Shown here: one piece after another, positions 1 to 64,000 of the stretch
Layout of the letters: the number at the start of each line of letters is the position of its first letter
Numbering within the stretch: the stretch's first letter is position 1
Assembly: GCA_049279335.1 (NCBI GenBank)
Contig: JBAPNX010000024.1
Coordinates: forward strand, 375,211 to 439,210
DNA from: Candidatus Dormiibacterota bacterium
Lineage (GTDB): Bacteria; Chloroflexota; Dormibacteria; Aeolococcales; Bog-877
Length of the DNA: 64,000 nt
Direction: 5' to 3'
Position numbers and translations under genes: made by a program
Notes under the pieces: generated by a model
The model's input: the letters and a program-made list of their open reading frames with translations, nothing else
Database searches by the model: none
Told to the model about the DNA's origin: nothing

Positions 1-459
1 GTACACAGTCCCGGCCATCTGGTAGGCGAGACCACGGCTGAGCAGGCGCTCGACCAGGGCGATCATCGCGGGGACGTGGTCCGTGGCCCGGGGGAAGAAG
101 TCGGCTGGTTCGATCCCCAGTAGCGCCTCTGCCCGGTGAAACTCGTCCTCGAATTCGGTGGCGATCTCCCGCGGCGTCCGCCCCGCTGCCAGCGCCGCCG
201 CGATCACCTTGTCGCCGCCCCGCTCCGCCAGTTCCTGGCGCATGTGACCCACATCGGTGATGTTCTTGACGTGGATCACGCGCCATCCCTGGCTCTTGGC
301 GATGCGCTTGATCCAGTCCGCCAGCAGATAGGTGCGGAGATTGCCGATGTGCACCGAGCGGTAGACCGTTGGTCCGCAGCTGTACATGGTGACCTGGGGC
401 GGTTCCCGCGGTTCCACCGGTCGGACCTGCCTGGTCAGGGTGTCGCGGAGTCGGAGCAC
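1..459 (-). CDS. Class I aminoacyl-tRNA synthetase of the CysRS/MshC family, N-terminal part (3' end lies beyond window start)
   Basis: Reverse-strand translation from GTG at 459 gives VLRLRDTLTRQVRPVEP...VTMYSCGPTVYRSVHIGNLRTYLLADWIKR...VKNITDVGH, i.e. the CGPTVY / HIGH-like (HIGN) / NITD signatures of CysRS or MshC. A stop codon lies immediately upstream of the GTG. The listed + ORF 136..537 is its antisense artefact. Confidence 0.6.
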   Translation of the reverse strand, partial: MLRLRDTLTRQVRPVEPREPPQVTMYSCGPTVYRSVHIGNLRTYLLADWIKRIAKSQGWRVIHVKNITDVGHMRQELAERGGDKVIAAALAAGRTPREIATEFEDEFHRAEALLGIEPADFFPRATDHVPAMIALVERLLSRGLAYQMAGTVY

Positions 460-560
460 GGTTCGATGCTAGCAGTGGCCCCAATGCGAGCCTCAGACCT
501 GCTCCAACCCGGGAAAATTGCGACCGACTCGACCTGATGTTTCCGTCTCGGAGTTGCTGA

Positions 561-1250
561 ATGGACCCTGCCGGCACCCTTCGGACCTTGCTCCTGCTCG
601 GAGGTGGTGAGTGGCACCGCGCCGCCGAAGAGCCGGACAGGTGGTGGCTGGCACGGGCCGCCCGTCCACGGGTCACGGTCGTGACCTCTGCAGCCCAGGA
701 CATCCCCGCGACCCAGGTGCGCTGGGCAGCTGCCCACTTCGGTGAGATGGGTGCAAGCGTCGACGGATGTCAAATCCAGACCCACCAGGATGCCCACGAT
801 CCCCGTCTGCTCGGTCAGCTGCGGAACGCGGCCTCGATCTACCTCTGCGGTGGTGACCCCGGAGCAGCCCGGGAGGTACTGGTCGATAGCCCCGCCGGCG
901 AGCTGCTGATAACTGCGTATCGGGCCGGGATCCCTGTGGCCGGCTCAAGCGCCGGCGCCATGGTGCTGGGAAGCGATTGCCTCGTGCCCGGCCAGGACTT
1001 CGCTCTGCGCCGCGGCCTGGGGCTGGTGCCAGCCTTGGTGGTGCCTCACTGGAGCGACGCCGGCCCCAGATGGCGTCAGGTGGTGGAGCGGCTCGCTCGC
1101 GAGCACCAGGTGCTCGCCCTAGATGAGTCGACCGGCCTATGCTGGGACGGACTGGCCTGGGCGACCAGAGGCCCGGGCCGAGCGGTTCTGGTTACCCCCT
1201 CGGGAGAGCAGGAGATGGGGGAGGGTCAACCGCTACCGCCATTAGAATGA
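561..1250 (+). CDS. Peptidase S51 family protein (cyanophycinase / dipeptidase E-like, class I glutamine amidotransferase fold)
   Basis: 229 aa with LLLGGGEW..., IYLCGGDP and GSSAGAMVLG motifs, typical of the S51 Ser-His-Glu peptidases. ATG start. Confidence 0.45.
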   Translation: MDPAGTLRTLLLLGGGEWHRAAEEPDRWWLARAARPRVTVVTSAAQDIPATQVRWAAAHFGEMGASVDGCQIQTHQDAHDPRLLGQLRNAASIYLCGGDPGAAREVLVDSPAGELLITAYRAGIPVAGSSAGAMVLGSDCLVPGQDFALRRGLGLVPALVVPHWSDAGPRWRQVVERLAREHQVLALDESTGLCWDGLAWATRGPGRAVLVTPSGEQEMGEGQPLPPLE

Positions 1251-1309
1251 CGCGCACTGCCTGAGCCCGGGTCCTTTGGCGCGTCCTGCCGGGACCGCTG
1301 GAGGTCGAT

Positions 1310-2632
1310 GTGAGCGAGCCCGCCGCCAATCTGCTCGAGACCCTGGTCTCGCTGTGCAAGCGGCGAGGCTTTGTCTTCCAGAGCAGCGAGATCTACGGTG
1401 GCATCAACGCCATCTACGACTTCGGCCCGCTGGGGGTTCGGCTGCGCCGCCGCATCCGCGATGCGTGGTGGCGGCAGATGGTCGACCTCCGCGACGATGT
1501 CGAGGGCGTGGAGGCGGCGATTCTGATGAACCCGACCGTCTGGGAGGCCTCGGGCCACCTCAGCAACTTCAGCGATCCCCTGGTCGACTGCCTTGGTGAG
1601 TGCCATCAACGCTGGCGCTGGGACCAGCTCAATGGAGCAACCACCTGTCCCGACTGTGGTGGCCCGCTGAGCCCCCCTCGCCAGTTCAACCTCATGTTCA
1701 AAACGTTCATTGGACCGGTCGAAGATGAGGGTGCGGTGGTGTACCTGCGACCCGAGACCGCGCAGGGTATGTTCGTCAACTTCAGGAACGTGGTCAACAG
1801 CTCGCGGCAGCGAATCCCCTTCGGAATCGCCCAGATCGGGCGCAGTTTCCGCAACGAGATCTCCACCGGAAACTTCATCTTTCGACTTCGCGAGTTGGAG
1901 ATGATGGAGATGGAGTGGTTCTGCCAACCCGGTCAGGACGCCCAGTGGTTCGAGTATTGGTGTGGGCAGCGCATGGCCTGGCACCAATCGCTGGGCCTGA
2001 GTCCGGGCCATCTGCGCTTACGACCCCACGGCGAGCATGAAAAGGCGCACTACGCGCTGGCGTCCAGCGACATCGAGTACAACTTTCCCTGGGGCTGGGG
2101 CGAGCTCGAGGGGATAGCTCGTCGCGGCGACTACGACCTCCGACGGCATCAGGAGGTGAGCGGGCACGACCTGCAGTACACCGATCCCAGCACCAATGAG
2201 CGCTATCTCCCCTACGTGGTTGAGCCCGCGGTGGGTGTGGACCGCGTCTTCCTGGCGCTGCTGCTCGACGCCTACGCTGAGGAAGAGGTGAGGGGGGAGA
2301 AGCGGGTGGTGCTGCGACTGCACCAGAAGGTGGCGCCGTATCAACTCTCGGTGCTACCGCTGCAGAGGAAACCGGAGCTGGTGGAACTGGCGCGACGAGT
2401 CGAGCACGACCTGCGCCAGCGGTTCTCCACCGACTACGACGACACCCAGTCGCTGGGGCGTCGCTATCGGCGCCAGGACGAGATCGGCACCCCGCTGGCG
2501 ATCACCATAGACTTTGACAGCCTGGAAGATCACGCGGCCACCATCCGCGACCGAGACAGCATGGAACAGGTCAGGGTGGCCTTGGACCAGCTGGCCACGG
2601 TCTGTGGCGAGCGTCTCGGCGTCGACCGCTAG
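1310..2632 (+). CDS. glyQS: Glycyl-tRNA synthetase (alpha2 dimeric type)
   Basis: N-terminus LETLVSLCKRRGFVFQSSEIYGGINAIYDFGPLG is diagnostic for GlyRS. Zn-ribbon-like CxxC insertion (CLGEC...CPDCG), class II motifs, and 440 aa. Confidence 0.9.
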   Translation: MSEPAANLLETLVSLCKRRGFVFQSSEIYGGINAIYDFGPLGVRLRRRIRDAWWRQMVDLRDDVEGVEAAILMNPTVWEASGHLSNFSDPLVDCLGECHQRWRWDQLNGATTCPDCGGPLSPPRQFNLMFKTFIGPVEDEGAVVYLRPETAQGMFVNFRNVVNSSRQRIPFGIAQIGRSFRNEISTGNFIFRLRELEMMEMEWFCQPGQDAQWFEYWCGQRMAWHQSLGLSPGHLRLRPHGEHEKAHYALASSDIEYNFPWGWGELEGIARRGDYDLRRHQEVSGHDLQYTDPSTNERYLPYVVEPAVGVDRVFLALLLDAYAEEEVRGEKRVVLRLHQKVAPYQLSVLPLQRKPELVELARRVEHDLRQRFSTDYDDTQSLGRRYRRQDEIGTPLAITIDFDSLEDHAATIRDRDSMEQVRVALDQLATVCGERLGVDR

Positions 2633-2995
2633 CTAAACCCCGCCCCGCCTGGCGCTGAGGAGGCAAAATTCGTTGCCCTCGGGGTCAGCCAGCACCACCC
2701 AGCTGACGTCGGGCCCCTGGCCCACGTCCACGGGGTGTGCACCCAGTTGCTTGAGACGCTCGACCGCGGCGTCTCGGTCCTCCGGAGCCAGGTCGATGTG
2801 GAGTCGGTTTTTGACGGTCTTGGGCTCCGGGACCGGAACGAATACCAGCGCTGGATAGGTGTCCTCGTCCCGTGCAACCACCACCTCGTCCGGCTCCTCA
2901 AAGACGATCGGGTAGTCGAGGACTGCGGCCCAGAAGCGGGCCAGCGCCGAGGGATTCTGGGAGTCGATTACGATCCCGTAGAGCCGGGTGCTCAT
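2633..2995 (-). CDS. VOC / glyoxalase-bleomycin resistance family protein
   Basis: 120 aa: MSTRLYGIVIDSQNPSALARFWAAVLDY...RLHIDL...DPEGNEFCL, the typical glyoxalase-I fold pattern. Convergent with glyQS. Confidence 0.7.
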   Translation of the reverse strand: MSTRLYGIVIDSQNPSALARFWAAVLDYPIVFEEPDEVVVARDEDTYPALVFVPVPEPKTVKNRLHIDLAPEDRDAAVERLKQLGAHPVDVGQGPDVSWVVLADPEGNEFCLLSARRGGV

Positions 2996-3090
2996 GCCCC
3001 GAAATCGTACTCGCGACCACGGGGACGGGAGGGGGCGCCGATCGGTGTGGCAGGCGGCTGATCGAGGTGTGGACGGCGTAGGCTGGGGGC

Positions 3091-3576
3091 TTGGAAGCCA
3101 GCGGCGCCCAGGGCGGTGCGGAGCTCGTCGACGCTCGGACCAGAACCAGAATGCGCCTCTTGGCCGCCTCTGCGGTCGCCTGGGCGGTGGCGGACCTCCT
3201 GCTCCTCTTGACCCAGGGGTTCCCCTCCGGGTGGCAGCTGCAGGTCACGTTCCTGTGCATGGCTCTGGTCCCCGCCGCGGCATTGATTCTGGCGCTCAGG
3301 GGGCGGTCGCCGGAGACGTTGGTGGTGGCGCTCACAGCCCTGGGATCTTGGACTTCCATCTTGGGGGTGCTGGGGCTGGTCACCATCGTGGGCCTTCCCC
3401 TGATCCTGGTCGCTGCCTTCGCCTACCTGCTCACCTACAACTACGCGGACGGCATGCAGGGGCGCCCCGATGGCGGCTGGGCCGTGCGCGCCGGCCTGAT
3501 CACTGGAGGCATAGGCCTTGCGGTGGGGCTGATCGGGCTGGTGATCACCATCCTCAGTGCCGTGGGCGCGGGCTGA
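3091..3576 (+). CDS. Hypothetical integral membrane protein (4 predicted TM helices)
   Basis: Long hydrophobic segments (LLAASAVAWAVADLLLLL..., LVTIVGLPLILVAAFAYLL..., GLIGLVITILSAVGAG). No recognisable domain. The start could be internal (MRLL...). Confidence 0.35.
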   Translation: MEASGAQGGAELVDARTRTRMRLLAASAVAWAVADLLLLLTQGFPSGWQLQVTFLCMALVPAAALILALRGRSPETLVVALTALGSWTSILGVLGLVTIVGLPLILVAAFAYLLTYNYADGMQGRPDGGWAVRAGLITGGIGLAVGLIGLVITILSAVGAG

Positions 3577-3601
3577 GTCGGGCCGCGTGGCGAAGGTCGG
3601 G

Positions 3602-5446
3602 CTAGCCGGCCTCCTCCAGGGGCTGGCTGGCGAACTGCTGCAGGTAGAGGCGGGAGTAGGCGCCTCCTTGGGCCAGCAGCTGGGTGTGGGACCCGCGCTC
3701 GACGATCCGGCCGTGCTCCAGCATGAGGATCTGATCGGCAGCCAGGATGGTCGAGAGGCGGTGGGCGATGGCGATGGTGGTCCGGCCTTCCATCAGTCCC
3801 GAGACCGCGTCCTGGATCGCGCGCTCACTGTGGCTGTCGAGAGCGCTGGTGGCCTCGTCGAGAATCAGCACCCTGGGGTTCTTCAGGATCGCCCGGGCCA
3901 GGGCAACCCGCTGCTTCTCACCGCCGCTGAGCCGGTAGCCTCGCTCGCCGCCCACCGTGTCGTAGCCGTCGGGCAGCTCCATGATCCGGTCGTGAATCGC
4001 CGCCGCCCGGCCGGCCGCGATCAGCTCGGCCTCAGTAGCGTCGGGCTTGCCCACCAGGATGTTTTCCCGGATGGTGCTGTGGAAGATAAAGGTCTCCTGG
4101 GTCACCACCGCGATCGCCGAGCGCAGGGTGGCGCTGGTGAGATCCCGGAGGTCATGGCCGTCTAGGGTGATCCTGCCCTCATCCACGTCATAGAGCCGGG
4201 CCATCAGGTAGGTGAGGGTGCTCTTGCCGGCGCCGCTGGGGCCGACCAGCGCCACCAGTTGGCCGGGGTCGGCCTCGAAGGAAATCCCATCTACCGCCGG
4301 GGCGACGCCCTCCTGGTAGCTGAAGGTGACGTTCTCGAAGGCGATCCTGCCCTTGATCTGGCTGCTGGGGATGCTGATGGCTCCCTCGCGATCAGCGATC
4401 TCCACAGGAATGTCCAGGTACTGGAATATCCGGTCGAAAAGCGCCAACGCCCCCTGGAGCTCCACCTGGACGTTGAGCAGCTGGCCGATGGGGAAGAAGA
4501 GCCCGGCCTGGAAGGTCGTGAAGGCGACCAGGGTTCCCACCGACACCCCGCCCTTGAGCCCGGCGTGGAGGAACAGCCCCGCCACTAGGTAGACGCCGGC
4601 GGGCAGGATCGAGAAGAAGGTGGAGATGAATCCAAAGAACCAGCGCCCCACCATCTGCTGGCGGATCATCAAGGCGGTGAGGCGCGAGGTCTCATTGGAG
4701 TAGCGGTCCCGGGCCACCTGCTCTCGGCCGTAGACCTTGGTGAGGAGGATCCCGCTCACCGAGAGCGTTTCCTCGGCCAGTGCCGAGAGGTCGGCCAGGG
4801 TCACCTGAGTGGCGGCGCTCACCCGCCGGCGCACCTCTCCAACCCTGACCGTCACCAGAACGAAGAGCGGCAGCACCGCAACCGAGAGCAGGGTGAGCTG
4901 CCAGCTGAGGAAGGCCATGCCCGCCAGCGTCGCCGCGACCCTAGTCAGGTTGGAGACGGTGCTGGTGGCGGTGTTGGTTATCACCGAGTCCACCCCGCCC
5001 ACGTCGTTGGCCAGCCGGGACTGGATCTCGCCGGTACGGGTCGCGGTGAAGAAGCTGAGGGGGAGGTTCTGCAGGTGGGAGTAGAGCGCCAGGCGCAGGT
5101 CCTGCATCATCCGCTGGCCGACGACGGCGTTGAGGTACGTCTGCCAGACGCCCAGCCCGGTGCTGACCACCGGGGTTATCACCATGATCCCGAAGAAGAT
5201 CAGCAGAAGCCTGGGATTGTGCTTCAGGATGGCGTCGTCGATGATCAGCTTGAGCATGTAGGGGTTGACGATCCCCAGCACCGCCACCACCATCAGGATC
5301 AGCAGCACCCCGGCCACCTGCAGCTTGTAGGGCCGGAAGAGCTTGACCACGCGCCGGACCGTGCCGCGGGTGGGCGGGGTCAGCGAGGAGGGATCGAGGG
5401 GTCGGGAGCGGTGCGCCATCCCGCTGCCCCCGTAGTGCATGCCCAT
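3602..5446 (-). CDS. ABC transporter, fused permease/ATP-binding protein (MsbA/exporter type)
   Basis: 614 aa. N-terminal 6-TM exporter domain. C-terminal NBD with Walker A GPSGAGKST, ABC signature LSGGEKQRVALARA, and Walker B VLILDEATSALD. Confidence 0.9.
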   Translation of the reverse strand: MGMHYGGSGMAHRSRPLDPSSLTPPTRGTVRRVVKLFRPYKLQVAGVLLILMVVAVLGIVNPYMLKLIIDDAILKHNPRLLLIFFGIMVITPVVSTGLGVWQTYLNAVVGQRMMQDLRLALYSHLQNLPLSFFTATRTGEIQSRLANDVGGVDSVITNTATSTVSNLTRVAATLAGMAFLSWQLTLLSVAVLPLFVLVTVRVGEVRRRVSAATQVTLADLSALAEETLSVSGILLTKVYGREQVARDRYSNETSRLTALMIRQQMVGRWFFGFISTFFSILPAGVYLVAGLFLHAGLKGGVSVGTLVAFTTFQAGLFFPIGQLLNVQVELQGALALFDRIFQYLDIPVEIADREGAISIPSSQIKGRIAFENVTFSYQEGVAPAVDGISFEADPGQLVALVGPSGAGKSTLTYLMARLYDVDEGRITLDGHDLRDLTSATLRSAIAVVTQETFIFHSTIRENILVGKPDATEAELIAAGRAAAIHDRIMELPDGYDTVGGERGYRLSGGEKQRVALARAILKNPRVLILDEATSALDSHSERAIQDAVSGLMEGRTTIAIAHRLSTILAADQILMLEHGRIVERGSHTQLLAQGGAYSRLYLQQFASQPLEEAG

Positions 5447-5627
5447 CTAGTTCGGTAGGTCCTCTGGATTCACCACGGGGCCCGGATGATCCCCGAATCG
5501 CGGGAGCCGGCGATCGTGGGAACCGCCTCCGTGTCGTCCGATCGATCCTAGCACCAGTCTCGTCCTCGATCGAAGCCCGGCCCAGCTAAACTCGAACGGC
5601 AAGCGGGGACCCAGGGAGGCTTTGTCT

Positions 5628-8393
5628 ATGGCAGCGACCGCGGCGCGGACGAAGCCAGCGGCGGCGTGCAGGGTCGGGCCGAAGTACGTGTACGACTTCG
5701 AAGAGGGCAACGCCGGCATGCGGGCCCTGCTCGGGGGCAAGGGTGCCGGAGTTGCCGAGATGACCAACGCCGGGCTGCCGGTGCCGCCCGGATTCACCAT
5801 CACGACTGAGGCCTGCAATGCCTACATGCAGGCCGCCAACAAGTTCCCCGCCGGGCTGATGGACGAGGTGAAACAGCACCTCAGCAAGTTGGAGCAGAGA
5901 ACCGGCAAGCGCCTGGGTGACCCCGATGAGCCGCTGTTGGTCTCGGTCCGCTCTGGGGCCGCCCAATCGATGCCGGGAATGATGGACACGGTGCTCAACC
6001 TGGGGCTCAACCAGCGCAGCCTGGAGGGCTTGGCCAAGAAGACCGGTGATCGCCGCTTCGCCCTCGACGCCTATCGCCGTTTCATCCAGCTCTTCGGCCG
6101 CATTGTCAAGGGGGTTGAAGGCGAGCTCTTCGAGCATGAGCTCGAGGCGGCCAAGGCGGCCGCCAAGGTGAGCTCAGACGCCGAGCTGTCGGCCGCAGCC
6201 CTGACCAACCTGGCTGAGAAATTCCGCGAGATCTATCGTAGCCAGACCAAAGAGCCATTTCCCGAGGACCCCTGGGAGCAGCTGACCATGGCCATCGCGG
6301 CCGTCTTCTCCTCCTGGAATGGGCGCCGCGCCGTCGCCTACCGCGAGTACAACCACATCCCCCACAACCTCGGGACCGCAGTGAATGTTCAGGCCATGGT
6401 GTTCGGCAACATGGGCAACGACTCCGGCACCGGAGTCGCCTTCACCCGTGATCCCGCCACCGGCGCGCGTCGCCTCTTCGGCGAGTACCTGCTCAACGCC
6501 CAGGGCGAGGACGTGGTGGCCGGGATCCGGACTCCCCAGCCGATCGAGACACTACGCAAGTCCCTGCCCAAGGTCTATCGGAGTTTCGCGGACATCGCCT
6601 CCAAGCTGGAGGCTCACTACCGCGACGTCCAGGACATGGAGTTCACCATCGAGCAGGGCAAGCTCTACATGCTCCAGACCCGGGGCGCCAAGCGCACCGC
6701 TGCGGCCGCGGTCAAGATCGCCATCGACATGCTCAGCGAGGGGATCATCACCAAGGAGGAGGCCCTGACCCGGGTCGAACCGGAGCAGGTCGATCACCTG
6801 CTCCACCGAGCCATCGACCCCCACGCCAAGGTCAAGGTCCTGGCCACCGGTCTGGCGGCCTCTCCGGGAGCCGCGACCGGTGCCGCCGTCTTTGATGCCG
6901 ATCGCGCCGAGGCCGCCGCCAAGCGGGGTGAGAAGGTGATCCTGGTGCGGATCGAGACCAACCCCGACGACGTCCACGGCATGATCGCCGCCGAGGGCGT
7001 CCTCACCTCTCGGGGTGGCCGGACCTCCCACGCTGCCGTGGTCGCTCGGGGCATGGGCAAGCCCTGCGTCGCTGGCGCCGAGGACGTCAAGGTGGATCTC
7101 GCCCGCCAGGAGTTCGTCGCGGGCGGGGTCACGGTCAAAGAGGGCGACGTCTTCACCCTCGACGGCTCCGACGGGCGGGTCATCGAGGGCGTGGTGGCGA
7201 CCGTCGAGCCGGTGGTCTCCGGGGACCTGGAGCAGCTGCTGTCGCTGGCCGACTCGGTGCGCCGGCTGCGGGTCTTCGCCAATGCCGACAACCCCCCCGA
7301 CGCAGAACGAGCCCGCGGTTTTGGGGCTGAGGGAATCGGCCTCTGCCGGACCGAGCACATGTTCATGGAGCAGGAGCGCCTCCCTCACGTTCAGGAGATG
7401 ATCCTGGCGGCTGATGCCGAGGCCCGGCGTCAGGCGCTGGCCAAGCTGCTGCCCTTCCAGCGCGAGGATTTCATCGGAATCCTGGCGGCGATGCGGGGGC
7501 TGCCGGTGATCATCCGGCTGATCGACCCCCCACTCCACGAGTTCTTGCCCAACCACGACGACCTTCTGGTGCAGGTGACGCGTCTGCGGGCGCTCAAGAA
7601 ATCGCCCAAGAAACTGGCCCGGGCCGAGCGCATGCTGGCTGCGGTCGAGGAGCTTCGGGAGCAGAACCCAATGCTGGGCCTGAGGGGCTGTCGACTGGGC
7701 CTGCTGTTCCCCGAGATCATCGAGATGCAGGTCAGGGCAATCGCCGAAGCCGCCTCTGAGCTGCGCCGCCGCCGGATCAAGGCGACGCCCGAGATCATGG
7801 TGCCCCTGGTGGGCCATGTCGAGGAACTCCGGCGCTCGCGCGCGATCATCGAGTCCACCTTGAAGGAGGTGGCCAAGGAACAGGGGGTCCGGCTGGACAT
7901 CAAGATCGGGACCATGATCGAGGTGCCCCGGGCAGCCCTCACCGCGCGCCAGGTGGCGGAGGCCGCCGAGTTCTTCTCCTTCGGCACCAACGACCTGACC
8001 CAGATGACCTACGGGGTCTCGCGCGATGACGCCGAGGGCAAGTTCCTCAACCGCTACGTCAGCGAGGGGATCCTGCCGGCCAACCCCTTCGAGCACCTGG
8101 ACCCTGACGGGGTGGGCAGGCTGATGGAGCTGGCCACCACCGAGGGCCGGGCCACCAAGCCGTCGCTGGAAGTCGGCATCTGCGGTGAGCACGGTGGCGA
8201 TGCCCAGTCGATCGCCATCTGTGAACGCCTCGGTCTCGACTACGTTTCCTGCTCCCCGTTCCGGGTTCCGGCGGCGCGGCTGGCCGCGGCTCAGGCTCGG
8301 CTGCAGTCGCGGATCGAGAGCGGCAAGGGGGTGGCGCGCCGATCGGGCCTAGGTCCCTCCCGCCGAGCACGGGGAGCCCGTGCCGCCGGCTAG
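5628..8393 (+). CDS. ppdK: Pyruvate, phosphate dikinase
   Basis: N-terminus VYDFEEGNAGMRALLGGKGAGVAEMTNAGLPVPPGFTITTEAC is the PPDK signature. Central phospho-His domain (GGRTSHAAVVARGMGKPCV) and C-terminal PEP-utilising TIM barrel. RBS GGGAGG about 10 nt upstream of ATG 5628. Short basic C-terminal extension relative to typical PPDKs. Confidence 0.9.
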   Translation: MAATAARTKPAAACRVGPKYVYDFEEGNAGMRALLGGKGAGVAEMTNAGLPVPPGFTITTEACNAYMQAANKFPAGLMDEVKQHLSKLEQRTGKRLGDPDEPLLVSVRSGAAQSMPGMMDTVLNLGLNQRSLEGLAKKTGDRRFALDAYRRFIQLFGRIVKGVEGELFEHELEAAKAAAKVSSDAELSAAALTNLAEKFREIYRSQTKEPFPEDPWEQLTMAIAAVFSSWNGRRAVAYREYNHIPHNLGTAVNVQAMVFGNMGNDSGTGVAFTRDPATGARRLFGEYLLNAQGEDVVAGIRTPQPIETLRKSLPKVYRSFADIASKLEAHYRDVQDMEFTIEQGKLYMLQTRGAKRTAAAAVKIAIDMLSEGIITKEEALTRVEPEQVDHLLHRAIDPHAKVKVLATGLAASPGAATGAAVFDADRAEAAAKRGEKVILVRIETNPDDVHGMIAAEGVLTSRGGRTSHAAVVARGMGKPCVAGAEDVKVDLARQEFVAGGVTVKEGDVFTLDGSDGRVIEGVVATVEPVVSGDLEQLLSLADSVRRLRVFANADNPPDAERARGFGAEGIGLCRTEHMFMEQERLPHVQEMILAADAEARRQALAKLLPFQREDFIGILAAMRGLPVIIRLIDPPLHEFLPNHDDLLVQVTRLRALKKSPKKLARAERMLAAVEELREQNPMLGLRGCRLGLLFPEIIEMQVRAIAEAASELRRRRIKATPEIMVPLVGHVEELRRSRAIIESTLKEVAKEQGVRLDIKIGTMIEVPRAALTARQVAEAAEFFSFGTNDLTQMTYGVSRDDAEGKFLNRYVSEGILPANPFEHLDPDGVGRLMELATTEGRATKPSLEVGICGEHGGDAQSIAICERLGLDYVSCSPFRVPAARLAAAQARLQSRIESGKGVARRSGLGPSRRARGARAAG

Positions 8394-8433
8394 CCACGCG
8401 CTCGCCTACGCCAGGGGACTTTAGCTCAGCTGC

Positions 8434-9888
8434 TCAGAGCTGGATCGACTTGGGGACCAGGAATTCTTCCAGGCCGTACTTGCCGAACTCTCTACCGTGC
8501 CCGGACTGCTTGACCCCACCGAAGGGCGCCACCAGATTGAAGGCACCGCCATTGACCTCGACGGTCCCGGCCTCCAGACGGCGGGCGAAGTCGATCGCGT
8601 GGTCCTGGTCCCGCGACCAGACTGCACCCGCCAGGCCGTAGCGGGTGCCGTTGGCGATCGCGAGCGCATCTGCTTCGTCTCCGTAAGGGATGAGGGAGAG
8701 CACGGGGCCGAAGATCTCCTCCTGCGCGATGGTCATCTCGGGATGGACGTCGGCGAAGACGGTGGCTTGGACGAAGTACCCCTGCTCCAGTCCGGGCGGG
8801 GCGTCGGCCCCGCCGATCACCAGCCGGGCACCCTCAGCGATTCCCTGGCGGATGTAGCCGCGGACCCGCTCCAGCTGAGCCGCCGAGGCTAGGGGACCGA
8901 GTCGGGTGGACTCCTCGAGGGGATCGCCAAGGGTGAGCTTCTGGGCAGTCTCGACCGCGACGGCCAGCGCCCGCTCCTGCTCTGGAGCGGGCACCAGCAG
9001 GCGAGTCAGGGCGGTGCAAGTCTGGCCTGCGTTCGAGAAGGCGTTGTAGACCGCGAACTTGGCCGCCTTCTCGATATCGGCGTCGGGCAGCAGTACGCTG
9101 GCCGACTTTCCGCCCAGCTCCAGGGTCACCGGGGTCACCGATTCCGCCGCCATCTGGGAGACACGCCGGCCAGCCCGGGTCGACCCAGTGAAGGAGATCT
9201 GGTCGACCAGCGGGTGCAGCACCAGCCCCTCGCCTGCGGTTGCTCCCGTACCGGTGATGACGTTGAGCACTCCCGCCGGCAGGCCGGCGTCGGCGGCGAT
9301 CTCGGCCAGCATGAAGGCGGTGAGCGGCGCGATCTCGCTGGCCTTCAGCACGACCGTGCATCCCGCAGCCACCGCCGGCGCCACCTTGGCCACCACCTGC
9401 TGCAGCGGGTAATTCCAAGGGGTGATGGCGGCCACGACTCCCGCCGCCTGGTGGATCACCAGGTCATTGCCGATGTTCTCCTGGAACTGAAAATCGCGCA
9501 CCGCGGCGTTGGTGCCGGCGATGATGGCAATCGGATTCCCGACCTGGACGGCCCTGGCCATTCGGATGGGGCAGCCCACCTCCCTGGCTATAGTCCGAGC
9601 CAGCTCCTCGGTCCGCTCGGAGATTCCAGTGGAGATGGCCTCCAGGTAGCTAACCCGCTCGTCGACAGCGGTGGCGGACCAACTGGGCAAAGCCTCGGCG
9701 GCGGCTTGGACGGCGTTGTCGATGTCCTGCTCCGAGGCCTCCGCGACCTCGGCGAAGACCTCGCCAGTCGCGGCCTCGTGAACGTTGATCCGGGTACCGG
9801 AGGTAGCTAGCGCCCAGGCGCCGCCGATGTAAAAACGGTCTTTGATCTGACGGTCGTCAGATCTTTCCTGATCGGTGGGGTTGCTCAC
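8434..9888 (-). CDS. NAD(P)-dependent aldehyde dehydrogenase
   Basis: ALDH superfamily hallmarks: FYIGGAW near the N-terminus, ITPWNYPL, LELGGKSA, and catalytic-Cys region SNAGQTCTA. Proposed GTG start at 9888 preceded by GGGAG. The longer ORF to 9978 would add an atypical 30-aa leader. Confidence 0.85.
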   Translation of the reverse strand: MSNPTDQERSDDRQIKDRFYIGGAWALATSGTRINVHEAATGEVFAEVAEASEQDIDNAVQAAAEALPSWSATAVDERVSYLEAISTGISERTEELARTIAREVGCPIRMARAVQVGNPIAIIAGTNAAVRDFQFQENIGNDLVIHQAAGVVAAITPWNYPLQQVVAKVAPAVAAGCTVVLKASEIAPLTAFMLAEIAADAGLPAGVLNVITGTGATAGEGLVLHPLVDQISFTGSTRAGRRVSQMAAESVTPVTLELGGKSASVLLPDADIEKAAKFAVYNAFSNAGQTCTALTRLLVPAPEQERALAVAVETAQKLTLGDPLEESTRLGPLASAAQLERVRGYIRQGIAEGARLVIGGADAPPGLEQGYFVQATVFADVHPEMTIAQEEIFGPVLSLIPYGDEADALAIANGTRYGLAGAVWSRDQDHAIDFARRLEAGTVEVNGGAFNLVAPFGGVKQSGHGREFGKYGLEEFLVPKSIQL

Positions 9889-10014
9889 CGGCTCGCTCCC
9901 GGAGACAACCCGACCTTCACTACAGTCCGTCGGCTGGTCTCCGTTGCCAACTGGTTCACGCTGGCTCGATCCTAGCAATTGGTGTCCTGCTCGACCGGGT
10001 GAGGCCGGGATAAT

Positions 10015-10896
10015 GTGGCGACTGAAGTTCGGGAGAGTGCCAGGTTGCGAATCGCCAGATTTGCCGCCCCCGAGGGGCCTCGTTTCGCCGTCGCCGATCC
10101 CGACAAGCCCAGCTCCGAGGGTTGGGGCTGGCTCGACCTGGGCCTGGCCACCCCGGAACTCCAGGCGGCGCTGCTGGGTGGCAGGGTGCCCACTCCCGGC
10201 CCGGAGATCTGGCCGGAATTACCGATGCTGGCGCCGCTGGCGCCGAACCGGGTGTTCGCCATCGGGCGCAACTATCTGGCCCATGCTGAGGAGGGAGGGG
10301 CGAAGCCTCCCAAGTTGCCTCTGATCTGGACCAAGCTGAACTCCGCGGTGACCGGCGACGGGGCTGCCATCGTGATCCCCAGCGACCACCAGGACGCGAT
10401 TGACTACGAGGGTGAGCTGGCAGTCGTGATCGGCACCCCCGGTCGGCGCATCTCCGCAGCCACGGCCCTCGGCCACGTTGGCGGCTACACCGCCGCCAAT
10501 GACGTCACCGCTCGCGACGCCCAGGATGCTATGGCTCAATGGACCCTACCCAAGAGCATGCCCACCTTCGCCCCTTTGGGACCCCATCTCCTCACCGCGG
10601 ACGAGATCGCCGACCCCCAGGCCCTGATCATCGAGACCTGGGTGAGCGGGGAGCGGCGCCAGCAGGGCAACACCAAGGACATGATCTTTCCGATCGCCGA
10701 GCTGGTGAGCTTTCTCTCACAGTACGTGGATCTCGAGGTCGGCGATGTGATCGAGACCGGCACCCCGGCAGGCGTGGGCTGGAGGCGCCAGCCCAAAGCC
10801 ACCCTGCGGCCCGGCCAGGAGGTGGAGGTCAGAATCGAGCCCATCGGGGTGCTGCGCAACCCGGTCCAGGCGGAGGCTGCGACCGGGGGCGGCTAG
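10015..10896 (+). CDS. Fumarylacetoacetate hydrolase (FAH) family protein
   Basis: VFAIGRNYLAHAEE, DYEGELAVVIG and GDVIETGTPAGVG motifs are characteristic of the FAH / HpcE-like fold. GTG start. Confidence 0.8.
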   Translation: MATEVRESARLRIARFAAPEGPRFAVADPDKPSSEGWGWLDLGLATPELQAALLGGRVPTPGPEIWPELPMLAPLAPNRVFAIGRNYLAHAEEGGAKPPKLPLIWTKLNSAVTGDGAAIVIPSDHQDAIDYEGELAVVIGTPGRRISAATALGHVGGYTAANDVTARDAQDAMAQWTLPKSMPTFAPLGPHLLTADEIADPQALIIETWVSGERRQQGNTKDMIFPIAELVSFLSQYVDLEVGDVIETGTPAGVGWRRQPKATLRPGQEVEVRIEPIGVLRNPVQAEAATGGG

Positions 10897-10915
10897 CCCT
10901 GGGTCGCACTGCAGA

Positions 10916-11650
10916 GTGAGGAACGAGCGACAGCTGGCACCGTGGTTGGTCGGCGCCTCAATCGAGACCGTGGGCAAGGTGTCGGAGCGGCATCCGGGCC
11001 GGGGGCGGGTCAAGCAGCACCGACTGCATCGCCTGGAGCGCCGGGAGCAGCTGCTCCAGGCCTGCCTGGTGGCGTTCGCGCGAGACGGGCTGGAGGTGAC
11101 GACGATGGACTCCATCGCCGCCACCGCAGGTGTCAGCAAGCCGCTGGTCTACCGCCACTTCCACAACCGGCGCGAGGCGCTGACAGCGGTGGTCGAGCAG
11201 GAGAGCGAGCGTCTCTTGGACTTCCTCGACCTGGACGGGCCAGACTTGCCGGCTCCCAGCTTTGAGCAGCTGACCATAGCCTTCCTGCGCTTCGCCGCAG
11301 AGTACCCCGCCTCCTTCCGTCTGCTCTTCCAGTTGGTGGACGCCGCCGCCGGCAACGCCAAGCAGCGCGTGGACCAGCTCCGGGAGCGAATCGGGCGGGT
11401 CATGGTCACCTCGCTGCTCTCCGAGGCCGAGACAGCTGAACTTGCCAAGACGCTTCGACCCGATCCCGACGCCGGCTGGCTGGCCGGAATGGTGAGCTCG
11501 ATCGTCGAGGGAGTGGCCGGGGGACTGATCCTGGGCGAGGACCCCACCCTGCGAGCCGGGGCGCTCCGCCAGCTTCTGCGGCCTGAGGGGTTGATGGCCG
11601 CTCTGGTGGAGTTTCGCCAGGAGCCGGCTACCAGGATGGAGCGAGGCTAG
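10916..11650 (+). CDS. TetR family transcriptional regulator
   Basis: HTH region REQLLQACLVAFARDGLEVTTMDSIAATAGVSKPLVYRHF. The true start is probably an internal GTG around 10975-10984. Confidence 0.7.
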   Translation: MRNERQLAPWLVGASIETVGKVSERHPGRGRVKQHRLHRLERREQLLQACLVAFARDGLEVTTMDSIAATAGVSKPLVYRHFHNRREALTAVVEQESERLLDFLDLDGPDLPAPSFEQLTIAFLRFAAEYPASFRLLFQLVDAAAGNAKQRVDQLRERIGRVMVTSLLSEAETAELAKTLRPDPDAGWLAGMVSSIVEGVAGGLILGEDPTLRAGALRQLLRPEGLMAALVEFRQEPATRMERG

Positions 11651-11655
11651 AGATC

Positions 11656-14600
11656 TTGCCCGTCCGGGCTCTTCCGCTGGAGGTGGGCCTCCGTGACCTG
11701 GTCGGCCCCACCCGCGTGGTGGGCGGCCCGCGTTCGGGCAAGACCCAGCTACTGGTCGAACTGGCCGTGGAGTGGCTGCTGGGTGGAGGTGATCCCAAGC
11801 GCCTGGTGCTGGTCGTTCGGAGCGGGAGTAGCGCGGCGCTGCTGCAGCGACGGGTGGAAGCGATGCTGCCTGGCGCCCACCCGGCACCCTTGGTTCAGAC
11901 CCACGAACGCTTGGCGCGCGCGGTACTGGCCACGGTGGGCGAATCAGCCAAGCCAGCTGTGAGGCTGTCGCGGGTCGGGGAGTGGCTGGCGATGCGGGAA
12001 GCACTGAGTCGAGCTCGTGCTAGCCTGCCGCGCCTGGGGGAGCTGGTCGCGGAGCCCTCCTGCATCGACGACGCGCTAGCGGTCACCTCGGCATTCAAGC
12101 GGGCCCTGGTAGGGCCGGGGTTGCTGGCGCAGCGACTGCGCGGGGCGCCCGTCAGCCTGCGCGAGATGGTGGTGGTCGCCGCCAGCTACCAGACCGTCCT
12201 GGAGCAGATGGGCAGCCGGGACCCCCGCGACTGGCACGGCCTGGCGCTCACCGCCCTCGAGGACCCGAGCGCAATGCGGGACTGGGCTGAGGTCATGCTG
12301 GTGGACGAGGCGGAGGACCTCAGTCCTGCCCAGTGGTTCCTGGTACGCGAGCTGGGGCGGCGGCTGAGCCCGCCCGGACGCCTCGTCCTGGCTGGGCATT
12401 GGAGCGAGTCCGCTCCCGGCTTCCGAGGGGTCTCGAGCGAGTGTTCCAGCCGGCCCTTCGAGCAGTATTTCCCGAGCGAAATGGCGGCTGACGAGTGGGT
12501 GCTTCCCTCCGCGCTGCGCGGCTGGTCGCAGGCGCTCGTCGCCGAGCTCGGGCTTGGGACCGACGAACAGGTCGAGGACCAGTCCGGCGCCGAGGCGCAG
12601 ACCGCCGCGGAGGCGGCGTTCAGGGTCAGCCCCACTGCCCGGGTGTGGCAGGCTGTCGACGAGACCGGGGAGGCGATGGCAGTGGCCCGCGAGATCCTCA
12701 GGGCGCGCCTCGCGGGTGAGGTCGACTTCGGCGACGTGGCCGTCCTGGTCCGCTCCCCGGGAAGCCAGCTGGTCCCAATCCAAGCAGCCCTGAGCAGCCT
12801 GGGAATCCCCCACCGACTCCACGGCGGCGGTGGCTGGACTGGAGATCCCGTGGTGGCGGTGGTCCGCAACTGGCTGAGGGTCCTCTGCTCTCACCATGAC
12901 GACCAGGCGCTGCTGACGGCGCTGGGGATGGGTCCCCAGGCGGTGTCGCCGGCAGCGATCGCGGCGCTGCGCCGGGACGCCGGACTTAGCAATTGCTCGG
13001 TGACCACGGTTTTCTGGGCGGCCATGCGCAGCGACCAGAACCCCGATGCCGCCGAATGGGATGAGTTGCGCCGGGCGGGTCGTCCGTGGCTCCGGCTTGG
13101 TGCGGGCGACCCTGGAGTGGGCGGTCGGGAGCTCGATTGGCCGCAGCTCCGCGCGCTCCTGGGCGAGCTGGAACTGGCTGCTGGGCTGGCTGCCGCCGCC
13201 CTGGAAAACCTCGAGGTGGCGACGGTGCTGGCTGAGTTGACCCGGGTCGCGGCTGAGACCGCCGAAGCTACGGGACGGCTGAACCGGCCTAGGCGGAGCC
13301 TCACCGCGTGGCTGGAACTCTTGGAGCTGGCGGTTCGGCATGCCGGGGGGGAGGAGCCTGATCGCGAGTCGGACCGATCGGAGGTCTCGGTGTTGACCAT
13401 CAGCCAGGCCAAAGGCGGGGCCTGGTCCCGGGTCTTCCTCTGTGGTTGCGTCGACGGCACCATCCCTGCTCCTGTCGACTCGGGCGGAATGCTCGACGCC
13501 GAAGAGGTCAGCGAGCTGGTTCGGCTGGTGCCCGAGCTGGAAGACGTGCTCTCCTCCGGCGACTCCCAGCAGGACGCGGAGTCCCGGCTCTTCCTGGTGG
13601 CCTTGACCCGCGCCACAGCGGGAGTCACCTGTAGCTGGGCGCGACGCTATCGGGGGCGGCCGGCTGAGAGGTCCCCCCTGCTGCAGGCACTGATCGCAGC
13701 GGGCTGTGTCGAGACGGCGGCGCCTCATGCAGAGCTGGTCACGGCCGACGACCTGCTGATCGAGCTGTCGCTGGTCGCCGTCACCCCTGAGCCCGCCCCC
13801 CCGGGTCGAGATCCCCTGGGGTCGGCGGCAGCAGACCTACGGCAAGCGCTCGCCCCCTGGGATCCGGTCGCCGATGGTGCTGGCACGGTTGCCGGACCGG
13901 TCTCGATCAGTGCCACGTCACTCGCCAGCTGGTTGGCCTGTCCGCGTCAGTACCTGGCCCACACCCTGGAGCTGGCGCACGACCGTGGCATCAATCTCAC
14001 GTTGGGGGTCCAGGCACACCAACTCCTGCAGCGGCTGTATCAGGGAAAGGCCGACTGGGAGGACCGGCCGTTGGGGTTCCGCACCGCCGCCGCCGAACTA
14101 CTCCGCGAGAAGGTCATGCCCGAGGTCAGGGCGGAGGAGTGGGATCCGCTCAAGGTGCTTTTCGCCGAGCTGTGGCTGGGGGAGATGGTCTCGAGGTGGG
14201 AGCGGCGGGTCGTCGCAGCCGGAGAGAGCGCGGTGGGGGAGCCGATCGCCGAAGAGGTCAGCTTCGAACTGCCCCGGTCCGGCTGGCGCCTTCGGGGCAA
14301 GGTGGATGCGCTCTGGCGCCATCCCGACGGCGAGGTGGAACTGGTGGACTACAAGACCTCGCGGTTCAAGTCGAGCGACGCGGCGCTTCGCGCCGAAGTC
14401 TTCGGCAAGCCCCATGACGGACCGAAGCAGTGGCAGCTGCCGATCTACCAGCTGGCGGCGAGGGACGGCGCGTTCGAGGATCAGCTGGGTCGTCACCTGC
14501 CCGCGCGTGTCCGCAACTGGTACGTCGGAGTCGAGCCCAGCTCCAAGGGTCCTGACCCAATCAGCGCCGCCGGCTTCAGGGTGGTCACCGGCGCCGAGGA

Positions 14601-14820
14601 AGAGGGCGGAGCCGGGGTGCTGACCGAGAGGGAGTTGGACCGGATCGAGGCGGAGATCAACCGGGTGGCGGAGGCAATCCTCGGGGGTAGGTTCCCCGCC
14701 CAGCCGCGCCACGCTTTGCGGACCTGCAGGGACTCGCGGTCGGGCTGCCCGGTCGCCTTCTGGTGTGACGGCGAAGGCTCGGTGGGGGTGGACTTCCCCA
14801 CCCCGGCTCCAGAACTTTGA
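11656..14820 (+). CDS. adnA: AdnA/AddB-like subunit of a two-subunit helicase-nuclease (UvrD-like motor with weak motifs plus C-terminal RecB-family nuclease with Cys cluster)
   Basis: 1054 aa. Walker-A-like GGPRSGKTQ, DEAED box, helicase motif VI-like TISQAKGGAW. C-terminal PD-(D/E)XK nuclease motif GKVDALWRHPDGEVELVDYKTS. Cys ligands LACPRQY ... CRDSRSGCPVAFWC, consistent with an Fe-S-bearing AddB/AdnAB-type nuclease domain. Confidence 0.7.
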   Translation: MPVRALPLEVGLRDLVGPTRVVGGPRSGKTQLLVELAVEWLLGGGDPKRLVLVVRSGSSAALLQRRVEAMLPGAHPAPLVQTHERLARAVLATVGESAKPAVRLSRVGEWLAMREALSRARASLPRLGELVAEPSCIDDALAVTSAFKRALVGPGLLAQRLRGAPVSLREMVVVAASYQTVLEQMGSRDPRDWHGLALTALEDPSAMRDWAEVMLVDEAEDLSPAQWFLVRELGRRLSPPGRLVLAGHWSESAPGFRGVSSECSSRPFEQYFPSEMAADEWVLPSALRGWSQALVAELGLGTDEQVEDQSGAEAQTAAEAAFRVSPTARVWQAVDETGEAMAVAREILRARLAGEVDFGDVAVLVRSPGSQLVPIQAALSSLGIPHRLHGGGGWTGDPVVAVVRNWLRVLCSHHDDQALLTALGMGPQAVSPAAIAALRRDAGLSNCSVTTVFWAAMRSDQNPDAAEWDELRRAGRPWLRLGAGDPGVGGRELDWPQLRALLGELELAAGLAAAALENLEVATVLAELTRVAAETAEATGRLNRPRRSLTAWLELLELAVRHAGGEEPDRESDRSEVSVLTISQAKGGAWSRVFLCGCVDGTIPAPVDSGGMLDAEEVSELVRLVPELEDVLSSGDSQQDAESRLFLVALTRATAGVTCSWARRYRGRPAERSPLLQALIAAGCVETAAPHAELVTADDLLIELSLVAVTPEPAPPGRDPLGSAAADLRQALAPWDPVADGAGTVAGPVSISATSLASWLACPRQYLAHTLELAHDRGINLTLGVQAHQLLQRLYQGKADWEDRPLGFRTAAAELLREKVMPEVRAEEWDPLKVLFAELWLGEMVSRWERRVVAAGESAVGEPIAEEVSFELPRSGWRLRGKVDALWRHPDGEVELVDYKTSRFKSSDAALRAEVFGKPHDGPKQWQLPIYQLAARDGAFEDQLGRHLPARVRNWYVGVEPSSKGPDPISAAGFRVVTGAEEEGGAGVLTERELDRIEAEINRVAEAILGGRFPAQPRHALRTCRDSRSGCPVAFWCDGEGSVGVDFPTPAPEL

Positions 14821-17800
14821 ACCAGCGCCAGGCCTTCCTCGCCCTGGCCGAGGCGACTCTGACCCCAGCCCAGTTCCAGGTGGTGCAAGAACTGGGCCGA
14901 GGGCCGGTCAAGGTGGTGGCTGGGGCGGGCAGCGGCAAGACCACCACCATGGCCTATCTGTACGCCGCCGCCGTGGTCAGCGAGATCCCGGTGGGACGGA
15001 TCATGGCGGTCACCTTCACCGATCGGGCCGCCGTGGAGCTGCGGGCGAAGATCCTTGATGCCCTGGCTGCGGCTCGGCTGGTCCCAGCAGGAGCCGGACC
15101 CGATCCCCTCGAGGGAGCCTGGATCGGCACCTTCCATCAGCTGATCCGGCGGATGCTGGCGGAGCACGCCTACCTAGCCGGCCTGCCTCGGGATCTGGAA
15201 CTCGTCGACGAGGTGGTGGCGGGGATGGTGATGGAGGAGGCGCTGGACTCGGTGCGCCAGCAGGCGGCTACGTCCAGTTGGATGCAGCAGCTGCCACCTC
15301 AGCCCGACCCCCGCACCGTTCTTGGGCTCCTTGGCGGAGCCCGCGCCGCGGTGGAGCGACTCCGCTCCACCCAGCTCGAGGCAGACCAGTGCGAGCAGGA
15401 GTCCCTAGCCGCCTACGAATGGTTCGCCGCCAGTGGCGACTCTGCAGTGGAGATCGCCTGGCACCGAGCTGGGCTTGAACTGACAACCACCGTCTGGGCG
15501 GAGTACGAAGGTCGGCTCGCAGAACGTCAGACGCTCGACTTCGACGGGCTCCTTCGCCAAGGATTGCGAGCCCTGAGGAGCTCACCCGCCCTGCTCAGCT
15601 GGTGCCGTTCCACCTTCGAGCTGGTGATCGTCGACGAGTATCAGGACACCAGTGCCCTCCAGGAGTCAATGCTCCTGGAGCTCACTGGGCCGGCTCAGCG
15701 CAGCCTCTTCATGGTGGGCGACGCCCGGCAGTCGATCTATGCCTTTCGGGACGCCAAGCCCGGGATCATGACCTACGCGGCCGGCCGACCCTTCGGCCTG
15801 TTCCGCAACCACCGCTCGCGAAAGCCGATATTGGCTGCGGCCGATTTCGTAATCCGGGGCGATCCTCAGTTCGCAGACGACGATCCCATGGAAGCGGCCC
15901 GCGAGGGCGATTCCCCGCTCCCGGTCTGGGTCGCCGAGGTCGACCACCCCTCCAAGGAGGCAGAGGCGATCGCCGACGCGCTCCAGCAACTGCACCGGGA
16001 CGGGATCAATTATCCCGACGGCAGCCACCAGGACCTTCGCTGGTGTGACATGGCGGTACTCGCCTACACCCTCGGCCGGCTCGGTCTGTCGCTCGAGGAG
16101 TCGCTGAGGCTGCGAGGTATCCCCTTTCAGACCGTGAGCGGGGGGCTGTTGGCTCGGCCTGAGGTCAAGGATGTGCTGGCCTTCCTCAGGCTGGCGGCAG
16201 ACGACCGCGACGACCTTGCCTGCTTGCGCGTGCTGCAGTCACCGGTGGGGCGGATCCCGGACCGGGCCTTGCTTTCCCTGCGGCCCCGCCGGGGCGAGCG
16301 GGGTGCCTCGCTGGCCGAGCGGGCGCGTCGACACCTGGAGGAAGGCGGCGCGGGATGGGAGAGGTCGTGGACGGATCGTGCCCGGCGCATCCTGGCGCTG
16401 ATCGAGAAGCTCCGCGCCGCCGGCCGAACCTCTCCCGCTAGTCAGGTGCTGGCCCTGGCTCTGGCAGAGAGCGGTCTCCTGCGGCTGCAGCGAGCTCGAG
16501 TCCGGGCAGCGGACCCTCTGGGGCGCCGGGCCCTGGATGCCCTCTCAGAGCTGCAGCGGGTGGTTTGGGCCGCGGAGTCCAGCAGCCGCTGGCTCGGCTT
16601 GGGCGAACTGCTGGCCCGACTGGATGCCATGCGGGAAGACGCCACGACTGCCGAGCCGACGCCCCAGACCGACGAGGACCTGGTGACTATCAGCACCATC
16701 CACCGGGCCAAGGGCCTGGAGTGGCCCGTGGTGGTCCTGGCTGACTGCCGGCCCTACCAAGCGAGAAACCCTGGCTCGGTCATCTGGGACCGGCAGGCCA
16801 AGGCGGTCATCTGCACGCGAGTCGCCGGAGTCAAAACCTTAGCCTTCAAGCGCTGGTCTGAGAGTCCGGCCAAGAGGATCGACCTCGAAGAGCGTCGGCG
16901 CCTGATCTATGTGGCGATGACCAGGGCACGCGACCTGCTCTTGGTGACCACCAGTCGCAGCGGCACTCAGGGTGAGTTTGTCGAACTGGCCGCGGCGGCG
17001 GCGGGGCCGGCCAATTGGGCCAGCGAGTGGCCCGATTTCGCCGCCGAGGTGAGGCTGCCGTGGGCGGCGGCTGCGGGCGCCACCGGGGGCGTCACACAAA
17101 CCGGCGCTGCCGATGCGCAGCGCACCGTTTCAATGGCTCGGCTAAGGCAACGCTGGCTAGAGATAGAGCAGCTGCAAGCTACTGCCGGAACCGGCGTCTT
17201 CCGGCCAAAGCAGCTCAGTTTCACTGCAATGGAGACTCTTAACCGCTGCCCCCGGCAGTACTGGTATCGCTATCTGGCCCAGTATCCGATCGACTCAGCC
17301 GACCCAGGCTCGCCCAGGGGCCTCGTTGATGACGAATGGGGGGGCGAATCCGAGGGGATCGGCAGCGAGGCGGCTCGGGAGTTGGGCATTGCCGTGCACC
17401 AGGTCCTGGAGCGACTGCATGCCAGCCAACCCCTACGAGCCCCGACTCCCGTGGAGGCCGAAGTGGCGCTGGATGCGATGGCGGACAGCCTCAGTCTCCA
17501 GCAGCGGGACCTGGCGGAGGACATGGTCGGTCGCTACATCGCTGGGCGGGCTGCGGGGCTGCCAACGGTAGCCACCGAATTCAGCTTCAGCTGGAGAGAC
17601 TGGGCCGGACCCGGCTGTCCCACCCTGATCGGTGTCATCGACCGAGTCGCGCAGCTCCCGTCGGGCCAGCTCCTGATCATCGACTACAAGACCAACGTCA
17701 GCCTCGCGCCTGGGGAGCTGGCCGACTACTCGCGGCAGCTCCAGCTTTACGCGGCGGCGGTCACCGCCGGGGTGATGGGGACTGCAGTGCGGCCGCCGGC

Positions 17801-18041
17801 CACCGCGCTGGCCATGCTCCGGTCAGGGGAGCTGCTCGAGGTGCTAAGTGGCGACCTCGAGCGCCGGCAGGCGCTCAGCTGGGCCGCCGATGCGGCGCGC
17901 CGGGTCGAGGTGGGTGACTACCGATCGGCGGAGGCATTCCCCGCGCGCCCCTGCACTGCTTGTCCCTTTGTCGAGCGTTGTCCCGAACGCCGGCCAGGCA
18001 TCGCCGCGGGCTTAGCTGGGGAGCTTGAAGAGTCCCTGTAG
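14817..18041 (+). CDS. adnB: AdnB/AddA-like helicase-nuclease subunit (UvrD/Rep-family motor plus RecB-family nuclease)
   Basis: 1074 aa. Walker A AGAGSGKTT, motif II VIVDEYQDTS, motif III VGDARQSIYAFR. C-terminal LIIDYKTN nuclease motif and Cys cluster NRCPRQYW ... CTACPFVERCP. TTG start overlaps the upstream stop (TTGA), suggesting translational coupling. Confidence 0.75.
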   Translation: MNQRQAFLALAEATLTPAQFQVVQELGRGPVKVVAGAGSGKTTTMAYLYAAAVVSEIPVGRIMAVTFTDRAAVELRAKILDALAAARLVPAGAGPDPLEGAWIGTFHQLIRRMLAEHAYLAGLPRDLELVDEVVAGMVMEEALDSVRQQAATSSWMQQLPPQPDPRTVLGLLGGARAAVERLRSTQLEADQCEQESLAAYEWFAASGDSAVEIAWHRAGLELTTTVWAEYEGRLAERQTLDFDGLLRQGLRALRSSPALLSWCRSTFELVIVDEYQDTSALQESMLLELTGPAQRSLFMVGDARQSIYAFRDAKPGIMTYAAGRPFGLFRNHRSRKPILAAADFVIRGDPQFADDDPMEAAREGDSPLPVWVAEVDHPSKEAEAIADALQQLHRDGINYPDGSHQDLRWCDMAVLAYTLGRLGLSLEESLRLRGIPFQTVSGGLLARPEVKDVLAFLRLAADDRDDLACLRVLQSPVGRIPDRALLSLRPRRGERGASLAERARRHLEEGGAGWERSWTDRARRILALIEKLRAAGRTSPASQVLALALAESGLLRLQRARVRAADPLGRRALDALSELQRVVWAAESSSRWLGLGELLARLDAMREDATTAEPTPQTDEDLVTISTIHRAKGLEWPVVVLADCRPYQARNPGSVIWDRQAKAVICTRVAGVKTLAFKRWSESPAKRIDLEERRRLIYVAMTRARDLLLVTTSRSGTQGEFVELAAAAAGPANWASEWPDFAAEVRLPWAAAAGATGGVTQTGAADAQRTVSMARLRQRWLEIEQLQATAGTGVFRPKQLSFTAMETLNRCPRQYWYRYLAQYPIDSADPGSPRGLVDDEWGGESEGIGSEAARELGIAVHQVLERLHASQPLRAPTPVEAEVALDAMADSLSLQQRDLAEDMVGRYIAGRAAGLPTVATEFSFSWRDWAGPGCPTLIGVIDRVAQLPSGQLLIIDYKTNVSLAPGELADYSRQLQLYAAAVTAGVMGTAVRPPATALAMLRSGELLEVLSGDLERRQALSWAADAARRVEVGDYRSAEAFPARPCTACPFVERCPERRPGIAAGLAGELEESL

Positions 18042-18350
18042 CCGCATCGCCAGCCCCATGTCGCCTTTGAGCTTGAGCTTGCCGGTCATGAAGGCCATGG
18101 TTCCGTCGAGCTTGCCGCTGATCAGCTTGACGAAGTTCTCGTCGCTGATGCTGACCGTGATCTTGGCTTCCGCTGACGTGCCCTTGTGAACGGCGCAGCT
18201 GCCGTCCTTGATCACCATGTACCATTGACCGCCCTGGTCACCCGAGATGTCGAACTGGTAGGTGGCGGTGAGTCCTTGTGCCTTGTCGGCCTGGAAGGCA
18301 GCGGGTATCTGGTCGATGATGTCCTGCGGTGTCAGTTCGGCTTGGGCCAC
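18012..18350 (-). CDS. SCP2 sterol-binding domain protein
   Basis: C-terminal 112 aa (VAQAELTPQDIIDQIPAAF...GKLKLKGDMGLAMRLQGLFKL) match the SCP2 fold. GTG at 18350 preceded by GGAGG. The upstream part of the long listed ORF is Arg/Ala-rich and non-coding-like. Confidence 0.65.
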   Translation of the reverse strand: MAQAELTPQDIIDQIPAAFQADKAQGLTATYQFDISGDQGGQWYMVIKDGSCAVHKGTSAEAKITVSISDENFVKLISGKLDGTMAFMTGKLKLKGDMGLAMRLQGLFKLPS

Positions 18351-18400
18351 GAAAATCCTCCGGAGAGCGGCTCTCGGTAACGCGGACGGGCTGGATCGAC

Positions 18401-19330
18401 TCAGGCGGCCATTTTTGGCCAGCGACGGCGGCGTTTGAGGTAACCCAGACTGCCCCACATTGGTCGGGGCTCGAATCCAAACTCGGTCCTCACCGCGTCC
18501 ACCCGGGTCACGTTGGGCTTGGCCAGCATGTCCAGCTGCTGAGGCGTGACCAGCGGATTCGGCAAGAGCTTGTCCATCAGCAACGCTCCTGGACGGATCA
18601 TCCGGGGATCGACGTGCATCGGCTTGCGCTTGGAGATGCCGAACCACTCCTTGTCGATGGCCTGGGCCACCGCGAAGGTGATCTGCTCCAGGGTGACCTG
18701 GTCGGGACCACCGATTTCATAGAGGTGGCGGGCGCGGCGACTGTCCTCGACGGCGGCCAAGAGACAACGGCCCACGTCGTCGGCGTCGATGGGCTGGAAG
18801 ACGGCAGCCCCATCCCCGGGGATGATCAGGAATGGGGCGGGTAGTGAGATGGCCTTGGCCAAAAGGGAAAAGAAGCCGTCTCCGGTTCCGAAAATGGTCG
18901 ATGCGCGGATGATGACCCACTCCAACGAGCTGGCGATGACCGCCTGTTCACCCCGCCATTTGCTGATCAGGTAAGGAAAATTGGGGTCGGGGTCGGCCCC
19001 GATCGCGCTCAGTTGCACCAGTCTTTTCACCCCCGCGCGCGACGCTGCGTTGACCACATTGGCGGTGCCCTGGGCGTTGACGGAGTCAAACGTCTGCAGT
19101 CCCCGCTCACGGATGACAGCCACCAGGTTGACCACCACATCGGCGGACTGGAAGGCGGCCTCCAGCCCCTCGCCGCTAATCACATCCCCGTAGGTGGGAT
19201 TGAGGCCAGGAGGCAGGGTGGGCGGGCGCACCCCGCGCCCAACCACCCTGACCTCGTGCCCGGCCTTCAGGACTTGCGGTACCAGGTGCGAGCCCACAAA
19301 CCCGGTACCGCCGACGATGGCTACCCGCAC
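18401..19330 (-). CDS. NAD-dependent epimerase/dehydratase (SDR family, complex-I NDUFA9-like)
   Basis: MRVAIVGGTGFVGSHL Rossmann motif. 309 aa extended SDR. Confidence 0.8.
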   Translation of the reverse strand: MRVAIVGGTGFVGSHLVPQVLKAGHEVRVVGRGVRPPTLPPGLNPTYGDVISGEGLEAAFQSADVVVNLVAVIRERGLQTFDSVNAQGTANVVNAASRAGVKRLVQLSAIGADPDPNFPYLISKWRGEQAVIASSLEWVIIRASTIFGTGDGFFSLLAKAISLPAPFLIIPGDGAAVFQPIDADDVGRCLLAAVEDSRRARHLYEIGGPDQVTLEQITFAVAQAIDKEWFGISKRKPMHVDPRMIRPGALLMDKLLPNPLVTPQQLDMLAKPNVTRVDAVRTEFGFEPRPMWGSLGYLKRRRRWPKMAA

Positions 19331-19358
19331 GGCCGGAGACCTGTTATGTCCGTCGGTT

Positions 19359-19709
19359 TTAGGAGCGCTTGGCGGCAGTGCGACGGCGTGATGCGGTCTT
19401 GCCCGCGACGGCCGCCTTCAGTCCGGTGGAGGGGTAAAAACGCACCTTCTGAGAAGCCGGTACCCGCACCATCTCCTGGGTCTGAGGATTGCGCCGTAGG
19501 CCAGCCGCGGTCTGCCGGACCTTCCAGCGACCGAATCCGGCGACCGAGACCTCGCCGCCACCCTGGAGCTCGGTGCTGATGATTTGGAAGATCAGCTTGA
19601 GGGTGTCATCGGCAAGCTGAAAACTTGAGAAAAATGGCTCCTTCTTGCCTTCGTCGTTCTCAAATTGGATGCGGGTTTGTAGGGTTTTGGCCAGCTCACG
19701 GCGATTCAT
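19359..19709 (-). CDS. hup: HU family DNA-binding protein with short basic C-terminal tail
   Basis: FQIISTELQGGGEVSVAGFGRWKVRQTAAGLRRNPQTQEMVRVPASQKVRFYPS is the HU/IHF fold signature. Lys/Ala-rich tail as in actinobacterial HU. Start at MNRRELAK. Confidence 0.85.
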   Translation of the reverse strand: MNRRELAKTLQTRIQFENDEGKKEPFFSSFQLADDTLKLIFQIISTELQGGGEVSVAGFGRWKVRQTAAGLRRNPQTQEMVRVPASQKVRFYPSTGLKAAVAGKTASRRRTAAKRS

Positions 19710-19856
19710 AGATGTAGATCCTCCCTTGGGACGAACTGAGACGGTCAATGCGACGCACGAATACTAAGGAAAACGTGGGAGGTTGTGCAGGTTTCGTAGC
19801 TGCACAGTGGCTGCTTCCCGGCCTTTTCCCGAGCCTGAGCCCGGGATTTGCCTTGA

Positions 19857-19870
19857 CGAACATACGTTCG
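19857..19870. promoter_or_regulatory. LexA (SOS) box, Cheo/actinobacterial type CGAAC-N4-GTTCG, upstream of imuA'
   Basis: cGAACatacGTTCg is a perfect palindromic match to the GAAC-N4-GTTC core. Flanked by TTGACG (19853-19858) and TATACT (19871-19876) promoter-like hexamers. Lies 77 nt upstream of the imuA' start. Confidence 0.6.
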
Positions 19871-19946
19871 TATACTTGGGGAGGGCCAGGCCGGCGACCT
19901 AACCCCGCCTCGGCCCCCTCCAGAGCTTCACACAGGTGGTTTTCCA

Positions 19947-20765
19947 GTGTCCTCAAAGCCGGTCGGGCGGGGGGAGGGGAGGCTCGCCAAACCACTGGTT
20001 GGAGCTCTGGAGTCGGCGCTGTCCGCGCTCAGCCACCGCTATGGCCCGGGGACGGTTCAGGCTGGAGTTCCACCACCGCTCCTGGGGCTGGCAACTGGGG
20101 TGAGCGTCCTGGACGCCCTCACCGGGTGCCAAGGTCTGCCCCGGGGCCGTATCAGCCGGTTGCTGGGCAAGCCTTCGTCTGGGGCGTTCGATCTCGGTTT
20201 AGCACTGGCGGCGGACGCGTCCCAGTCCGAATCGGTAGCCCTGGTCGACTTCACCCTGGAGGTGGATCCCGGCGCTGTCGAGGCCTATGGGGGTGAGCTG
20301 GACAACTTCTGGCTGGTCAGGCCAAGGAGCTCGGAGGAGGGTTGGGCGGCGGCCAGAGCCCTGGCCAAGGCGGGGGTGGGTCTCTGTCTGCTGGTGGCCG
20401 ATGACTGGTCCCGTCTCACCCCCGGCGCTGCCCCCGCGGCCCTGTTGGCTGCCCTCTCCGAAGGAGCTGGCGCGGGCTTGGTCCTGGGAGGAGGGCGGAT
20501 CCCGGCAGCACTCAAGGAGAGGATCTGCCTGGAGCTGGAGTGCTGGCGCCTTGATTGGTCTTGGGCCCATGGGGATATCTGTGGTCTCCGGACGAGGGTG
20601 CAGGTCAGCCGCAGCCATCTAGGTGCTCCTGGGGCCAGCTGCCAACTGCAGCTCAACTTTCCCCGGCCCTATCCCCTGCGGATCGGTCTCGAGGTGTCAG
20701 TGGCGGTAGGGGATGAGGAGTTGGCGGCGGAGCCACTGCCTCAGGCGGCTGGGAGTCAGCGGTGA
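19947..20765 (+). CDS. imuA: ImuA' - RecA-derived mutasome protein with degenerate Walker A
   Basis: 272 aa, alignable to the RecA core (ALESALSALSHRYGPG..., LDALTGCQGLPRGRISRLLGKPSSGAF..., ALVDFTLEVDP...), but the P-loop is GKPSSGAF rather than GPESSGKT. GTGA overlap with imuB. Confidence 0.65.
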   Translation: MSSKPVGRGEGRLAKPLVGALESALSALSHRYGPGTVQAGVPPPLLGLATGVSVLDALTGCQGLPRGRISRLLGKPSSGAFDLGLALAADASQSESVALVDFTLEVDPGAVEAYGGELDNFWLVRPRSSEEGWAAARALAKAGVGLCLLVADDWSRLTPGAAPAALLAALSEGAGAGLVLGGGRIPAALKERICLELECWRLDWSWAHGDICGLRTRVQVSRSHLGAPGASCQLQLNFPRPYPLRIGLEVSVAVGDEELAAEPLPQAAGSQR

Positions 20766-22003
20766 GCCAGAGCCGCAAGGCGCGCCTGGCCTGCCTCACC
20801 TTTCCCCACCTCGCGCTGGTGCTGGTTTGGCGTGCCCATCCCGAGCTCAAGCCAGAGCCGGTGTTGGTGGGGGGCCAGGGCCCTGGTGGCAGGCAGGTGG
20901 TGATGGCGGCTTCAGCGCCTGCCTGGGCCCGGGGGGTACGGCCCGGCCAGGATTGGCGTCGGGCGGAGGTCCTCTGCCCCTTGGGGGCTCGGTTCTCGGC
21001 CGACCCTGCAGCTTTGACCGAGCTGCGGCGGATCGCCCGGCTGGCGCTGGCCGCCTGCAGCCCGCTGGTGGAGTGGGGGGATGACGCCAGCGCCTACGTC
21101 GATCTGGCCGGAAGCGATCCCATCAGGCCTCAGGAGGGGTTGCGGGCCGCTCAATGTGGCCGTGCCATCGAGGAGGCTCTGGGAGTGACGCCCAGTGTCG
21201 GCGTGGGTCCCTCTCGCTTCTCCGCCTGGGTGGCGGCTCAGCTGGCAGCCCCGGGCCGGGTGCGCCTGGTCCCGGAGGGAGAGGCCGCGGAATTTCTGGC
21301 CAATTGGCCGGTAACCGAACTGCCGATCCCTCCCCAAGTCGCGGAGCGGCTGGTTCAGTTCGGTCTCCATACCTGTGGCGATTGCGCCTCGATCACCATG
21401 GTGGAGCTACAACGCCAGTTCGGTCCGGATGGGATTCTTCTCCACCGACTCTGCCGGGGACAGGACTCAGCCGGGGTCGATCCCTGGTGGGCGGCACTCC
21501 CCTGTGGGGTGCGCCGGGTCCTGGCGGGGGGAGTCGACGACTCCGAGTCGCTTCGCTTCGGTGCCGCCGAGCTGGCCAGAGGCTTGGCCCAGGAGCTGTC
21601 CCGCCAGGGACAGGCGGCGGGACGGATACGGCTGCTCCTGCGCGGCGAGGACGAGACCAGGCATCCGGCTCAAGCGGACCGGCAACTCTGGTGGGGTGAG
21701 GTGGCGCCCCCCGCTCCCATGGCCACCGCCGATGAGCTGATGGGGCCGCTGCTCAGCCTTTTCAGCAAAGCTCGTCTCCTAGCCCCAGTGACGGTGGTGG
21801 AGCTGGAGGCCTTGGACCTGGTTGCTCCCCCGGTGAACCAGATCGGACTCTGGCAGGGGCGGGCGGCTGACCGAGAGGTGATCAAGCGGGCGGTGGACCG
21901 ACTCCACGACCGATTCGGCACCGGTCTGGTCTGGCGGGTGGAGGTACGTCCAGGGCACCCTGGGGACGTACCCGAGGAGCGGCTGGTCTGGAACTCCCGT
22001 TGA
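20762..22003 (+). CDS. imuB: ImuB - catalytically inactive Y-family polymerase-like mutasome protein
   Basis: N-terminus LACLTFPHLALV lacks the catalytic Asp/Glu of Y-family polymerases but keeps the fold motif LGVTPSVGVGPSRFSAWVAAQLA (compare G.T.S.GIA.NK.LAK). Lies between imuA' and dnaE2. 413 aa, which is shorter than the 527-aa M. tuberculosis ImuB. Confidence 0.7.
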   Translation: MSQSRKARLACLTFPHLALVLVWRAHPELKPEPVLVGGQGPGGRQVVMAASAPAWARGVRPGQDWRRAEVLCPLGARFSADPAALTELRRIARLALAACSPLVEWGDDASAYVDLAGSDPIRPQEGLRAAQCGRAIEEALGVTPSVGVGPSRFSAWVAAQLAAPGRVRLVPEGEAAEFLANWPVTELPIPPQVAERLVQFGLHTCGDCASITMVELQRQFGPDGILLHRLCRGQDSAGVDPWWAALPCGVRRVLAGGVDDSESLRFGAAELARGLAQELSRQGQAAGRIRLLLRGEDETRHPAQADRQLWWGEVAPPAPMATADELMGPLLSLFSKARLLAPVTVVELEALDLVAPPVNQIGLWQGRAADREVIKRAVDRLHDRFGTGLVWRVEVRPGHPGDVPEERLVWNSR

Positions 22004-22248
22004 CTTCGATCGAGGTTCGATCCGGAGGTGTGGCGGCTAGTCCACTGGCGGTGGACACCGGCACCGGCTGGGTGGGGGTGGAGGAGGTGGTGGAGCGCTG
22101 GCGAGTCGAGGTGGGCTGGTGGCGGGTCCCCTCTGAGCGTCCGGTCCAGCGCAGCTGCTGGCGAGTGCTGCTCGCGGATGGCCGCTGCCTCGACCTGCGG
22201 CTGGATCTGGCCTCCCGGCGTTGGGGGTTGGAGCGGACCTGGGGATGA
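22000..22248 (+). CDS. Small Trp/Arg-rich hypothetical protein overlapping the imuB stop (possible detached ImuB C-terminal module)
   Basis: 82-aa ORF with TTG start overlapping the imuB TGA (TTGA): ...VVERWRVEVGWWRVPSERPVQRSCWRVLLADGRCLDLRLDLASRRW. No recognisable domain. Confidence 0.35.
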   Translation: MTSIEVRSGGVAASPLAVDTGTGWVGVEEVVERWRVEVGWWRVPSERPVQRSCWRVLLADGRCLDLRLDLASRRWGLERTWG

Positions 22249-22346
22249 GACCGAACGTCTTCTGCTAGCGTCACTACATGCCCGACCGCCCGGCCACATC
22301 GACCTCGCCTCCGCCTTCGAACGCCCCACCCGGCGGGCGGCCGCCC

Positions 22347-24278
22347 ATGAACTACCGCTCGATGCGCAACTGGCTGCCGCTGATCATCATCCTGGTCCTC
22401 AACGTCCTGATCGTGAACGTCTTCCTGGCTCCATCCGCCCCCAAGACCATCACCATCCCCTACAGCACCTTCGTCAAAGACGTCGGCGGGAACGACGTCA
22501 GCAGCATCACCACCAGCTCGGGAACGATCAACGGCACCTTTCGGCATCTGACCGGGACCACCGCCACCTCCAAGACCAAGGCCAGGTATTTCACCACCCA
22601 GGTGCCCAGCTTCGCCGGGGGCGGCCTGGAGACCCTGCTCCAGAAGCACAACGTGACCATCAACGCCGAGAGCACCCTCACCCCCTTCTGGGAGGAGCTG
22701 CTGCTCAGCTTTGGTCCCACCTTGCTGATCGTCTTCGGCTTCATCTATTTGATGCGCCGGGTCGCTGCCTCGTCCAGTGGTGGCCTCTTCAGCATGGGGC
22801 GGAGCCAGGCCCGCCTCTACGATGCGGAGCGACCGGCCACCACCTTCGCCGATGTCGCGGGGATCGAGGAGGCAAAGGAGGAACTCGAGGAAATCGTGGA
22901 TTTCCTGCGCCAACCGGCCAAGTACCAACGCCTCGGTGGCACCGTGCCCAAGGGAGTGCTGCTGGTGGGGCTGCCCGGCACCGGAAAGACCCTTCTAGCC
23001 CGGGCGGTGGCGGGCGAGGCCAAGGTGCCCTTCTTCAGCCTCTCGGCCTCGGAGTTCATCGAGATGATCGTGGGAGTGGGTGCGTCGAGGGTCCGGGACC
23101 TCTTCACCAAGGCCCGGGCCGCGGCCCCGGCCATCATCTTCATCGACGAGCTCGACGCCATCGGGCGCAGCCGGGGAGCCGGGCCGAGCTTCGGGGGCCA
23201 CGATGAGCGCGAGCAGACGCTGAATCAGATCCTCACCGAGATGGACGGATTCGACTCCCGCGAGGGCGTGATCGTTCTCGCTGCCACTAACCGCGCCGAC
23301 GTGCTGGATCCGGCGCTGCTCCGGCCCGGGCGCTTCGACCGCCGGGTCATGGTCCAGCCCCCGGACCGGGTGGGCCGGGCCGCGATCCTCAAGATCCACA
23401 CCCGGGGAGTGCCCCTGGCCGATGACGTTGATCTCAACATCGTGGCCTCCCAGACCCCAGGACTGGTGGGCGCCGAGCTCCGCAACCTGGTTAACGAGGC
23501 GGCGCTCCTGGCCGCACGCCGCGACCGCAAGGCGGTGGCCATGGCCGACTTTACCGACGCCTTTGAGAAGGTACTCCTGGGGGCGGCCAGACGAATCGTT
23601 CTCTCCGAGGAGGACCGACGCCGCACCGCCTGCCACGAGAGCGGTCATGCCCTGCTGGGGCTGCTCATCCCCGAGGCCGACCCGGTGCGACGGGTTTCGA
23701 TCGTGCCTCGAGGGCGGGCCCTAGGGATTACGGTCCAGTCCCCGGTCGACGACCGCCAGAACTACCCCGAGACCTACCTCCGGGCCCGCATCGTCGGGGC
23801 GCTCGGGGGCCGGGCCGCTGAGAAGCTGGTCTACGACGTGGTCACCACCGGCGCCGAGAGCGACCTCCAGCAGGTGACGATCATCGCCCGGCAGATGGTG
23901 GTCCACTGGGGGATGAGCCCATTGATTGGTCCGCTCAACCTGACCGAGGAGCCAGACCAGCAGGCCCTGGTGATGCCGCAGCGGGCTTACAGCGAGGTGA
24001 CCGCCCAGGTGATCGATTCCGAGGTAAAGCGGATCGTGGAGGAGTGCTTCGCCGAGGCCTGTGATCTGCTGAGCAAGAATCGGGACAAGCTGGAGGCGTT
24101 GACCCAGGCCCTGCTGCGCGACGAGTCCCTCGACGAGGATGAGATCCTCAAGGTCACCGGCCTTTCCCCCAAGCCCAGCGCGGCACCGCCGCCTGCGATC
24201 TCCGGCAATGGGGTGGGCGGGGCTCCTCCCGAGCCGGACCCCGCCCACGAGCACCCTGCTCCCGAGCCGGTCCGCTAG
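22347..24278 (+). CDS. ftsH: ATP-dependent zinc metalloprotease FtsH
   Basis: N-terminal TM helices. AAA module with [17 protein letters not shown], and [26 protein letters not shown]41 HEXXH site [13 protein letters not shown] at 22347; the upstream part of the listed ORF is Pro-rich and non-native. Confidence 0.9.
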
Positions 24279-25015
24279 AACCAGATCCGCATCGCGATCC
24301 CCAGCTCGCGGTCGGTCTCGTCAGCATGGCTAGGGACCCAGCTGGCCTTGCCGGCGACGATTCGACGGGCGGTCCAGAGGCAGGCGTAGGCGTCCAGCGC
24401 GTCCTCGCTTGAGGGGCGGCGGGGATTGACCCCAGCCACCTCGGCGAACTCGGCCAGTAGCAGCCGCCGCCGGTGGGACCGCCCCTCGACGGTGTGCTTG
24501 GACCCGAGCGCGGCCCCGCCGAGCTCGCGAAAGGCAAGTTCCGGGTGACCCTCGTAGAACTTCTGAGCGTCTCCGCGTACCAGCGCCTCGTCGACCTCCC
24601 GGACCTTGGCCAGGATCCCGAAGGCCTGGCGCGACAAGCCCTTGCCCTCGATCTGGCGCCGGATGTCCTGGGCCTGCTGGTAGCTGGTTGCGCTCAGCAT
24701 CGGGCGCAGAGGGGCTGGGAACACGCTGGTGAGGCGGGGCCACCCCAGGAGTCGGCGGGCCTCCAGGTCGCAGGCTCGGGCGCCTCGCGTGGGCAGCCCG
24801 ATGGGGATGTCGAGGACGGCGGCTAGCACCGAGTGTCGGTTGCTGACGGCGGCCAGGAGGGGGGTGTCCCAGTGCTCCAGGGAGGTGGTCTGGTCGGCGT
24901 ACTGGAGGGCCACCATCCAGCCACCGGGGCAACCATCGGCGCCTATCAGCCTAAGGGCGGAGGGCACTGGCAAATCGTAGACCTGAGGGGAGTTGGAGGC
25001 CACTAAAGCGAACAT
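24275..25015 (-). CDS. DUF429 family protein (predicted RNase H-like nuclease)
   Basis: LRLIGADGCPGGWMVAL matches the DUF429 GIDGC.GGW signature. 3' end overlaps the ftsH stop (CTAG shared). The 5' end is uncertain: candidate starts at 25015 (ATG), 24973 (TTG) and 24967 (GTG). The longest one overlaps the dnaE2 SOS box. Confidence 0.55.
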   Translation of the reverse strand: MFALVASNSPQVYDLPVPSALRLIGADGCPGGWMVALQYADQTTSLEHWDTPLLAAVSNRHSVLAAVLDIPIGLPTRGARACDLEARRLLGWPRLTSVFPAPLRPMLSATSYQQAQDIRRQIEGKGLSRQAFGILAKVREVDEALVRGDAQKFYEGHPELAFRELGGAALGSKHTVEGRSHRRRLLLAEFAEVAGVNPRRPSSEDALDAYACLWTARRIVAGKASWVPSHADETDRELGIAMRIWF

Positions 25016-25022
25016 CAGTTCG
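25009..25022. promoter_or_regulatory. LexA (SOS) box upstream of dnaE2, with adjacent -10-like TATCAT
   Basis: gCGAACatcaGTTCGt is a perfect CGAAC-N4-GTTCG palindrome. TATCAT sits at 25023-25028, only 6 nt before the dnaE2 ATG (25035), suggesting a leaderless or very short-leader transcript. Confidence 0.6.
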
Positions 25023-25034
25023 TATCATGTGGCG

Positions 25035-28000
25035 ATGCCTCAGCTCAGCTTCTCGGAACTCTGGGCCCGTTCCTACTTCTCCTTTTTGGAAGGTGCCAGC
25101 GCCCCCGAGGCGATGGTCGCCCGGGCCGCCGAACTGGGGATGGCCGCCTTGGGCCTGGTGGATCGAGGCGGCCTATATGGAGCGGTACGGTTGGTCCAGG
25201 CTGCCGAGAGGGTCGGGCTGGCTGCCATGGTGGGGGCGGAACTGGACCTGGAGGGTGGGGGCCGACTGGTCCTGCTGGCCACCGACCGCCCCTCGTACCA
25301 ACAGCTCTGCCGAGCGGTGAGCCGGGCCCAGTTGGCGGGGGACAAGGGGGCCCACCGCCTCCACCTGACGGGACTGCAAGCAGTCCTCGCCGACGCTGCG
25401 GGCAGGGTAGGCGGTGAGCGCGATGCCGTCCCCTTGCCAGCGCTGACCCGGCGACGGAGCCGGCAGGACGGAGCGGAGGTCGCCGCTGACAGCCAGGTGG
25501 CGCCGGAGCAGGTCAGCCGCTGCACGGTGATGGCGGGAGGACCCCACAGCCCCATCAGCCTGGCCCTTCTCCGTGGTGACAGGGAGGCGGCCGATCGGGC
25601 TGCCCTGGCCCTCCGCGAAGCCTTCCCCAGAGGCCTGGTCTACCTCTCCATGCACCACCATCTCCATCCCGGAGACAGCTGGCTGGCGGCGGAGACCGCC
25701 GCCTGTGCGCTGCGGACTGGGGTGGGTCTCTTGGTTTCAGGCGCTCCCCGTTATGCCACAGCTCCCGAGGCGTCCCTCTTGGACGTGCTCACCGCCATTC
25801 GCCACAACTCCACCCTGGATGAGGCAGCCGAGCGAGGGCTGCTACTGCCCAACCACCAGTACCAGATGCGAGATGGGGACCAGCTGAGGGAGCTGCTCCC
25901 ATATCCGGCTGCCTTCCAGGCCACCGCCGATCTGGCTGCCCGAGCCGAGCTCAAGCTCGACTTCCGCCACAGCCGCTTCCCCGGCTTCAGGGCGCCTTCG
26001 GGACTGAGCCCCGATCAGTACTTGGAGCAGCTCTGCCGCCGAGGGCTGCCGAGCAGATACCCGACTCCCAGCGCTGAAGTTGAGGCCCGGCTGGTCCATG
26101 AGCTCCGGGTCATCGCCAAGTGCAAACTGGCCGAGTTCTTTCTCATCGTCTGGGAGCTGATGGACTTCGCCTCCCGCGAGGGGATACCGGCCCAGGGCCG
26201 GGGTTCCGCCGCCGACAGCCTGGTGGCCTACCTGCTGGGCATAACCCGGGTCGACCCCATTGCTCACCGCCTGCTCTTTGAGCGCTTTCTCCACGAGGAG
26301 ATGCAGGGCACTCCCGACATCGACATCGACATCTCGACTGCCCACCGGGAGCAGTTGCTCCGCCACGTCTACGACACCTACGGCCAGGATCGCACCGGGA
26401 TGGTGTGCACCGTCATCACCTTCCAGCTCCGGATGGCGGTCCGCCAGGTAGGGGCCGCCTTCGGGCTGCCCCAGCCGGTGGTGGACAAGCTCAGCCGCTC
26501 GGTGGACCGCTGGTACGGGAAGGGCGAGCAGGCCATGGTCGCCCAGCTGCTGGAGTCGGCTGGCGAACTCCCGGAACAGGTCCTGGTCTCACCGTCCTGG
26601 CGCCAGTTCGCCAGCATGGTGGAGGCGGTGGTGGGAGTGCCGCGCCATCTCTCCATCCATGTCGGCGGCATGCTGGTCACCGGAGAGCCGCTCTGGGATA
26701 TCGCCCCCTTGGAGCGAGCCACCATGCCCGGCCGGGTGGTGGTCCAGTTCGACAAGGACGACGTCGAGGACCTGGGCCTGATCAAGATCGACCTGCTTGG
26801 GCTGCGCACCCTCTCGGTGGTGGCCGAGACCCTTGACGAGCTGGAGCAGGCCACCGGTGAGCGCCCCGACCTGGAGGCACTGGACCTAGCCGACCCAGAG
26901 GTCTATGCCATGTGCGCCAGGGCTGACACCATCGGGGTCTTTCAGATCGAGTCGCGGGCCCAGCAGCAGACCCTGCCCCGCACCAACCCCAAGGAGTTCA
27001 ACGACCTGGTGGTCGAGGTGGCGATCATCCGGCCCGGCCCCATCCAGGGCAAGGCGGTCCACCCCTACATGCGCCGCCGCCAGGGTCGTGAAGAGGTGAG
27101 CTACCTCCATCCGCTGCTGGAACCGATCCTCCACGACACCCTGGGGGTGATCCTCTTCCAGGAGCAGATCCTGGAGATCGCCATGCAGCTGGCGGGATTC
27201 AGCGCCGGGGAGGCCGATCGCTTCCGCCGGGCCATGAACCGCCATCGCTCCCGGGTGGAGATGGGCTCCCTGGAGCAGGGATTTCTGGACGGCTGCTCTC
27301 GCCACCAGGTGTCGAGGGAGGTGGCGGCCGAGCTGTTCGAAGCAGTGAGGGGCTTCGCTGAGTTCGGTTTCTGCCGCAGCCATGCCGCCGCCTTCGCCCG
27401 CACCGCCTACGAGACCGCCTGGCTGCGGCTCTACCATCCCGCCGCCTATCTGGTGGGGCTGCTCAACCACCAGCCCATGGGTTTCTATCACCCGTCGGTG
27501 CTGGTCGAGGACGCCAAGCGGCGCGGAGTCAAGGTGCTCTCCGTGGACGTCAACCTCAGCCGGAGCCGCTGTCATCTGGAGGAGGGATCCAGGACTCCCC
27601 GCCAATTCGGCGTCCGACTCGGCTTCAACTACGTCAGAGAGCTGGGCGGGAACCTGGGTGAAGAGCTGGATCGAGAACGTGAGCTGGGCCCGTACCGATC
27701 ACCGGAGGACTTCTGGCGCCGTACCGAACTCTCCCGACCGGCGCTGGACTCCCTGGTGATGGTGGGTGCCCTGGACAGCTTTGGTGAGTCCCGCCGCAAA
27801 CTGCTCTGGCGGCTCAAGACGGTAGAGGAGGAGCTGGCGGGGAGCCGCGGACCGCGATCCACCCTCATCCCCGGACAGGCTGAACCGGTGAGTGCCAGGC
27901 AGCAGCAGTTGCTGGCGCTGCCGGCGGAACCACCGCGGCTGGCGGATCTGACCGCGAGGGAGCGGGCCGCGGCCGACTACCGAATCATGGGTCTGACCAC

Positions 28001-28403
28001 CGGAGAGCACCTGGTCTCCTTCCTGCGGCCGCAGCTGGCCGAACTGGGGGCGATTCCTCTGGCTGAGGTGAGAGAGGCGGGCAATGGCAGAAGGGTGCGG
28101 GCCGCCGGGCTGGTGATAACCCGCCAAGCGCCCTACTCCGCCCACGGCATGCGCTTCTTCACCGTGGTTGACGAGACGGCGCACCTGGACCTGGTTCTCC
28201 GCCCCCAGGTCTACCGGGCCCACCGGTCCTGGGCCAACCATGAGCCGGTGATCTGCGCCGAGGGGGTGTTGCAGGTGGCGGACGGGGCCCTCAGCCTCCT
28301 GGTCGAGAAATTGCTGCCACTACCCCGGCCGGTGCCCCAGGCGGCTGACCCTAGCCCGACCGACTCGTTGTTCCCCGCCCCGTCGGCTCACGACTACCAC
28401 TGA
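25035..28403 (+). CDS. dnaE2: Error-prone DNA polymerase III alpha subunit DnaE2 (ImuC)
   Basis: N-terminal PHP domain (FSFLEGASAPEAMVARAAELGMAALGLVDRGGLYG), polIIIalpha core and C-terminal OB fold. 1123 aa from ATG 25035, typical of DnaE2 rather than the replicative DnaE1 (about 1180 aa). Confidence 0.85.
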   Translation: MPQLSFSELWARSYFSFLEGASAPEAMVARAAELGMAALGLVDRGGLYGAVRLVQAAERVGLAAMVGAELDLEGGGRLVLLATDRPSYQQLCRAVSRAQLAGDKGAHRLHLTGLQAVLADAAGRVGGERDAVPLPALTRRRSRQDGAEVAADSQVAPEQVSRCTVMAGGPHSPISLALLRGDREAADRAALALREAFPRGLVYLSMHHHLHPGDSWLAAETAACALRTGVGLLVSGAPRYATAPEASLLDVLTAIRHNSTLDEAAERGLLLPNHQYQMRDGDQLRELLPYPAAFQATADLAARAELKLDFRHSRFPGFRAPSGLSPDQYLEQLCRRGLPSRYPTPSAEVEARLVHELRVIAKCKLAEFFLIVWELMDFASREGIPAQGRGSAADSLVAYLLGITRVDPIAHRLLFERFLHEEMQGTPDIDIDISTAHREQLLRHVYDTYGQDRTGMVCTVITFQLRMAVRQVGAAFGLPQPVVDKLSRSVDRWYGKGEQAMVAQLLESAGELPEQVLVSPSWRQFASMVEAVVGVPRHLSIHVGGMLVTGEPLWDIAPLERATMPGRVVVQFDKDDVEDLGLIKIDLLGLRTLSVVAETLDELEQATGERPDLEALDLADPEVYAMCARADTIGVFQIESRAQQQTLPRTNPKEFNDLVVEVAIIRPGPIQGKAVHPYMRRRQGREEVSYLHPLLEPILHDTLGVILFQEQILEIAMQLAGFSAGEADRFRRAMNRHRSRVEMGSLEQGFLDGCSRHQVSREVAAELFEAVRGFAEFGFCRSHAAAFARTAYETAWLRLYHPAAYLVGLLNHQPMGFYHPSVLVEDAKRRGVKVLSVDVNLSRSRCHLEEGSRTPRQFGVRLGFNYVRELGGNLGEELDRERELGPYRSPEDFWRRTELSRPALDSLVMVGALDSFGESRRKLLWRLKTVEEELAGSRGPRSTLIPGQAEPVSARQQQLLALPAEPPRLADLTARERAAADYRIMGLTTGEHLVSFLRPQLAELGAIPLAEVREAGNGRRVRAAGLVITRQAPYSAHGMRFFTVVDETAHLDLVLRPQVYRAHRSWANHEPVICAEGVLQVADGALSLLVEKLLPLPRPVPQAADPSPTDSLFPAPSAHDYH

Positions 28404-29961
28404 CCTGGGCTTGGGCCGAGACCGAGGCCACCGCCACTGGCCTGCCGCCGGGGTCGGCAGGGCCCAGTCCCAGCCGGGGGCGCAAACGCTCCAACTGGCG
28501 CATGGTCGCCTCCAGATCCGCAGAACTGAAGGCCGAGCGAGTCCGCTTGTGCAGCGCCACGGTGAAGCCGGCGAAGCCGGGCAGGTCTAGGGGCAGCGCC
28601 ATCGCCGACTCCAGCTCGACATTGGTCCTGGCTTGGGGTCGGCTCGAGGGGGGCTCGACCCAGAGCACGGGAACCCCACCTTCCCGGGCGCGCTCGGCCA
28701 GGGATGTGAAGAGCTGACCAGCACCGGCAGCGGGCTCGCCGGCGGCCGCGACCTCCTGACCCTTGGGGTCGAGCATCACGGTCAGCTGGGCACGACCGGC
28801 CCGGCCCAGCTGGGCCAGGAAGTGATCGACGCCGATCGGCTGCAGTGAGGGGCGACGGTGCCGGCGGGCCAGTTGCCAGTTGAGGGTGGCGTTGACGGCC
28901 ATCCCCAACACCGCTGCCAGCAGACCGTCCAGCACTAGCGGCAGGGAGGTGCCCACCAGTCCCAGGAAGACGACCAGCTGAGCCCCGCCTGCGGTCAGGG
29001 CAGATGAGACGTAGCGTCGCATCAGGGGATAGCGCTCGCGGCGGAGATCCGCGAATGTGAGTCTCAGGTTCCAGCCGAAGTTCCAGAGCCCGGAGATGAC
29101 GAAGGCAACCGCCCAAGCCGCCAGAGCCGGCCAGCCCAGGACCACTCCGCCCAGCTCGATCAGGACCAGGAAAAGGCCCAGGCCGCTGATCCCCACTGCC
29201 GCGAACTTCCAGATCCGGGCACTTCCCGGGACATCCCAAACCAGTGACCAGACGTGGCGGAGGAAGAGCAGCCCCTGGGCGGTGCTCGCCTTGCTCTCGC
29301 CGGTCGCCCGGGCCTGGAACTGGAGGGGCACGTCCACCACCACCGGGTGGGGAGAGCAGACCAGGAGCTCGAGCAGGATCTTGAAGCCAACCGGGCGGAA
29401 CTCGAGCCCGCGCAGGAGCGAGGAACGGCTGAGGAAGAACCCAGCCAGGGGATCCGTGCTGGTCCGGGCCTCGACGAAAACCGTCCGCACCAAGACGCTG
29501 GCCGCTCGCGAGACGAAGTGCCGGAAGCCGCCGGCCAATCCCTCCCGGCTGCCACCCGGCAGGTAGCGACTGGCGACTACCAGATCGGCCCCGGCCCGCT
29601 CGGCGTCGAGCATGGCCGGGATGGTCTCGGGGGGATGCTGCAGGTCCGCGTCCATGACACAAACCACCCGCCCCCGGGCCTCTCTCAGGCCTAGGACCAC
29701 CGCCGTGCTGAGTCCACCGGTCCGGGCCTCGGCTTGGCGGTGGATCACCCGGATGCGCCGGTCGCGGCTGGACTGGCTGGCCAGCAGCTGGGCGGTCTGG
29801 TCGTCGCTGTCGTCGATGAAGACCAGCTCGAATTCGACGCCGTCGAGGGCGGCTGTCAGCCTCGCCAGCAGGGGCTCGATGTTACCGGCCTCGTTGCGCG
29901 TCGGCAGGACGACCGACAGTTCAGGCGATGCCGCCCCGGGCTCGGCGCGCAGGTCGGCCAT
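28351..29961 (-). CDS. GT2 glycosyltransferase (DPM1/polyprenol-phosphate sugar synthase-like) fused to a GtrA-like membrane domain and a roughly 170-aa C-terminal extension of unknown function
   Basis: N-terminus LSVVLPTRNEAGNIEPLL...FIDDSDDQT...VMDADLQHPPE (GT2 DxD/QxxRW-like). Mid region 4 TM helices as in GtrA. C-terminal soluble region (HFLAQLGRAGRAQLTVMLDPKGQEV...) has no recognisable motif. Its 3' end overlaps the dnaE2 3' end by 53 nt (convergent). Confidence 0.7.
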   Translation of the reverse strand: MADLRAEPGAASPELSVVLPTRNEAGNIEPLLARLTAALDGVEFELVFIDDSDDQTAQLLASQSSRDRRIRVIHRQAEARTGGLSTAVVLGLREARGRVVCVMDADLQHPPETIPAMLDAERAGADLVVASRYLPGGSREGLAGGFRHFVSRAASVLVRTVFVEARTSTDPLAGFFLSRSSLLRGLEFRPVGFKILLELLVCSPHPVVVDVPLQFQARATGESKASTAQGLLFLRHVWSLVWDVPGSARIWKFAAVGISGLGLFLVLIELGGVVLGWPALAAWAVAFVISGLWNFGWNLRLTFADLRRERYPLMRRYVSSALTAGGAQLVVFLGLVGTSLPLVLDGLLAAVLGMAVNATLNWQLARRHRRPSLQPIGVDHFLAQLGRAGRAQLTVMLDPKGQEVAAAGEPAAGAGQLFTSLAERAREGGVPVLWVEPPSSRPQARTNVELESAMALPLDLPGFAGFTVALHKRTRSAFSSADLEATMRQLERLRPRLGLGPADPGGRPVAVASVSAQAQVSGSREPTGRGTTSRSG

Positions 29962-29971
29962 GGGCCGAAGT

Positions 29972-30283
29972 CTAGCCTCGATCCCGCCTCGGATCCGGCT
30001 CCGTTACCGAATCGTCAGCCGCCGCCGGTTCGCTGTCGCCGATCCCATCCAGAGCCGCTCTGAGCTGGTTGGGCTCGACCCTGCCCTCCGCCAGCACCCG
30101 CCCCCGATAGAGGATCACCGGGACTCGATCGGTGAACTGGCGCTGCAGCCGAGGATCCTCGTCGATGTCGTACTCCGACACAGCCAGCTGGCGGGAGCCG
30201 GCCAGCTCGATCAGGAGTGACCGGGCCGACTCGCAGAGCGGGCAGTTGCGCCGGGAGAGAAGCCCGAGGCGGTCAGCCGTCAA
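29972..30283 (-). CDS. Glutaredoxin-like / thioredoxin-fold protein (DUF836-like)
   Basis: 103 aa with CPLCE active-site-like CxxC near the N-terminus and ...VPVILYRGR..., typical of glutaredoxin-2/DUF836 proteins. Confidence 0.6.
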   Translation of the reverse strand: MTADRLGLLSRRNCPLCESARSLLIELAGSRQLAVSEYDIDEDPRLQRQFTDRVPVILYRGRVLAEGRVEPNQLRAALDGIGDSEPAAADDSVTEPDPRRDRG

Positions 30284-31004
30284 GGACCCCCCAGCCCTGA
30301 AGGCGGGACCGGTAGCTTCGGTTCCAGTTCCAGAACGCCGCCCAGGCGGCTACCCAGAAGCCGAGCTCCACGGCGACTCCACCCAGGGTCGTCCCGGCCA
30401 GCCGGCTGCCGGAGAGTGCCAGCACGGCATAGACGATGACTCGGATCAGCACCATCCCGACCAGACCGGAGATTACCAAGAAGGCGACGCTAACCGCCCG
30501 GCGCTCGGACCGCAGCGCCTCCCGCAGTTGCCTGGCGCTGCCGGCCGCTCTGCTGAGGCGGCTGGGGGGCTCCGGTTGCGAGCCGCTCAGGCGCAGGGTG
30601 CCCCAGGCGGCCAGCAAGGCGGCCAGCACGACCGGAATCAGGGCCTGCCAGGGGGCGCCCACCCGAAGAAAGTTCTGCCAGCCGCTGAGCCGGTGGCCGG
30701 CTTGATATGAGGTGGTGAACTGGCTCTGCAAGTCAAAGGAGGCCAAGCTCGCCGCCAGACCGAGGATCAGGCTGCTTCCGGCCACGGCGCTGGGCCAGGG
30801 GTGGCGGCGCACTGTGGCCACGATCCAGGCACCGGCTCGAGCTGGTACCGCGGTCACGCGCTCTGGGAGTCGGACCTTGGGAGGCGCGCCTTCAGCCACG
30901 TGTCCAGGTTCCATCGAGCATGCCGAGATATCGCTCGACCGAGCGCAGCACCCTGACCTTGGCGTCGGCACTGATCTCGTCGCCTGGCCAGGCTCCGTAA
31001 ACAC
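30273..31004 (-). CDS. Hypothetical membrane protein (about 4 TM helices)
   Basis: Hydrophobic helices AVAGSSLILGLAASLA, ALIPVVLAALLAAW, VAFLVISGLVGMVLIRVIVYAVLAL, VELGFWVAAWAAFW. The 5' end likely lies downstream of 31004, because the long ORF overlaps the upstream MBL gene by 112 nt. 11-nt 3' overlap with the Grx-like gene. Confidence 0.4.
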   Translation of the reverse strand: MFTEPGQATRSVPTPRSGCCARSSDISACSMEPGHVAEGAPPKVRLPERVTAVPARAGAWIVATVRRHPWPSAVAGSSLILGLAASLASFDLQSQFTTSYQAGHRLSGWQNFLRVGAPWQALIPVVLAALLAAWGTLRLSGSQPEPPSRLSRAAGSARQLREALRSERRAVSVAFLVISGLVGMVLIRVIVYAVLALSGSRLAGTTLGGVAVELGFWVAAWAAFWNWNRSYRSRLQGWGVLDG

Positions 31005-31716
31005 GGTCGAAACGGACCTCCCTTATCCGCCTGCCGATGGCGGCCACGTCCTCCGCCGGCAAGGGGATGCGGTTGGGATAGCTGTAGAGGAACGCGGCCC
31101 AGCGGCGGTCGGCGGCGACGGCGATGGTGTCTCCGGTCAGCAGCGCTCCCCTGCCGGAGGCGCCGGCAGCCCAGTGCAGCACGGTCGAGCCGTGAAAGTG
31201 TCCTCCCAGGCGCAGAACTCGGAAACCTTCGAGCGGCTCAATCTCGTCGCCTTCGAAGTGGACCACGGTTGAGCTGGGACGCGGCAGGTATTCCCGATCT
31301 CGGGCGCTGAGGTAGATGGGAACGCCGCCGAAGGCCTGGCTCCATTCGACGCAGCTCCCGTAGAAGTGAGGGTGACTGATCGCGATCGCCGCCAACCCTC
31401 CCCGGTCTTTGATCTCGACCTGGGTGGCGGAGTCGATAAAGCTAAGACAGTCCCATAAGAGGTTGCCCTGAGGAGTGGCCAGCAGGAGTGCCCGCTGTCC
31501 GATCCCGAAGGACGGCTCGGTAGTGACCTGCCAGAGGCCGGGTTCGAGCTCGAGGAACTCGGATCGAAACTTGTCTTGCATCTCTGCCAGGGTGGTCCAG
31601 TGCTGGCCTGCGCGGCCGACATACTGGCGCTCGTCGGCACAGATCGGGCAGCGTTCTGGCGGATCGCTGGCGGGAGCCACCTGCACGCCGCAGGTCTGGC
31701 AGATGAATGCGAACAT
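30892..31716 (-). CDS. MBL-fold metallo-hydrolase with N-terminal rubredoxin-like zinc ribbon
   Basis: N-terminus CQTCGVQ...CPICADE (4-Cys ribbon) followed by the MBL-fold motif HPHFYG/ISHPHF and conserved His/Asp ligands. 274 aa. Confidence 0.7.
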   Translation of the reverse strand: MFAFICQTCGVQVAPASDPPERCPICADERQYVGRAGQHWTTLAEMQDKFRSEFLELEPGLWQVTTEPSFGIGQRALLLATPQGNLLWDCLSFIDSATQVEIKDRGGLAAIAISHPHFYGSCVEWSQAFGGVPIYLSARDREYLPRPSSTVVHFEGDEIEPLEGFRVLRLGGHFHGSTVLHWAAGASGRGALLTGDTIAVAADRRWAAFLYSYPNRIPLPAEDVAAIGRRIREVRFDRVYGAWPGDEISADAKVRVLRSVERYLGMLDGTWTRG

Positions 31717-31745
31717 CGCGCCCCTGATTCTGAAGCCGTTCGAGA

Positions 31746-32933
31746 GTGGGCGCCGAGTCTAGAATCTGGCCAATGGGTTCGACGCCGGTCGGGCAGAGGC
31801 CTTCGTCCCAGCCGGCGAGCTCCCCGACGGTGAGTTTCGCCACCTACAACATTCTTTTGGGGGGCGGGGGGCGCTGGCCCGAAATCACCGAGCTGCTGCG
31901 CTCGGTCGATGCCGACGTGGTCGCGCTCCAGGAGGCAGATGACCGAGCCGCGGTCGCCCGGGCCGCGGACCAGCTCGGGTACCAGCTGATCTATGGCATC
32001 GCGCCAACCCCGGCGCAACAGGCGACGCCTCGGCACCAGGCGGTGCTCTCGCGCCTGCCGGTCGCGCGCTGGGTCAACCATCGCGATCCCACGGTGTTCC
32101 TGCGCAATTCACTGGAGGTCTGGCTGGAGACACCTCCCGGCAGCCAGATCAAACAGCTCTGTCTGCACACTGTTCACCTGACTGCGGCGTTCCAGCGCCG
32201 CGGGCGGGCAGAGCCAGACCGGGTCCGCGAGCTGGCGGCGGTCCAGGCCCACGCCGCTCAGCACCCCGAGGTTCCCCACCTGGTGGCCGGCGACTTCAAC
32301 TCGGTGGCTCCGGGTGACAGGATCCAGGCCACCGACTTCTTTGCCCAGATCAACCTCTGGCGCCGAACCGGAGTTCTCCAGGGGGCGGGAGCCATCGGGC
32401 CTATTCCCCCCGGCCTGTCGCGCCTCCGCTGGTGGCAGGACCCGGAGACAGCCGATGCCATCGTGGAGGAGTTGCCTGAGGCGGTGAGGAGCGGATTGCC
32501 CCGGCTGCCCTGGCTGGTCCATCCCCTTTTGGAGGTGCTGCCTCGGGGCGATACCACCGACGCGGTCCTGGGGGCGCTGTTGCCGCGGGCCGCGGTTCGG
32601 AGCATGCTCAGGGCGGGATACATCGATTGCCTGCGGGCTCTCCACCCCCGAGCCAGCGCCTTCACTTGTCCCACCTATCAACCAGCGGCTCGCATCGACT
32701 ACGTTTTCGTCACCAGGGGACTTGACCGGCGGCTGGTCCGCTGCGAGGTTGTGGGGGGGTCGGGCGACCTGGGGAAGCTGGCCCGGCGGGCCAGCGATCA
32801 TTTCCCGGTGATAGCGGAATTCGGTCTCGCCTCGACTCGGTCCCAATCTCTGGGACCGGCCCGGGCCTCTCGTACCGGGAGCCCCGGTGGGGCTGGCACG
32901 TCGCCATCGCGGGACGACGCGCCAGCCGGGTAG
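31746..32933 (+). CDS. Endonuclease/exonuclease/phosphatase (EEP) family protein
   Basis: SFATYNILLGG...DVVALQEAD...GDFNS...SDHFPV are the EEP catalytic motifs. Alternative ATG start at 31773. Confidence 0.75.
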   Translation: MGAESRIWPMGSTPVGQRPSSQPASSPTVSFATYNILLGGGGRWPEITELLRSVDADVVALQEADDRAAVARAADQLGYQLIYGIAPTPAQQATPRHQAVLSRLPVARWVNHRDPTVFLRNSLEVWLETPPGSQIKQLCLHTVHLTAAFQRRGRAEPDRVRELAAVQAHAAQHPEVPHLVAGDFNSVAPGDRIQATDFFAQINLWRRTGVLQGAGAIGPIPPGLSRLRWWQDPETADAIVEELPEAVRSGLPRLPWLVHPLLEVLPRGDTTDAVLGALLPRAAVRSMLRAGYIDCLRALHPRASAFTCPTYQPAARIDYVFVTRGLDRRLVRCEVVGGSGDLGKLARRASDHFPVIAEFGLASTRSQSLGPARASRTGSPGGAGTSPSRDDAPAG

Positions 32934-32943
32934 CGGCCAGGAC

Positions 32944-34089
32944 CTAACTCACTGCGATTCCTTCGATCCCCGCTCCGAGTCCGGTTACAGATCCGATTTC
33001 CCTGAGCGACCCGTTCCATTGGATCTGGAACTCATCGATAGCTCCGGCTGCCCCTGCCTCGGCGTAAAGCGCGCCGTCGGAGCTAACCGCCATGTCGATG
33101 GGACCGGCATCGGTGTTAGCGACCACACCACCGTCGGAGCCCAGGAGGGCCAAGCTGCCGTTGAAGCCAACGCTGTAACCGCTGAGGGTGTTGCTGCCGG
33201 CGTTGGCGCCGTAGTAAAAGCCATCAGCCCGGACGATCCAGCAAAGAGCTGCCTGCCCGTCCCCAAGCGTTGCGACCGCGAGTAGTCCACCACTCGGGGT
33301 CACGTCGTAGGTGGTGATGCTGCTGGAACCGGCCTCGGTCACGACCAGTCGCCCGAAGCTGTCGAAGGTGAACCCAAACGGCACCGGTTGCGCGCTGGCG
33401 TTAGTGGTCGCAGCCCCGAGCTGGCCATTCCATGTCACCGCGAAGACATCGATGTCGCTGCCGCTAGCCTTGGTGGTGACCACCAGCTGCCTGCCACTTG
33501 GGGTGAATCCCACCTGCCCGGGCGACTCCAGGTAATTGGGGTGATCGGCGTTGGCCAATCCCAAGGACCGTGCCGAGCCGGGGATGGGACTCAGCCAATC
33601 GCCGGCGAAACGATATCCCTGGAGCACGCCGGCGCCGCCGCCGTTAAGGACATAGACCAGCTGCCCGCTGACGGCGACACTGTCAGGGAACGCACCTTCG
33701 GAGGGGAGAACCTGATTCAATGCGATCCCGCCGTTTCCAACTCGGAAAACAGAGATCGAGTCACTGCCGGCGTTGACGCTGATCAAGACCTGATGGGCAG
33801 GATCGAAAACCAGTGAGCCCTGAGACGCAAGGGAATCCACCACCGCACCGCTGGCGGTTGCACCCAACCCACCCGTCGCGTAGCGGCCGACGAGGGTCAG
33901 GCCCTCGGGGCTGTGCCGGTAGACGATGACCTGGTTACCACTGGCCGCGTTGGTCTGGGCGAAGACCAACTGTGGACCGCCCCACCAGCTGGGTTGCCCT
34001 GGGCTTGCCGCACTGACCGGTAAGTTCAGCAGGGCTGCACAGCCGGCCAGAAAGGCGACTGCCGTACCTAGTCGCAGGCGATTCCTCAT
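32944..34089 (-). CDS. Secreted lipoprotein, 7-bladed beta-propeller lactonase family (6-phosphogluconolactonase-like)
   Basis: Signal peptide plus lipobox FLAGC. Repeated SG/YV..N..S.S..VF propeller blades. Strong RBS GGAAGGAGG 7 nt upstream of ATG 34089. Confidence 0.65.
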   Translation of the reverse strand: MRNRLRLGTAVAFLAGCAALLNLPVSAASPGQPSWWGGPQLVFAQTNAASGNQVIVYRHSPEGLTLVGRYATGGLGATASGAVVDSLASQGSLVFDPAHQVLISVNAGSDSISVFRVGNGGIALNQVLPSEGAFPDSVAVSGQLVYVLNGGGAGVLQGYRFAGDWLSPIPGSARSLGLANADHPNYLESPGQVGFTPSGRQLVVTTKASGSDIDVFAVTWNGQLGAATTNASAQPVPFGFTFDSFGRLVVTEAGSSSITTYDVTPSGGLLAVATLGDGQAALCWIVRADGFYYGANAGSNTLSGYSVGFNGSLALLGSDGGVVANTDAGPIDMAVSSDGALYAEAGAAGAIDEFQIQWNGSLREIGSVTGLGAGIEGIAVS

Positions 34090-34568
34090 CTGGGTTCCTC
34101 CTTCCGGCACAGTTAGGTCCCCCCGCGGGGGCCGGAGCTTCGGGGGGGTGGAGACTCTCCGGGACCAACCCAGGGTTGGCTGATGTGGAGTCCCGACACC
34201 GACGCTAGCCCGGGGGCCTTACGTAAATCGGACCCTGGGCTTACCTTTCGGTGACACCGGTTGAGGACCTGCTCGGATCTGGGGGATCGAGCCGAGCACT
34301 TCTAGCTTGTCGGCTCCCGAATCACAGTTGGACTTAGGGGCGCAATCATTTCGTAAGCATTCGACAAGGGCTGCGTGAGTTCCCGACCCGAGACTGGCAG
34401 ACATGGCACCGCGGGTGCTTCTCAGGCGGAGTGGAGAGCAGACATGCCACCGGTGGGCGAGGGTAGCGGGGGGGGCAACCGATCGCCGCTGGGGCTCTCA
34501 AGCGCTTCATGCACGGCAGCGGCAGCTATGGGGAGGCACCTTCGGGTGGTGGGGGATACGATCTGAAG

Positions 34569-35252
34569 ATGCCGACTGTGCTGGTCGTCGACGACGACAC
34601 GGTGGTCCGGGACGTGGTGAGCCGCTATCTGGAGCGGGACGGGGTCAAGGTAGTGCAGGCGGGCACCGGTGACCAGGCGAGGCAGTTGCTAGAGCGGGCC
34701 CGTCCCGACTTGGTCGTCCTTGACGTCATGATCCCCGGCGTCAACGGTTTGGATCTGTGCCGGTGGATCCGCGACCGTGGCCAGGCAGCCGTGATCCTGC
34801 TTACCGCCCGCACTGAGGAGGCCGATCGCATCGTCGGCTTGGAACTCGGAGCTGATGACTACGTCACCAAGCCCTTTTCTCCTCGTGAGCTGGCTGCCCG
34901 TGTCAAGGCCGTGCTGCGTCGATCGTCAGCCCCACCGGCGCGAAGCCTGCCCATCGAGGCCGGCGCCTTGATGATTGACCCAGAGGCACGCGAGGTGACC
35001 CTCGGAGGCGCCCAGGTCGAGCTCACTGCCCTGGAGTTCGATCTGCTCCGTTTCCTGGCCGGCAACCCTCGAGTGGTCTTCTCGAGGGACCAGCTGCTGA
35101 CGAGAGTCTGGGGTCACCAGCGCAGTGTGGAGACCGCCGCCAGCACGGTCACGGTTCACGTGCGCCGGCTGCGCGAGAAGATCGAGGCCGACCCCTCGAG
35201 TCCGGCTCTCATCCAGACGGTCTGGGGAGTGGGCTACAGGTTCGTGCCGTGA
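34569..35252 (+). CDS. OmpR-family response regulator
   Basis: Receiver domain (VLVVDDD...DLVVLDVMIPG...TARTEE) plus winged-helix output (TVHVRRLREKIE...IQTVWGVGYRF). ATG at 34569. Confidence 0.85.
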   Translation: MPTVLVVDDDTVVRDVVSRYLERDGVKVVQAGTGDQARQLLERARPDLVVLDVMIPGVNGLDLCRWIRDRGQAAVILLTARTEEADRIVGLELGADDYVTKPFSPRELAARVKAVLRRSSAPPARSLPIEAGALMIDPEAREVTLGGAQVELTALEFDLLRFLAGNPRVVFSRDQLLTRVWGHQRSVETAASTVTVHVRRLREKIEADPSSPALIQTVWGVGYRFVP

Positions 35253-36448
35253 TCGGGCTCTTCTTGGCGGTTGGTGCCGCCACCCTGGTTGCGGGGGTGC
35301 TGGGGGCGCTGGCACTGCAGCTACTGCCGACGGTGAGGCTCCAGCTGGTGGGGCTGGCCATGCTGGCGGTGGGCCTGCCTCTGGCGGCGGTATCCGTGTC
35401 TGGTCTAGCCATGTTCCACGGCGGGCCAGCTCGAGCGATCTTGGTGGTGTCATCCGCCTCGGCGGTGGCTGCCCTGGCCGGGGCCACGCTGGTCGAGCGA
35501 CGGATCATGGGCCGGTTGCAGCGACTTCGGGCAGCCTCTTCTGACCTGGCGGCGGGAGTGCTGGCGGCGCGGGCTCCTCGAGGGGGACCCGCGGAGCTGG
35601 CCGAACTCGCCACTTCCTTCAACGTCATGGCCCAGAACCTGGAGGATCTTTTCGACGCCCGGCGTGAACTGGTGACTTGGGCCAGTCACGATCTCCGAGC
35701 TCCTGTCACCTCGATCCGAGCCATGCTGGAGGCGCTGGAGGACGGACTGGCGACCACGGCTGAATACCTGTCGCCCCTCCAAGACCAGGTGCGGCTGCTG
35801 GAGAGAAGGATCAGCGAACTCTTCGAGATGGCCCGGATCGATCGCGGGTCTACTCCGGCAGAAACCAAGGAGGTCGATTTGGCCCCCCTGATTGAGACCT
35901 GCGCCGGTTGGTTCGACGCGGAGGCGCGGAGCGCCGGGATCAGCCTCCAGACCGACAACTTCGACGCCGCTCTGATGGCCTTCTGTGTCCCGGAGAAGGT
36001 TGAGAGGGTCGTCTCCAACCTCATCACCAATGCGGTGCAGCACACTCCCGCTGGGGGAGAGATCCGAGTGTCGGCCACCGAGCAGCAGGGAGCCATCCTG
36101 GTGGCCGTCAGCGACACGGGTTGCGGGATCCCCGCCCAGGATCAGGCCCGGGCATTTGAGCCCTTCTGGCGGGCGGACCCAGCGCGTTCCACCGCCAACG
36201 GTGGGTCGGGGCTGGGCTTGGCCATCGCCAAGGGGCTGGTTGAAGCTCAGGGTGGCCGGATATGGGTCGATCCCGTGCCCAGCAGGGGTACAAGAATCTG
36301 CTTCCTTCTGCCGGCGGCCCCGAGCGCGAGGCAAGAAAGCATGTCCGCGTCGGCAGACCGAGCCCGAGGGACTGGTAGGGCTTCCGGCGCGGGAGTCGCA
36401 GCCATGACCAGAGGGGAGTTGCCCGTCACACGTAGCCAGTTGGGCTGA
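35249..36448 (+). CDS. Sensor histidine kinase (HAMP-HisKA-HATPase)
   Basis: 2 TM helices plus HAMP, H-box ASHDLRAPVTSI, and ATPase N/G boxes (NLITNAVQHT, DTGCGIP, GGSGLGLAI). GTGA overlap with the response regulator. Confidence 0.85.
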   Translation: MIGLFLAVGAATLVAGVLGALALQLLPTVRLQLVGLAMLAVGLPLAAVSVSGLAMFHGGPARAILVVSSASAVAALAGATLVERRIMGRLQRLRAASSDLAAGVLAARAPRGGPAELAELATSFNVMAQNLEDLFDARRELVTWASHDLRAPVTSIRAMLEALEDGLATTAEYLSPLQDQVRLLERRISELFEMARIDRGSTPAETKEVDLAPLIETCAGWFDAEARSAGISLQTDNFDAALMAFCVPEKVERVVSNLITNAVQHTPAGGEIRVSATEQQGAILVAVSDTGCGIPAQDQARAFEPFWRADPARSTANGGSGLGLAIAKGLVEAQGGRIWVDPVPSRGTRICFLLPAAPSARQESMSASADRARGTGRASGAGVAAMTRGELPVTRSQLG

Positions 36449-36535
36449 CCTCCACAGCCCCAGGTAGCGACGGGCCGAAGGCGGCGGCGGCAGAGTGGTC
36501 GAGGCGAGCTTCAGATCCGCTCATATACTCGGGCG

Positions 36536-37432
36536 ATGGTCAGGGCAAGTCGGCAGTCCGGCATCCCCAAGGCGGAGTTCGCACTCCTGGGCGGTTCGGG
36601 GACTGGTACCCAGGGTTCTCCCGAGCAAGAGTCCTCGGTCAAATTGCTTGCCCGTGACACCGTCTTCGAGACTCCATTCGGGAGCAGCCCTCCGATCACG
36701 CACTTCGAGGTCGCACGCGAGGCTGGCGGGGAGAGGACGGTGCTCTTCTCCCGACCCCACGCCGGCCTTGGCGCGGGGCTGGCTGGGCGTTCCAGCCAGG
36801 AGCGGGCCCAGACGGCGCTGGCCCTCTTCTGGGTATTCGAGCGGGCTGGGGTGGTGCGGGTGGTCGCCGAGTCGGGCTCGGCCAGCATCACCCAGCACTT
36901 CCACCCGAGAGACCTGGTGGTGCCCCATGACTTCATCGACTTCACCCAGCAACGGGGGGGCCAGCTTGTGCCCGGCGTGATTCTGGTCATGCGTGACCCC
37001 TTCTGCCCGGAGATCAGGGAGGCGCTCTGGCAGCGAGCCCGACAGTTCGCCGCCGATAAGGCGACCAGGGCCTTCAACCGGGCCGTTCACGTCACGGTCG
37101 AGGGACCGCGGATGGAAACGGCTGCCGAGGTGGCGGCGCTGGCACGAATGGGCGGTGACATCATCAGCCAGACCCTCACGCCCGAGGTTTATCTGGCCCG
37201 CGAGATCGGAGCCTGCTTCGGGTCGGTGGAGATGGTTCTCAACTACGCCGAGGGGGTGCGTCCGGAGTGGGATTTCGATCTGCTCCGCGCGATCGTGCGC
37301 GAGGGGGCGGAAGAGCTGGGCAGGGTGGCGTTGGATGCTCTGATCGCCCTTCCCGACGCCATGGGCTGCGCCTGCAGCAGTTACCGCCAGGCGGGCCACC
37401 CGGTGACCGAAGCGGTTGCGGCGTCGGCGTGA
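36536..37432 (+). CDS. mtnP: S-methyl-5'-thioadenosine phosphorylase (purine nucleoside phosphorylase family 2)
   Basis: FALLGGSGTG, VTVEGPRMETAAE, and GGDIISQTLTPEVYLAREIGACFGSVEMVLNYAEG align with the MTAP signature regions. Confidence 0.7.
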   Translation: MVRASRQSGIPKAEFALLGGSGTGTQGSPEQESSVKLLARDTVFETPFGSSPPITHFEVAREAGGERTVLFSRPHAGLGAGLAGRSSQERAQTALALFWVFERAGVVRVVAESGSASITQHFHPRDLVVPHDFIDFTQQRGGQLVPGVILVMRDPFCPEIREALWQRARQFAADKATRAFNRAVHVTVEGPRMETAAEVAALARMGGDIISQTLTPEVYLAREIGACFGSVEMVLNYAEGVRPEWDFDLLRAIVREGAEELGRVALDALIALPDAMGCACSSYRQAGHPVTEAVAASA

Positions 37433-38187
37433 GCCAGGACGGGTTCTCCCGGGTCGCCCTGCCGACCGTCGAGAGCCCGGAACCGGATGCGGTGAAGGGG
37501 ATGTTCGCCAGCCTGGCGCAGCGCTACGACCTGCTCAACTCTGTGCTCAGCCAGGGCCAGGACCGGCGCTGGCGCCGCCGGGCCGCCCAGCTCACCAGGG
37601 CCCAACCGGGGGACGCGGTGCTGGACGTCTGCACCGGTACGGGAGCCCTGGCAGCCCTCCTGCGCCGTCGGGTCGGCGGGAGCGGCCAGGTGGTGGGGAT
37701 CGACTTGACCGAGGCCATGTTGGAGGTGGCCAGGGCCAGGGTTCCCGAGGTCAGGTTCGTGGCGGCGGACGCCTGCGCCCTGCCCTTCCCCGATCAGTCC
37801 TTCGACGCCACCACCATGGCGTTCGGGCTGCGCAACATAGGCGACCGGCAGAAGGCGCTGGACGAGCTGGCCCGGGTCCTGCGCCCGGGAGGCCGGGCTG
37901 TGATTCTCGAGTTCAGCCAGGTCCACCCGCTGCTGCGGCCCGCCTACCACTGGTACAGCCGGCGGCTGATCCCGGTGGTCGCGAGGGCGGTCATGGGCCG
38001 GGACAGCGCCTATCGCTATCTCACCGAGTCGATCGCCGCCTTTGCGTCGCCGGAGCTAGTCGCCTCCTGGCTCAAGCAGGCTGGCTTCAGCCCGGTTCAC
38101 CACTACCGGATGACTGCTGGGGTGGTGGCCATCCACGTGGGCCGGCGCCAGGGGACGCTTCTCAGACGGGAGGCTGCAGGAGGCTGA
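37429..38187 (+). CDS. menG: Demethylmenaquinone / ubiquinone C-methyltransferase (UbiE/MenG family)
   Basis: MFASLAQRYDLLNSVLSQGQDRRWRR, SAM-binding LDVCTGTGAL, and LRPGGRAVILEFS. Proposed GTG start overlapping the MTAP stop (GTGA). ATG alternative near 37501. Confidence 0.8.
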   Translation: MSQDGFSRVALPTVESPEPDAVKGMFASLAQRYDLLNSVLSQGQDRRWRRRAAQLTRAQPGDAVLDVCTGTGALAALLRRRVGGSGQVVGIDLTEAMLEVARARVPEVRFVAADACALPFPDQSFDATTMAFGLRNIGDRQKALDELARVLRPGGRAVILEFSQVHPLLRPAYHWYSRRLIPVVARAVMGRDSAYRYLTESIAAFASPELVASWLKQAGFSPVHHYRMTAGVVAIHVGRRQGTLLRREAAGG

Positions 38188-38626
38188 GGGTCTCCGCCAC
38201 CAGCGCGGGACGCTCGGAGCCCTCCAGTTCGTAACTGATCTCGTAGGTGACCAGGAAGCCCGAAGGGGGGCGCTCACGCACCTCAAGCACCTTGGCTCGC
38301 AGCCTGACCCGGCTTCCGGCTGTCACCGGCGCGAGGAAGCGCAGTCGGTTGAGTCCGTAATTGATGCTGGTGGCGTGACGGCGAACGTGGTTGATCTGGT
38401 CCAGCAGCATCGGAGTCAGGGAGAGCGTGAGGTACCCGTGGGCGATGGTGTTGTGGAACTCGCTTTGGGCCGCCCTCTCGGGGTCGACATGGATCCACTG
38501 GTGGTCGCCGGTGACCTCGGCGAAGGCGTCGACCTTGGCCTGGTCGAGCTCCACCCATTCGCTCGGCCCCAGGGTCGAGCCGACCGCTTTTCGTAGATCA
38601 TCGATCGTCTCGGGCGGCACTGCCAT
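38162..38626 (-). CDS. MaoC-like (R)-specific enoyl-CoA hydratase / hotdog-fold dehydratase
   Basis: C-terminal 155 aa from MAVPPETIDD... with the hotdog core (FAEVTGDHQWIHVDPERAA...HGYLTLSL). The upstream part of the listed ORF is low-complexity. Confidence 0.7.
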   Translation of the reverse strand: MAVPPETIDDLRKAVGSTLGPSEWVELDQAKVDAFAEVTGDHQWIHVDPERAAQSEFHNTIAHGYLTLSLTPMLLDQINHVRRHATSINYGLNRLRFLAPVTAGSRVRLRAKVLEVRERPPSGFLVTYEISYELEGSERPALVAETLSLLQPPV

Positions 38627-38683
38627 CGCTTCTTGGGTAGGGTACAGTGAGCGCCAGGTCGGTAGTCCGGGGGGACCGGGCCG

Positions 38684-40381
38684 ATGGAATCCGGGAGCAG
38701 AGAAGTCCGCGTGATTCGCACCTTGGTGGTAGCGGGGGGCCGGCAGGCGGAGGACCTGGCTCCGTGGCTGGAATACATGGGCCGGACTGGGACCATCACC
38801 GCCCAGGTGACAGCCGACGTCTCCGCGCTTAGCCAACCCGAGGGCTATGACGTGATCGTGGCCCATCCTCCTCAGGGCGAGCTCTTCCCGGCGGCCGAGA
38901 CCGGCCTCTGCAATTTCGTGCGTCGGGGCGGGGGCTTCCTGGGTCTGCATTGCACCAACGCCACCTGGGCCTCGGCCCGCCAGTACCTAGACCTGGTCGG
39001 GGGCGGCCCGGAGGGTCGGCTGCCCAGCAGCGAGATCGTGAGCCAGGTCAGCGATGGCGGCCACGACATCACCCGCCGTCTGGCCGGCTCACTGACGCTG
39101 CACGACTCCTGCTACACCCAGCCTCAGGCGCCGCCCGATTGCCGGGTCTTGCTCGACACCACCTGGCAGGCCAAACGACTTCCAGTCGCCTACGTCAGGG
39201 AGCCGGGCGCGGGCCGTGTCTTCTACTGGGGGATGGGGGAGGCGGCGTCGACCTTCCGCGAGCCCGAAGTTCAGGAGCTTCTCTACCGGGGGCTGCGCTA
39301 CCTGGCCGGCGAGGTGGAGCGAGACTATGTGGGCCTGGGCATGCTCGGCTTCGGCGCCATCGGCGGCGACCACGTCGCCTCCATTGCGGCTGTGGCGGGG
39401 CTGAGCCTGCGGGCGGTGGCCGACCCCAACCCCACCCGGGTCGAGGCGGCCAGTCAGCTGGTCCCAGACGTGGCCGTCGCCTCCAGCCTGGCTGACCTGG
39501 TGAAGACGCCCGGTGTCGAGGTCGTGATCATCTCCACTCCCCCCAACACCCACGCCGCTCTGGCCGAGCAGGCGCTTCAAGCCGGCAAGCACGTGGTGCT
39601 GGAGAAGCCCTTCTGCCTCACCCTCGCCGACGCGGACCGGCTGGTGGACTTGGCCAAGGAGACCGACAGGACCCTCACCGTCTACCAGAACCGCCGCTGG
39701 GACCCTGACTTCCTGGCGCTGAGGGCGGCAATTGAGCGGGGTGACCTGGGCTCGATCTTTCACCTGGAAGCCTTCGTCGGCGGCTACGACCATCCCTGCC
39801 ACTACTGGCACTCGCATTCGCCGGTCAGCGGCGGGGTGATCTTCGACTGGGGGGCTCACTACCTGGACTGGATCCTGCAGCTGATCCCGGGACCGGTGGT
39901 TCAGATCGCGGCCCGCAACCAGAAGCTGGTCTGGCAGGACGTCACCAACGACGACCACTTCGAGGTCCGGATGACCTTTGCCAATGGGGCCGAGGCTACC
40001 TTTATCCACTCCGACATCGCCGCCGCTCGCAAGCCCAAGTGGTATGTGCTGGGCACGCGGGGGGCTGCGGTAGGCCATTGGCGCGAGGGCAGGCTGACCA
40101 GCCGCGGGCCGAGTGGGCAGCTGGTGGAGGAGCTGCTTTCGGTAACCGATCTACCCTGCGAGCTCCACATCCTCACCCCCAGCGGCTCCGGGGAGAGCCA
40201 CGACCAGCTGCTCTCGCTGCCGCCCGCGCCGCCCCAGGCCTTCTACCGGAATTTGGCCGGCCATCTCCTGGCCGGGGAGCCGCTGGCGGTGACCCCGGAG
40301 TCGGCGCGTCGCAACGTCGCACTGATGGAGGCCGCGCTGCGTGCGGCCGAGCTGGGGCAGCCGCTCAACCAGCGAGTGTGA
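38684..40381 (+). CDS. Fusion protein: ThuA-like (class I glutamine amidotransferase-like) N-domain plus Gfo/Idh/MocA oxidoreductase (ThuB-like) C-domain
   Basis: Residues about 1-215 resemble ThuA (VVAGGRQ...FVRRGGGFLGLHC...). Residues about 225-565 are a Gfo/Idh/MocA Rossmann plus C-terminal domain (LGMLGFGAIGGDHVAS..., EKPFCLT..., dimerisation region). Confidence 0.7.
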   Translation: MESGSREVRVIRTLVVAGGRQAEDLAPWLEYMGRTGTITAQVTADVSALSQPEGYDVIVAHPPQGELFPAAETGLCNFVRRGGGFLGLHCTNATWASARQYLDLVGGGPEGRLPSSEIVSQVSDGGHDITRRLAGSLTLHDSCYTQPQAPPDCRVLLDTTWQAKRLPVAYVREPGAGRVFYWGMGEAASTFREPEVQELLYRGLRYLAGEVERDYVGLGMLGFGAIGGDHVASIAAVAGLSLRAVADPNPTRVEAASQLVPDVAVASSLADLVKTPGVEVVIISTPPNTHAALAEQALQAGKHVVLEKPFCLTLADADRLVDLAKETDRTLTVYQNRRWDPDFLALRAAIERGDLGSIFHLEAFVGGYDHPCHYWHSHSPVSGGVIFDWGAHYLDWILQLIPGPVVQIAARNQKLVWQDVTNDDHFEVRMTFANGAEATFIHSDIAAARKPKWYVLGTRGAAVGHWREGRLTSRGPSGQLVEELLSVTDLPCELHILTPSGSGESHDQLLSLPPAPPQAFYRNLAGHLLAGEPLAVTPESARRNVALMEAALRAAELGQPLNQRV

Positions 40382-41397
40382 TCGCAGCGCCGCTCCGGTG
40401 GGGGGTGCTGGGCGCGGCTGACATCGCCAACAAGGCGGTCATCCCCGCGATTCTCGCGGCCGGTGGGCAGATGGTGGCGCTGGCCAGCAGAGACCTCGAG
40501 CGGGGCGGGGAGATAGCCGCCAAGTTCGCCATCCCCCAGCTTTGCCCAAGCTATGAGGCGCTGCTGGAGGCCGACCTGGACGCGGTCTACATCCCGCTTC
40601 CCAACTCGCTCCACCGGCCCTGGACCCTGCGGGCGGTGGCTGCCGGCAAGCACGTCCTCTGCGAGAAGCCGATGGCCCTCACCGCGGCGGAGGCTAGGGA
40701 GATGGGGGAGGCTGCTGCCGACCACGGCGTGGTGCTGGCGGAGGCGGTCATGTATCGCTATCACCCACGCTGGCACGTGATACGGGAACTCGTCGGCCAG
40801 GGAAGCCTAGGCGGCCTGCGCCACATCCAGGGAGCCTTCACCTTTCCTTTGCGGCAAGAGTCGGATATCCGCTGGGACCCCGCCCTGGGAGGCGGCGCGC
40901 TCTACGACGTCGGGTCTTATCTGGTCAATGCCAGCCGTTGGCTGGTAGGCGAGCCGACCAGGGTGCTGACGCGAGCCCAGCTAAGGCATGGTGTTGTCAG
41001 CGATGGCTCCATGCTGCTGGAGTTCAAGACCCCTCAAGGCGCTGTCTCGGCTGAGCTCGCCTACAGCTTCGAGTCCGCCGAGCACCAGCGTCTGGAGTTG
41101 ATCGGAACCGAGGCCTCCCTGACCATCCCCAAACCCTTCACCGCCTGGCATGAGGAGGCGATCCCGCTCTGGCTTAGCCCGGCGCCTGGGGGCACATCTC
41201 GACGCGTCCCCACCCCCGCGGCGGATCCCTACCGGGAGATGGTTTCGGCATTCACGGTCCGGGTTGGTGGGGGAGCGCTGCTGCCAACCGAGGCGGATGA
41301 CGCGGAGCTGGGCCTGCGGGTTCTCGACGCTGGTCACCGTAGCCACGTCAGTGGCAAGTGGGAGACCCCCTGGGCAGCGGCTAGCCCTATCCCCTGA
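40378..41397 (+). CDS. Gfo/Idh/MocA family oxidoreductase
   Basis: LRWGVLGAADIANKAVIPAI (Rossmann), EKPMALT, and the conserved C-terminal alpha/beta domain. GTG start overlapping the upstream stop (GTGA). Confidence 0.8.
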   Translation: MIAAPLRWGVLGAADIANKAVIPAILAAGGQMVALASRDLERGGEIAAKFAIPQLCPSYEALLEADLDAVYIPLPNSLHRPWTLRAVAAGKHVLCEKPMALTAAEAREMGEAAADHGVVLAEAVMYRYHPRWHVIRELVGQGSLGGLRHIQGAFTFPLRQESDIRWDPALGGGALYDVGSYLVNASRWLVGEPTRVLTRAQLRHGVVSDGSMLLEFKTPQGAVSAELAYSFESAEHQRLELIGTEASLTIPKPFTAWHEEAIPLWLSPAPGGTSRRVPTPAADPYREMVSAFTVRVGGGALLPTEADDAELGLRVLDAGHRSHVSGKWETPWAAASPIP

Positions 41398-42781
41398 TCT
41401 CGATCGCGCAGCTGGGAGCTGAGAGCTTCAGGTCCAGGAGACCGGTGGTGGATCTGTAGGGTGCGGCCATCTGGGCACATTGACTAAGGATGGTCGGCAT
41501 GCCCACCGAGGAAGGCCAGGAGACCAGCATCCGGCTGCCCACCGGCGCGGCCTGGACATCGGCCGAAAGGGTCGAGGAAGCCACCTGATAGTCGAGGTGA
41601 CTCAGTTTCCCGGGTGCCGCGCGCACGAAGGGCTGGGCGAGGACGTCGAGCCAAGCATGGTCGACTGGCCCGCTGCCGCGCTCGACCCCCCAGTTGTCCG
41701 GATCATTCCACTCCCACCAGGCCCAGCCGGTGAGGAATCGATTGGAGAGGGAGATCTCGGCGCGGGCCCAGGAGGCGGCGATGGGCCGGGTGTGGTCGAT
41801 GCCGAGCTCGCCTGACCAGTACGCGGCGGGGAGCTGACCCGCCTCGGCCAGCCCTTGCTCGAGCTCGGACTCAAGCGGTTGCAGGTTGCCGTTGAACGGG
41901 GGCCCGAGGATGCTGCCGCTGTAGAGATGAGTGGAGTAGACGAGGTTCGGTGCCGCGAGCGGGCGGATGGCGGTGGGCAGGTCGGCGAAGAGGTCTCCCT
42001 CGACGATGAAGAGGTGGTTGGGATCAACTTTGGCCAGGGCGCTGATGCCGGCGGCGTAGAAGGGCCAGAGGATGTGGGTCTCAAAGATGGCCGGGGGGAC
42101 CGGGAAGGGATGGGGCTCGTTGTAGAGGTCGTAGCCAGCGACCGCGGAGTCGCCTCGAAAATCCGCCGCGACCTTGGCCCAAGCCTGCCAGTAGAGGCGC
42201 TGCCAGTTGGGATAGAGCCAGAAGTAGGCGAGCGCGGCGTTCACGGCGGGGGAGAGATGGCGTTGCCAGGCCGCGGTCAAGAAGGGTAGGTGCAGGTCGG
42301 GCACCCCTGGGATCGATAGCCAGGCGGGGGCGCCGCTGCCGCCGAAGCCGACTCCGAAGTCCTCGGTGTGCATGTCCAGTACCACGTAAAGGTGGTGGCT
42401 GGCGCAGCGGGCGACCACGGCTCTGATCCGGCGCAGGTAGCTCTGGCTGAACTGTCCCCGATGGGGCTCGAGCAGAGACCACGAGATCGGCAGCCGAACC
42501 ACGTCGAAGCCCTCCGACTCCATCAGAGATGCGTCTGCCGGAGTCATGGGAGGAGCGGCTGCCTGTCCTCCGATCTGGAGAAGGGTGTCGTCGTTGAAGC
42601 CGCGGAGGATGACCGTCCGGCCCTGGCTGTCGACGATCCGGCCCTGGCTGACGGAAAGCCAGGGCAGTGGGCCGGCGGCGGGCCGGGCCGTCTCGAATGT
42701 CACCGACAGGGCGGGCACCGGCAGGTAGACAACCGCGGCCAGCGCCAGCACCAGCCCAATCGCGCTGGGGAGTGACGACAT
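41387..42781 (-). CDS. Glycoside hydrolase family 5 (cellulase superfamily) secreted/anchored protein
   Basis: N-terminal hydrophobic anchor or signal. GH5 motifs including the NEP acid/base catalytic motif (LYNEPH) and a later catalytic Glu region (GELG). About 465 aa. Confidence 0.6.
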   Translation of the reverse strand: MSSLPSAIGLVLALAAVVYLPVPALSVTFETARPAAGPLPWLSVSQGRIVDSQGRTVILRGFNDDTLLQIGGQAAAPPMTPADASLMESEGFDVVRLPISWSLLEPHRGQFSQSYLRRIRAVVARCASHHLYVVLDMHTEDFGVGFGGSGAPAWLSIPGVPDLHLPFLTAAWQRHLSPAVNAALAYFWLYPNWQRLYWQAWAKVAADFRGDSAVAGYDLYNEPHPFPVPPAIFETHILWPFYAAGISALAKVDPNHLFIVEGDLFADLPTAIRPLAAPNLVYSTHLYSGSILGPPFNGNLQPLESELEQGLAEAGQLPAAYWSGELGIDHTRPIAASWARAEISLSNRFLTGWAWWEWNDPDNWGVERGSGPVDHAWLDVLAQPFVRAAPGKLSHLDYQVASSTLSADVQAAPVGSRMLVSWPSSVGMPTILSQCAQMAAPYRSTTGLLDLKLSAPSCAIEIRG

Positions 42782-42896
42782 CCCGCCCGCGCGCTGGTTG
42801 CGGGCGGACCTCAACGCTAGGCGCAGCACCTGGGGATTGTGTCGCACCGGGGGCGGCCTGCCTGGAGACCGCGGTCAGATGCGAAGAGGGGAAAGG

Positions 42897-43415
42897 CTAC
42901 TCGTTGCCGACCTTGGAGTTGGGAGTGGAACTGCCGAAGTTGATGAAGCCTTCGATTACTGCGCCGGTTTGGGCGTCCACCAGGACCGTGTCCAAGCGGA
43001 TGGCTCCTGGGGCCGGAGGATTGATCTCCTCCGCGGCGGCGGGGTTCAGGAAAACCACCCAGCAGAGCCTGCCTGGAGGTGAGATAGCCGAGCCCGGCGA
43101 CCCAACCGCGACTGCCAGCAGCACCTGGTCGACAAGGGCCCCGGACCGGCCCGCCGTGGCCGCGGACTCGGCCCGAGCCGCGCTGATGTCGGCCGGTCGG
43201 GTAGGCGTCTGCAGGGTGACCCCGCTCTGCTCCAGCAGGGTCTGGGTGCTGGGCAGGATGCCTAGGCCGTTGGCACTCTCCGGCGCGTGGGTGGCGGTCA
43301 AACTCAAGGCCGCCATCACACCCACTACCAGGGCGACGGCTATCGCTCGCAAGCGCCACCAGGCGCGTGGGCGGGGACCCGGATTGGTCCAGTGCACGCT
43401 GGAATCATCGGACAC
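42897..43415 (-). CDS. Hypothetical membrane-anchored protein
   Basis: Single N-terminal TM helix (LRAIAVALVVGVMAALSL) followed by an extracytoplasmic domain. No recognisable motif. Confidence 0.35.
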   Translation of the reverse strand: MSDDSSVHWTNPGPRPRAWWRLRAIAVALVVGVMAALSLTATHAPESANGLGILPSTQTLLEQSGVTLQTPTRPADISAARAESAATAGRSGALVDQVLLAVAVGSPGSAISPPGRLCWVVFLNPAAAEEINPPAPGAIRLDTVLVDAQTGAVIEGFINFGSSTPNSKVGNE

Positions 43416-43539
43416 GAGAGATCTATGGTGGAATCGGGAGATGGCGCCGGGTTTGGCCGGCGCCCGGCTGCGGTAGGGTAGCTCTAGCGGTGCCTCGACG
43501 TGGCATCAGGCTGCAGTGCAACGGAGGTTCGGAGACGTA

Positions 43540-45465
43540 ATGGCCAAGACCGTCGGAATCGACCTGGGAACGACCAACTCCGTGGTCGCCGTCATGGAGG
43601 GCGGCGAGCCCGTTGTCATACCCAACGCTGAGGGCGGTCGCACGACCCCGTCGGTGGTGGCCTTTACCAAAGGTGGGGAGCGGCTGGTCGGGCAGTTGGC
43701 CCGGCGGCAGGCTGCTGTCAACCCCGAGAACACCGTCTACTCGATCAAGCGATTCATGGGTCGCCTCTATAACGAGGTGGCGAGCGAGCGCAAAATCGTC
43801 CCCTACAAGGTGGTGGCCGGCAAGGATGGTCGCGCTGAGGTGGACATCGCCGCCACCAAGTACACCCCCGAGCAGATCTCGGCCATGATCCTGCAGAAGC
43901 TCAAGGTCGACGCTGAGGCCTACCTGGGGGAGAAGGTCACCGACGCGGTGATCACTGTGCCTGCCTATTTCAACGACGCCCAGCGGCAGGCCACCAAGAA
44001 CGCCGGCCAGATCGCCGGGCTAAACGTGCTCCGGATCATCAACGAGCCCACCGCTGCATCTCTGGCGTACGGGCTGGACCGCAAGGAGTCCGAGAAGATC
44101 CTTGTCTTCGACCTCGGCGGAGGCACCTTCGACGTCTCCATCCTCGAGGTCGGCGAGGGGGTATTCGAGGTCAAGTCGACCAACGGCGACACCCACCTGG
44201 GTGGAGACGACTACGACCGTCGCATCGTTGACTGGCTGGCCGAGGAGTTCAAGAAGGAGCAGGGCATCGACCTGAAGACGGATCGTCAGGCCCTGCAGCG
44301 CCTGACCGAGGCCGCCGAGAAGGCCAAGATCGAGCTCTCTCAGCTTCAGGAAACCCAGATCAACCTGCCCTTCGTCACCGCCGATCAGAACGGTCCCAAG
44401 CACCTTGACACTCGGCTGTCGCGGGCCAAATTCGAGCAGTTGACGGCTGATCTCACCGACCGCTGCAAGGCGCCCTTCGAGAACGCTCTCAAGGACGCTG
44501 GCATGAAGACCGGTGACCTGGACGAGGTCATCCTGGTTGGAGGCTCCACCCGGATGCCGGTGATCCAGGAGTTGGTTCAGAAGCTCAGCGGCAAGGAGCC
44601 CCACCGGGGGGTCAACCCCGACGAGGTCGTCGCCGTAGGCGCCGCCATCCAGGCCGGCGTGCTCAAGGGTGAAGTCAAGGACGTGCTCCTGCTGGACGTG
44701 ACCCCGCTGTCCTTGGGCATCATGACCGAGGGGGAGGTCAACACTCGGCTGATCGAGCGCAACACCACCATTCCCAGCAGCAAGACCCAGGTCTTCTCCA
44801 CCGCCGCCGACAACCAGTCCTCGGTGGAGATCGTGGTCCTCCAGGGCGAGCGACCCCTGGCCAAGGACAACCGGACGCTGGGGCGCTTCATGCTGGACGG
44901 GATTCCCCCGGCCCCGCGCGGCGTGCCCCAGGTCGAGGTGACCTTCGACATTGACGCCAACGGCATCCTCAACGTGACCGCCAAGGACCTGGGCACCGGA
45001 CGCGAGCAGAAGGTCACCATCACCGGGTCCACCACGCTCCAGAAGGAGGAGGTGGAGAGGATGGTCAAGGAGGCGGAAGCCCACGCCGACGAGGACCGCC
45101 AGCGAGCCGAGGACATCTCCCGGCGCAACCAGGCCGACACCCTGGTCTACAGCGCCGAGAAGACGCTGCGTGAGCACGGCGACAAGATCTCGGACGAGCT
45201 CCGAGAGGAGATCACCCAGAAGACCGACGCCCTGAAGGAGGCGGTGGCCGCCCAGAACTCCCAGGACATAGAGAGCCGGCAGAAGGAGCTCTCCGATGCG
45301 CTCCAGAAGGTGGGCGAGGCCATCTACCAGCAGGCCAACCCATCGACACCTGGTTCCGACGGTGAGCACGGTGGGGGAGAGGACATTCCCCCAGCCGCAG
45401 GAGCGCCGGATGCCGCCGCGGGCAGCGACGGCGATGTCGTCGACGCCGAGTTCAAGGAAGTGTGA
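43540..45465 (+). CDS. dnaK: Molecular chaperone DnaK (Hsp70)
   Basis: [18 protein letters not shown]..., [22 protein letters not shown]. Full-length Hsp70. RBS GGAGG upstream of ATG. Confidence 0.95.
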
Positions 45466-46424
45466 ATCGACCCAAGCTTGATCTCGCGATCGGGCTTGGG
45501 CTCACGGTCTGCGGATACGCCGCCCTAGTGGGTTGGGCTAGGCGGGCCGCCGTTTCCGACCCGCCGATGGCGGAAATGGAGTCGGCGCTGAACCGACGCC
45601 TCGACCAGGCAGGGCTGGCCGCAAGCCACCGCTACGTTCACACCCCGGCTGGGCGGGTCCACCTGTTGGTCGGGGGCACGGGCGAGAGCACGCTGCTCTT
45701 CGTTCCGGGGCTGGGCGCCTCGGCAGGAGACTTCCCCGAGCTGCTGGCCCAGCTGGCCCGCCGCCACCGGGTGGTGGCGGTCGACCTTCCCGGCAGCGGG
45801 CTCAGCGATCCGGTCGCCTTCAAGGGGCATCCGGGTCGAGCTTGGAACCAAGTGATCTCTGCCGTGACCGAGCAGCTGGGCATCGGTGAGTTCGACCTGG
45901 TGGGCCACTCGCTGGGCGGCCTGGCGGTGGGAGGATTCGCCATCAGCCACCCGGAGAGGCCGAGACGGCTGGTTCTGCTCAGCCCCTTCGGACTCAGTCG
46001 TCGCATCCCACTCCACTGGAACCTGGCCCTGGTGCCGGGATCCATGGATCTGCTGGCTTTCTCGAGAAGGCTGGCCTTGGCGCGCAGCGCCGGAAGTGAG
46101 TCCGCCAGGGGCGACGATCGCTACTTAGAGCTGGTGGGAACCAGATTCGGGTCCGGTTCCGACTTCAACTTGGTGGCCCGCATGTTGCGGCTGCTGCGTC
46201 TTCGGGCCGAGTCGGAGCTGGCTCCCGCCCTCGGGCTCCTCTCGGGCCGCGCGCTCGTGATCTGGGGCAGCGAGGACGGCCAGCTCCCGCTCCCAGACGC
46301 GGCCCGCCAACTCAGCTACTACCCGGGCATCCAGCTGGAGATCTTGCCGGGCGCCGGTCACCTATTTCCCGCTACCCAACCCGAGTCAACTGCCCGCCTG
46401 ATCACGGCCTTCCTCGCCGGCTGA
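45462..46424 (+). CDS. Alpha/beta-fold hydrolase
   Basis: GHSLGG nucleophile elbow and HG oxyanion motif (LLFVPGLG). GTG start overlaps the dnaK stop (GTGA). Confidence 0.75.
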
Positions 46425-46501
46425 GGCTCGACTTCACTGTTTCCCCGCTACCACGCGCGGGTAAAAACACTGCATGGGAAAAATGGATCGGGGGGTGGCG
46501 G

Positions 46502-49186
46502 GTGCAGCTTGACCGACTGACACAGCGCAGTCGTGAGGCTCTAGAGCAGTCCCAGGAACTGGCAACTGAGCTCCAGCACCCGGAGGTGGAGCCGGAGCAT
46601 CTCCTCCTGGCGCTCGTCGACCAGACCGACGGCGTGGTCTCGCCGCTGCTGCGCCAGGTGGAGGTGGACCCCGGTCAGGTTCGCGCCCGTCTGCTCTCAG
46701 ATCTCGAGAGTCGGCCCAAGCAGCAGGGAGCCAGTCCCCGGCTCTCCCGAGCGCTGGAGGATGTCCTCAACCAGGCCTTCGAGTTCATGGGCAAGCTGGG
46801 TGATGAGTACTGCAGCTCCGAGCACTTGCTAGTGGCGCTGGCCAGTCGCAGAGTCGGCCCGGCGGCGGGGATCCTGGCCCAGTTGGGGGCCACCCCACAG
46901 CGCCTGACCTCGGCCCTGGAGGCCCTCCGCCAGGGACAAAAGGTCACCGACCCTAATCCGGAGAGCAAGTTCCAGGTGCTGGAGCGCTATACCCGCGACC
47001 TCACCCAGCAGGCCCGGGAGGGCAAGCTCGATCCGGTGATCGGGCGCGACGAAGAGATCCGCCGGACCATGCAAGTCCTCTCCCGCCGGACCAAGAACAA
47101 CCCCGTCCTCATCGGGGAGCCCGGGGTGGGCAAGACTGCCATCGTCGAGGGACTGGCGCAACGGATCTCCAGCGGCGACGTGCCTGAGACCCTCAAGGAG
47201 AAGCAGGTGGTGGCCTTGGACCTGGGCGCCCTGATCGCGGGCACCAAGTTCCGGGGAGAGTTCGAGGACCGGCTCAAGGCGCTTCTGAAGGAGGTGACCG
47301 GCTCCGACGGCCGGATCATCATGTTCATCGACGAGCTCCACACCCTGATCGGGGCAGGAGCGGCCGAGGGCGCCATGGACGCGGGCAATATGCTCAAGCC
47401 CGCGCTGGCTCGGGGCGAGCTGAGGGCGATCGGAGCCACCACCTTCGACGAGTACCGCAGGTACATCGAGCGCGACGCCGCCCTGGAGCGCCGCTTCCAA
47501 CCGGTCCAGGTGGGTGAGCCGTCGGTGGAGGACACCATCAGCATTCTGAGAGGCCTTAAAGAGCGCTATGAGGTCCATCACGGAGTGCGGATCAAGGATT
47601 CGGCTCTGGTGGCGGCGGCGGTTCTCTCCAGCCGATACATATCGGGACGTTTCTTGCCGGACAAGGCGATCGACCTTGTCGATGAGGCCGCGTCTCGGCT
47701 TCGGATGGAGATCGATTCCATGCCGGTGGAGCTGGACGCGGTGGAACGGCAGGTACGCCAGCTGGAGATCGAGCGCGAGGCGCTGCGCAAGGAGACCGAC
47801 CGTGCCTCGGCGGACCGACTGCAGGCACTGGAGCGCGAGCTGGCTGAGCTCCAGGAAAGCGCTGTGGGGCTGCGCCAGCGCTGGGAGCGGGAGAAGGCTG
47901 TCATCGGTCAGATCCGCGCCACCAAGCAGGAGCTTGAGCGCACCGCCTTCGAAGCCGAGCGGGCCGAGCGGCTGGCCGACTTCGCCAAGGCAGCCGAGCT
48001 TCGCTACGGCAAGCTGAACGAGCTGCGCAAGCGGCTGGAGCAGGAGCAACAGCAGCTGACCCAAGACCAGGGCGGCAGCCCTTTGCTACAGGAGGAGGTT
48101 GGCGAGGAGGACATCGCCGAGGTGGTGGCGCGCTGGACCGGGATTCCGGTGCAGCGCATGCTCGAGGGCGAGATGCACAAGCTGCTGCAGATGGAGGACC
48201 GCCTGCACCAGCGGGTTGTCGGCCAAGACGAAGCCATCGCGGCGGTTGCCAGCTCAGTACGTCTGGCTCGCGCAGGCCTCAACGATCCCCGTCGTCCCTT
48301 GGGTTCGTTCATCTTCCTGGGGCCCACCGGAGTTGGCAAGACCGAGGTGGCCCGAGCCCTAGCTGAGTTCCTCTTCGACAGCGAGGACGCCATGATCCGG
48401 CTGGACATGAGTGAGTACATGGAGAAGCACTCGGTGGCTCGCCTGGTGGGTGCTCCCCCCGGCTACGTCGGCTACGACGAGGGTGGCCAGCTCACCGAGG
48501 CGGTGCGGCGGCGCCCCTACGCGGTGCTTTTGCTGGACGAGATCGAGAAAGCCCATCCCGACATCTTCAACATCCTGCTGCAGCTACTCGACGACGGTCG
48601 CCTGACCGATGGCAAGGGCCGCACGGTGGACTTCCGGAACTGCGTCGTGATCATGACCAGCAACCTGGGCAGCCCCGTGATCGCGGCACTTCCCGACCAT
48701 GCCAGCCATGAGCAGGAGGAGGCCGCCAAGTCGGAGGTGCTGGCCGAGCTGCGCCAGCATTTCCGCCCCGAGTTCCTCAATCGGGTCGACGACGTCATCC
48801 TCTTCCACCGACTCGACCAGGCCCAGTTGGAGCGGATCGTGGAGCTCCAGTTGCGCCAGCTGGAGGAGCGTCTCGCCCACCGCCGACTGCAGCTGCAGGT
48901 TATGCCTGCTGCCAGGGCTTGGCTCGCAGAGCAGGGCTACGATCCCGTCTACGGGGCCCGCCCGCTACGACGGGTGCTGCAACGCCAACTTGGCGACCGC
49001 ATCGCCACCGCCGTCCTCCAGGGTGATTTTGGCGAGGGTGACACCATCCTGGTAGATGCGGGGAGTGACGGCCTCGTCCTCAGCCGGGGCGGGGGCTCTT
49101 TTCCGGGACCGGAGGAGCCCGAAGAAGCGCAGGGCGGCAAGACCCCGGTCGAGGTTGAGCCGGTGAGAGGCGCTCAAGCGGGCTGA
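46502..49186 (+). CDS. clpB: ATP-dependent chaperone ClpB
   Basis: N-domain, two AAA+ modules ([16 protein letters not shown]) with a long coiled-coil middle domain between them. 894 aa. Confidence 0.95.
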
Positions 49187-49326
49187 CCCTGATCGGGAGC
49201 CGCAAGGGGCGGCGATCGAGAGGGTCGCCTTCCCCGGCGATATGCCTCCGCGGTGGAACCCAATCGTGTAGGCCGATCGAGTGGCTGGGCCGTTACCCTC
49301 AAGAGGTTGCAGCTCGCCAGCTCGCA

Positions 49327-49398
49327 GGCCGACGTAGCTCAGTGGTAGAGCAGCGGTTTCGTAAACCGCTTGTCCGGGGTTCAAATCCCCGCGTCGGC
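49327..49398 (+). tRNA. tRNA-Thr (anticodon CGU)
   Basis: Cloverleaf: acceptor GCCGACG/CGTCGGC, D-arm GCTC-AGTGGTA-GAGC, anticodon arm GCGGT-TTCGTAA-ACCGC (anticodon CGT), T-arm CGGGG-TTCAAAT-CCCCG. CC encoded, A not encoded. Confidence 0.85.
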
Positions 49399-49729
49399 TC
49401 CGTTTTCATGTGCTAGTTCGGGTGACACGTCGCCAAAGGGCTTCGGCTGATGGGTCGCACAACTTCGGCTGAGGTGTCATCACTTCCTCAGCCTGGTGTT
49501 CCCGCTCGATCATTCAGACTTCGAATTCCTCGATTCTTAGCCGAGTGATGGCGGCGCTGGCGCGCCACCCGTCGCCTAACTTGCGCACCGTCTGACGCCG
49601 GACCTGTCGAAGTGGCCACCGGATCCCAAACACCGCGGCTAGTTACTGTCGGTACTGCCGCCACCCAGGCGGTTTCGCAGCTTGCGCGCCCAACATGATC
49701 AGTCGAGCCAGGAGGACCACTCATGTCCT

Positions 49730-50344
49730 CTAGTGCTTGGGCTCCAGCCTCCACGTGAACCATGGCACCACTTGGGGGACGTGCTGACGGTATCGGGCGT
49801 AGTCATCCGGGAACGTCGCCGCCATCAGGCGTTCCTCAGAACGGATCTTGGCCCCGAAGACCACGACCGCAAACGGAAGGATGAGAATCCAGGACCCAAC
49901 CCCGGCCAGTAGCACCGATCCCAGGAGCATGCCAAGCACTCCCGTGTAGATGGGGTTGCGGGTGATGCCGTACGGCCCGTCAGTTCGGAGTTGATGATTC
50001 TCTCTGAGTACCGTTTCGATGCTCCACATGGTGCCTAACGCGGCGCGAGCCCAAAGCGTGAAGGCCGTAGACAGGAGGAGGATGGCCAGTCCAAAACCGG
50101 TGACCCAGAGGGAGTCCACCTGAAGGTGGTCCCAATCGGCAGCGGAGACCACATGGGCGACCACGACCAAAACAGCCACCGACGCGACGATGATCCCGAC
50201 GAAAGACCTGGGCATCATGTTCCACCTGGCGCGCCTCGGCCCTTTCGCCGCGTTGTAGATCGCGCCAACCACCCAGACCGAAGCAAACGCCACCCAGCAG
50301 ACCGCGATCCCGATCGTGGCGACCAATTGCTGAGATTGCGGCAC
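49730..50344 (-). CDS. Isoprenylcysteine carboxyl methyltransferase (ICMT/PEMT) family membrane protein
   Basis: Multi-TM with C-terminal ...RTDGPYGITRNPIYTG...EERLMAATFPDDYARYRQHVP, the ICMT family signature. Confidence 0.7.
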   Translation of the reverse strand: MPQSQQLVATIGIAVCWVAFASVWVVGAIYNAAKGPRRARWNMMPRSFVGIIVASVAVLVVVAHVVSAADWDHLQVDSLWVTGFGLAILLLSTAFTLWARAALGTMWSIETVLRENHQLRTDGPYGITRNPIYTGVLGMLLGSVLLAGVGSWILILPFAVVVFGAKIRSEERLMAATFPDDYARYRQHVPQVVPWFTWRLEPKH

Positions 50345-50495
50345 CGTGCCACTCTAGTCCAACATCGCCGGGATTGCCCGCGATCGCCTGCTGTCCTGAG
50401 CCGGTCTCCTAACTGAATCGCCGTCTTCTGATCTCGAGCGATGGCAGCGGATGGAACTCGGGTGCAGCGAGGCTGGACTAGGGGTTGCAGTACGG

Positions 50496-50951
50496 TCAGC
50501 TTTTGCCACGAAGGTCAGCGATGACTCGGAAACGTTCCAGTACCACCAGAGTTGCGTCGTCCACGGTGAAGGCGGGGTTGCCCAGCGCACGTCGCATCTT
50601 TGGACTATGCCAAAAGCGCACGTGCGCCTTCCTCCACTGGGAGATGGTGGTGAACCCCTCGCCCTCGGCGACCGCGTGGGCCACGTCAACCTGTACCAAG
50701 GGTGCGACCCGCACGCTGGTCGTCTCGATGATGGCAACGGGCCGCTCATCGGAGTCGACAACCACCGAGAGGTCGCCGACGGTGGGCAACGGCTCGCGGC
50801 CATGCTCGTGCTCCTCGACCAGGCCGGTGGTCGAGGTCTTGGACCCATCAAGGATGGCGGCGACTAGTTGGTCGCGGAAGCGGCCGGGAAAGGCGAACTC
50901 AGCCTTGGGCAGCGCGCCGGGGTCCATCGGCACTGCGGAGTTGCTCGACAC
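50496..50951 (-). CDS. ASCH domain protein
   Basis: AILDGSKTSTTG (compare the ASCH GxKxxExR motif region) and overall beta-barrel pattern. 151 aa. Alternative start at MDPG (50927). Confidence 0.6.
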   Translation of the reverse strand: MSSNSAVPMDPGALPKAEFAFPGRFRDQLVAAILDGSKTSTTGLVEEHEHGREPLPTVGDLSVVVDSDERPVAIIETTSVRVAPLVQVDVAHAVAEGEGFTTISQWRKAHVRFWHSPKMRRALGNPAFTVDDATLVVLERFRVIADLRGKS

Positions 50952-51593
50952 AGACCGATCCTATAGCGCTCGCGAAGGCCCAGCGACTGGGGTCGAAGTC
51001 GCGCCATCAGCTCGTGGGGACTACATTGAGGCCGCAATCGAAGGTGACCTAGCGACTGAGGACGAACATGTCGAGTAAGTCGGCGGTGCTTGTGGTGGTG
51101 GGGACGGCGGCAGCGATGGCCATCATGGATGCGCTGTTTCATATTCATCACGGCTGTTGGGACACGTCGGGGCGAGTCCACCATGATCGAAGCGCTGGCA
51201 CCTTGGCCAGCGAGCCCAGAGCTCGTATGGCTTGAGCTCGACGGCACGGGCAGATCAGGGGCAAGGCGCGAGGGGTGCCTCCCCGGCCGCTTGGGCAGGG
51301 GGCACCGATGTCATTCCATGATCTGCCCCATGCCGTCGCGAGCTAATGATCGTGTCGCGGTCGACCCAGGTACCGTCTCGGCTTGACGGGCGGCTCCGTC
51401 ATCAGCCTCGCCACATCCACGATGTCGTGGTCGCGCTGAGTCTCAAGCGCCGAGCAACGGATCAGCGGTCCGGTTGCTGGCGCACCCGAGAGATCACCGT
51501 TGGGCTCCTCTTGGACTACCCGGTGCAGTTTGCGGGCCCTGGAGGTGAACCACCTGAGACCTAGCCACGGGCCAAACACCACCGAAATGGCCG

Positions 51594-52331
51594 TTGTTGG
51601 GGCCAGTGGCTGGCGTCGCTGACGTAGGCTCCGGCCCATCCAGGGGGACGGACGTCCGATTTCCTGCCACGCTTGGCCGAGGAGTGGTCGTCGGCGCGAT
51701 CTGCTGGGCCCTATGTCTGCTCTTCTTCATCGATCAGGGGATCGCTGAAGCAGCCTCCAAGGCCCCCTACAGCCCCATCACCAATCTCATCAGTGACCTC
51801 GGCGTCACCAGGTGTGGTCCTCTGGCCCTGGGCAGTTATCACAACAGCATCTGTTCTCCGCTCCATGCGCTCATCGACTGGACGTTCGTTGTTGTCGGGG
51901 TGCTGCAGGCGCTCGGAGCCATCCTTCTCTTCCCTGCGTGGCCGCGGCAGAGCCGTGAATGGATAAACGGCATGATCGGCCTCGCACTTATCCCGATGGC
52001 CGGCGCCTGCCTGACGATCGTAGGTTTGGCGCCGGAGAACGTCTCACCGGACGCGCACGCCACCGCCGCCAAGATCGGGATCTACCTCTTGAATGCGGCG
52101 GTCCTTCAGATTGGCATCAGCCTAGTGCGCGTCAGCCGAGTTGCTGGGGGCCTGAGCCTTGTTGCCGCGATCACCGGCTGGGTCGGCACCGGGCTCCTGT
52201 TCGGCGCTGCTACGGCTGTCCCCCTTGGTCTCTCAGAGAGGTTGGCGGACTTTCCCGGGTCAGGGGTACTGGTAGCGCTCGGGGTGTTCGTACTCGCAAG
52301 GGCGCTTCACGCCCGGCTCCGAACGTCGTGA
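51594..52331 (+). CDS. DUF998-like integral membrane protein
   Basis: 6 hydrophobic helices with conserved CGPLALG and NSICSPLHAL segments as in DUF998 proteins. Start uncertain. Confidence 0.5.
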   Translation: MLGPVAGVADVGSGPSRGTDVRFPATLGRGVVVGAICWALCLLFFIDQGIAEAASKAPYSPITNLISDLGVTRCGPLALGSYHNSICSPLHALIDWTFVVVGVLQALGAILLFPAWPRQSREWINGMIGLALIPMAGACLTIVGLAPENVSPDAHATAAKIGIYLLNAAVLQIGISLVRVSRVAGGLSLVAAITGWVGTGLLFGAATAVPLGLSERLADFPGSGVLVALGVFVLARALHARLRTS

Positions 52332-52588
52332 CGTACCGACCTCAAACAGGGTGTACCAGGAACTCCAACCGGTCAAGTCGTCCATCAGCAGATGAAGCAT
52401 GGCAAGAGTCAAGCAGCAAAACAGGAAAGCGCGACCGGAGCCACCGAGGGTGCGCCCCAGGCCTTGGGTGTGTCCTGGGCTCTCCCAGCTCCCCTCGAGC
52501 GACAACCTTGGCCCTATCTACACGAATTTGACCAGCGCGCACACAAAATCCCAACGTCGGGGATGCCACGGAAACCCAGGGAGGCTGG

Positions 52589-52843
52589 ATGGGAACGCCT
52601 GAGACCGGCCCGCCCCTTGAGCCACTCTCCCGGGAAGACTTGGTGGCGACGGCGGCTGCTGGGGAGGAGCTCGGTCCGGAACACACTGCCGTGCTTGTCG
52701 ACTCCTTCCTCTCCAAGGTGGAGAAGGAGATTGATGCCAGGGTGGACGCCCGGCTGGCCAAAGGCCGGAAGGCGGTCGTGTCAGACCACTCCCGGGGGGT
52801 TGGGGTCGTCCTTCCATTAGGGTCGATAGTGCTGGCAATACCC
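52589..52843 (+). CDS. Hypothetical protein; likely continues in another frame (possible frameshift near the G-run at about 52795-52800)
   Basis: N-terminal 85 aa look protein-like (LSREDLVATAAAGEELGPEHTAVLVDSFLSKVEKEIDARVDARL...). Downstream in-frame sequence is Arg/Gly junk. A neighbouring frame encodes a TM-like segment (ITGAIAGTTSGDQALIGLAVAWAGIAAVNVAHVLG). Confidence 0.3.
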
Positions 52844-53170
52844 CATCACCGGAGCCATCGCCGGAACTACGTCCGGAGACCAAGCATTAATCGGGCTGGC
52901 GGTCGCATGGGCGGGAATCGCAGCCGTCAACGTGGCCCACGTGCTAGGCAGACGCACGGTGAGCGGGGCCCGCATACCTGCCAGGCGCCCAGCCGGCCAC
53001 GGGCCGGGGAGCCGCCACCCGACCGCGGTGGTGGCGGGCCAGATCTGGGAAGTGGGTCGAGGCACCTCAGTCCGCCAGCGGACAGACACCAGACCCAATA
53101 TGGCGCACAGTGGTGCTGACGTCTGGATAGGTCGACCGGGACGCCAACGCATCGGCGTGCGTCAATCGGG

Positions 53171-53602
53171 TTGACTCCGGGAGACCCAGACATGATCGCA
53201 CCAGAAGTCAGCGAACAAGAACGCACGGCGACCCGCGTCGATCCTGCCGGTAACGGCGAGCAGACCACAACCCGCACCACTGCCACCGTGACGCCGATGG
53301 GGTCCAGGCTGCAGAGCGCGGTATGGCTTGCGGTCGGGATCGTAGACGTGATCCTGGCGCTGGATTTTGTCTTCAAACTCCTGGCCGCAGCGAACGTTGG
53401 GTTCGTCGGGTTCATCACCAGCGTCGCTGGATCCCTGAGCGCCCCGTTCAGGGGAGTGATGGCTTCGTCGGTACCAAGCGGACACTACTTTTACTGGCCC
53501 GACGTGGTGGCGGTGGTGGTGTATGTGATCGCTGCTTGGATCGTAGTCAGCCTGATCCGGATCATGGCCGGCCGCCGCTCTCCTCAGAAGAACGGGATCT
53601 GA
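53171..53602 (+). CDS. YggT-family membrane protein
   Basis: AVWLAVGIVDVILALDFVFKLLAA...SAPFRGV...YVIAAWIVVSLI resembles the YGGT repeat. Start likely internal (MIAPEV or MGSRLQ). Confidence 0.45.
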   Translation: MTPGDPDMIAPEVSEQERTATRVDPAGNGEQTTTRTTATVTPMGSRLQSAVWLAVGIVDVILALDFVFKLLAAANVGFVGFITSVAGSLSAPFRGVMASSVPSGHYFYWPDVVAVVVYVIAAWIVVSLIRIMAGRRSPQKNGI

Positions 53603-53694
53603 TGCGACAGGGAACCACTCTGGCAGCGGAACAGCACGCCAGCGTATGGGCGTGGGCGTGCGCCAAACAGGTTGAGTCTTTGGAGGAACTGGCA

Positions 53695-53850
53695 TGATCG
53701 TACTGGGCGTCATTCTGCTAATCGCCGGGTTCGTATTGGCGATTCCAATACTCTGGACAATCGGCGTGATCCTAGCCCTGGTCGGGCTCGCTCTCTGGGT
53801 CCTAGGCAGCATGGGTCACAAAGTCGGACGCCGTGCCCACTACTACTGAT
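53695..53850 (+). CDS. Small (51 aa) two-helix membrane protein, not in the supplied ORF track
   Basis: ATG preceded by GGAGGA at the ideal 6-nt spacing. Encodes MIVLGVILLIAGFVLAIPILWTIGVILALVGLALWVLGSMGHKVGRRAHYY. Codon usage matches the genome (GC3-rich). Confidence 0.5.
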
Positions 53851-53999
53851 AGGCGGTGCCTCGGCCAGACGACGGTGTCAGTGGGCGGTGGGTCACTTAC
53901 AGCGACTCGACTGGGCAAGCGGACACTCCCCTCCACCGCGTCATCGAGAGTTCCAGCTCAGCAGCAGACGACGGCTGAGCTGGAGCGGGGCGTCCTCCG

Positions 54000-54584
54000 G
54001 TGTTGAACGCGACGCGGACCAGCACGCAGGAACTCGCCGTGGACACGGGTTCCGATGCCGTCATCGCGGCTGGCGACGGCCCTGGGACGGGACTGGCAGC
54101 CGATGCGTCCAGCTACGTGGTGGATCTGTGGATCGACTTGGTTAGTCAGGCTGCGAGCAGTGAGTCGTCGCCGCGACTTTTGAGTGTCACCGGGCTGAGT
54201 CGCCAGCAGTTCCGGGCACTCAACTGCCTCCAGAGCGAACCGCTTTCGATCCCCGGTCTTGCCCACTGCCTGGGCATCAGCACAGCTGCAGCCACGGCGA
54301 CTGCGGACTGCCTCGTTGCCGCCGGAGCTGCAGAACGCTTTCGGGATACTCTCGACGGCCGGAAGGTCCGGGTGGTAGCCACGGTCGCAGGGATTCAGAT
54401 GGCGAGCGACTACCGGGCCACCCAAGTGGCGCTGCTGGAGACGCTGCTGGGCAATCTGGTGCCCGCGAGGCGGGCGGTCCTCGCCCTGGCCATGCAAGAA
54501 ATAGCGAAGGCGATGGAATGGACCTCAACAGCGTCGCTTGACCGGACGGTCAGTCCCCATCCAGAGCCCGGGATGTTGAACTAG
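54000..54584 (+). CDS. MarR family transcriptional regulator
   Basis: Winged-HTH region LSRQQFRALNCLQSEPLSIPGLAHCLGISTAAATATADCLVAAGAAER...DGRKVRVV. GTG start. Confidence 0.65.
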   Translation: MLNATRTSTQELAVDTGSDAVIAAGDGPGTGLAADASSYVVDLWIDLVSQAASSESSPRLLSVTGLSRQQFRALNCLQSEPLSIPGLAHCLGISTAAATATADCLVAAGAAERFRDTLDGRKVRVVATVAGIQMASDYRATQVALLETLLGNLVPARRAVLALAMQEIAKAMEWTSTASLDRTVSPHPEPGMLN

Positions 54585-55080
54585 GCTGCGTCGCCCCTCG
54601 ATCGGCCCGAGCCCTCCGCTGGTCGACCCGAACCCGTCCTCTGGATAGATTCGGCGCCGTGACCCCAGCACAGTGACCTTCCAAGCAACGCTTCAGACCT
54701 GGCATACCTTCTACGCGACCACGGGCCAAGCGGCCGCCGGTCTGGTCGGGCTCCTTTTCGTGGGGCCGCGACGATCACCGCTCCGCCTCGGCAGCCAACT
54801 GCGCGAGCAGCCGGGAGCCAACTGTCGTGATGGGCTAGGCCGGGGGTGGTCGTATCAGCCCTGCTGACGTCGATGGCTATGGCTCCGGCCAAACGGATGG
54901 CTCGAGTGCTACCTTGGGCATGAGACCGGCTCGAATGGACATCCGTGCAGGCGCTCGCCGAGATTCCCCGCTTTTCTGTGGAGAGGGGAAGGGATAGAAC
55001 TCTCTCGATTGCGCCAAGGAATTGACGAGGAAATCGAGTCACCTCTTTTTTCTGGTCGTGCTGTGCTCCACAGGCGGGGC

Positions 55081-55644
55081 ATGCCCTCAGCCGACCGGCT
55101 GACCGCAGTTACCTTCGGACTATTGCTGGCCTTTGTCAGTGCGGGCTGCGGAACGACACCTCACGAACCCGGATCGCGTCCGACTCTCCGGCCCAGTGTC
55201 CGCGAGGCCTGCACCGCCTCCAGTCTGACCGTGACAGGAACCTGGCAAGGCGCCACCGGGTCGATGCTCGGAGATATCGCCTTCACCAACACTGGGACAC
55301 GGCGGTGCGCGCTCCCCGGATATCTCGGCCTGGAGTTGGTCAATCAGCGGAGTCAGGTTTTGGCGGTGCAGGTGCAGCGGGGACAGGCGGGTAGCGCCGC
55401 ACTCCCGACCGGTGCGGTGGCCAAGGCTGTTGTGCTGGCACCAGGCAAACCCAACTCTGCTTCAGAGACCTTGCAATGGTCGAACTGGTGTGGAGCTACT
55501 CCGGATAACTTGGCCCTCGACGTGGTCCTGCCCGACCATGAGAAGGTCGCAGCCACCCCGGTACGCCAACCCTGGGGAGTGCCTCGCTGCGACGACTCGG
55601 CGGCACCGTCGGTAATCGTTGAGGGACCCGTTCTGCTCTCGTAG
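55081..55644 (+). CDS. DUF4232 family lipoprotein
   Basis: Lipobox FVSAGC. Cys-containing pattern C..SSLTV......GA.G.....FTNTG...C.L.GY.G and later WCG...CDD are typical of actinobacterial DUF4232. Confidence 0.6.
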   Translation: MPSADRLTAVTFGLLLAFVSAGCGTTPHEPGSRPTLRPSVREACTASSLTVTGTWQGATGSMLGDIAFTNTGTRRCALPGYLGLELVNQRSQVLAVQVQRGQAGSAALPTGAVAKAVVLAPGKPNSASETLQWSNWCGATPDNLALDVVLPDHEKVAATPVRQPWGVPRCDDSAAPSVIVEGPVLLS

Positions 55645-55759
55645 ATGGTTCGGGGCTAGGCAAGAAGATCCCTCGGCGCCGTCCCCAACCGCGGCCTTGC
55701 ACAGGCCTTCGCCCGTGGCTAGTGTGGCTTGATGGTGTCCCGAGTGAGCCAGGTCTGAG

Positions 55760-56764
55760 ATGAGTTCCGTGCAGTCGGCAACGAGCCTGAGCGCCCGCTC
55801 TCAGGCAGCCGAGCAGGCAGCGGGGGCGACTTCCCCGGAGACGATCGCCAAGATCAAACGAACAATGCTCTGGGCCCTCGCCCTGCTGTGGCTGCTGGAT
55901 GCGGCACTCCAGGCCCAGCCGAGGGTGTTCACGATCGACTTCATCAGCAACATCATGAAGCCGTCGATCGCCATCTCCCCGTCATTCATCGGGGCTCTGT
56001 CGAACTGGACCTTGACGTTCGTCACGCCCCACATCTGGCTCTTCAATTGGCTATTCACAGTCACTCAGTTCGTGATTGCTTTCGCACTCCTAGGAGGGCT
56101 GATCAGACGGAACCAAACTCTGATCCGGGCCGGCCTCGTGCTATCGATCGCCTGGGGAATGGTGGTCTGGGTGGCGGGCGAGGGCACCAGCGGTGTTTTT
56201 ACCGGAAACGGGACCTTGTTCACCGGAGCACCGGGATCGGTGTTCCTCTACATGGCGATCGCCATCTTCTACCTGTTGGGTGACAACTGGTGGCAGCTGG
56301 GGGAGCGCTTCTGCCTTCCCCGAGACTTTCTCGCCGTGGTCTTTCTCTACGGCGGAGTTGCCCAGGTGGTGACCCCGGGCTTCTGGGGGTCGCAGGGAAT
56401 TTCGATTCTGATCGTGGGCCAGGCGAGCATGGCGCCCTCCTGGATGATCAACACGATGATGCCCTTGGTTACCCTTACCCACCAGTACCCGGTGATCTCC
56501 AATGCGGTGCTCTCCGCATCCTTCTTAGCTCTGGCCGGTCTTCTGTACGGGCGAAACCCCAAGTCCGTGGGCTTCGTTCTGATGATTCCCGTGCTCGGCG
56601 TCGTCTGGTACTGGGGCCAAGCGTTCGGCGGCATCTTCTCGGGCATGGGGACTGACCCGAACACGATCCCGCCCCTGCTGCTCCTGGCTATCCCCGCTTT
56701 CGTTGTCTGGCGGGCCGGGCGTCGGAGAGTGATAGTCCCCTCGGGGATCGGTACCGGGGAGTAG
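55760..56764 (+). CDS. Hypothetical polytopic membrane protein
   Basis: 334 aa with about 8 hydrophobic helices. No recognisable domain. Confidence 0.45.
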   Translation: MSSVQSATSLSARSQAAEQAAGATSPETIAKIKRTMLWALALLWLLDAALQAQPRVFTIDFISNIMKPSIAISPSFIGALSNWTLTFVTPHIWLFNWLFTVTQFVIAFALLGGLIRRNQTLIRAGLVLSIAWGMVVWVAGEGTSGVFTGNGTLFTGAPGSVFLYMAIAIFYLLGDNWWQLGERFCLPRDFLAVVFLYGGVAQVVTPGFWGSQGISILIVGQASMAPSWMINTMMPLVTLTHQYPVISNAVLSASFLALAGLLYGRNPKSVGFVLMIPVLGVVWYWGQAFGGIFSGMGTDPNTIPPLLLLAIPAFVVWRAGRRRVIVPSGIGTGE

Positions 56765-56832
56765 CTGCGGCACCGGCGCTACCGCCAGCGCCGCCTCGAG
56801 CCACCGAGGTGGGGGCTTGCCACCCCGAGGTA

Positions 56833-57039
56833 TCAGGAGGGCGGCGACGCTGACCGGGCCATGTCCAGCGCCACCGACCAGCCGATCAAGGTCCAACCCA
56901 AGAGCAGATTGACCGCCAGCACTGCGGCCCGCCGGTGGTGACGGTCAAAGGCGACGAAGGTAGGAATGAAGTAGCCAGCGGCCCCGGTCAGGAGCAGTAA
57001 GGGCAGAATCGGGGGCCCCGCGCTGAGATCCAGAACCAT
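56833..57039 (-). CDS. Superinfection-immunity-like small membrane protein (Imm_superinfect family)
   Basis: 69 aa ...GYFIPTFVAFDRHHRRAAVLAVNLLLGWTLIGW... matches the family consensus (GYF.P...A..R.H.....NLLLGWT.IGW). RBS GAGAGGA 7 nt upstream of ATG 57039. Confidence 0.55.
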   Translation of the reverse strand: MVLDLSAGPPILPLLLLTGAAGYFIPTFVAFDRHHRRAAVLAVNLLLGWTLIGWSVALDMARSASPPS

Positions 57040-57142
57040 GGACAAATCCTCTCGCAATGCCGTACCGCGGTGAGCGCCTGGCCGCTCCGAGCCTCCTTCA
57101 GCTCCTGCTCGGAGGCCCTCCGATGCCTTAGCTTTCCCCGAG

Positions 57143-58042
57143 ATGGATCTCAGCGCTCAGGTGACTAGGGCTGGCGACGGCCGGACCCTCGTGTTTGCCG
57201 AGTGGGGCGACCCCGAGGGCCAGCCCATCTTCCACCTCCACGGCACCCCCAGTTGCCGGCTGAACCGTCACCCCAACCAGGCGCTGGTGCGGTCAACCGG
57301 AGTCCGGCTCATCACCTATGACCGTGCCGGCTATGGCGGCTCAGATCGCCATCACGGCCGCGAGGTGGCGGACTGCGTCGCAGATGTCGCGGCCATCGCC
57401 GATGCTCTCGGCCTCGAGCGTTTCGCGGTGTCAGGAACCTCGGGTGGAGGCCCGCACGCCTTGGCGGTCGCCGCTCTGCTGGGGGATCGGGTGGCCCGCG
57501 CCGCATGTGTGGTAGGAGTTGCGCCCTTCGAAGCCTTGGGCGATGACTGGTTCATCGGCATGGATCCGGAGAACGTCAAGGAGTTTGGCTGGGCTCTCCA
57601 GGGCGAGGACCGGCTCCAGGTCGAGCTCGAGCGGGAGGACCACATCCGCCAACAGCGGGCTCTGGGCGACTCTTCAGACATCCTTGCGGAGTTCCAGCTG
57701 CCCCCCTCAGACCGGGCGGTCCTGGCTCGGGAGGACCTTCTCCAAGTTCGTCGAGAGACCACTTTAGAGTCCACCCGCAATGGCGTTGGGGGCTGGGTTG
57801 ATGACGACATCGCCTTCACCAAACCCTGGGGTTTTGACCCGGAGTCCATCAGGGTGCCAACCCTGGTCTGGTACGGCACGGCCGATGTCATGGTTCCTCC
57901 ACGCCACGGGGAATGGCTGGCGCACACCATCCCAGGTGCGGTCGCGAGACCGGACCAACTGGGGCACATGGGCGACCCCGACGCCGACCTGGTGGAGCGC
58001 TTCGCCTGGCTGGTCGGTGCCTCCGGGGCTGCCGCTAGCTAG
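57143..58042 (+). CDS. Alpha/beta-fold hydrolase (proline iminopeptidase-like)
   Basis: HLHGTPSCRL (HG motif) and VSGTSGGGPHA nucleophile elbow. 299 aa. Confidence 0.75.
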   Translation: MDLSAQVTRAGDGRTLVFAEWGDPEGQPIFHLHGTPSCRLNRHPNQALVRSTGVRLITYDRAGYGGSDRHHGREVADCVADVAAIADALGLERFAVSGTSGGGPHALAVAALLGDRVARAACVVGVAPFEALGDDWFIGMDPENVKEFGWALQGEDRLQVELEREDHIRQQRALGDSSDILAEFQLPPSDRAVLAREDLLQVRRETTLESTRNGVGGWVDDDIAFTKPWGFDPESIRVPTLVWYGTADVMVPPRHGEWLAHTIPGAVARPDQLGHMGDPDADLVERFAWLVGASGAAAS

Positions 58043-58158
58043 AAGCCGACGCCCGTACCCCAACCGGCCGCGCCGCGCATCGTTCGTCGGCGCGCCTGAG
58101 TGCGGCCGGACCGCGACGGTTAACATTCGGAGCGCGTCGGGCTCTGAAGGAGGCGCCG

Positions 58159-61100
58159 GTGGTCTGCTCGAACTGCAGGGCGGAGACGATCCCAGGCAGC
58201 AAGTTCTGTGGCGAATGCGGGGCGGCGGTCGCCCAGGTCTGTGCCGCGTGCGGCTTCGCCAACGGTGGGACTGAGAAGTTTTGCCGCGATTGTGGTGCGG
58301 CGCTGAGATCGGCCGCCCACGGCGCAGCTTCAGCGGCACCGCTCGCTTCGCCACCGCCAGATCCCATCAACACGGTCGAGTTGCGGGTCGTGTCGGTCTT
58401 GTTTGCGGACCTGGTGGGATTCACCGCGCTATCGGAGTCGCGAGACCCCGAGGAAGTTCGCGATCTGCTCAGCCGCTACTTCGATGTCTGTCGGGAGTTG
58501 GTGGAGCGCTACGGCGGAACAGTGGAGAAATTCATCGGGGACGCGGTCATGGCGGTCTGGGGCGCGCCGGTGGCCCAGGAGGACGACGCTGAGCGGGCGG
58601 TCCGGGCCGCGCTGGATCTGGTGGAGGCGGTCGGCGCCCTGGGAGAGGAGGTCAGGGCTCCCGAGCTAGCAGCGCGGGCCGGCGTTCTCAGCGGTACAGC
58701 GGCGGTCAACCTCGGAGCCAAGGGCCAGGGGATGGTGGCAGGCGATCTCGTGAACACCGCGTCCCGGATCCAGACCCAGAGCCAGCCCGGGTCGGTGCTG
58801 GTCGGGGAGACAACCAAACGAGCCACCGAGGCGGCCGTGGCTTATGAGGATGCCGGCACCTATGAGCTCAAGGGCAAGGCTGAGCCGGTCCCGCTCTACC
58901 GGGCGCTTCGTGTCGTTGCCGGACGGGGCGGCCTGCTCAAGTCCGAGCGCCTGGAGGCGCCGTTCGTGGGCCGGGATCGCGAGCTGCGGCTGGTCAAGGA
59001 GGTCTTCCACGCCAGTACCGAGGACAGGCGGGCCCACCTGGTGCAGATAACCGGGATCGCCGGAATCGGCAAGTCCCGCCTGGCCTGGGAGTTCTTCAAG
59101 TACATGGACGGTCTGCGGACGGGCTACTTCTGGCACCGCGGCCGCTGCCTGGCCTATGGCCAGGGCGTGACGTATTTCGCCCTGGCGGAGATGGTGCGGG
59201 GCCGAGCTGGCATTCTCGAGGCTGAAAACCGCGATTCAGCCATCGCCAAGCTCCAGGCTGCGGTTGATGAGTATGTCCCCGACGCCGAGGACCGCCGCTT
59301 CGTCCTTCCGCGCCTCGCCCACCTGATCGGCCTGGAGGAGCGAACCGCAACCGACAAGCAGGACCTCTTCGCCGCCTGGCGACTCTTCTTCGAGCGCCTG
59401 GCCGAGGAGAGCCCGGTGCTGATGGTCTTCGAGGACATGCAGTGGGCCGACCCCTCGCTCTTGGAATTCATCGCATATCTGATGGAGTGGTCCCGGGCCT
59501 ACCCCCTCTTCGTGGTGAGCCTGGTCCGTCCCGACGTCGCCGCCACCGCACTGGCGGCAGCGACCCGCAACGCCACCTCGGTCCACCTCGAGCCACTCAC
59601 GGCCGGCGCCATGGACAAGCTCCTCACCGGCTTGGTCCCGGGGCTGCCCCCGGCGCTGGCCGAGCGCATCCGGGGAAGAGCGGAGGGCATTCCCCTATAC
59701 GCGGTGGAGACGGTGAGGATGCTGCTGGACCGGGGGCTGTTGGTCGAGGAAGGCTCGGCTTACCGGCCCACCGGCCAGATCGATACCCTCGAAGTTCCAG
59801 AGACCCTCCAGGCCCTGATCGCGGCACGCCTGGACGGGATGTCGCAAGAGGAGCGACAGCTGGCCCAGGATGCCTCGGTGCTGGGCAAGACCTTCACCCT
59901 TCAGGGCCTGGCGGCGCTCTCCGGGCACAGTGAGAGCGCGCTTCAGCCCATCCTCAGCGCTCTGGTGGCCAAGGAGGTCCTCTCAGTCCAGGCCGACCCC
60001 CGCTCCCCCGAGCGCGGTCAGTACGGCTTCCTGCAGGACTTGGTACGAACCGTCGCGTACGAGACCCTCTCCAAGAGGGAGCGTCGGTCCAAGCACCTCG
60101 CAGTCGCCACCTACCTGGAGCGGTCCTGGAGCGCGGACGCCGAGGAGATTGTCGAAGTCCTCGCCTCCCACTACCTCGAAGCCTGGCGCCTGGATCCGGA
60201 CGAACCCGGCGCTCAGGAGATCAAGAACAAGGCGCGTCAGATGCTGGTGCGGGCAGCCGAGCGGGCGGCTGCGCTGGCCGCCGCAGAGGAGGCCGAGTTC
60301 GGATTCGTCAGGGCCGCCGAGCTCAGCGAGTCTGAGCTGGAGCAGGCGGCCCTCACCGAGCGAGCCGGCGAGATGGCGGAGCTGCGAGGGCGTCCAGACG
60401 AGGCGGCCGGCCGATATGAGGAGGCCAGCCGCCTGTTTGAAACCGCGGACCAGACTCGACCAGCCGCCAGGGTCCAGGCCCGTTTAGCCGGGGCGGAATG
60501 GGTCAGCGGTCATGTGGAGCAAGCGATCGAGCGCATGCAGAAGGCTTACTCGGGGCTGGCCGGGGGCAGGGCCGACCCTGATCTCGCCCTGGTGGCGGCC
60601 CAGCTGGGCCGCATCCTCGCCCTCGGCGGGCGCTACGACGAAGCGAATCCGGTGCTGGAGGAGGGCCTCGAACTCGCGGAGCACCTCGAGCTGCGAGAGG
60701 TCTACTCCCAGGCACTGAGCAGCAAGGCGGTCAGTCTCATGCACAGCGACCGGCTGGATGAGGCAAACGTTCTGCTGAGGCGAGCCCTGGAGGTGGCTCT
60801 TGAGCACGGGCTCACAGCTGCGGCCCAGCGCGCCTACAACAACCTGGCTGTCGCGCTGGTCGCCCAGGATAGGTGGGCTGAGTCGGTCGCCATGGACGAG
60901 CCGCGTCTGGAGTTGGCCCACCGGGTCGGCGACCGCTTCTGGGAGTTGACGGTACTCACCGGCTCGCTTCGCGCCCTCATCAACCTCGGTCGCTGGGACG
61001 AGGCCGAGGCGCAGGCCGAGACCGTGCGTGGTGCGGAGGAACTGCAGTCCTTGGAGACCTGGACCGCATCTCTGCTGGCGCTGACCACGATCGATGTCCA

Positions 61101-61713
61101 CCGGGGTGACGTCGCCAAGGCCAAGCTGGCGATCGACTCGATGATGTTCGCAGGCAGATCCGAGGACTGGGAGACCAAGGGGGAGTTCGCGACGGCCATG
61201 TCCGAGGTCTGTCGCGCGGAAGATCGCCCAGCCGAAGCCTTGGCGGCGGCCGAAGAGTTTCTGGCGACCCGGGCCGAACTCGGAATCGGGCTCACCAACA
61301 GCCACGTCAAGAGGCTGTTGGTCCAGGCCGTTGAGGCTGCCCTGGATCTCGGCGACCTGGGCCACGCTGATGAGCTACTCGAGACGGTGCGGGAGGCTCA
61401 ATCGGGTCAGGTCACCCCCTGGCTCCGGGCCCAGGTGGCGAGGCTTGGGGCCAGGTTGTCCACGGCCGTTGGCCTACCCGAGTTGGTGGAGGCGGGATTC
61501 GTAACGGCTGAGGCCGGGTTCCACGATGCCGGTGCGCCTTTCGACCTCGCGGTGGCCCAGACCGAGCACGCTGAGTGGCTGGTGAGCCGCGGTCGCGAGG
61601 ACAAGGCGGGGCCCCTGCGCGATCTGGCCCGCGCCACCTTCCTGAGTTTGCAGGCCCAACCATGGCTTGAGCGCCTGGGAGCGCTCAGCAGCGAGGAGAC
61701 CGTATCCGCCTAA
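58159..61713 (+). CDS. Multidomain signalling ATPase: double zinc ribbon plus class III adenylate/guanylate cyclase plus AAA/STAND NTPase plus TPR repeats
   Basis: N-terminus CSNC...CGEC...CAAC...CRDC (zinc ribbons). Cyclase homology domain VSVLFADLVGFTALSE...FIGDAVMAVWGAP. P-loop ITGIAGIGKSRLAWEF, then about 550 aa of TPR-like helical repeats. No C-terminal LuxR HTH. Confidence 0.8.
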   Translation: MVCSNCRAETIPGSKFCGECGAAVAQVCAACGFANGGTEKFCRDCGAALRSAAHGAASAAPLASPPPDPINTVELRVVSVLFADLVGFTALSESRDPEEVRDLLSRYFDVCRELVERYGGTVEKFIGDAVMAVWGAPVAQEDDAERAVRAALDLVEAVGALGEEVRAPELAARAGVLSGTAAVNLGAKGQGMVAGDLVNTASRIQTQSQPGSVLVGETTKRATEAAVAYEDAGTYELKGKAEPVPLYRALRVVAGRGGLLKSERLEAPFVGRDRELRLVKEVFHASTEDRRAHLVQITGIAGIGKSRLAWEFFKYMDGLRTGYFWHRGRCLAYGQGVTYFALAEMVRGRAGILEAENRDSAIAKLQAAVDEYVPDAEDRRFVLPRLAHLIGLEERTATDKQDLFAAWRLFFERLAEESPVLMVFEDMQWADPSLLEFIAYLMEWSRAYPLFVVSLVRPDVAATALAAATRNATSVHLEPLTAGAMDKLLTGLVPGLPPALAERIRGRAEGIPLYAVETVRMLLDRGLLVEEGSAYRPTGQIDTLEVPETLQALIAARLDGMSQEERQLAQDASVLGKTFTLQGLAALSGHSESALQPILSALVAKEVLSVQADPRSPERGQYGFLQDLVRTVAYETLSKRERRSKHLAVATYLERSWSADAEEIVEVLASHYLEAWRLDPDEPGAQEIKNKARQMLVRAAERAAALAAAEEAEFGFVRAAELSESELEQAALTERAGEMAELRGRPDEAAGRYEEASRLFETADQTRPAARVQARLAGAEWVSGHVEQAIERMQKAYSGLAGGRADPDLALVAAQLGRILALGGRYDEANPVLEEGLELAEHLELREVYSQALSSKAVSLMHSDRLDEANVLLRRALEVALEHGLTAAAQRAYNNLAVALVAQDRWAESVAMDEPRLELAHRVGDRFWELTVLTGSLRALINLGRWDEAEAQAETVRGAEELQSLETWTASLLALTTIDVHRGDVAKAKLAIDSMMFAGRSEDWETKGEFATAMSEVCRAEDRPAEALAAAEEFLATRAELGIGLTNSHVKRLLVQAVEAALDLGDLGHADELLETVREAQSGQVTPWLRAQVARLGARLSTAVGLPELVEAGFVTAEAGFHDAGAPFDLAVAQTEHAEWLVSRGREDKAGPLRDLARATFLSLQAQPWLERLGALSSEETVSA

Positions 61714-61927
61714 TGCGCACCCCGCGACACCGGGCTGGGAAGACCCTGGCCAAACGTTCGTCGCTGAGAAAGCCATCACCATCCCTGCGTCCGCCGCTGC
61801 CGTCTGGCAGGCATTGCCACACCCGGAGACGGTGAGGCAGTACCTGCATGGAGCGAACCGGGAAACGGACTGCCCGGTCGGAGGCCCGGTCACCAGGAAG
61901 GCGGAGTGGCAGGGCCTGACAGCCTAA
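61667..61927 (+). pseudogene. Truncated SRPBCC (AHSA1/START-like) gene fragment
   Basis: TFVAEKAITIPASAAAVWQALPHPETVRQYLHGA... matches the N-terminal roughly 55 aa of SRPBCC/AHSA1 proteins, but the ORF ends after about 86 codons. A perfect hairpin follows it. Confidence 0.35.
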
Positions 61928-62072
61928 GGTCACTCCCGAGGTTGTCGGGAGTGCGAACCGACTCATCCCGCGGCATGGGCCGGCCTCTAGTTCGTCTCCG
62001 GAGGCCTGAGTTCGAATCGAAGCTGCTAGTGCGACCGGCGGTGCCGGCAGACGGCTCCCTAGAGTTTCGCCC

Positions 62073-62504
62073 GTGGCGGGCGAGCAGTTACTGGTTTCGA
62101 TCCTGATCTTCTTCGCGCTCCTGTTCATCGGTGTGGGGGTTTGGAGCATCGAGCGTCGTTCGGCCTCTGCCGCCCGACGGGCGAAGGAGTTGGCTAAGAC
62201 GGACTCCGAGCTCAGACGGCTGGAGCTACTGCTGGTACTGCTCCTCGAGATGCAGGCCCTATTCGTCAGCCAGCTCGGGCCCAGTTTCCCCAAGGCACCT
62301 AACTCGGCTGGAGCCGTGGAGCGAAGGCGCCTCCAGCGGGCCTTGTCGGCTCAACTGGCAGCGGTCGATCCCTACAGAAACAAGATGCCGAACGCCATCG
62401 CCTTGGCTGAGAGCAAGGATGTCTTGAAGTGGAGAGGGGACGACGTGGAACGGTCGATTGCCCAAGTCCTGTTTCTGCTGAGAGAGGTAGCCGAACGCCG
62501 ATGA
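62073..62504 (+). CDS. Hypothetical protein with N-terminal TM helix and coiled-coil-like region
   Basis: GTG start. LLVSILIFFALLFIGVGVW helix then charged/helical region. No motif. Confidence 0.35.
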   Translation: MAGEQLLVSILIFFALLFIGVGVWSIERRSASAARRAKELAKTDSELRRLELLLVLLLEMQALFVSQLGPSFPKAPNSAGAVERRRLQRALSAQLAAVDPYRNKMPNAIALAESKDVLKWRGDDVERSIAQVLFLLREVAERR

Positions 62505-62529
62505 CACTCGCTGCGCCGGGACAGCACCG

Positions 62530-63633
62530 GTGAGAAAGACCAGCACCAGGCTGGTTGACGGCCGGGAGCTGATCTACTTCGACGAAGACGACTCGACCAT
62601 TCGCGAGACCGTCGACCGCCGAAGTCTCTCGGCGATTCCGGCCACTTCAGAGCTGCGCTTTGACCCCCTCCTCAGCGAATGGGTCACTGTGGCCTGGCAG
62701 CGCCAGGACCGGACCCTGCTGCCGGACGCGGATGACTGCCCGCTCTGCCCCTCGACGCCGGAGCGAGCAACTGAGATCCCGGCTCATGACTACGACGTGG
62801 TGGTGTTTGAGAATCGCTTCCCAGCCTTCGCGACCCGGGAGGCAAGCCTCGGCCTCGGCGATCACGCCGGCGCTGCCGCTCTAGGCCCTGACGACCAACT
62901 CCTCGGCAGGCGCCGGGGTGCGGGACGGTGCGAGGTCCTGGTCTTCACCGCCGAGCACGGCTCCTCGTTCTCCGCCCTTACCGAGAGCAGGGTCGAAACC
63001 GTGGTCGCGGCGTGGATAGATCGAAGCGAGGCCCTGGCGGCGGTGGATGGGGTGGAGGAGGTCTTCTGCTTCGAAAACCGGGGCCGAGAGGTTGGCGTGA
63101 CCCTTACCCATCCCCACGGACAGATCTACGGCTACCCATTCATCACCCCCCGGACTCAACGGATGCTGCGGTCTGCGCGCGAGTACCGCGACACCAGGGG
63201 GCGAGACCTCCTCCCCGACATGCTCGCAGCTGAGCAAGAGGCTAAGGTTCGCGTTGTCGCCGCCACGCCCCACTGGACAGCCTTTGTGCCCAGTGCGGCC
63301 CGCTGGCCCTTCGAAGTGCACCTCTACCCCAACCGCCAGGTTCCCGACCTGGCCGCCCTGTCTGCGCGGGAGCGCCATGAGTTAGCCGGCGTCTATCTGG
63401 AAGTGCTGTCGCGGATGGAGTCTCTCGACCCTGGGCCGATGCCTTACATCGCCGCCTGGCATCAGGCTCCGGTGAGAACTGGCAGGGACCTGGCCTATCT
63501 GCATTTGGAGCTCTTCACCGTTTGGCGAGCTCCAGGGAAGCTGAAGTACCTGGCGGCATCGGAGTCGGCCATGGGTGCCTTCGTCAACGATGTCAGTCCC
63601 GAGGAAGCAGCGCGACGCCTTCGAGGTGACTGA
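62530..63633 (+). CDS. galT: Galactose-1-phosphate uridylyltransferase
   Basis: Zn-site CPLCPS...HDYDVVVFENRFPAF and the HIT-like active site HPHGQIYGYPFITP (HxHxQ). Confidence 0.85.
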   Translation: MRKTSTRLVDGRELIYFDEDDSTIRETVDRRSLSAIPATSELRFDPLLSEWVTVAWQRQDRTLLPDADDCPLCPSTPERATEIPAHDYDVVVFENRFPAFATREASLGLGDHAGAAALGPDDQLLGRRRGAGRCEVLVFTAEHGSSFSALTESRVETVVAAWIDRSEALAAVDGVEEVFCFENRGREVGVTLTHPHGQIYGYPFITPRTQRMLRSAREYRDTRGRDLLPDMLAAEQEAKVRVVAATPHWTAFVPSAARWPFEVHLYPNRQVPDLAALSARERHELAGVYLEVLSRMESLDPGPMPYIAAWHQAPVRTGRDLAYLHLELFTVWRAPGKLKYLAASESAMGAFVNDVSPEEAARRLRGD

Positions 63634-64000
63634 TCCCGCCTCCGACACTGACACCCATTCCGACTCGATAACGCGCCAGCTCGCCGCTCGCTTCGCAAGC
63701 TGGACCGGACACCCGCCGTTAGGTATCTGGTCGGCGCCAGGACGCGTCAACCTCATCGGGGAGTACCTCGACCTCAACGGAGGCCTGGTGCTGCCCTTGG
63801 CGATACCCCAGCGGGCGCGGGTGGCGCTAGCAGAAAGAGCTGATGGTCGCCTGCGCGTTCGCTCGGACCAGCGTCCGGAGGTGGTCGAATTTGAGGTCGG
63901 CGATCTCGTCCCCGGGCAGGTGTCGGGATGGGCAGGCTACCTGGCCGGGGTGCTCTGGGCCGTGCGCCAGCATGCCGGCCTTGATCGGGGCGTCGACCTC
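63626..64000 (+). CDS. galK: Galactokinase (5' part; continues beyond window end)
   Basis: WSAPGRVNLIGEYLDLNGGLVLPLAI is the GHMP galactokinase N-terminal signature. GTG start overlaps the galT stop (GTGA). Confidence 0.8.
   Translation, partial: MTDPASDTDTHSDSITRQLAARFASWTGHPPLGIWSAPGRVNLIGEYLDLNGGLVLPLAIPQRARVALAERADGRLRVRSDQRPEVVEFEVGDLVPGQVSGWAGYLAGVLWAVRQHAGLDRGVDL

Follow-up and report, generated by a model that had tools for sequence, protein, structure and literature searches.

ThuA and ThuB of Sinorhizobium meliloti, encoded in the thuEFGKAB operon of pSymB together with the thuEFGK transporter, are reported to convert trehalose, maltitol and sucrose isomers to their 3-keto derivatives (Ampomah et al. 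2013, cited in PMC8121099). We located thuA and thuB on pSymB by tblastn and by reading the ORFs, and the two genes overlap by an ATGA (L007:2478-3290 and 3287-4384). ThuA proteins are, more generally, widespread partners of Gfo/Idh/MocA sugar dehydrogenases, and genes for the two are adjacent in S. meliloti, Rhizobium tumorigenes and Halomontanus. In the R. tumorigenes-type split pair, the Gfo/Idh/MocA gene comes before the ThuA gene, and the pair is accompanied by a ROK regulator and an ABC transporter. For the contribution of ThuA itself, no biochemical account was found in the literature searched, and a PNAS 2024 paper on deoxynojirimycin degradation only inferred the role of its ThuA-domain protein.

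In this work, we analyse a locus in which a ThuA domain and a complete Gfo/Idh/MocA oxidoreductase are encoded by a single ORF. It lies in a 64-kb stretch of a Candidatus Dormiibacterota contig (64,000 nucleotides, hereafter the window), and its features are collected in the table. The original prediction had described it as a ThuA-ThuB fusion of 565 aa followed by a translationally coupled ThuB-like gene. The domain content of the fusion stands, while its length and the orthology implied by its name do not. The 565-aa ORF, which opens at ATG 38684, is the longest one, but this start was dropped for GTG 38711, which most likely gives the true length of 556 aa, as several Dormibacterota loci have stops in the frame before codon 10, or no start codon there. 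A GTG or TTG start is conserved among the homologous loci, and the GGGAGCAGAGAA motif that precedes it would act as the Shine-Dalgarno sequence. Residue numbers of the fusion follow the 565-aa numbering throughout. The scan for promoters and terminators between 38000 and 43600 gave nothing above the shuffled expectation.

Features of the fusion locus, in positions of the window
Feature	Position	Strand	Basis
MaoC-like dehydratase, divergent neighbour, not in the unit	38162..38650	-	PF01575
Shine-Dalgarno-like motif GGGAGCAGAGAA (putative)	38693..38704	+	5' of the GTG 38711 start; nucleotide-level conservation across Dormibacterota loci
Fusion gene, ThuA-domain / Gfo/Idh/MocA oxidoreductase	38711..40381	+	ORF, Pfam, homologue architecture, AlphaFold2
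ThuA-like (GATase1-like fold) half, residues 14-206	38723..39301	+	PF06283
Linker, residues 208-215	39305..39328	+	AlphaFold2 secondary structure, Pfam limits
Gfo/Idh/MocA oxidoreductase half, residues 216-565	39329..40378	+	Pfam, motifs, invariant columns, PDB relatives
GFO2, second Gfo/Idh/MocA gene, 339 aa	40378..41397	+	sequence, Pfam, PDB relatives
GH5 glycoside hydrolase, 486 aa, neighbour, probably outside the unit	41387..42847	-	PF00150

The fusion is neither an artefact nor the rarity that had been implied. The two-domain architecture is the same in 115 of its 120 best homologues, and of the 80 best GTDB loci (Dormibacterota, Chloroflexota), out of at least 570, 78 encode the two halves in one frame, which rules out an assembly error or a frameshift as its source. 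Soil bacteria commonly have it, and public databases already label it. In the AlphaFold2 model (pLDDT 89.6, pTM 0.89), the linker separates the last ThuA helix (194-207) from the first Rossmann strand (216-221), and this pTM, together with the mere 8 residues of the linker, suggests that the two halves are packed in a fixed manner. An invariant loop of the oxidoreductase, at about residues 365-395, is modelled with low confidence.

The oxidoreductase half matches PF01408 (96.9 bits), PF22725 (75.7 bits) and PF02894 (47.9 bits), and it combines the Rossmann domain and the C-terminal alpha/beta domain of the Gfo/Idh/MocA family with the family motifs GxGxxG (G222-x-G-x-x-G227), the lysine of EKP (E307-K308-P309) and D-x3-H (D388-x3-H392). 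An aspartate, Asp247, follows strand 2, and an invariant loop reads H370-P-C...W375-H-S. K308, D388, H392, the Rossmann glycines and Asp247 are invariant in 29 homologues. The best matches of this half are 3e18 (phmmer E 2.6e-43), 3e82, 3kux, YvaA and DgpA2, with Foldseek TM values of 0.84-0.89 on the target. EKP and D-x3-H are common to the window half, to the group of 3e18, 3e82, 3kux, YvaA, YhhX and YdgJ, and to the C-glycoside 3-oxidase DgpA2 (9m37), but none of the 3e18/YvaA/YdgJ/DgpA2 group carries a ThuA domain. The nearest characterised relatives, DgpA2 (TM 0.89 on the target) and the scyllo-inositol dehydrogenases 5ya8 and 6ktj, work on the ring hydroxyls of a glycoside or an inositol; YvaA, also a close relative, is deposited as an uncharacterised oxidoreductase.

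Reading the cofactor from the residue that follows strand 2 is a general rule of thumb for Rossmann folds. Asp247, which is matched in 3e18, suggests that this half is probably NAD-dependent. Some homologues of the fusion were labelled 'scyllo-inositol 2-dehydrogenase (NADP+)' by JGI, and this IolW-type label fits poorly because Asp247 is invariant. The fusion also stays well below the cutoff of NCBIfam PRK11579 (146 bits vs 330), and its score for TIGR04380 iolG (109.6 bits vs 355) leaves it outside the inositol dehydrogenase equivalog. The NADP+ label should not be passed on to the fusion gene, and neither should that of a 'ThuA-ThuB fusion' or of trehalose utilisation.

Indeed, the likeness to the S. 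meliloti pair is one of families. The Pfam families are identical (PF06283; PF01408 with PF02894/PF22725) and so is their order, although they make up two genes in S. meliloti and a single chain in the window. In BLASTP, no more than 33 residues of the ThuA half align with those of S. meliloti ThuA (E 0.011), and tblastn of this half against plasmids gives rhizobial matches only at E values between about 0.006 and 3. Identity between the oxidoreductase half and ThuB is 25% across 281 residues (52 bits). By these comparisons, neither half of the fusion is orthologous to rhizobial ThuA or ThuB.

The identity of the N-terminal half, on which the original prediction hinged, was borne out by the profile search, with a match to PF06283 at 95.4 bits (cutoff 33.4) in which residues 14-206 cover positions 3-208 of the 209 of the profile. 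This half has the ThuA-like, class-I-glutamine-amidotransferase-like fold; a sequence search of the PDB gave no match for it, but a fold search did. It is only 11-20% identical to the non-catalytic GATase1-like domains (the trimerisation domain of GH42 beta-galactosidase, IFT52, OST48/WBP1, dimethylformamidase, Agd3 and PelA) and, unlike these, it scores as a true PF06283 member. A class I glutamine amidotransferase activity is ruled out by the absence of a conserved elbow cysteine: the elbow residues of the window protein are H89 and C90, and a cysteine is found at position 90 in 7 of 29 fusion proteins and in 10 of 76 stand-alone ThuA proteins.

What sets this half apart is the loss of the polar residues that characterise ThuA proteins. 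The constellation considered here (H89, H112, H127, D141, E142, Y144, H186) was derived from our alignment rather than from a published definition, and it is 84-96% conserved in the 76 stand-alone ThuA proteins. The window protein has H89, R112, H127, D141, S142, Y144 and E186 at these positions, whereas S. meliloti ThuA keeps H89, H127, E142, Y144 and H186. E142 is found in none of the 29 proteins of the window's fusion clade against 70 of the 76 stand-alone proteins, H186 in none against 69 of 76, while H112 is kept in one member of the clade and H89 in ten. This loss of the His/Glu site, as read from the alignment, is a new result. The ThuA half has also diverged faster, with a mean pairwise identity of 39%, while the subdomains of the oxidoreductase reach 55% and 61%, and its N-terminus is truly truncated in many Ktedonobacteraceae. 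Since the His/Glu residues are lost and evolution is faster than in the oxidoreductase half, the ThuA half is probably a structural remnant, a tightly packed module and not an enzyme. We call it degenerate on the grounds of conservation.

Other ThuA-Gfo fusions allow one to place this loss. More distant fusions of about 540-565 aa (e.g., P0124, P0127, P0139 and P0140) have the domain order and length of the window protein, but their oxidoreductase half is 24-41% identical to it and their ThuA half about 30%. They retain, essentially intact, the His/Glu constellation that the window's clade is without, with the full set in 18 of 21 of them (18 of 22 if the reverse-order protein P0198 is counted). 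The two groups probably share an ancestral fusion. Their gene contexts differ: P0124 sits among sulfatase and BACON-domain genes, and the contigs of P0124 and P0139 are short. P0198 is the fused form of the R. tumorigenes-type pair, and its domain order is opposite to that of the window fusion. This lineage is 27-30% identical to the window protein in the oxidoreductase and 32% in ThuA, and its fusion is an independent event. Independent fusions in both orders are strong evidence that ThuA and Gfo/Idh/MocA proteins act together physically. Intact and degenerate fusions are thus testable material on the role of ThuA, although the gene of the window, being one of the degenerate fusions, has less to tell.

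The second gene, GFO2, is translationally coupled to the fusion as had been proposed: its GTG start shares 4 nt with the TGA of the fusion (GTGA), and this start/stop overlap is conserved. It did not prove to be ThuB-like. GFO2 has A36-S37-R38 after strand 2, H79, E96-K97-P98 and a D177-x3-Y181 motif, and H79, K97, D177 and Y181, whose numbering nearly coincides with that of the catalytic residues of dihydrodiol dehydrogenase, are found in all 44 of its orthologues from two phyla (S37 and R38 in 41 of them). Its PDB relatives are 4had (7e-53, the best match, itself a protein without an assigned function), then the dTDP-sugar 3-ketoreductase KijD10 (3rbv, 1e-40), followed by 1,5-anhydro-D-fructose reductase (AFR) and dihydrodiol dehydrogenase, down to 1e-29. 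Its similarity to S. meliloti ThuB is 34% and covers the first 155 residues only. GFO2 and the oxidoreductase half are both set apart from ThuB because both are closer to other subfamilies. From these motifs and relatives, we assign GFO2 to the branch of KijD10, AFR and dimeric dihydrodiol dehydrogenase, with an NADP-type signature that points to a preference for NADP(H). No NCBIfam equivalog cutoff is reached by GFO2, the best being that of D-xylose 1-dehydrogenase Gfo6 (103 bits vs 350).

Among the best 80 GTDB loci, GFO2 is the sole gene that accompanies the fusion across phyla. It directly follows the fusion in every Dormibacterota-type locus long enough to include it, as well as in roughly twelve loci whose surroundings differ; as the downstream partner, it is found at 40-84% identity in both Dormibacterota and Chloroflexota. 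The pairing is not obligatory, since the fusion stands without GFO2 in some 32 loci of Ktedonobacteraceae. The two genes nevertheless form a real, if fairly ordinary, unit. We favour, with moderate confidence, a cytoplasmic redox unit in which an NAD-type dehydrogenase is paired with an NADP-type ketoreductase acting on a sugar or a cyclitol; the hydropathy and sequence check detected no export signal on either protein. The fusion, a 3e18/YvaA/YdgJ/DgpA-like dehydrogenase with its catalytic set intact, would most likely carry out the oxidation step, turning a ring hydroxyl into a ketone on a sugar, a glycoside or a cyclitol. GFO2 would most likely be the reducing partner, working on a keto group of that substrate or of the product derived from it, and passage through a keto intermediate would give a net epimerisation or the processing of a keto-sugar, by analogy with the IolG/IolW and BT2158/BT2159 pairs. 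The ThuA-like domain would be an inheritance of the older, widespread ThuA-Gfo fusion, most likely kept in this clade as a packed structural module after its His/Glu site had gone.

A more elaborate version of this scheme, which we consider rather unlikely, would start from an ancestral bifunctional ThuA-dehydrogenase and make its ThuA half a pseudo-enzyme lid or scaffold that gained E117, W161 and R202 and that, with GFO2, takes part in an NAD/NADPH-coupled cytoplasmic epimerisation outside any described route, the sugar or cyclitol concerned possibly serving for storage or stress protection. If this is true, the intact-site and window fusions become a natural on/off pair for learning the function of ThuA. 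These residues, and R131, are much more conserved in the fusion clade: E117 and W161 are found in 100% of the fusion clade vs 39% and 32% of the stand-alone ThuA proteins, R131 in 97% vs 33% and R202 in 100% vs 61%, which suggests a clade-specific constraint rather than simple decay. If E117, W161 and R202 point at the active site, the ThuA half may still aid substrate binding. Another reading, that the half works in a new way as a substrate-binding or regulatory lid with a new site made of E117, W161, R131-R132, R172 and R202, all (near-)invariant in the clade and much less so in stand-alone ThuA proteins, could also call on the high pTM, which suggests an ordered interface. We hold it to be improbable: this half is N-terminally truncated in many Ktedonobacteraceae, and its faster overall evolution fits a relaxed constraint.

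The surroundings of the fusion bear on two further readings. In the window, these are housekeeping genes (DnaK, ClpB, menaquinone genes), with a divergent MaoC-like gene that is missing from several Dormibacterota loci retaining the fusion and GFO2, and with a GH5 gene. The latter is convergent with GFO2, as had been described, with an 11-nt overlap; its product matches PF00150 (Cellulase) over residues 73-382 (75.9 bits vs 23.5), has a signal-peptide- or anchor-like N-terminus by hydropathy, and matches the endoglycoceramidase model weakly (82 bits vs a cutoff of 700). A functional tie of the unit to the GH5, MaoC dehydratase or PNP/UbiE genes is unsupported, as these genes accompany it solely in loci that conserve the entire Dormibacterota neighbourhood; in a locus at 61% identity (L003), the GH5 gene is gone.

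The idea of a single polypeptide equivalent to ThuA plus ThuB, turning trehalose, sucrose or another disaccharide into its 3-keto form for catabolism, fed by the secreted GH5, must be judged in this light. It draws on the shared families and order, on the DgpA-type glycoside 3-oxidases among the nearest solved relatives, on a protein (P0128) in which a ThuA domain is fused to a 3-keto-disaccharide hydrolase domain, and on a Ktedonobacterales locus (L005) where the fusion and GFO2 adjoin a ROK regulator and a sugar ABC transporter, with a GH15/trehalase-like gene on the other strand. But orthology is absent, the signature residues of S. meliloti ThuA are missing, and the GH5 linkage is confined to one syntenic lineage amid housekeeping genes. 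The 64-kb window contains no sugar ABC transporter of the thuEFGK kind or other, its only ABC protein being a fused membrane/ATPase exporter type (3602-5446), and no sugar isomerase, ROK or other sugar regulator, or DUF1080 or xylose-isomerase-like enzyme for cleaving 3-keto-glycosides. We thus give this reading little credence. Of the oxidation module that had been proposed, the sugar or cyclitol substrate survives, through the DgpA2 and scyllo-inositol dehydrogenase relatives, but not a polypeptide doing the work of both ThuA and ThuB, since E142, H186 and H112 are lost.

We find equally doubtful a biosynthetic pair that would tailor a (nucleotide-)sugar or glycoconjugate alongside a glycosyltransferase, e.g., to invert a hydroxyl group by way of a keto intermediate. 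A GT4 glycosyltransferase gene lies directly 5' of the fusion, on the same strand, in seven loci, and a cysS-GT2 fusion gene takes this place in roughly 32 Ktedonobacteraceae loci; a GT2-GtrA gene occurs in the window 8.7 kb upstream of the fusion, a dTDP-sugar 3-ketoreductase ranks second among the relatives of GFO2, and the UDP-GlcNAc 3-dehydrogenase model matches the fusion weakly (82 bits). Yet these glycosyltransferases are generic and come from two different families, the Dormibacterota-type loci, including that of the window, have none next to the fusion, the fusion and GFO2 are accompanied by no aminotransferase, dehydratase or nucleotidyltransferase, and every model match is far below its cutoff. 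A mycothiol-like link, which the CysRS-like and GT4 neighbours in Chloroflexota could evoke, is ruled out by the equivalog scores: the GT4 genes are far under the MshA and BshA cutoffs, and the 800-aa CysRS-like protein, which fails that of MshC (216 vs 485), passes that of cysS (433 vs 340).

The original prediction placed a ThuA and a Gfo/Idh/MocA oxidoreductase domain in one chain, and this observation is confirmed. With the whole protein as query, both domains were found together, in proteins of 530-590 aa, in 115 of the 120 best protein clusters, under public names such as 'ThuA domain-containing protein' and 'predicted dehydrogenase/type 1 glutamine amidotransferase'. Two motifs taken from the oxidoreductase half and searched for in one genome of each GTDB species gave at least 570 related loci. 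The best 80 of them are mostly labelled Dormibacterota and Chloroflexota (Ktedonobacteria, Chloroflexia), together with a few probably mislabelled bins, and in 78 of these 80 the ThuA half lies directly upstream in the same frame; the two exceptions are a contig edge and a sub-threshold match. The ThuA half as query recovered 1244 proteins at E ≤ 0.001 (50%-identity representatives), a mixture of stand-alone ThuA (about 210 aa), fusions of about 550 aa and very large multidomain proteins. The fusion is neither an artefact nor rare; its architecture is already catalogued, though uncharacterised, and no paper describing it was found in the literature searched. The window fusion belongs to a large clade and represents a derived form of the ThuA/Gfo pairing.

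The predicted fusion ORF was borne out, but not its length of 565 aa. The start is most likely at 38711, giving 556 aa, because codon 10 is GTG or TTG in all 15 related Dormibacterota loci compared, the frame upstream of it is broken in several of them (the upstream ATG is ATT in four loci, and three have in-frame stops), most homologues are annotated at 556 aa, and the first β-strand of the predicted structure model begins at residue 11. The GGGAG..GAG ahead of codon 10 is kept at the nucleotide level in the same 15 loci. Residues are numbered according to the 565-aa form throughout.

Coordinates of the fusion, its neighbours and the other genes discussed (window positions unless a locus is named)
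Feature	Position	Strand	Remark
MaoC-like dehydratase	38162-38650	-	divergent from fusion
ThuA-Gfo fusion	38711-40381	+	ThuA half 14-206, oxidoreductase half 216-565
GFO2, second Gfo/Idh/MocA gene	40378-41397	+	339 aa
GH5	41387-42847	-	convergent with GFO2
Cysteine-tRNA ligase N-terminus	1-459	-	cut by window start
RecA-like gene	19947-20765		
413-aa gene	20762-22003		overlaps RecA-like gene
FtsH	22278-24278		
DNA polymerase III alpha-like	24993-28403		1136 aa
Secreted lactonase-like beta-propeller	32944-34110	-	
Response regulator	34509-35252		
Histidine kinase	35249-36448		
S. meliloti pSymB thuA	L007:2478-3290		270 aa
S. meliloti pSymB thuB	L007:3287-4384		365 aa
Ktedonobacteraceae cysS-GT2	L006:4584-6986		GT2 domain C-terminal

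The kinship of the window proteins to ThuA and ThuB is at the family level only, since they align weakly to both and match other groups far better. The genuine S. meliloti operon was found (thuG, thuK, then thuA, thuB); its ThuA aligns with the window's ThuA half over 33 residues only (E 0.011), its ThuB is 25% identical to the oxidoreductase half (52 bits), and GFO2 matches only the Rossmann domain of ThuB (34% over 155 residues). The oxidoreductase half, which is 23% identical to GFO2, instead finds its best match in 3e18 (E 2.6e-43), followed by 3e82, 3kux, DgpA2 (C-glycoside 3-oxidase, 9m37), B. subtilis YvaA and E. coli YhhX. Foldseek agrees for this half (TM up to 0.89 on target) and found no solved structure spanning both halves. 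The best relatives of GFO2 are 4had (7e-53) and the sugar 3-ketoreductase KijD10 (1e-40), with 1,5-anhydro-D-fructose reductase and dimeric dihydrodiol dehydrogenase also matched; NCBIfam equivalog cutoffs were reached by neither protein. The terms 'ThuA-ThuB fusion' and 'second ThuB-like' thus do not hold, and the proposed disaccharide or cyclitol 3-oxidation module is partly supported.

The identity matrix resolves three ThuA/Gfo lineages: the S. meliloti pair, a Rhizobium tumorigenes-type pair (L008) in the order Gfo then ThuA, adjoining a ROK regulator and an ABC transporter, and the window's type. P0198 is a fused form of the second (Gfo N-terminal, ThuA C-terminal; 40% and 43% identity to the split pair), and in a haloarchaeal locus (L009) the ThuA and Gfo genes are divergent and accompanied by TIM barrels of the sugar-phosphate isomerase type. 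Fusion has happened more than once, independently and in opposite orders, and this is good evidence for physical cooperation between ThuA and Gfo/Idh/MocA proteins. ThuA domains also occur in other fusion types (P0128, P0254, P0134, P0221): two ThuA with a 3-keto-disaccharide hydrolase domain (PF06439), GDSL lipase with ThuA, and ThuA with DUF7133. The PF06439 fusion ties ThuA to 3-keto-sugar chemistry without ThuB.

Across 29 aligned fusions, invariant positions are dense in the oxidoreductase half (EKP 307-309, QNRRWD 335-340, HPC..WHS 370-377, D388-x3-H392, HSD..KPKWY 442-454), which has complete catalytic elements and, as in 3e18, an invariant Asp after strand 2. Under general Rossmann-fold rules such an Asp favours NAD over NADP, and this half would therefore favour NAD. 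GFO2 has the Ser-Arg signature and Asp-x3-Tyr set of its NADP(H)-dependent ketoreductase-type relatives; H79, K97, D177 and Y181 are present in 44/44 orthologues and S37-R38 in 41/44. No export signal was found on either protein. On account of these catalytic sets, cofactor motifs and missing export signals, the unit is most likely a cytoplasmic dehydrogenase and ketoreductase pair. The oxidoreductase half would convert a sugar, glycoside or cyclitol to a keto intermediate, through which GFO2 would work as an NADP(H)-type ketoreductase, the ThuA half probably being a structural remnant. IolG/IolW and BT2158/BT2159 follow a like logic; the latter pairing is discussed in PMC8121099.

The ThuA half has only seven invariants in the 29 fusions (G82, E117, W161, G175, G177, R202, G209), and its mean pairwise identity is 39%, whereas the two subdomains of the oxidoreductase half reach 55% and 61%. 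When these halves were aligned with 76 stand-alone ThuA, including those of S. meliloti, R. tumorigenes and Halomontanus, a polar constellation made up of four His, an Asp-Glu and a Tyr, with 84-96% conservation at each position in the stand-alone proteins, was found to be largely lost in the window's clade.

Conservation of the polar constellation of ThuA
Residue	Stand-alone	Clade	Window
H89	72/76	10/29	H
H112	64/76	1/29	R
H127	65/76	25/29	H
D141	64/76	18/29	D
E142	70/76	0/29	S
Y144	73/76	22/29	Y
H186	69/76	0/29	E

H89 occupies the strand-helix elbow, the site of Cys in true glutamine amidotransferases; a conserved Cys is absent there from every group compared. The stand-alone constellation resembles a site for catalysis or metal binding, and the literature searched yielded no paper testing it. 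It is kept almost throughout 21 representative distant fusions (oxidoreductase half 24-41% identical) and in the reverse-order P0198: 18 of these 22 have it in full, and the remaining four deviate at positions 127, 141 or 112/144 alone. P0211 (50% oxidoreductase identity) shares the degenerate state of the window protein; for the clade as a whole, degeneracy is inferred from residue conservation. The simplest reading is that an older, intact-site fusion gave rise to the window's clade, in which the original ThuA site was lost and the domain retained. Ktedonobacteraceae fusions genuinely lack the first 25-30 residues of the ThuA domain, since the start in L006 is closely preceded by a stop codon. 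In the clade, E117, W161, R131 and R202 show stronger conservation than they do among stand-alone ThuA, so that a new role is conceivable, for instance as an interface or lid. The structure model of the whole protein is confident (pLDDT 89.6, pTM 0.89) and has an 8-residue linker, which suggests that the two halves are packed in a fixed arrangement.

Three context types were distinguished among the best 80 of the at least 570 loci. The first, that of the window (about 30 Dormibacterota loci), runs PNP-family gene, UbiE methyltransferase, (MaoC), fusion, GFO2, GH5, small ORF, DnaK; its member L003 (61% identity) keeps GFO2 and lacks MaoC and GH5. The second (about 32 Ktedonobacteraceae loci) has an 800-aa cysS-GT2 gene directly upstream and no GFO2. 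The third (about 15 loci, Chloroflexota and some Dormibacterota bins) has the fusion and GFO2, at 40-46% identity, in other surroundings. GFO2 is the only partner in more than one neighbourhood kind and in both phyla. A glycoconjugate-tailoring role for the unit is possible at lower probability than the dehydrogenase and ketoreductase pair; a GT4 glycosyltransferase lies directly upstream in seven loci of the third type, and these GT4 genes are generic. Also possible, at lower probability, is a ThuAB-like catabolic role on 3-keto-disaccharides. The transporter or isomerase genes that the original prediction suggested seeking are missing from the window, whose 46 probable genes in 64 kb include no sugar ABC transporter, ROK regulator, xylose-isomerase-like TIM barrel or DUF1080 protein; one third-type locus (L005/L041) carries a third Gfo gene along with a ROK regulator and a sugar ABC transporter.

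The cysS-GT2 gene, present in L006 and some 32 further loci of Ktedonobacteraceae (e.g. L044, L048, L051, L059, L063), lies immediately upstream of the fusion, at 14 nt in L006. Its product passes the cysS equivalog cutoff and is a true cysteine-tRNA ligase rather than MshC. The window's own cysteine-tRNA ligase lies about 38 kb from the fusion, so this adjacency is absent from the window's genome. Seven MAG records titled Nanopelagicaceae, Micrarchaeia/Micrarchaeaceae archaeon, Acidiferrales or Verrucomicrobiia (L014, L015, L020, L024, L034, L037, L045) are probably mislabelled or mis-binned; most have Dormibacterota-type surroundings (fusion with GFO2, GH5, PNP/UbiE, mostly DnaK), and L045 has instead a third-type locus as in Chloroflexota and Dormibacterota bins.

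The 3' ends of GFO2 and GH5 overlap by 11 nt (41387-41397), so that a terminator cannot fit between the two genes; their L001 counterparts do not overlap. Positions 32944-36448, with the beta-propeller, response regulator and histidine kinase genes, differ from the syntenic L001 and L002, which have an EamA transporter gene there. Positions 48000-58000 have a GC content of 0.63-0.65, versus 0.66-0.71 elsewhere in the window, and several ORFs without a Pfam match (51594-52331 and 55760-56764 among them); the stretch may be of foreign origin or may evolve fast. Finally, the RecA-like, 413-aa and DNA polymerase III alpha-like genes in 19947-28403 resemble an imuA-imuB-dnaE2 mutagenesis cassette, with FtsH and a DUF429 gene interrupting it.

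Follow-up and report, generated by a model that had tools for sequence, protein, structure and literature searches.

A dnaK-hydrolase-clpB locus of Candidatus Dormibacterota with probable shared promoters of the SigB/SigF type

Known arrangements of dnaK and clpB

In the HspR/HAIR system of Actinomycetota and Deinococcus (dnaK-grpE-dnaJ-hspR together with clpB), DnaK and ClpB are close and co-regulated, as appears to be the case at the Dormibacterota locus described here, and operons of this type were seen in three Coriobacteriia loci (L044, L051, L074). The Dormibacterota locus differs in lacking grpE, dnaJ, hspR and the HAIR operator, with a hydrolase in the place of the co-chaperones. Furthermore, HspR acts as a repressor, whereas the Dormibacterota locus has a predicted sigma-factor promoter and its host is not actinobacterial. 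The HrcA/CIRCE regulon (hrcA-grpE-dnaK-dnaJ) also concerns chaperone genes from the broader group around Chloroflexota, and this arrangement was seen in four Chloroflexota loci (L004, L015, L020, L078), while the Dormibacterota locus has no hrcA beside dnaK and no CIRCE element. The Thermus thermophilus operon reads dnaK-grpE-dnaJ-dafA-clpB, so that co-chaperones and a small assembly factor lie between dnaK and clpB, where the Dormibacterota locus has a lineage-specific hydrolase. Among 80 diverse dnaK loci, clpB directly follows dnaK in two, from Bacteroidota (L024) and Deltaproteobacteria (L076); the two genes stand side by side as they do here, but with nothing between them.

The locus, its host and the missing co-chaperones

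We analysed a stretch of 64,000 nucleotides (hereafter the window); the locus contig is ERZ25039540 contig_9111 (1.05 Mb). The host is an uncultured bacterium represented by a metagenome-assembled genome (MAG) of Candidatus Dormibacterota, a soil lineage akin to Chloroflexota: the NCBI entries for DnaK (MFZ0995474.1), the hydrolase (MFZ0995475.1) and ClpB (MFZ0995476.1) are all labelled Candidatus Dormiibacterota, and the 90%-identity cluster of the window DnaK bears Candidatus Dormibacterota names. An earlier sequence-only reading had measured the locus against the actinobacterial dnaK-grpE-dnaJ-hspR operon, which proved to be the wrong frame, since such an operon is not to be expected in a Dormibacterota host. 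Its account of the gene content, namely dnaK, a GTGA-coupled hydrolase and clpB without grpE, dnaJ or hspR, is borne out by the open reading frames and profile scores. The locus encodes the canonical DnaK and ClpB of a Dormibacterota lineage (Table 1), with DnaK reaching 874 bits on the HSP70 profile of Pfam and 1011.7 bits on NF001413, the DnaK equivalog of NCBIfam (cut-off 648), and ClpB 1346.7 bits on TIGR03346 (cut-off 1232). The longest dnaK reading frame opens at a GTG at 43516, upstream of the conserved N-terminus, and the ATG was taken as the start; the GTG of clpB is an ATG at the same position in the relative L083. A divergent gene adjoins dnaK at the same position in all six lineages of the hydrolase clade, and its product matched no family in Pfam or NCBIfam. 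Beyond the tRNA-Thr, the DNA content differs between relatives.

Table 1. Features of the dnaK-clpB locus (window coordinates)
Feature	Position	Strand	Remarks
Divergent gene, 172-aa protein	42897-43415	-	N-terminal hydrophobic anchor; conserved C-terminus GVGSE
Palindrome GGCGCCGG-GTTTGG-CCGGCGCC	43443-43464	.	Perfect 8+8 bp inverted repeat, specific to this lineage
dnaK promoter (predicted)	43451-43481	+	GTTTGG 43451-43456, 14-nt spacer, CGGTAG 43471-43476, GGTAG 43477-43481
Leader hairpin (predicted)	43489-43507	+	Near predicted 5′ end of dnaK leader; position conserved, sequence not
dnaK, canonical Hsp70, 641 aa	43540-45465	+	Start ATG
Alpha/beta-fold serine hydrolase, 320 aa	45462-46424	+	GTG start overlaps dnaK TGA (GTGA)
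clpB promoter (predicted) GTTTCC-N14-GGGTAA	46439-46464	+	38 nt 5′ of clpB start; six-lineage alignment
clpB, Hsp100 disaggregase, 894 aa	46502-49186	+	Start GTG
tRNA-Thr (CGT)	49328-49401	+	End of conserved cluster

A mismatch-tolerant scan found neither HAIR nor CIRCE in the whole window at up to three mismatches, nor near dnaK, clpB or hsp20 in 11 related loci, and CIRCE was absent near these genes in the window and other Dormibacterota loci even when five mismatches were allowed. Applied to 80 unrelated dnaK loci, the same scan recovered HAIR in 8 of them and CIRCE in 7, and the method is therefore able to detect both. The absence of the two operators reported by the sequence-only reading thus holds, its description of the locus as differently regulated is a fair one, and control is evidently not exerted via HAIR/HspR or CIRCE/HrcA.

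GrpE, DnaJ, HrcA and MerR/HspR domains were likewise not found, either in the scanned reading frames of the window (Pfam) or in the Pfam assignments computed beforehand for called genes within 10 kb on either side, which together cover 83 kb of the contig. A J-protein is essential for DnaK cycling and GrpE is normally required too, so that the genes for both must, we infer, sit elsewhere in the genome. Two explanations had been offered, a second chaperone set or a lineage with dispersed chaperone genes. In the first, the locus would hold a paralogous, specialised DnaK/ClpB set, with a housekeeping dnaK-grpE-dnaJ elsewhere in the genome under HspR or HrcA. The lack of co-chaperones over 83 kb fits this idea, as does another tier of Dormibacterota-labelled DnaK proteins at 76-78% identity, whose gene neighbours are gatCAB and a PCMT methyltransferase. 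Yet the window DnaK is full length, scores above equivalog cut-offs and is syntenic in every lineage, with no second copy seen in the part of the genome covered, and in the 76-78% tier, too, dnaK stands alone, with neither grpE nor dnaJ, behind a promoter of the same type. The NCBI accession blocks of this tier differ from those of the hydrolase-clade MAGs, which fits orthologues in other Dormibacterota lineages instead of paralogues within one genome, and 77% is more identity than ancient Hsp70 paralogues would usually share. We therefore regard a second set as quite improbable. Dispersed chaperone genes agree both with the conservation of the arrangement across Dormibacterota and with the absence of co-chaperone genes from the 83 kb, and such dispersal is not rare, as about 15 of the 80 diverse dnaK loci lack both dnaJ and grpE nearby.

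Promoters of dnaK and clpB

The predicted dnaK promoter is kept throughout a six-lineage alignment, and two more distant Dormibacteria with a solitary dnaK have GTTTAG-N14-[G/T]GCGGTAT upstream of it, so that the promoter is conserved in eight lineages with a spacing of exactly 14 nt between GTTT and the downstream box in every one. Conservation of the clpB promoter extends to six lineages. This promoter, overlooked in the sequence-only reading, is the sole match on either strand of the window to G[GT]TT-N16/17-GGGTA[AT]. Where clpB is parted from dnaK by opposite-strand genes, in L088 and L090, the promoter is still present, which argues that it is independent. A search of 284 kb of Dormibacterota DNA for the pattern GTTTNN-N14-[C/G]GGTA gave 13 distinct sites, each of them in front of dnaK or clpB, these being the sites from which the pattern was derived; the 32 matches in 1.5 Mb of DNA from other phyla include none upstream of dnaK. 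The motif is not on every heat-shock gene, hsp20 of L085 having no -35 box.

Neither dnaK nor clpB is known as a typical core member of the SigB or SigF regulon in model organisms. The boxes and spacing at Dormibacterota dnaK and clpB agree with those of SigB promoters in Bacillus and Listeria, with the consensus GTTTAA-N14-GGGTAT (PMC9847131), and of SigF promoters in Mycobacterium, with the consensus GTTT-N15/16-GGGTA (PMC4694148). The clpB promoter is an exact fit (GTTT-N16-GGGTA), while at dnaK (GTTT-N16-CGGTA) the -10 box CGGTA departs from the consensus GGGTA. The shared promoter type makes joint activation by a sigma factor probable, in place of release from an HspR or HrcA repressor.

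In the hydrolase clade, the -10 box of dnaK overlaps TAGGGT (43474-43479 in the window), which can also be read as a housekeeping TAnnnT box and matches the TAGnnT -10 boxes upstream of other window genes, so a housekeeping promoter is possible there. By this alternative, dnaK would be transcribed from TAGGGT with a weak -35 box, and heat control, if any, would be post-transcriptional, with the leader hairpin or a partial masking of GGAGG acting as an RNA thermometer. The hairpin near the 5′ end does keep its position, RNAalifold finds three hairpin pairs with compensatory changes in the six dnaK leaders, and in most lineages the predicted fold includes a 4-bp CUUC:GGAG pairing. That pairing at the ribosome-binding site is, however, broken in two of the six, and the window leader taken as a whole shows no excess stability over shuffled sequence (z = +1.3). 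The two distant lineages read GCGGTATA or GCGGTATC and have no TAnnnT, while keeping GTTTAG-N14-CGGTAT. Together with the invariant spacing to GTTT and the clean GGGTA form at clpB, these observations make the housekeeping promoter and thermometer an unlikely account of dnaK expression.

The -35 box of the favoured general-stress-type promoter is also the loop of a GC-rich palindrome. The sequence-only reading had placed this palindrome correctly and suggested it as a possible regulator site, but that suggestion does not survive comparison with relatives. As the operator of an unidentified repressor of dnaK and/or the divergent gene, it has in its favour a perfect repeat that overlaps the -35 box in a divergent promoter region and a hairpin whose stability somewhat exceeds that of shuffled sequence (z = -1.66). 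Among the five other lineages, though, the arms pair at only 5, 4, 2, 2 and 4 of 8 positions, whereas the loop GTTTGG and the downstream boxes are invariant. Inverted repeats with 8-bp arms and a 3-10 nt loop are also plentiful (31 in the window, where random sequence would give about 15), and the chance of one in the 124-bp spacer, at about 0.06, is only marginally unusual. A role as operator is thus very unlikely.

The hydrolase behind dnaK

The overlap of the hydrolase start with the dnaK stop makes translational coupling probable; the overlap is kept in three lineages, the genes overlapping or abutting in closer ones. The hydrolase follows dnaK in all six lineages examined (the window, L083, L087, L173, L088 and L090), with identities to the window protein of 76%, 55%, 56%, 47% and 40%, respectively, in the five relatives. 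The gene clpB usually comes next, or is found a few kb farther along in the deeper lineages. This conserved dnaK partner, lineage-specific and membrane-anchored, went unremarked in the sequence-only reading. It falls below every NCBIfam equivalog cut-off, and its family ends abruptly, with E-values dropping from 4e-50 to 2e-21. As judged from sequence matches, the family is confined to Dormibacterota, bar one match labelled Candidatus Nanopelagicaceae.

The residues Ser150, Asp272 and His300 are invariant, and an N-terminal hydrophobic segment, a predicted transmembrane helix, is conserved. In an AlphaFold2 model (mean pLDDT 89), helices 16-28 and 36-50 precede the core. Foldseek matched the Bacillus subtilis esterase CesB (4ccy, E 4e-18), the Pseudomonas aeruginosa membrane phospholipase PlaF (6i8w, E 4e-17, TM-score 0.69) and 2r11, these esterases and PlaF being the closest solved folds, with identity to any solved structure of only 17-28%. 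The hydrolase has the fold and Ser-Asp-His triad in common with the carboxylesterases CesA and CesB (2r11, 4ccw, 4ccy) and with PlaF, and with PlaF also the N-terminal transmembrane and juxtamembrane helices, although identity to these three is only about 20-23% and none of the solved relatives has a link to a chaperone gene. PlaF crosses the membrane once; it is a phospholipase A1 and acts in membrane-lipid remodelling (PMC9132575). By analogy with its architecture of transmembrane helix, juxtamembrane helix and esterase/lipase-like domain, we propose that the hydrolase most likely cleaves membrane-lipid or lipid-like ester bonds at the membrane during stress, which is the weakest step of our account.

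Adjacency alone does not prove a stress role. The hydrolase may instead be a passenger, fixed behind dnaK early and kept for expression only, and functionally unrelated to the chaperones. In favour of this, alpha/beta hydrolases are both common and mobile, a paralogous clade is located elsewhere, unlinked to dnaK, no relative was found in the 80 dnaK loci of other phyla, and in L088 the hydrolase is duplicated and other genes are inserted before clpB. Against this, the adjacency has outlasted both divergence to 40% identity and rearrangement of the remaining downstream region, the stop/start overlap has been retained, and purifying selection on the triad and transmembrane helix shows that the protein is functional. 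While the passenger explanation deserves some weight, we consider it rather unlikely.

On balance we favour a canonical chaperone pair with dispersed co-chaperones, probable shared SigB/SigF-type promoters and a dnaK-coupled membrane hydrolase. In this model dnaK (with the hydrolase) and clpB would each be transcribed from their own promoter of the type GTTTNN-N14-[C/G]GGTA[T/A/G], which is predicted to be read by general-stress sigma factors of the SigB/SigF family, and an alternative sigma factor would probably switch both on together, by positive control. Through translational coupling, synthesis of DnaK would always be accompanied by that of the hydrolase, and the anchored enzyme may then act on lipid or lipid-like esters during stress. 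What is unusual here is the lineage-specific membrane hydrolase behind dnaK, and the general-stress-like promoters that appear to replace the classical heat-shock operators.

The dnaK-hydrolase-clpB cluster and its host

The order dnaK, coupled alpha/beta hydrolase and clpB, first read from the sequence alone, is confirmed by coordinates, translations, and Pfam and NCBIfam identities, which all agree. DnaK is a full-length bacterial Hsp70, scoring 1011.7 bits against the equivalog model NF001413 (cut-off 648) and 986.7 bits against TIGR02350 (cut-off 822.55), with the Pfam HSP70 domain (874 bits) covering residues 5-597. For ClpB, membership in the Hsp100 disaggregases was defined as a score above the equivalog cut-off together with Clp_N, two AAA modules, the middle-domain region and D2-small. 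The protein belongs to this group, with 1346.7 bits against TIGR03346 (cut-off 1232.1) and the Pfam domains Clp_N, AAA, AAA_lid_9, AAA_2 and ClpB_D2-small all found.

Coordinates of the chaperone cluster and of other features in the window
Feature	Position	Strand	Remarks
Pyruvate phosphate dikinase	5622-8393		one 923-aa ORF
AdnA/AdnB-like gene pair	11656-18041		two large overlapping genes
SOS-type mutagenesis cassette	19857-28403
First CGAAC-N4-GTTCG	19857-19870		77 nt upstream of imuA'
imuA'	19947-20765		RecA-like
imuB	20762-22003
ftsH	22278-24278		inserted in the cassette
dnaE2	24993-28403		dnaE2-like Pol III alpha
Second CGAAC-N4-GTTCG	25009-25022		very start of dnaE2
Conserved neighbourhood upstream of dnaK	36536-43415
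GC-rich palindrome	43443-43464		GGCGCCGG-GTTTGG-CCGGCGCC
dnaK	43540-45465	+	ATG start; ORF map and translation
alpha/beta hydrolase	45462-46424	+	GTG start overlaps dnaK TGA within GAA-GTG-TGA
clpB promoter	46439-46464		GTTTCC-N14-GGGTAA; conserved in six lineages
clpB	46502-49186	+	ORF map and translation
tRNA-Thr(CGT) region	49328-58100		tRNA directly after clpB
Second, unrelated alpha/beta hydrolase	57143-58042
Multidomain signalling protein	58159-61713		1184 aa

Database entries for the exact proteins (MFZ0995474.1, MFZ0995475.1 and MFZ0995476.1) assign them to a Candidatus Dormiibacterota MAG, on the 1.05-Mb contig ERZ25039540 contig_9111, and the named DnaK relatives at 82-97% identity are labelled Dormibacterota or Dormibacteria, except for single hits labelled Acidoferrales and Verrucomicrobiae. 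Because the proteins and the close DnaK relatives are Dormibacterota, the actinobacterial dnaK-grpE-dnaJ-hspR operon, against which the sequence-only reading had measured this locus, is the wrong expectation. That reading described the genes correctly from a wrong taxonomic premise, and knowing the organism removes most of its finding.

The absence of grpE, dnaJ and hspR beside dnaK and clpB does stand. With the window's main ORFs scanned against Pfam and the 10-kb flanks read from precomputed Pfam lists, the domain assignments over these 83 kb include no GrpE, DnaJ, HrcA or MerR, and none of grpE, dnaJ, hrcA and hspR was found in the other Dormibacterota loci read. A literature search for Dormibacterota chaperone genes turned up nothing. 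As a baseline and positive control we reused 80 dnaK loci of other phyla from a locus scan with the generic Hsp70 peptide pattern YFNDAQRQ (DnaK 60-68% identical, among the matches listed, with no Dormibacterota among them). In this set, dnaJ adjoins dnaK in about 60 loci and grpE in 33, an HspR-like gene was detected by dnaK in 36 and hrcA in 18, and dnaK is directly followed by clpB in two, one from Bacteroidota (L024) and one from Deltaproteobacteria (L076). Neither dnaJ nor grpE lies near dnaK in ~15 of the 80, and a solitary dnaK is therefore a minority arrangement, yet an ordinary one. DnaK requires a J-protein and normally GrpE as well, and for this reason grpE and dnaJ are presumably encoded elsewhere in the genome. 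We take the cluster to encode the canonical chaperones DnaK and ClpB of a Dormibacterota genome.

It has also been considered that the cluster is a second chaperone set, beside another dnaK in the same genome. The DnaK search returned two identity tiers, 82-97% for the lineages with a dnaK-linked hydrolase (the hydrolase clade) versus 76-80%. The lower tier, as read in the more distant Dormibacteria loci L178 and L180, also has a solitary dnaK with the same promoter type, and in a small sample its NCBI accession blocks do not overlap those of the hydrolase-clade MAGs. Such a separation would fit orthologous copies carried by different Dormibacterota lineages rather than paralogues sharing a genome, and would speak against a second set. 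In L178 and L180, dnaK (DnaK 77% identical) lies at 9890-11930 beside gatCAB and a PCMT-type methyltransferase gene, with neither hydrolase nor clpB nearby; in L180 there is also a gene for an ECF sigma factor, 1.7 kb upstream.

The dnaK-linked hydrolase

The hydrolase matches generic Abhydrolase models only and falls far under every NCBIfam equivalog cut-off. The nearest solved proteins by sequence are meta-cleavage-product hydrolases. Assignment as a C-C hydrolase of this kind (HsaD, BphD, MhpC) was rejected, the scores being 82 bits against the HsaD model NF045632 (cut-off 400) and 51 bits against the BphD model TIGR03343 (cut-off 462). In an alignment of 28 family members, Ser150 (in GHSLGG), Asp272 and His300 are invariant, and an N-terminal hydrophobic segment, KLGLAxGLGLxxLGYAALVGxARR, is conserved, which argues that the upstream start is real and that the protein is in all probability membrane anchored.

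In the AlphaFold2 model (mean pLDDT 89), helices 16-28 and 36-50 precede the alpha/beta core. Among solved structures, Foldseek gives as the best fold matches two B. subtilis carboxylesterases, CesB and CesA (4ccy, 2r11, 4ccw), together with P. aeruginosa PlaF (6i8w), the last aligned over 329 columns (E 4.4e-17, TM-score 0.69). PlaF, a phospholipase A1 that spans the membrane once, remodels the glycerophospholipids of the membrane (PMC9132575). Our protein has the same architecture, a hydrolase core with a Ser-Asp-His triad following an N-terminal transmembrane helix and a juxtamembrane helix, while the sequence identity, at 22%, is too low for transferring the phospholipase A1 substrate specificity. 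We read the hydrolase as a predicted membrane-anchored esterase or lipase-type serine hydrolase.

A search with the protein returned ~42 clusters at 40-100% identity, the named ones being labelled Dormibacterota except for one labelled Candidatus Nanopelagicaceae, and the edge of the family is marked by a sharp fall in score, from E 4e-50 to 2e-21, beyond which lie generic hydrolases. Relatives are absent from all 80 dnaK loci of other phyla. A scan of metagenome contigs with the hydrolase alignment gave no family member among the matches listed, which are dominated by generic alpha/beta-hydrolase motifs; the best of those listed has 33% identity over most of the protein, and 41-42% is reached only on fragments of ~100 residues.

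Gene contexts were read in six lineages, the window and five related Dormibacterota loci whose hydrolases are 76% (L083), 55% (L087), 56% (L173), 47% (L088) and 40% (L090) identical to the window copy. The window, L083, L087 and L173 share a common order, in which minus-strand genes for a GH5 cellulase and for a membrane protein of 160-178 aa are followed by dnaK, hydrolase and clpB. L088 has a tandem pair of hydrolases and an opposite-strand acyltransferase ahead of clpB, and in L090 three unrelated genes follow dnaK and the hydrolase, placing clpB 5.5 kb downstream. The overlap of the dnaK stop with the hydrolase start is retained in three lineages; elsewhere no more than ~50 nt separate the two genes, allowing for one mis-called start. 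A phylum-wide, dnaK-coupled, PlaF-like membrane hydrolase is thus predicted by comparative analysis of the sequences.

A paralogous hydrolase clade (P0080, P0084) has no dnaK linkage. Its members at L085 (10001-10900) and L171 (10001-10999) are 47-49% identical, lie at unrelated positions and carry GHSVGG, versus GHSLGG in the dnaK-linked clade. One paralogous copy shares a 2.5-Mb contig with a dnaK-linked copy, and the L085 copy lies ~7 kb from an hsp20 gene and a clpC-like gene.

Surroundings of the cluster in the window

Upstream of dnaK, the hydrolase-clade Dormibacterota share a conserved gene neighbourhood. It contains a PNP_UDP_1 phosphorylase, a methyltransferase, a MaoC dehydratase, a ThuA-GFO fusion oxidoreductase, a second GFO oxidoreductase, the GH5 cellulase and a 172-aa membrane-anchored protein that ends in GVGSE and has no known family. 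Past the tRNA-Thr, G+C over ~9 kb is 0.63-0.65 vs 0.67-0.70, and the stretch holds genes for a MarR regulator, DUF4232 and Imm_superinfect as well as small ORFs that match no family. Relatives differ in gene content there, L173 having an integrase with DUF3631 and HTH_17, which gives the stretch the look of a variable region or a hotspot of integration. A direct repeat derived from the tRNA was sought and not found, and the tRNA as an attachment site with such a repeat was rejected. The signalling protein further downstream combines a zinc-ribbon, an adenylate/guanylate cyclase, an AAA_16 ATPase and TPR, with the second, unrelated hydrolase just upstream.

Elsewhere, imuA', imuB and dnaE2 form an SOS-type mutagenesis cassette that also holds an inserted ftsH and, on the minus strand, a DUF429 gene, and both CGAAC-N4-GTTCG sites are perfect LexA-box-like palindromes. 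Both genes of the AdnA/AdnB-like pair, a double-strand-break resection type, encode UvrD-helicase and PD-(D/E)XK nuclease domains. In the ENA copy of the same contig (L176 14319-17088), the pyruvate phosphate dikinase gene is split into two calls, 434 and 486 aa long, and the split may be a frameshift difference between assembly versions.

Operators, promoters and leader of dnaK and clpB

HAIR is expected only in lineages that use HspR. The HAIR sequence CTTGAGT-N7-ACTCAAG, sought upstream of dnaK or clpB, is found nowhere in the window when up to three mismatches are allowed, and the surroundings of dnaK and clpB in 11 related loci also lack it; no MerR domain that would mark a MerR-family hspR occurs in the window's Pfam-scanned ORFs or the flank Pfam lists. 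CIRCE (TTAGCACTC-N9-GAGTGCTAA, sought upstream of chaperone genes with hrcA nearby) also has no match at ≤3 mismatches in the window and none near the chaperone genes even at ≤5, and the 83 kb contain no HrcA domain. The earlier statement that both operators are missing holds across the whole window, and the cluster belongs to neither the HspR/HAIR nor the HrcA/CIRCE regulon. A CtsR-type direct repeat reading of GGTAGGGTAG was rejected, no CtsR box being found.

The palindrome upstream of dnaK, which had been put forward for testing as a possible target of a cognate regulator, is present at the position reported. In an alignment of the dnaK upstream regions of six lineages, its arms retain 5, 4, 2, 2 and 4 of 8 pairs in the five relatives; the loop GTTTGG, a 14-nt spacer and CGGTAG-GGTAG are essentially invariant. 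Inverted repeats of this size number 31 in the window against ~15 at random. With the arms decaying in relatives and only the loop kept, as part of a conserved promoter, the regulator target falls away and the palindrome appears incidental, not a conserved element. Palindromes that lie in GC-rich spacers should be compared with relatives before they are named operators.

The dnaK promoter, GTTTGG-N14-CGGTAG, has one -10 box mismatch and is conserved in eight lineages. Upstream of clpB, six of six lineages keep G(T/G)TTNN-N14/15-GGGTA(A/T), and this promoter is retained even where clpB has left the dnaK transcription unit. GTTTAG-N14-[G/T]GCGGTAT stands upstream of solitary dnaK in two distant Dormibacteria (DnaK 77% identical), and therefore a TAnnnT reading of the -10 box is ruled out there. 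Boxes and spacing agree with those of the SigB consensus, GTTTAA-N14-GGGTAT, for which 14 nt is optimal (PMC9847131), and the mycobacterial SigF consensus, GTTT-N15/16-GGGTA (PMC4694148), except that the dnaK -10 box has C where the first G stands. A GTTT-N21-GGGTAG register for dnaK was rejected, as its spacing is wrong for SigB and the N14 register to CGGTAG is conserved in 8/8 lineages.

The combined pattern G[GT]TTNN-N14/15-[GC]GGTA[ATG], derived from the same sites on which it was counted, gives 13 distinct sites when both strands of 284 kb of Dormibacterota DNA are searched, and every one of the 13 precedes dnaK or clpB. It has 32 matches in 1.5 Mb of other phyla, never ≤400 nt upstream of dnaK. 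Other window genes have TAGGAT/TAGCAT-type -10 boxes, so the GTTT type is not the general promoter type. An overlapping TAGGGT in the dnaK promoter of the hydrolase clade could serve the principal sigma factor, and the -35 box is missing from hsp20 in L085. No SigB/SigF-like sigma factor, anti-sigma or anti-anti-sigma genes were seen in the 83 kb and ~200 kb of relatives. A SigB/SigF-type promoter shared by dnaK and clpB is a prediction of these comparisons, and we infer that dnaK, with its hydrolase, and clpB would be co-controlled by a predicted SigB/SigF-like alternative sigma factor.

An RNA thermometer in the dnaK leader is a weak rival to promoter control. Close to its predicted 5′ end lies a hairpin that is conserved in position and shows three compensatory pairs, a weak covariation, and in most lineages a short CUUC:GGAG pairing could cover the ribosome-binding site; the thermodynamic signal is absent, however, as the window leader folds no more stably than shuffled sequence does (z = +1.3). 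We prefer control through the shared promoter.

Neighbouring phyla use HspR or HrcA repressors. It is conceivable, and to us rather unlikely, that DnaK and ClpB here form a small regulon under a general-stress SigB/SigF-type sigma factor instead, one that includes a PlaF-like lipid hydrolase co-translated with DnaK and would make protein repair and membrane-lipid remodelling one stress module. The constant attachment of a lineage-specific membrane hydrolase to dnaK does suggest that protein quality control is linked to the membrane. The two-promoter signature can be scanned genome-wide, by which the Dormibacterota stress regulon could be defined and its sigma factor identified, giving testable predictions for a phylum without a cultured model.
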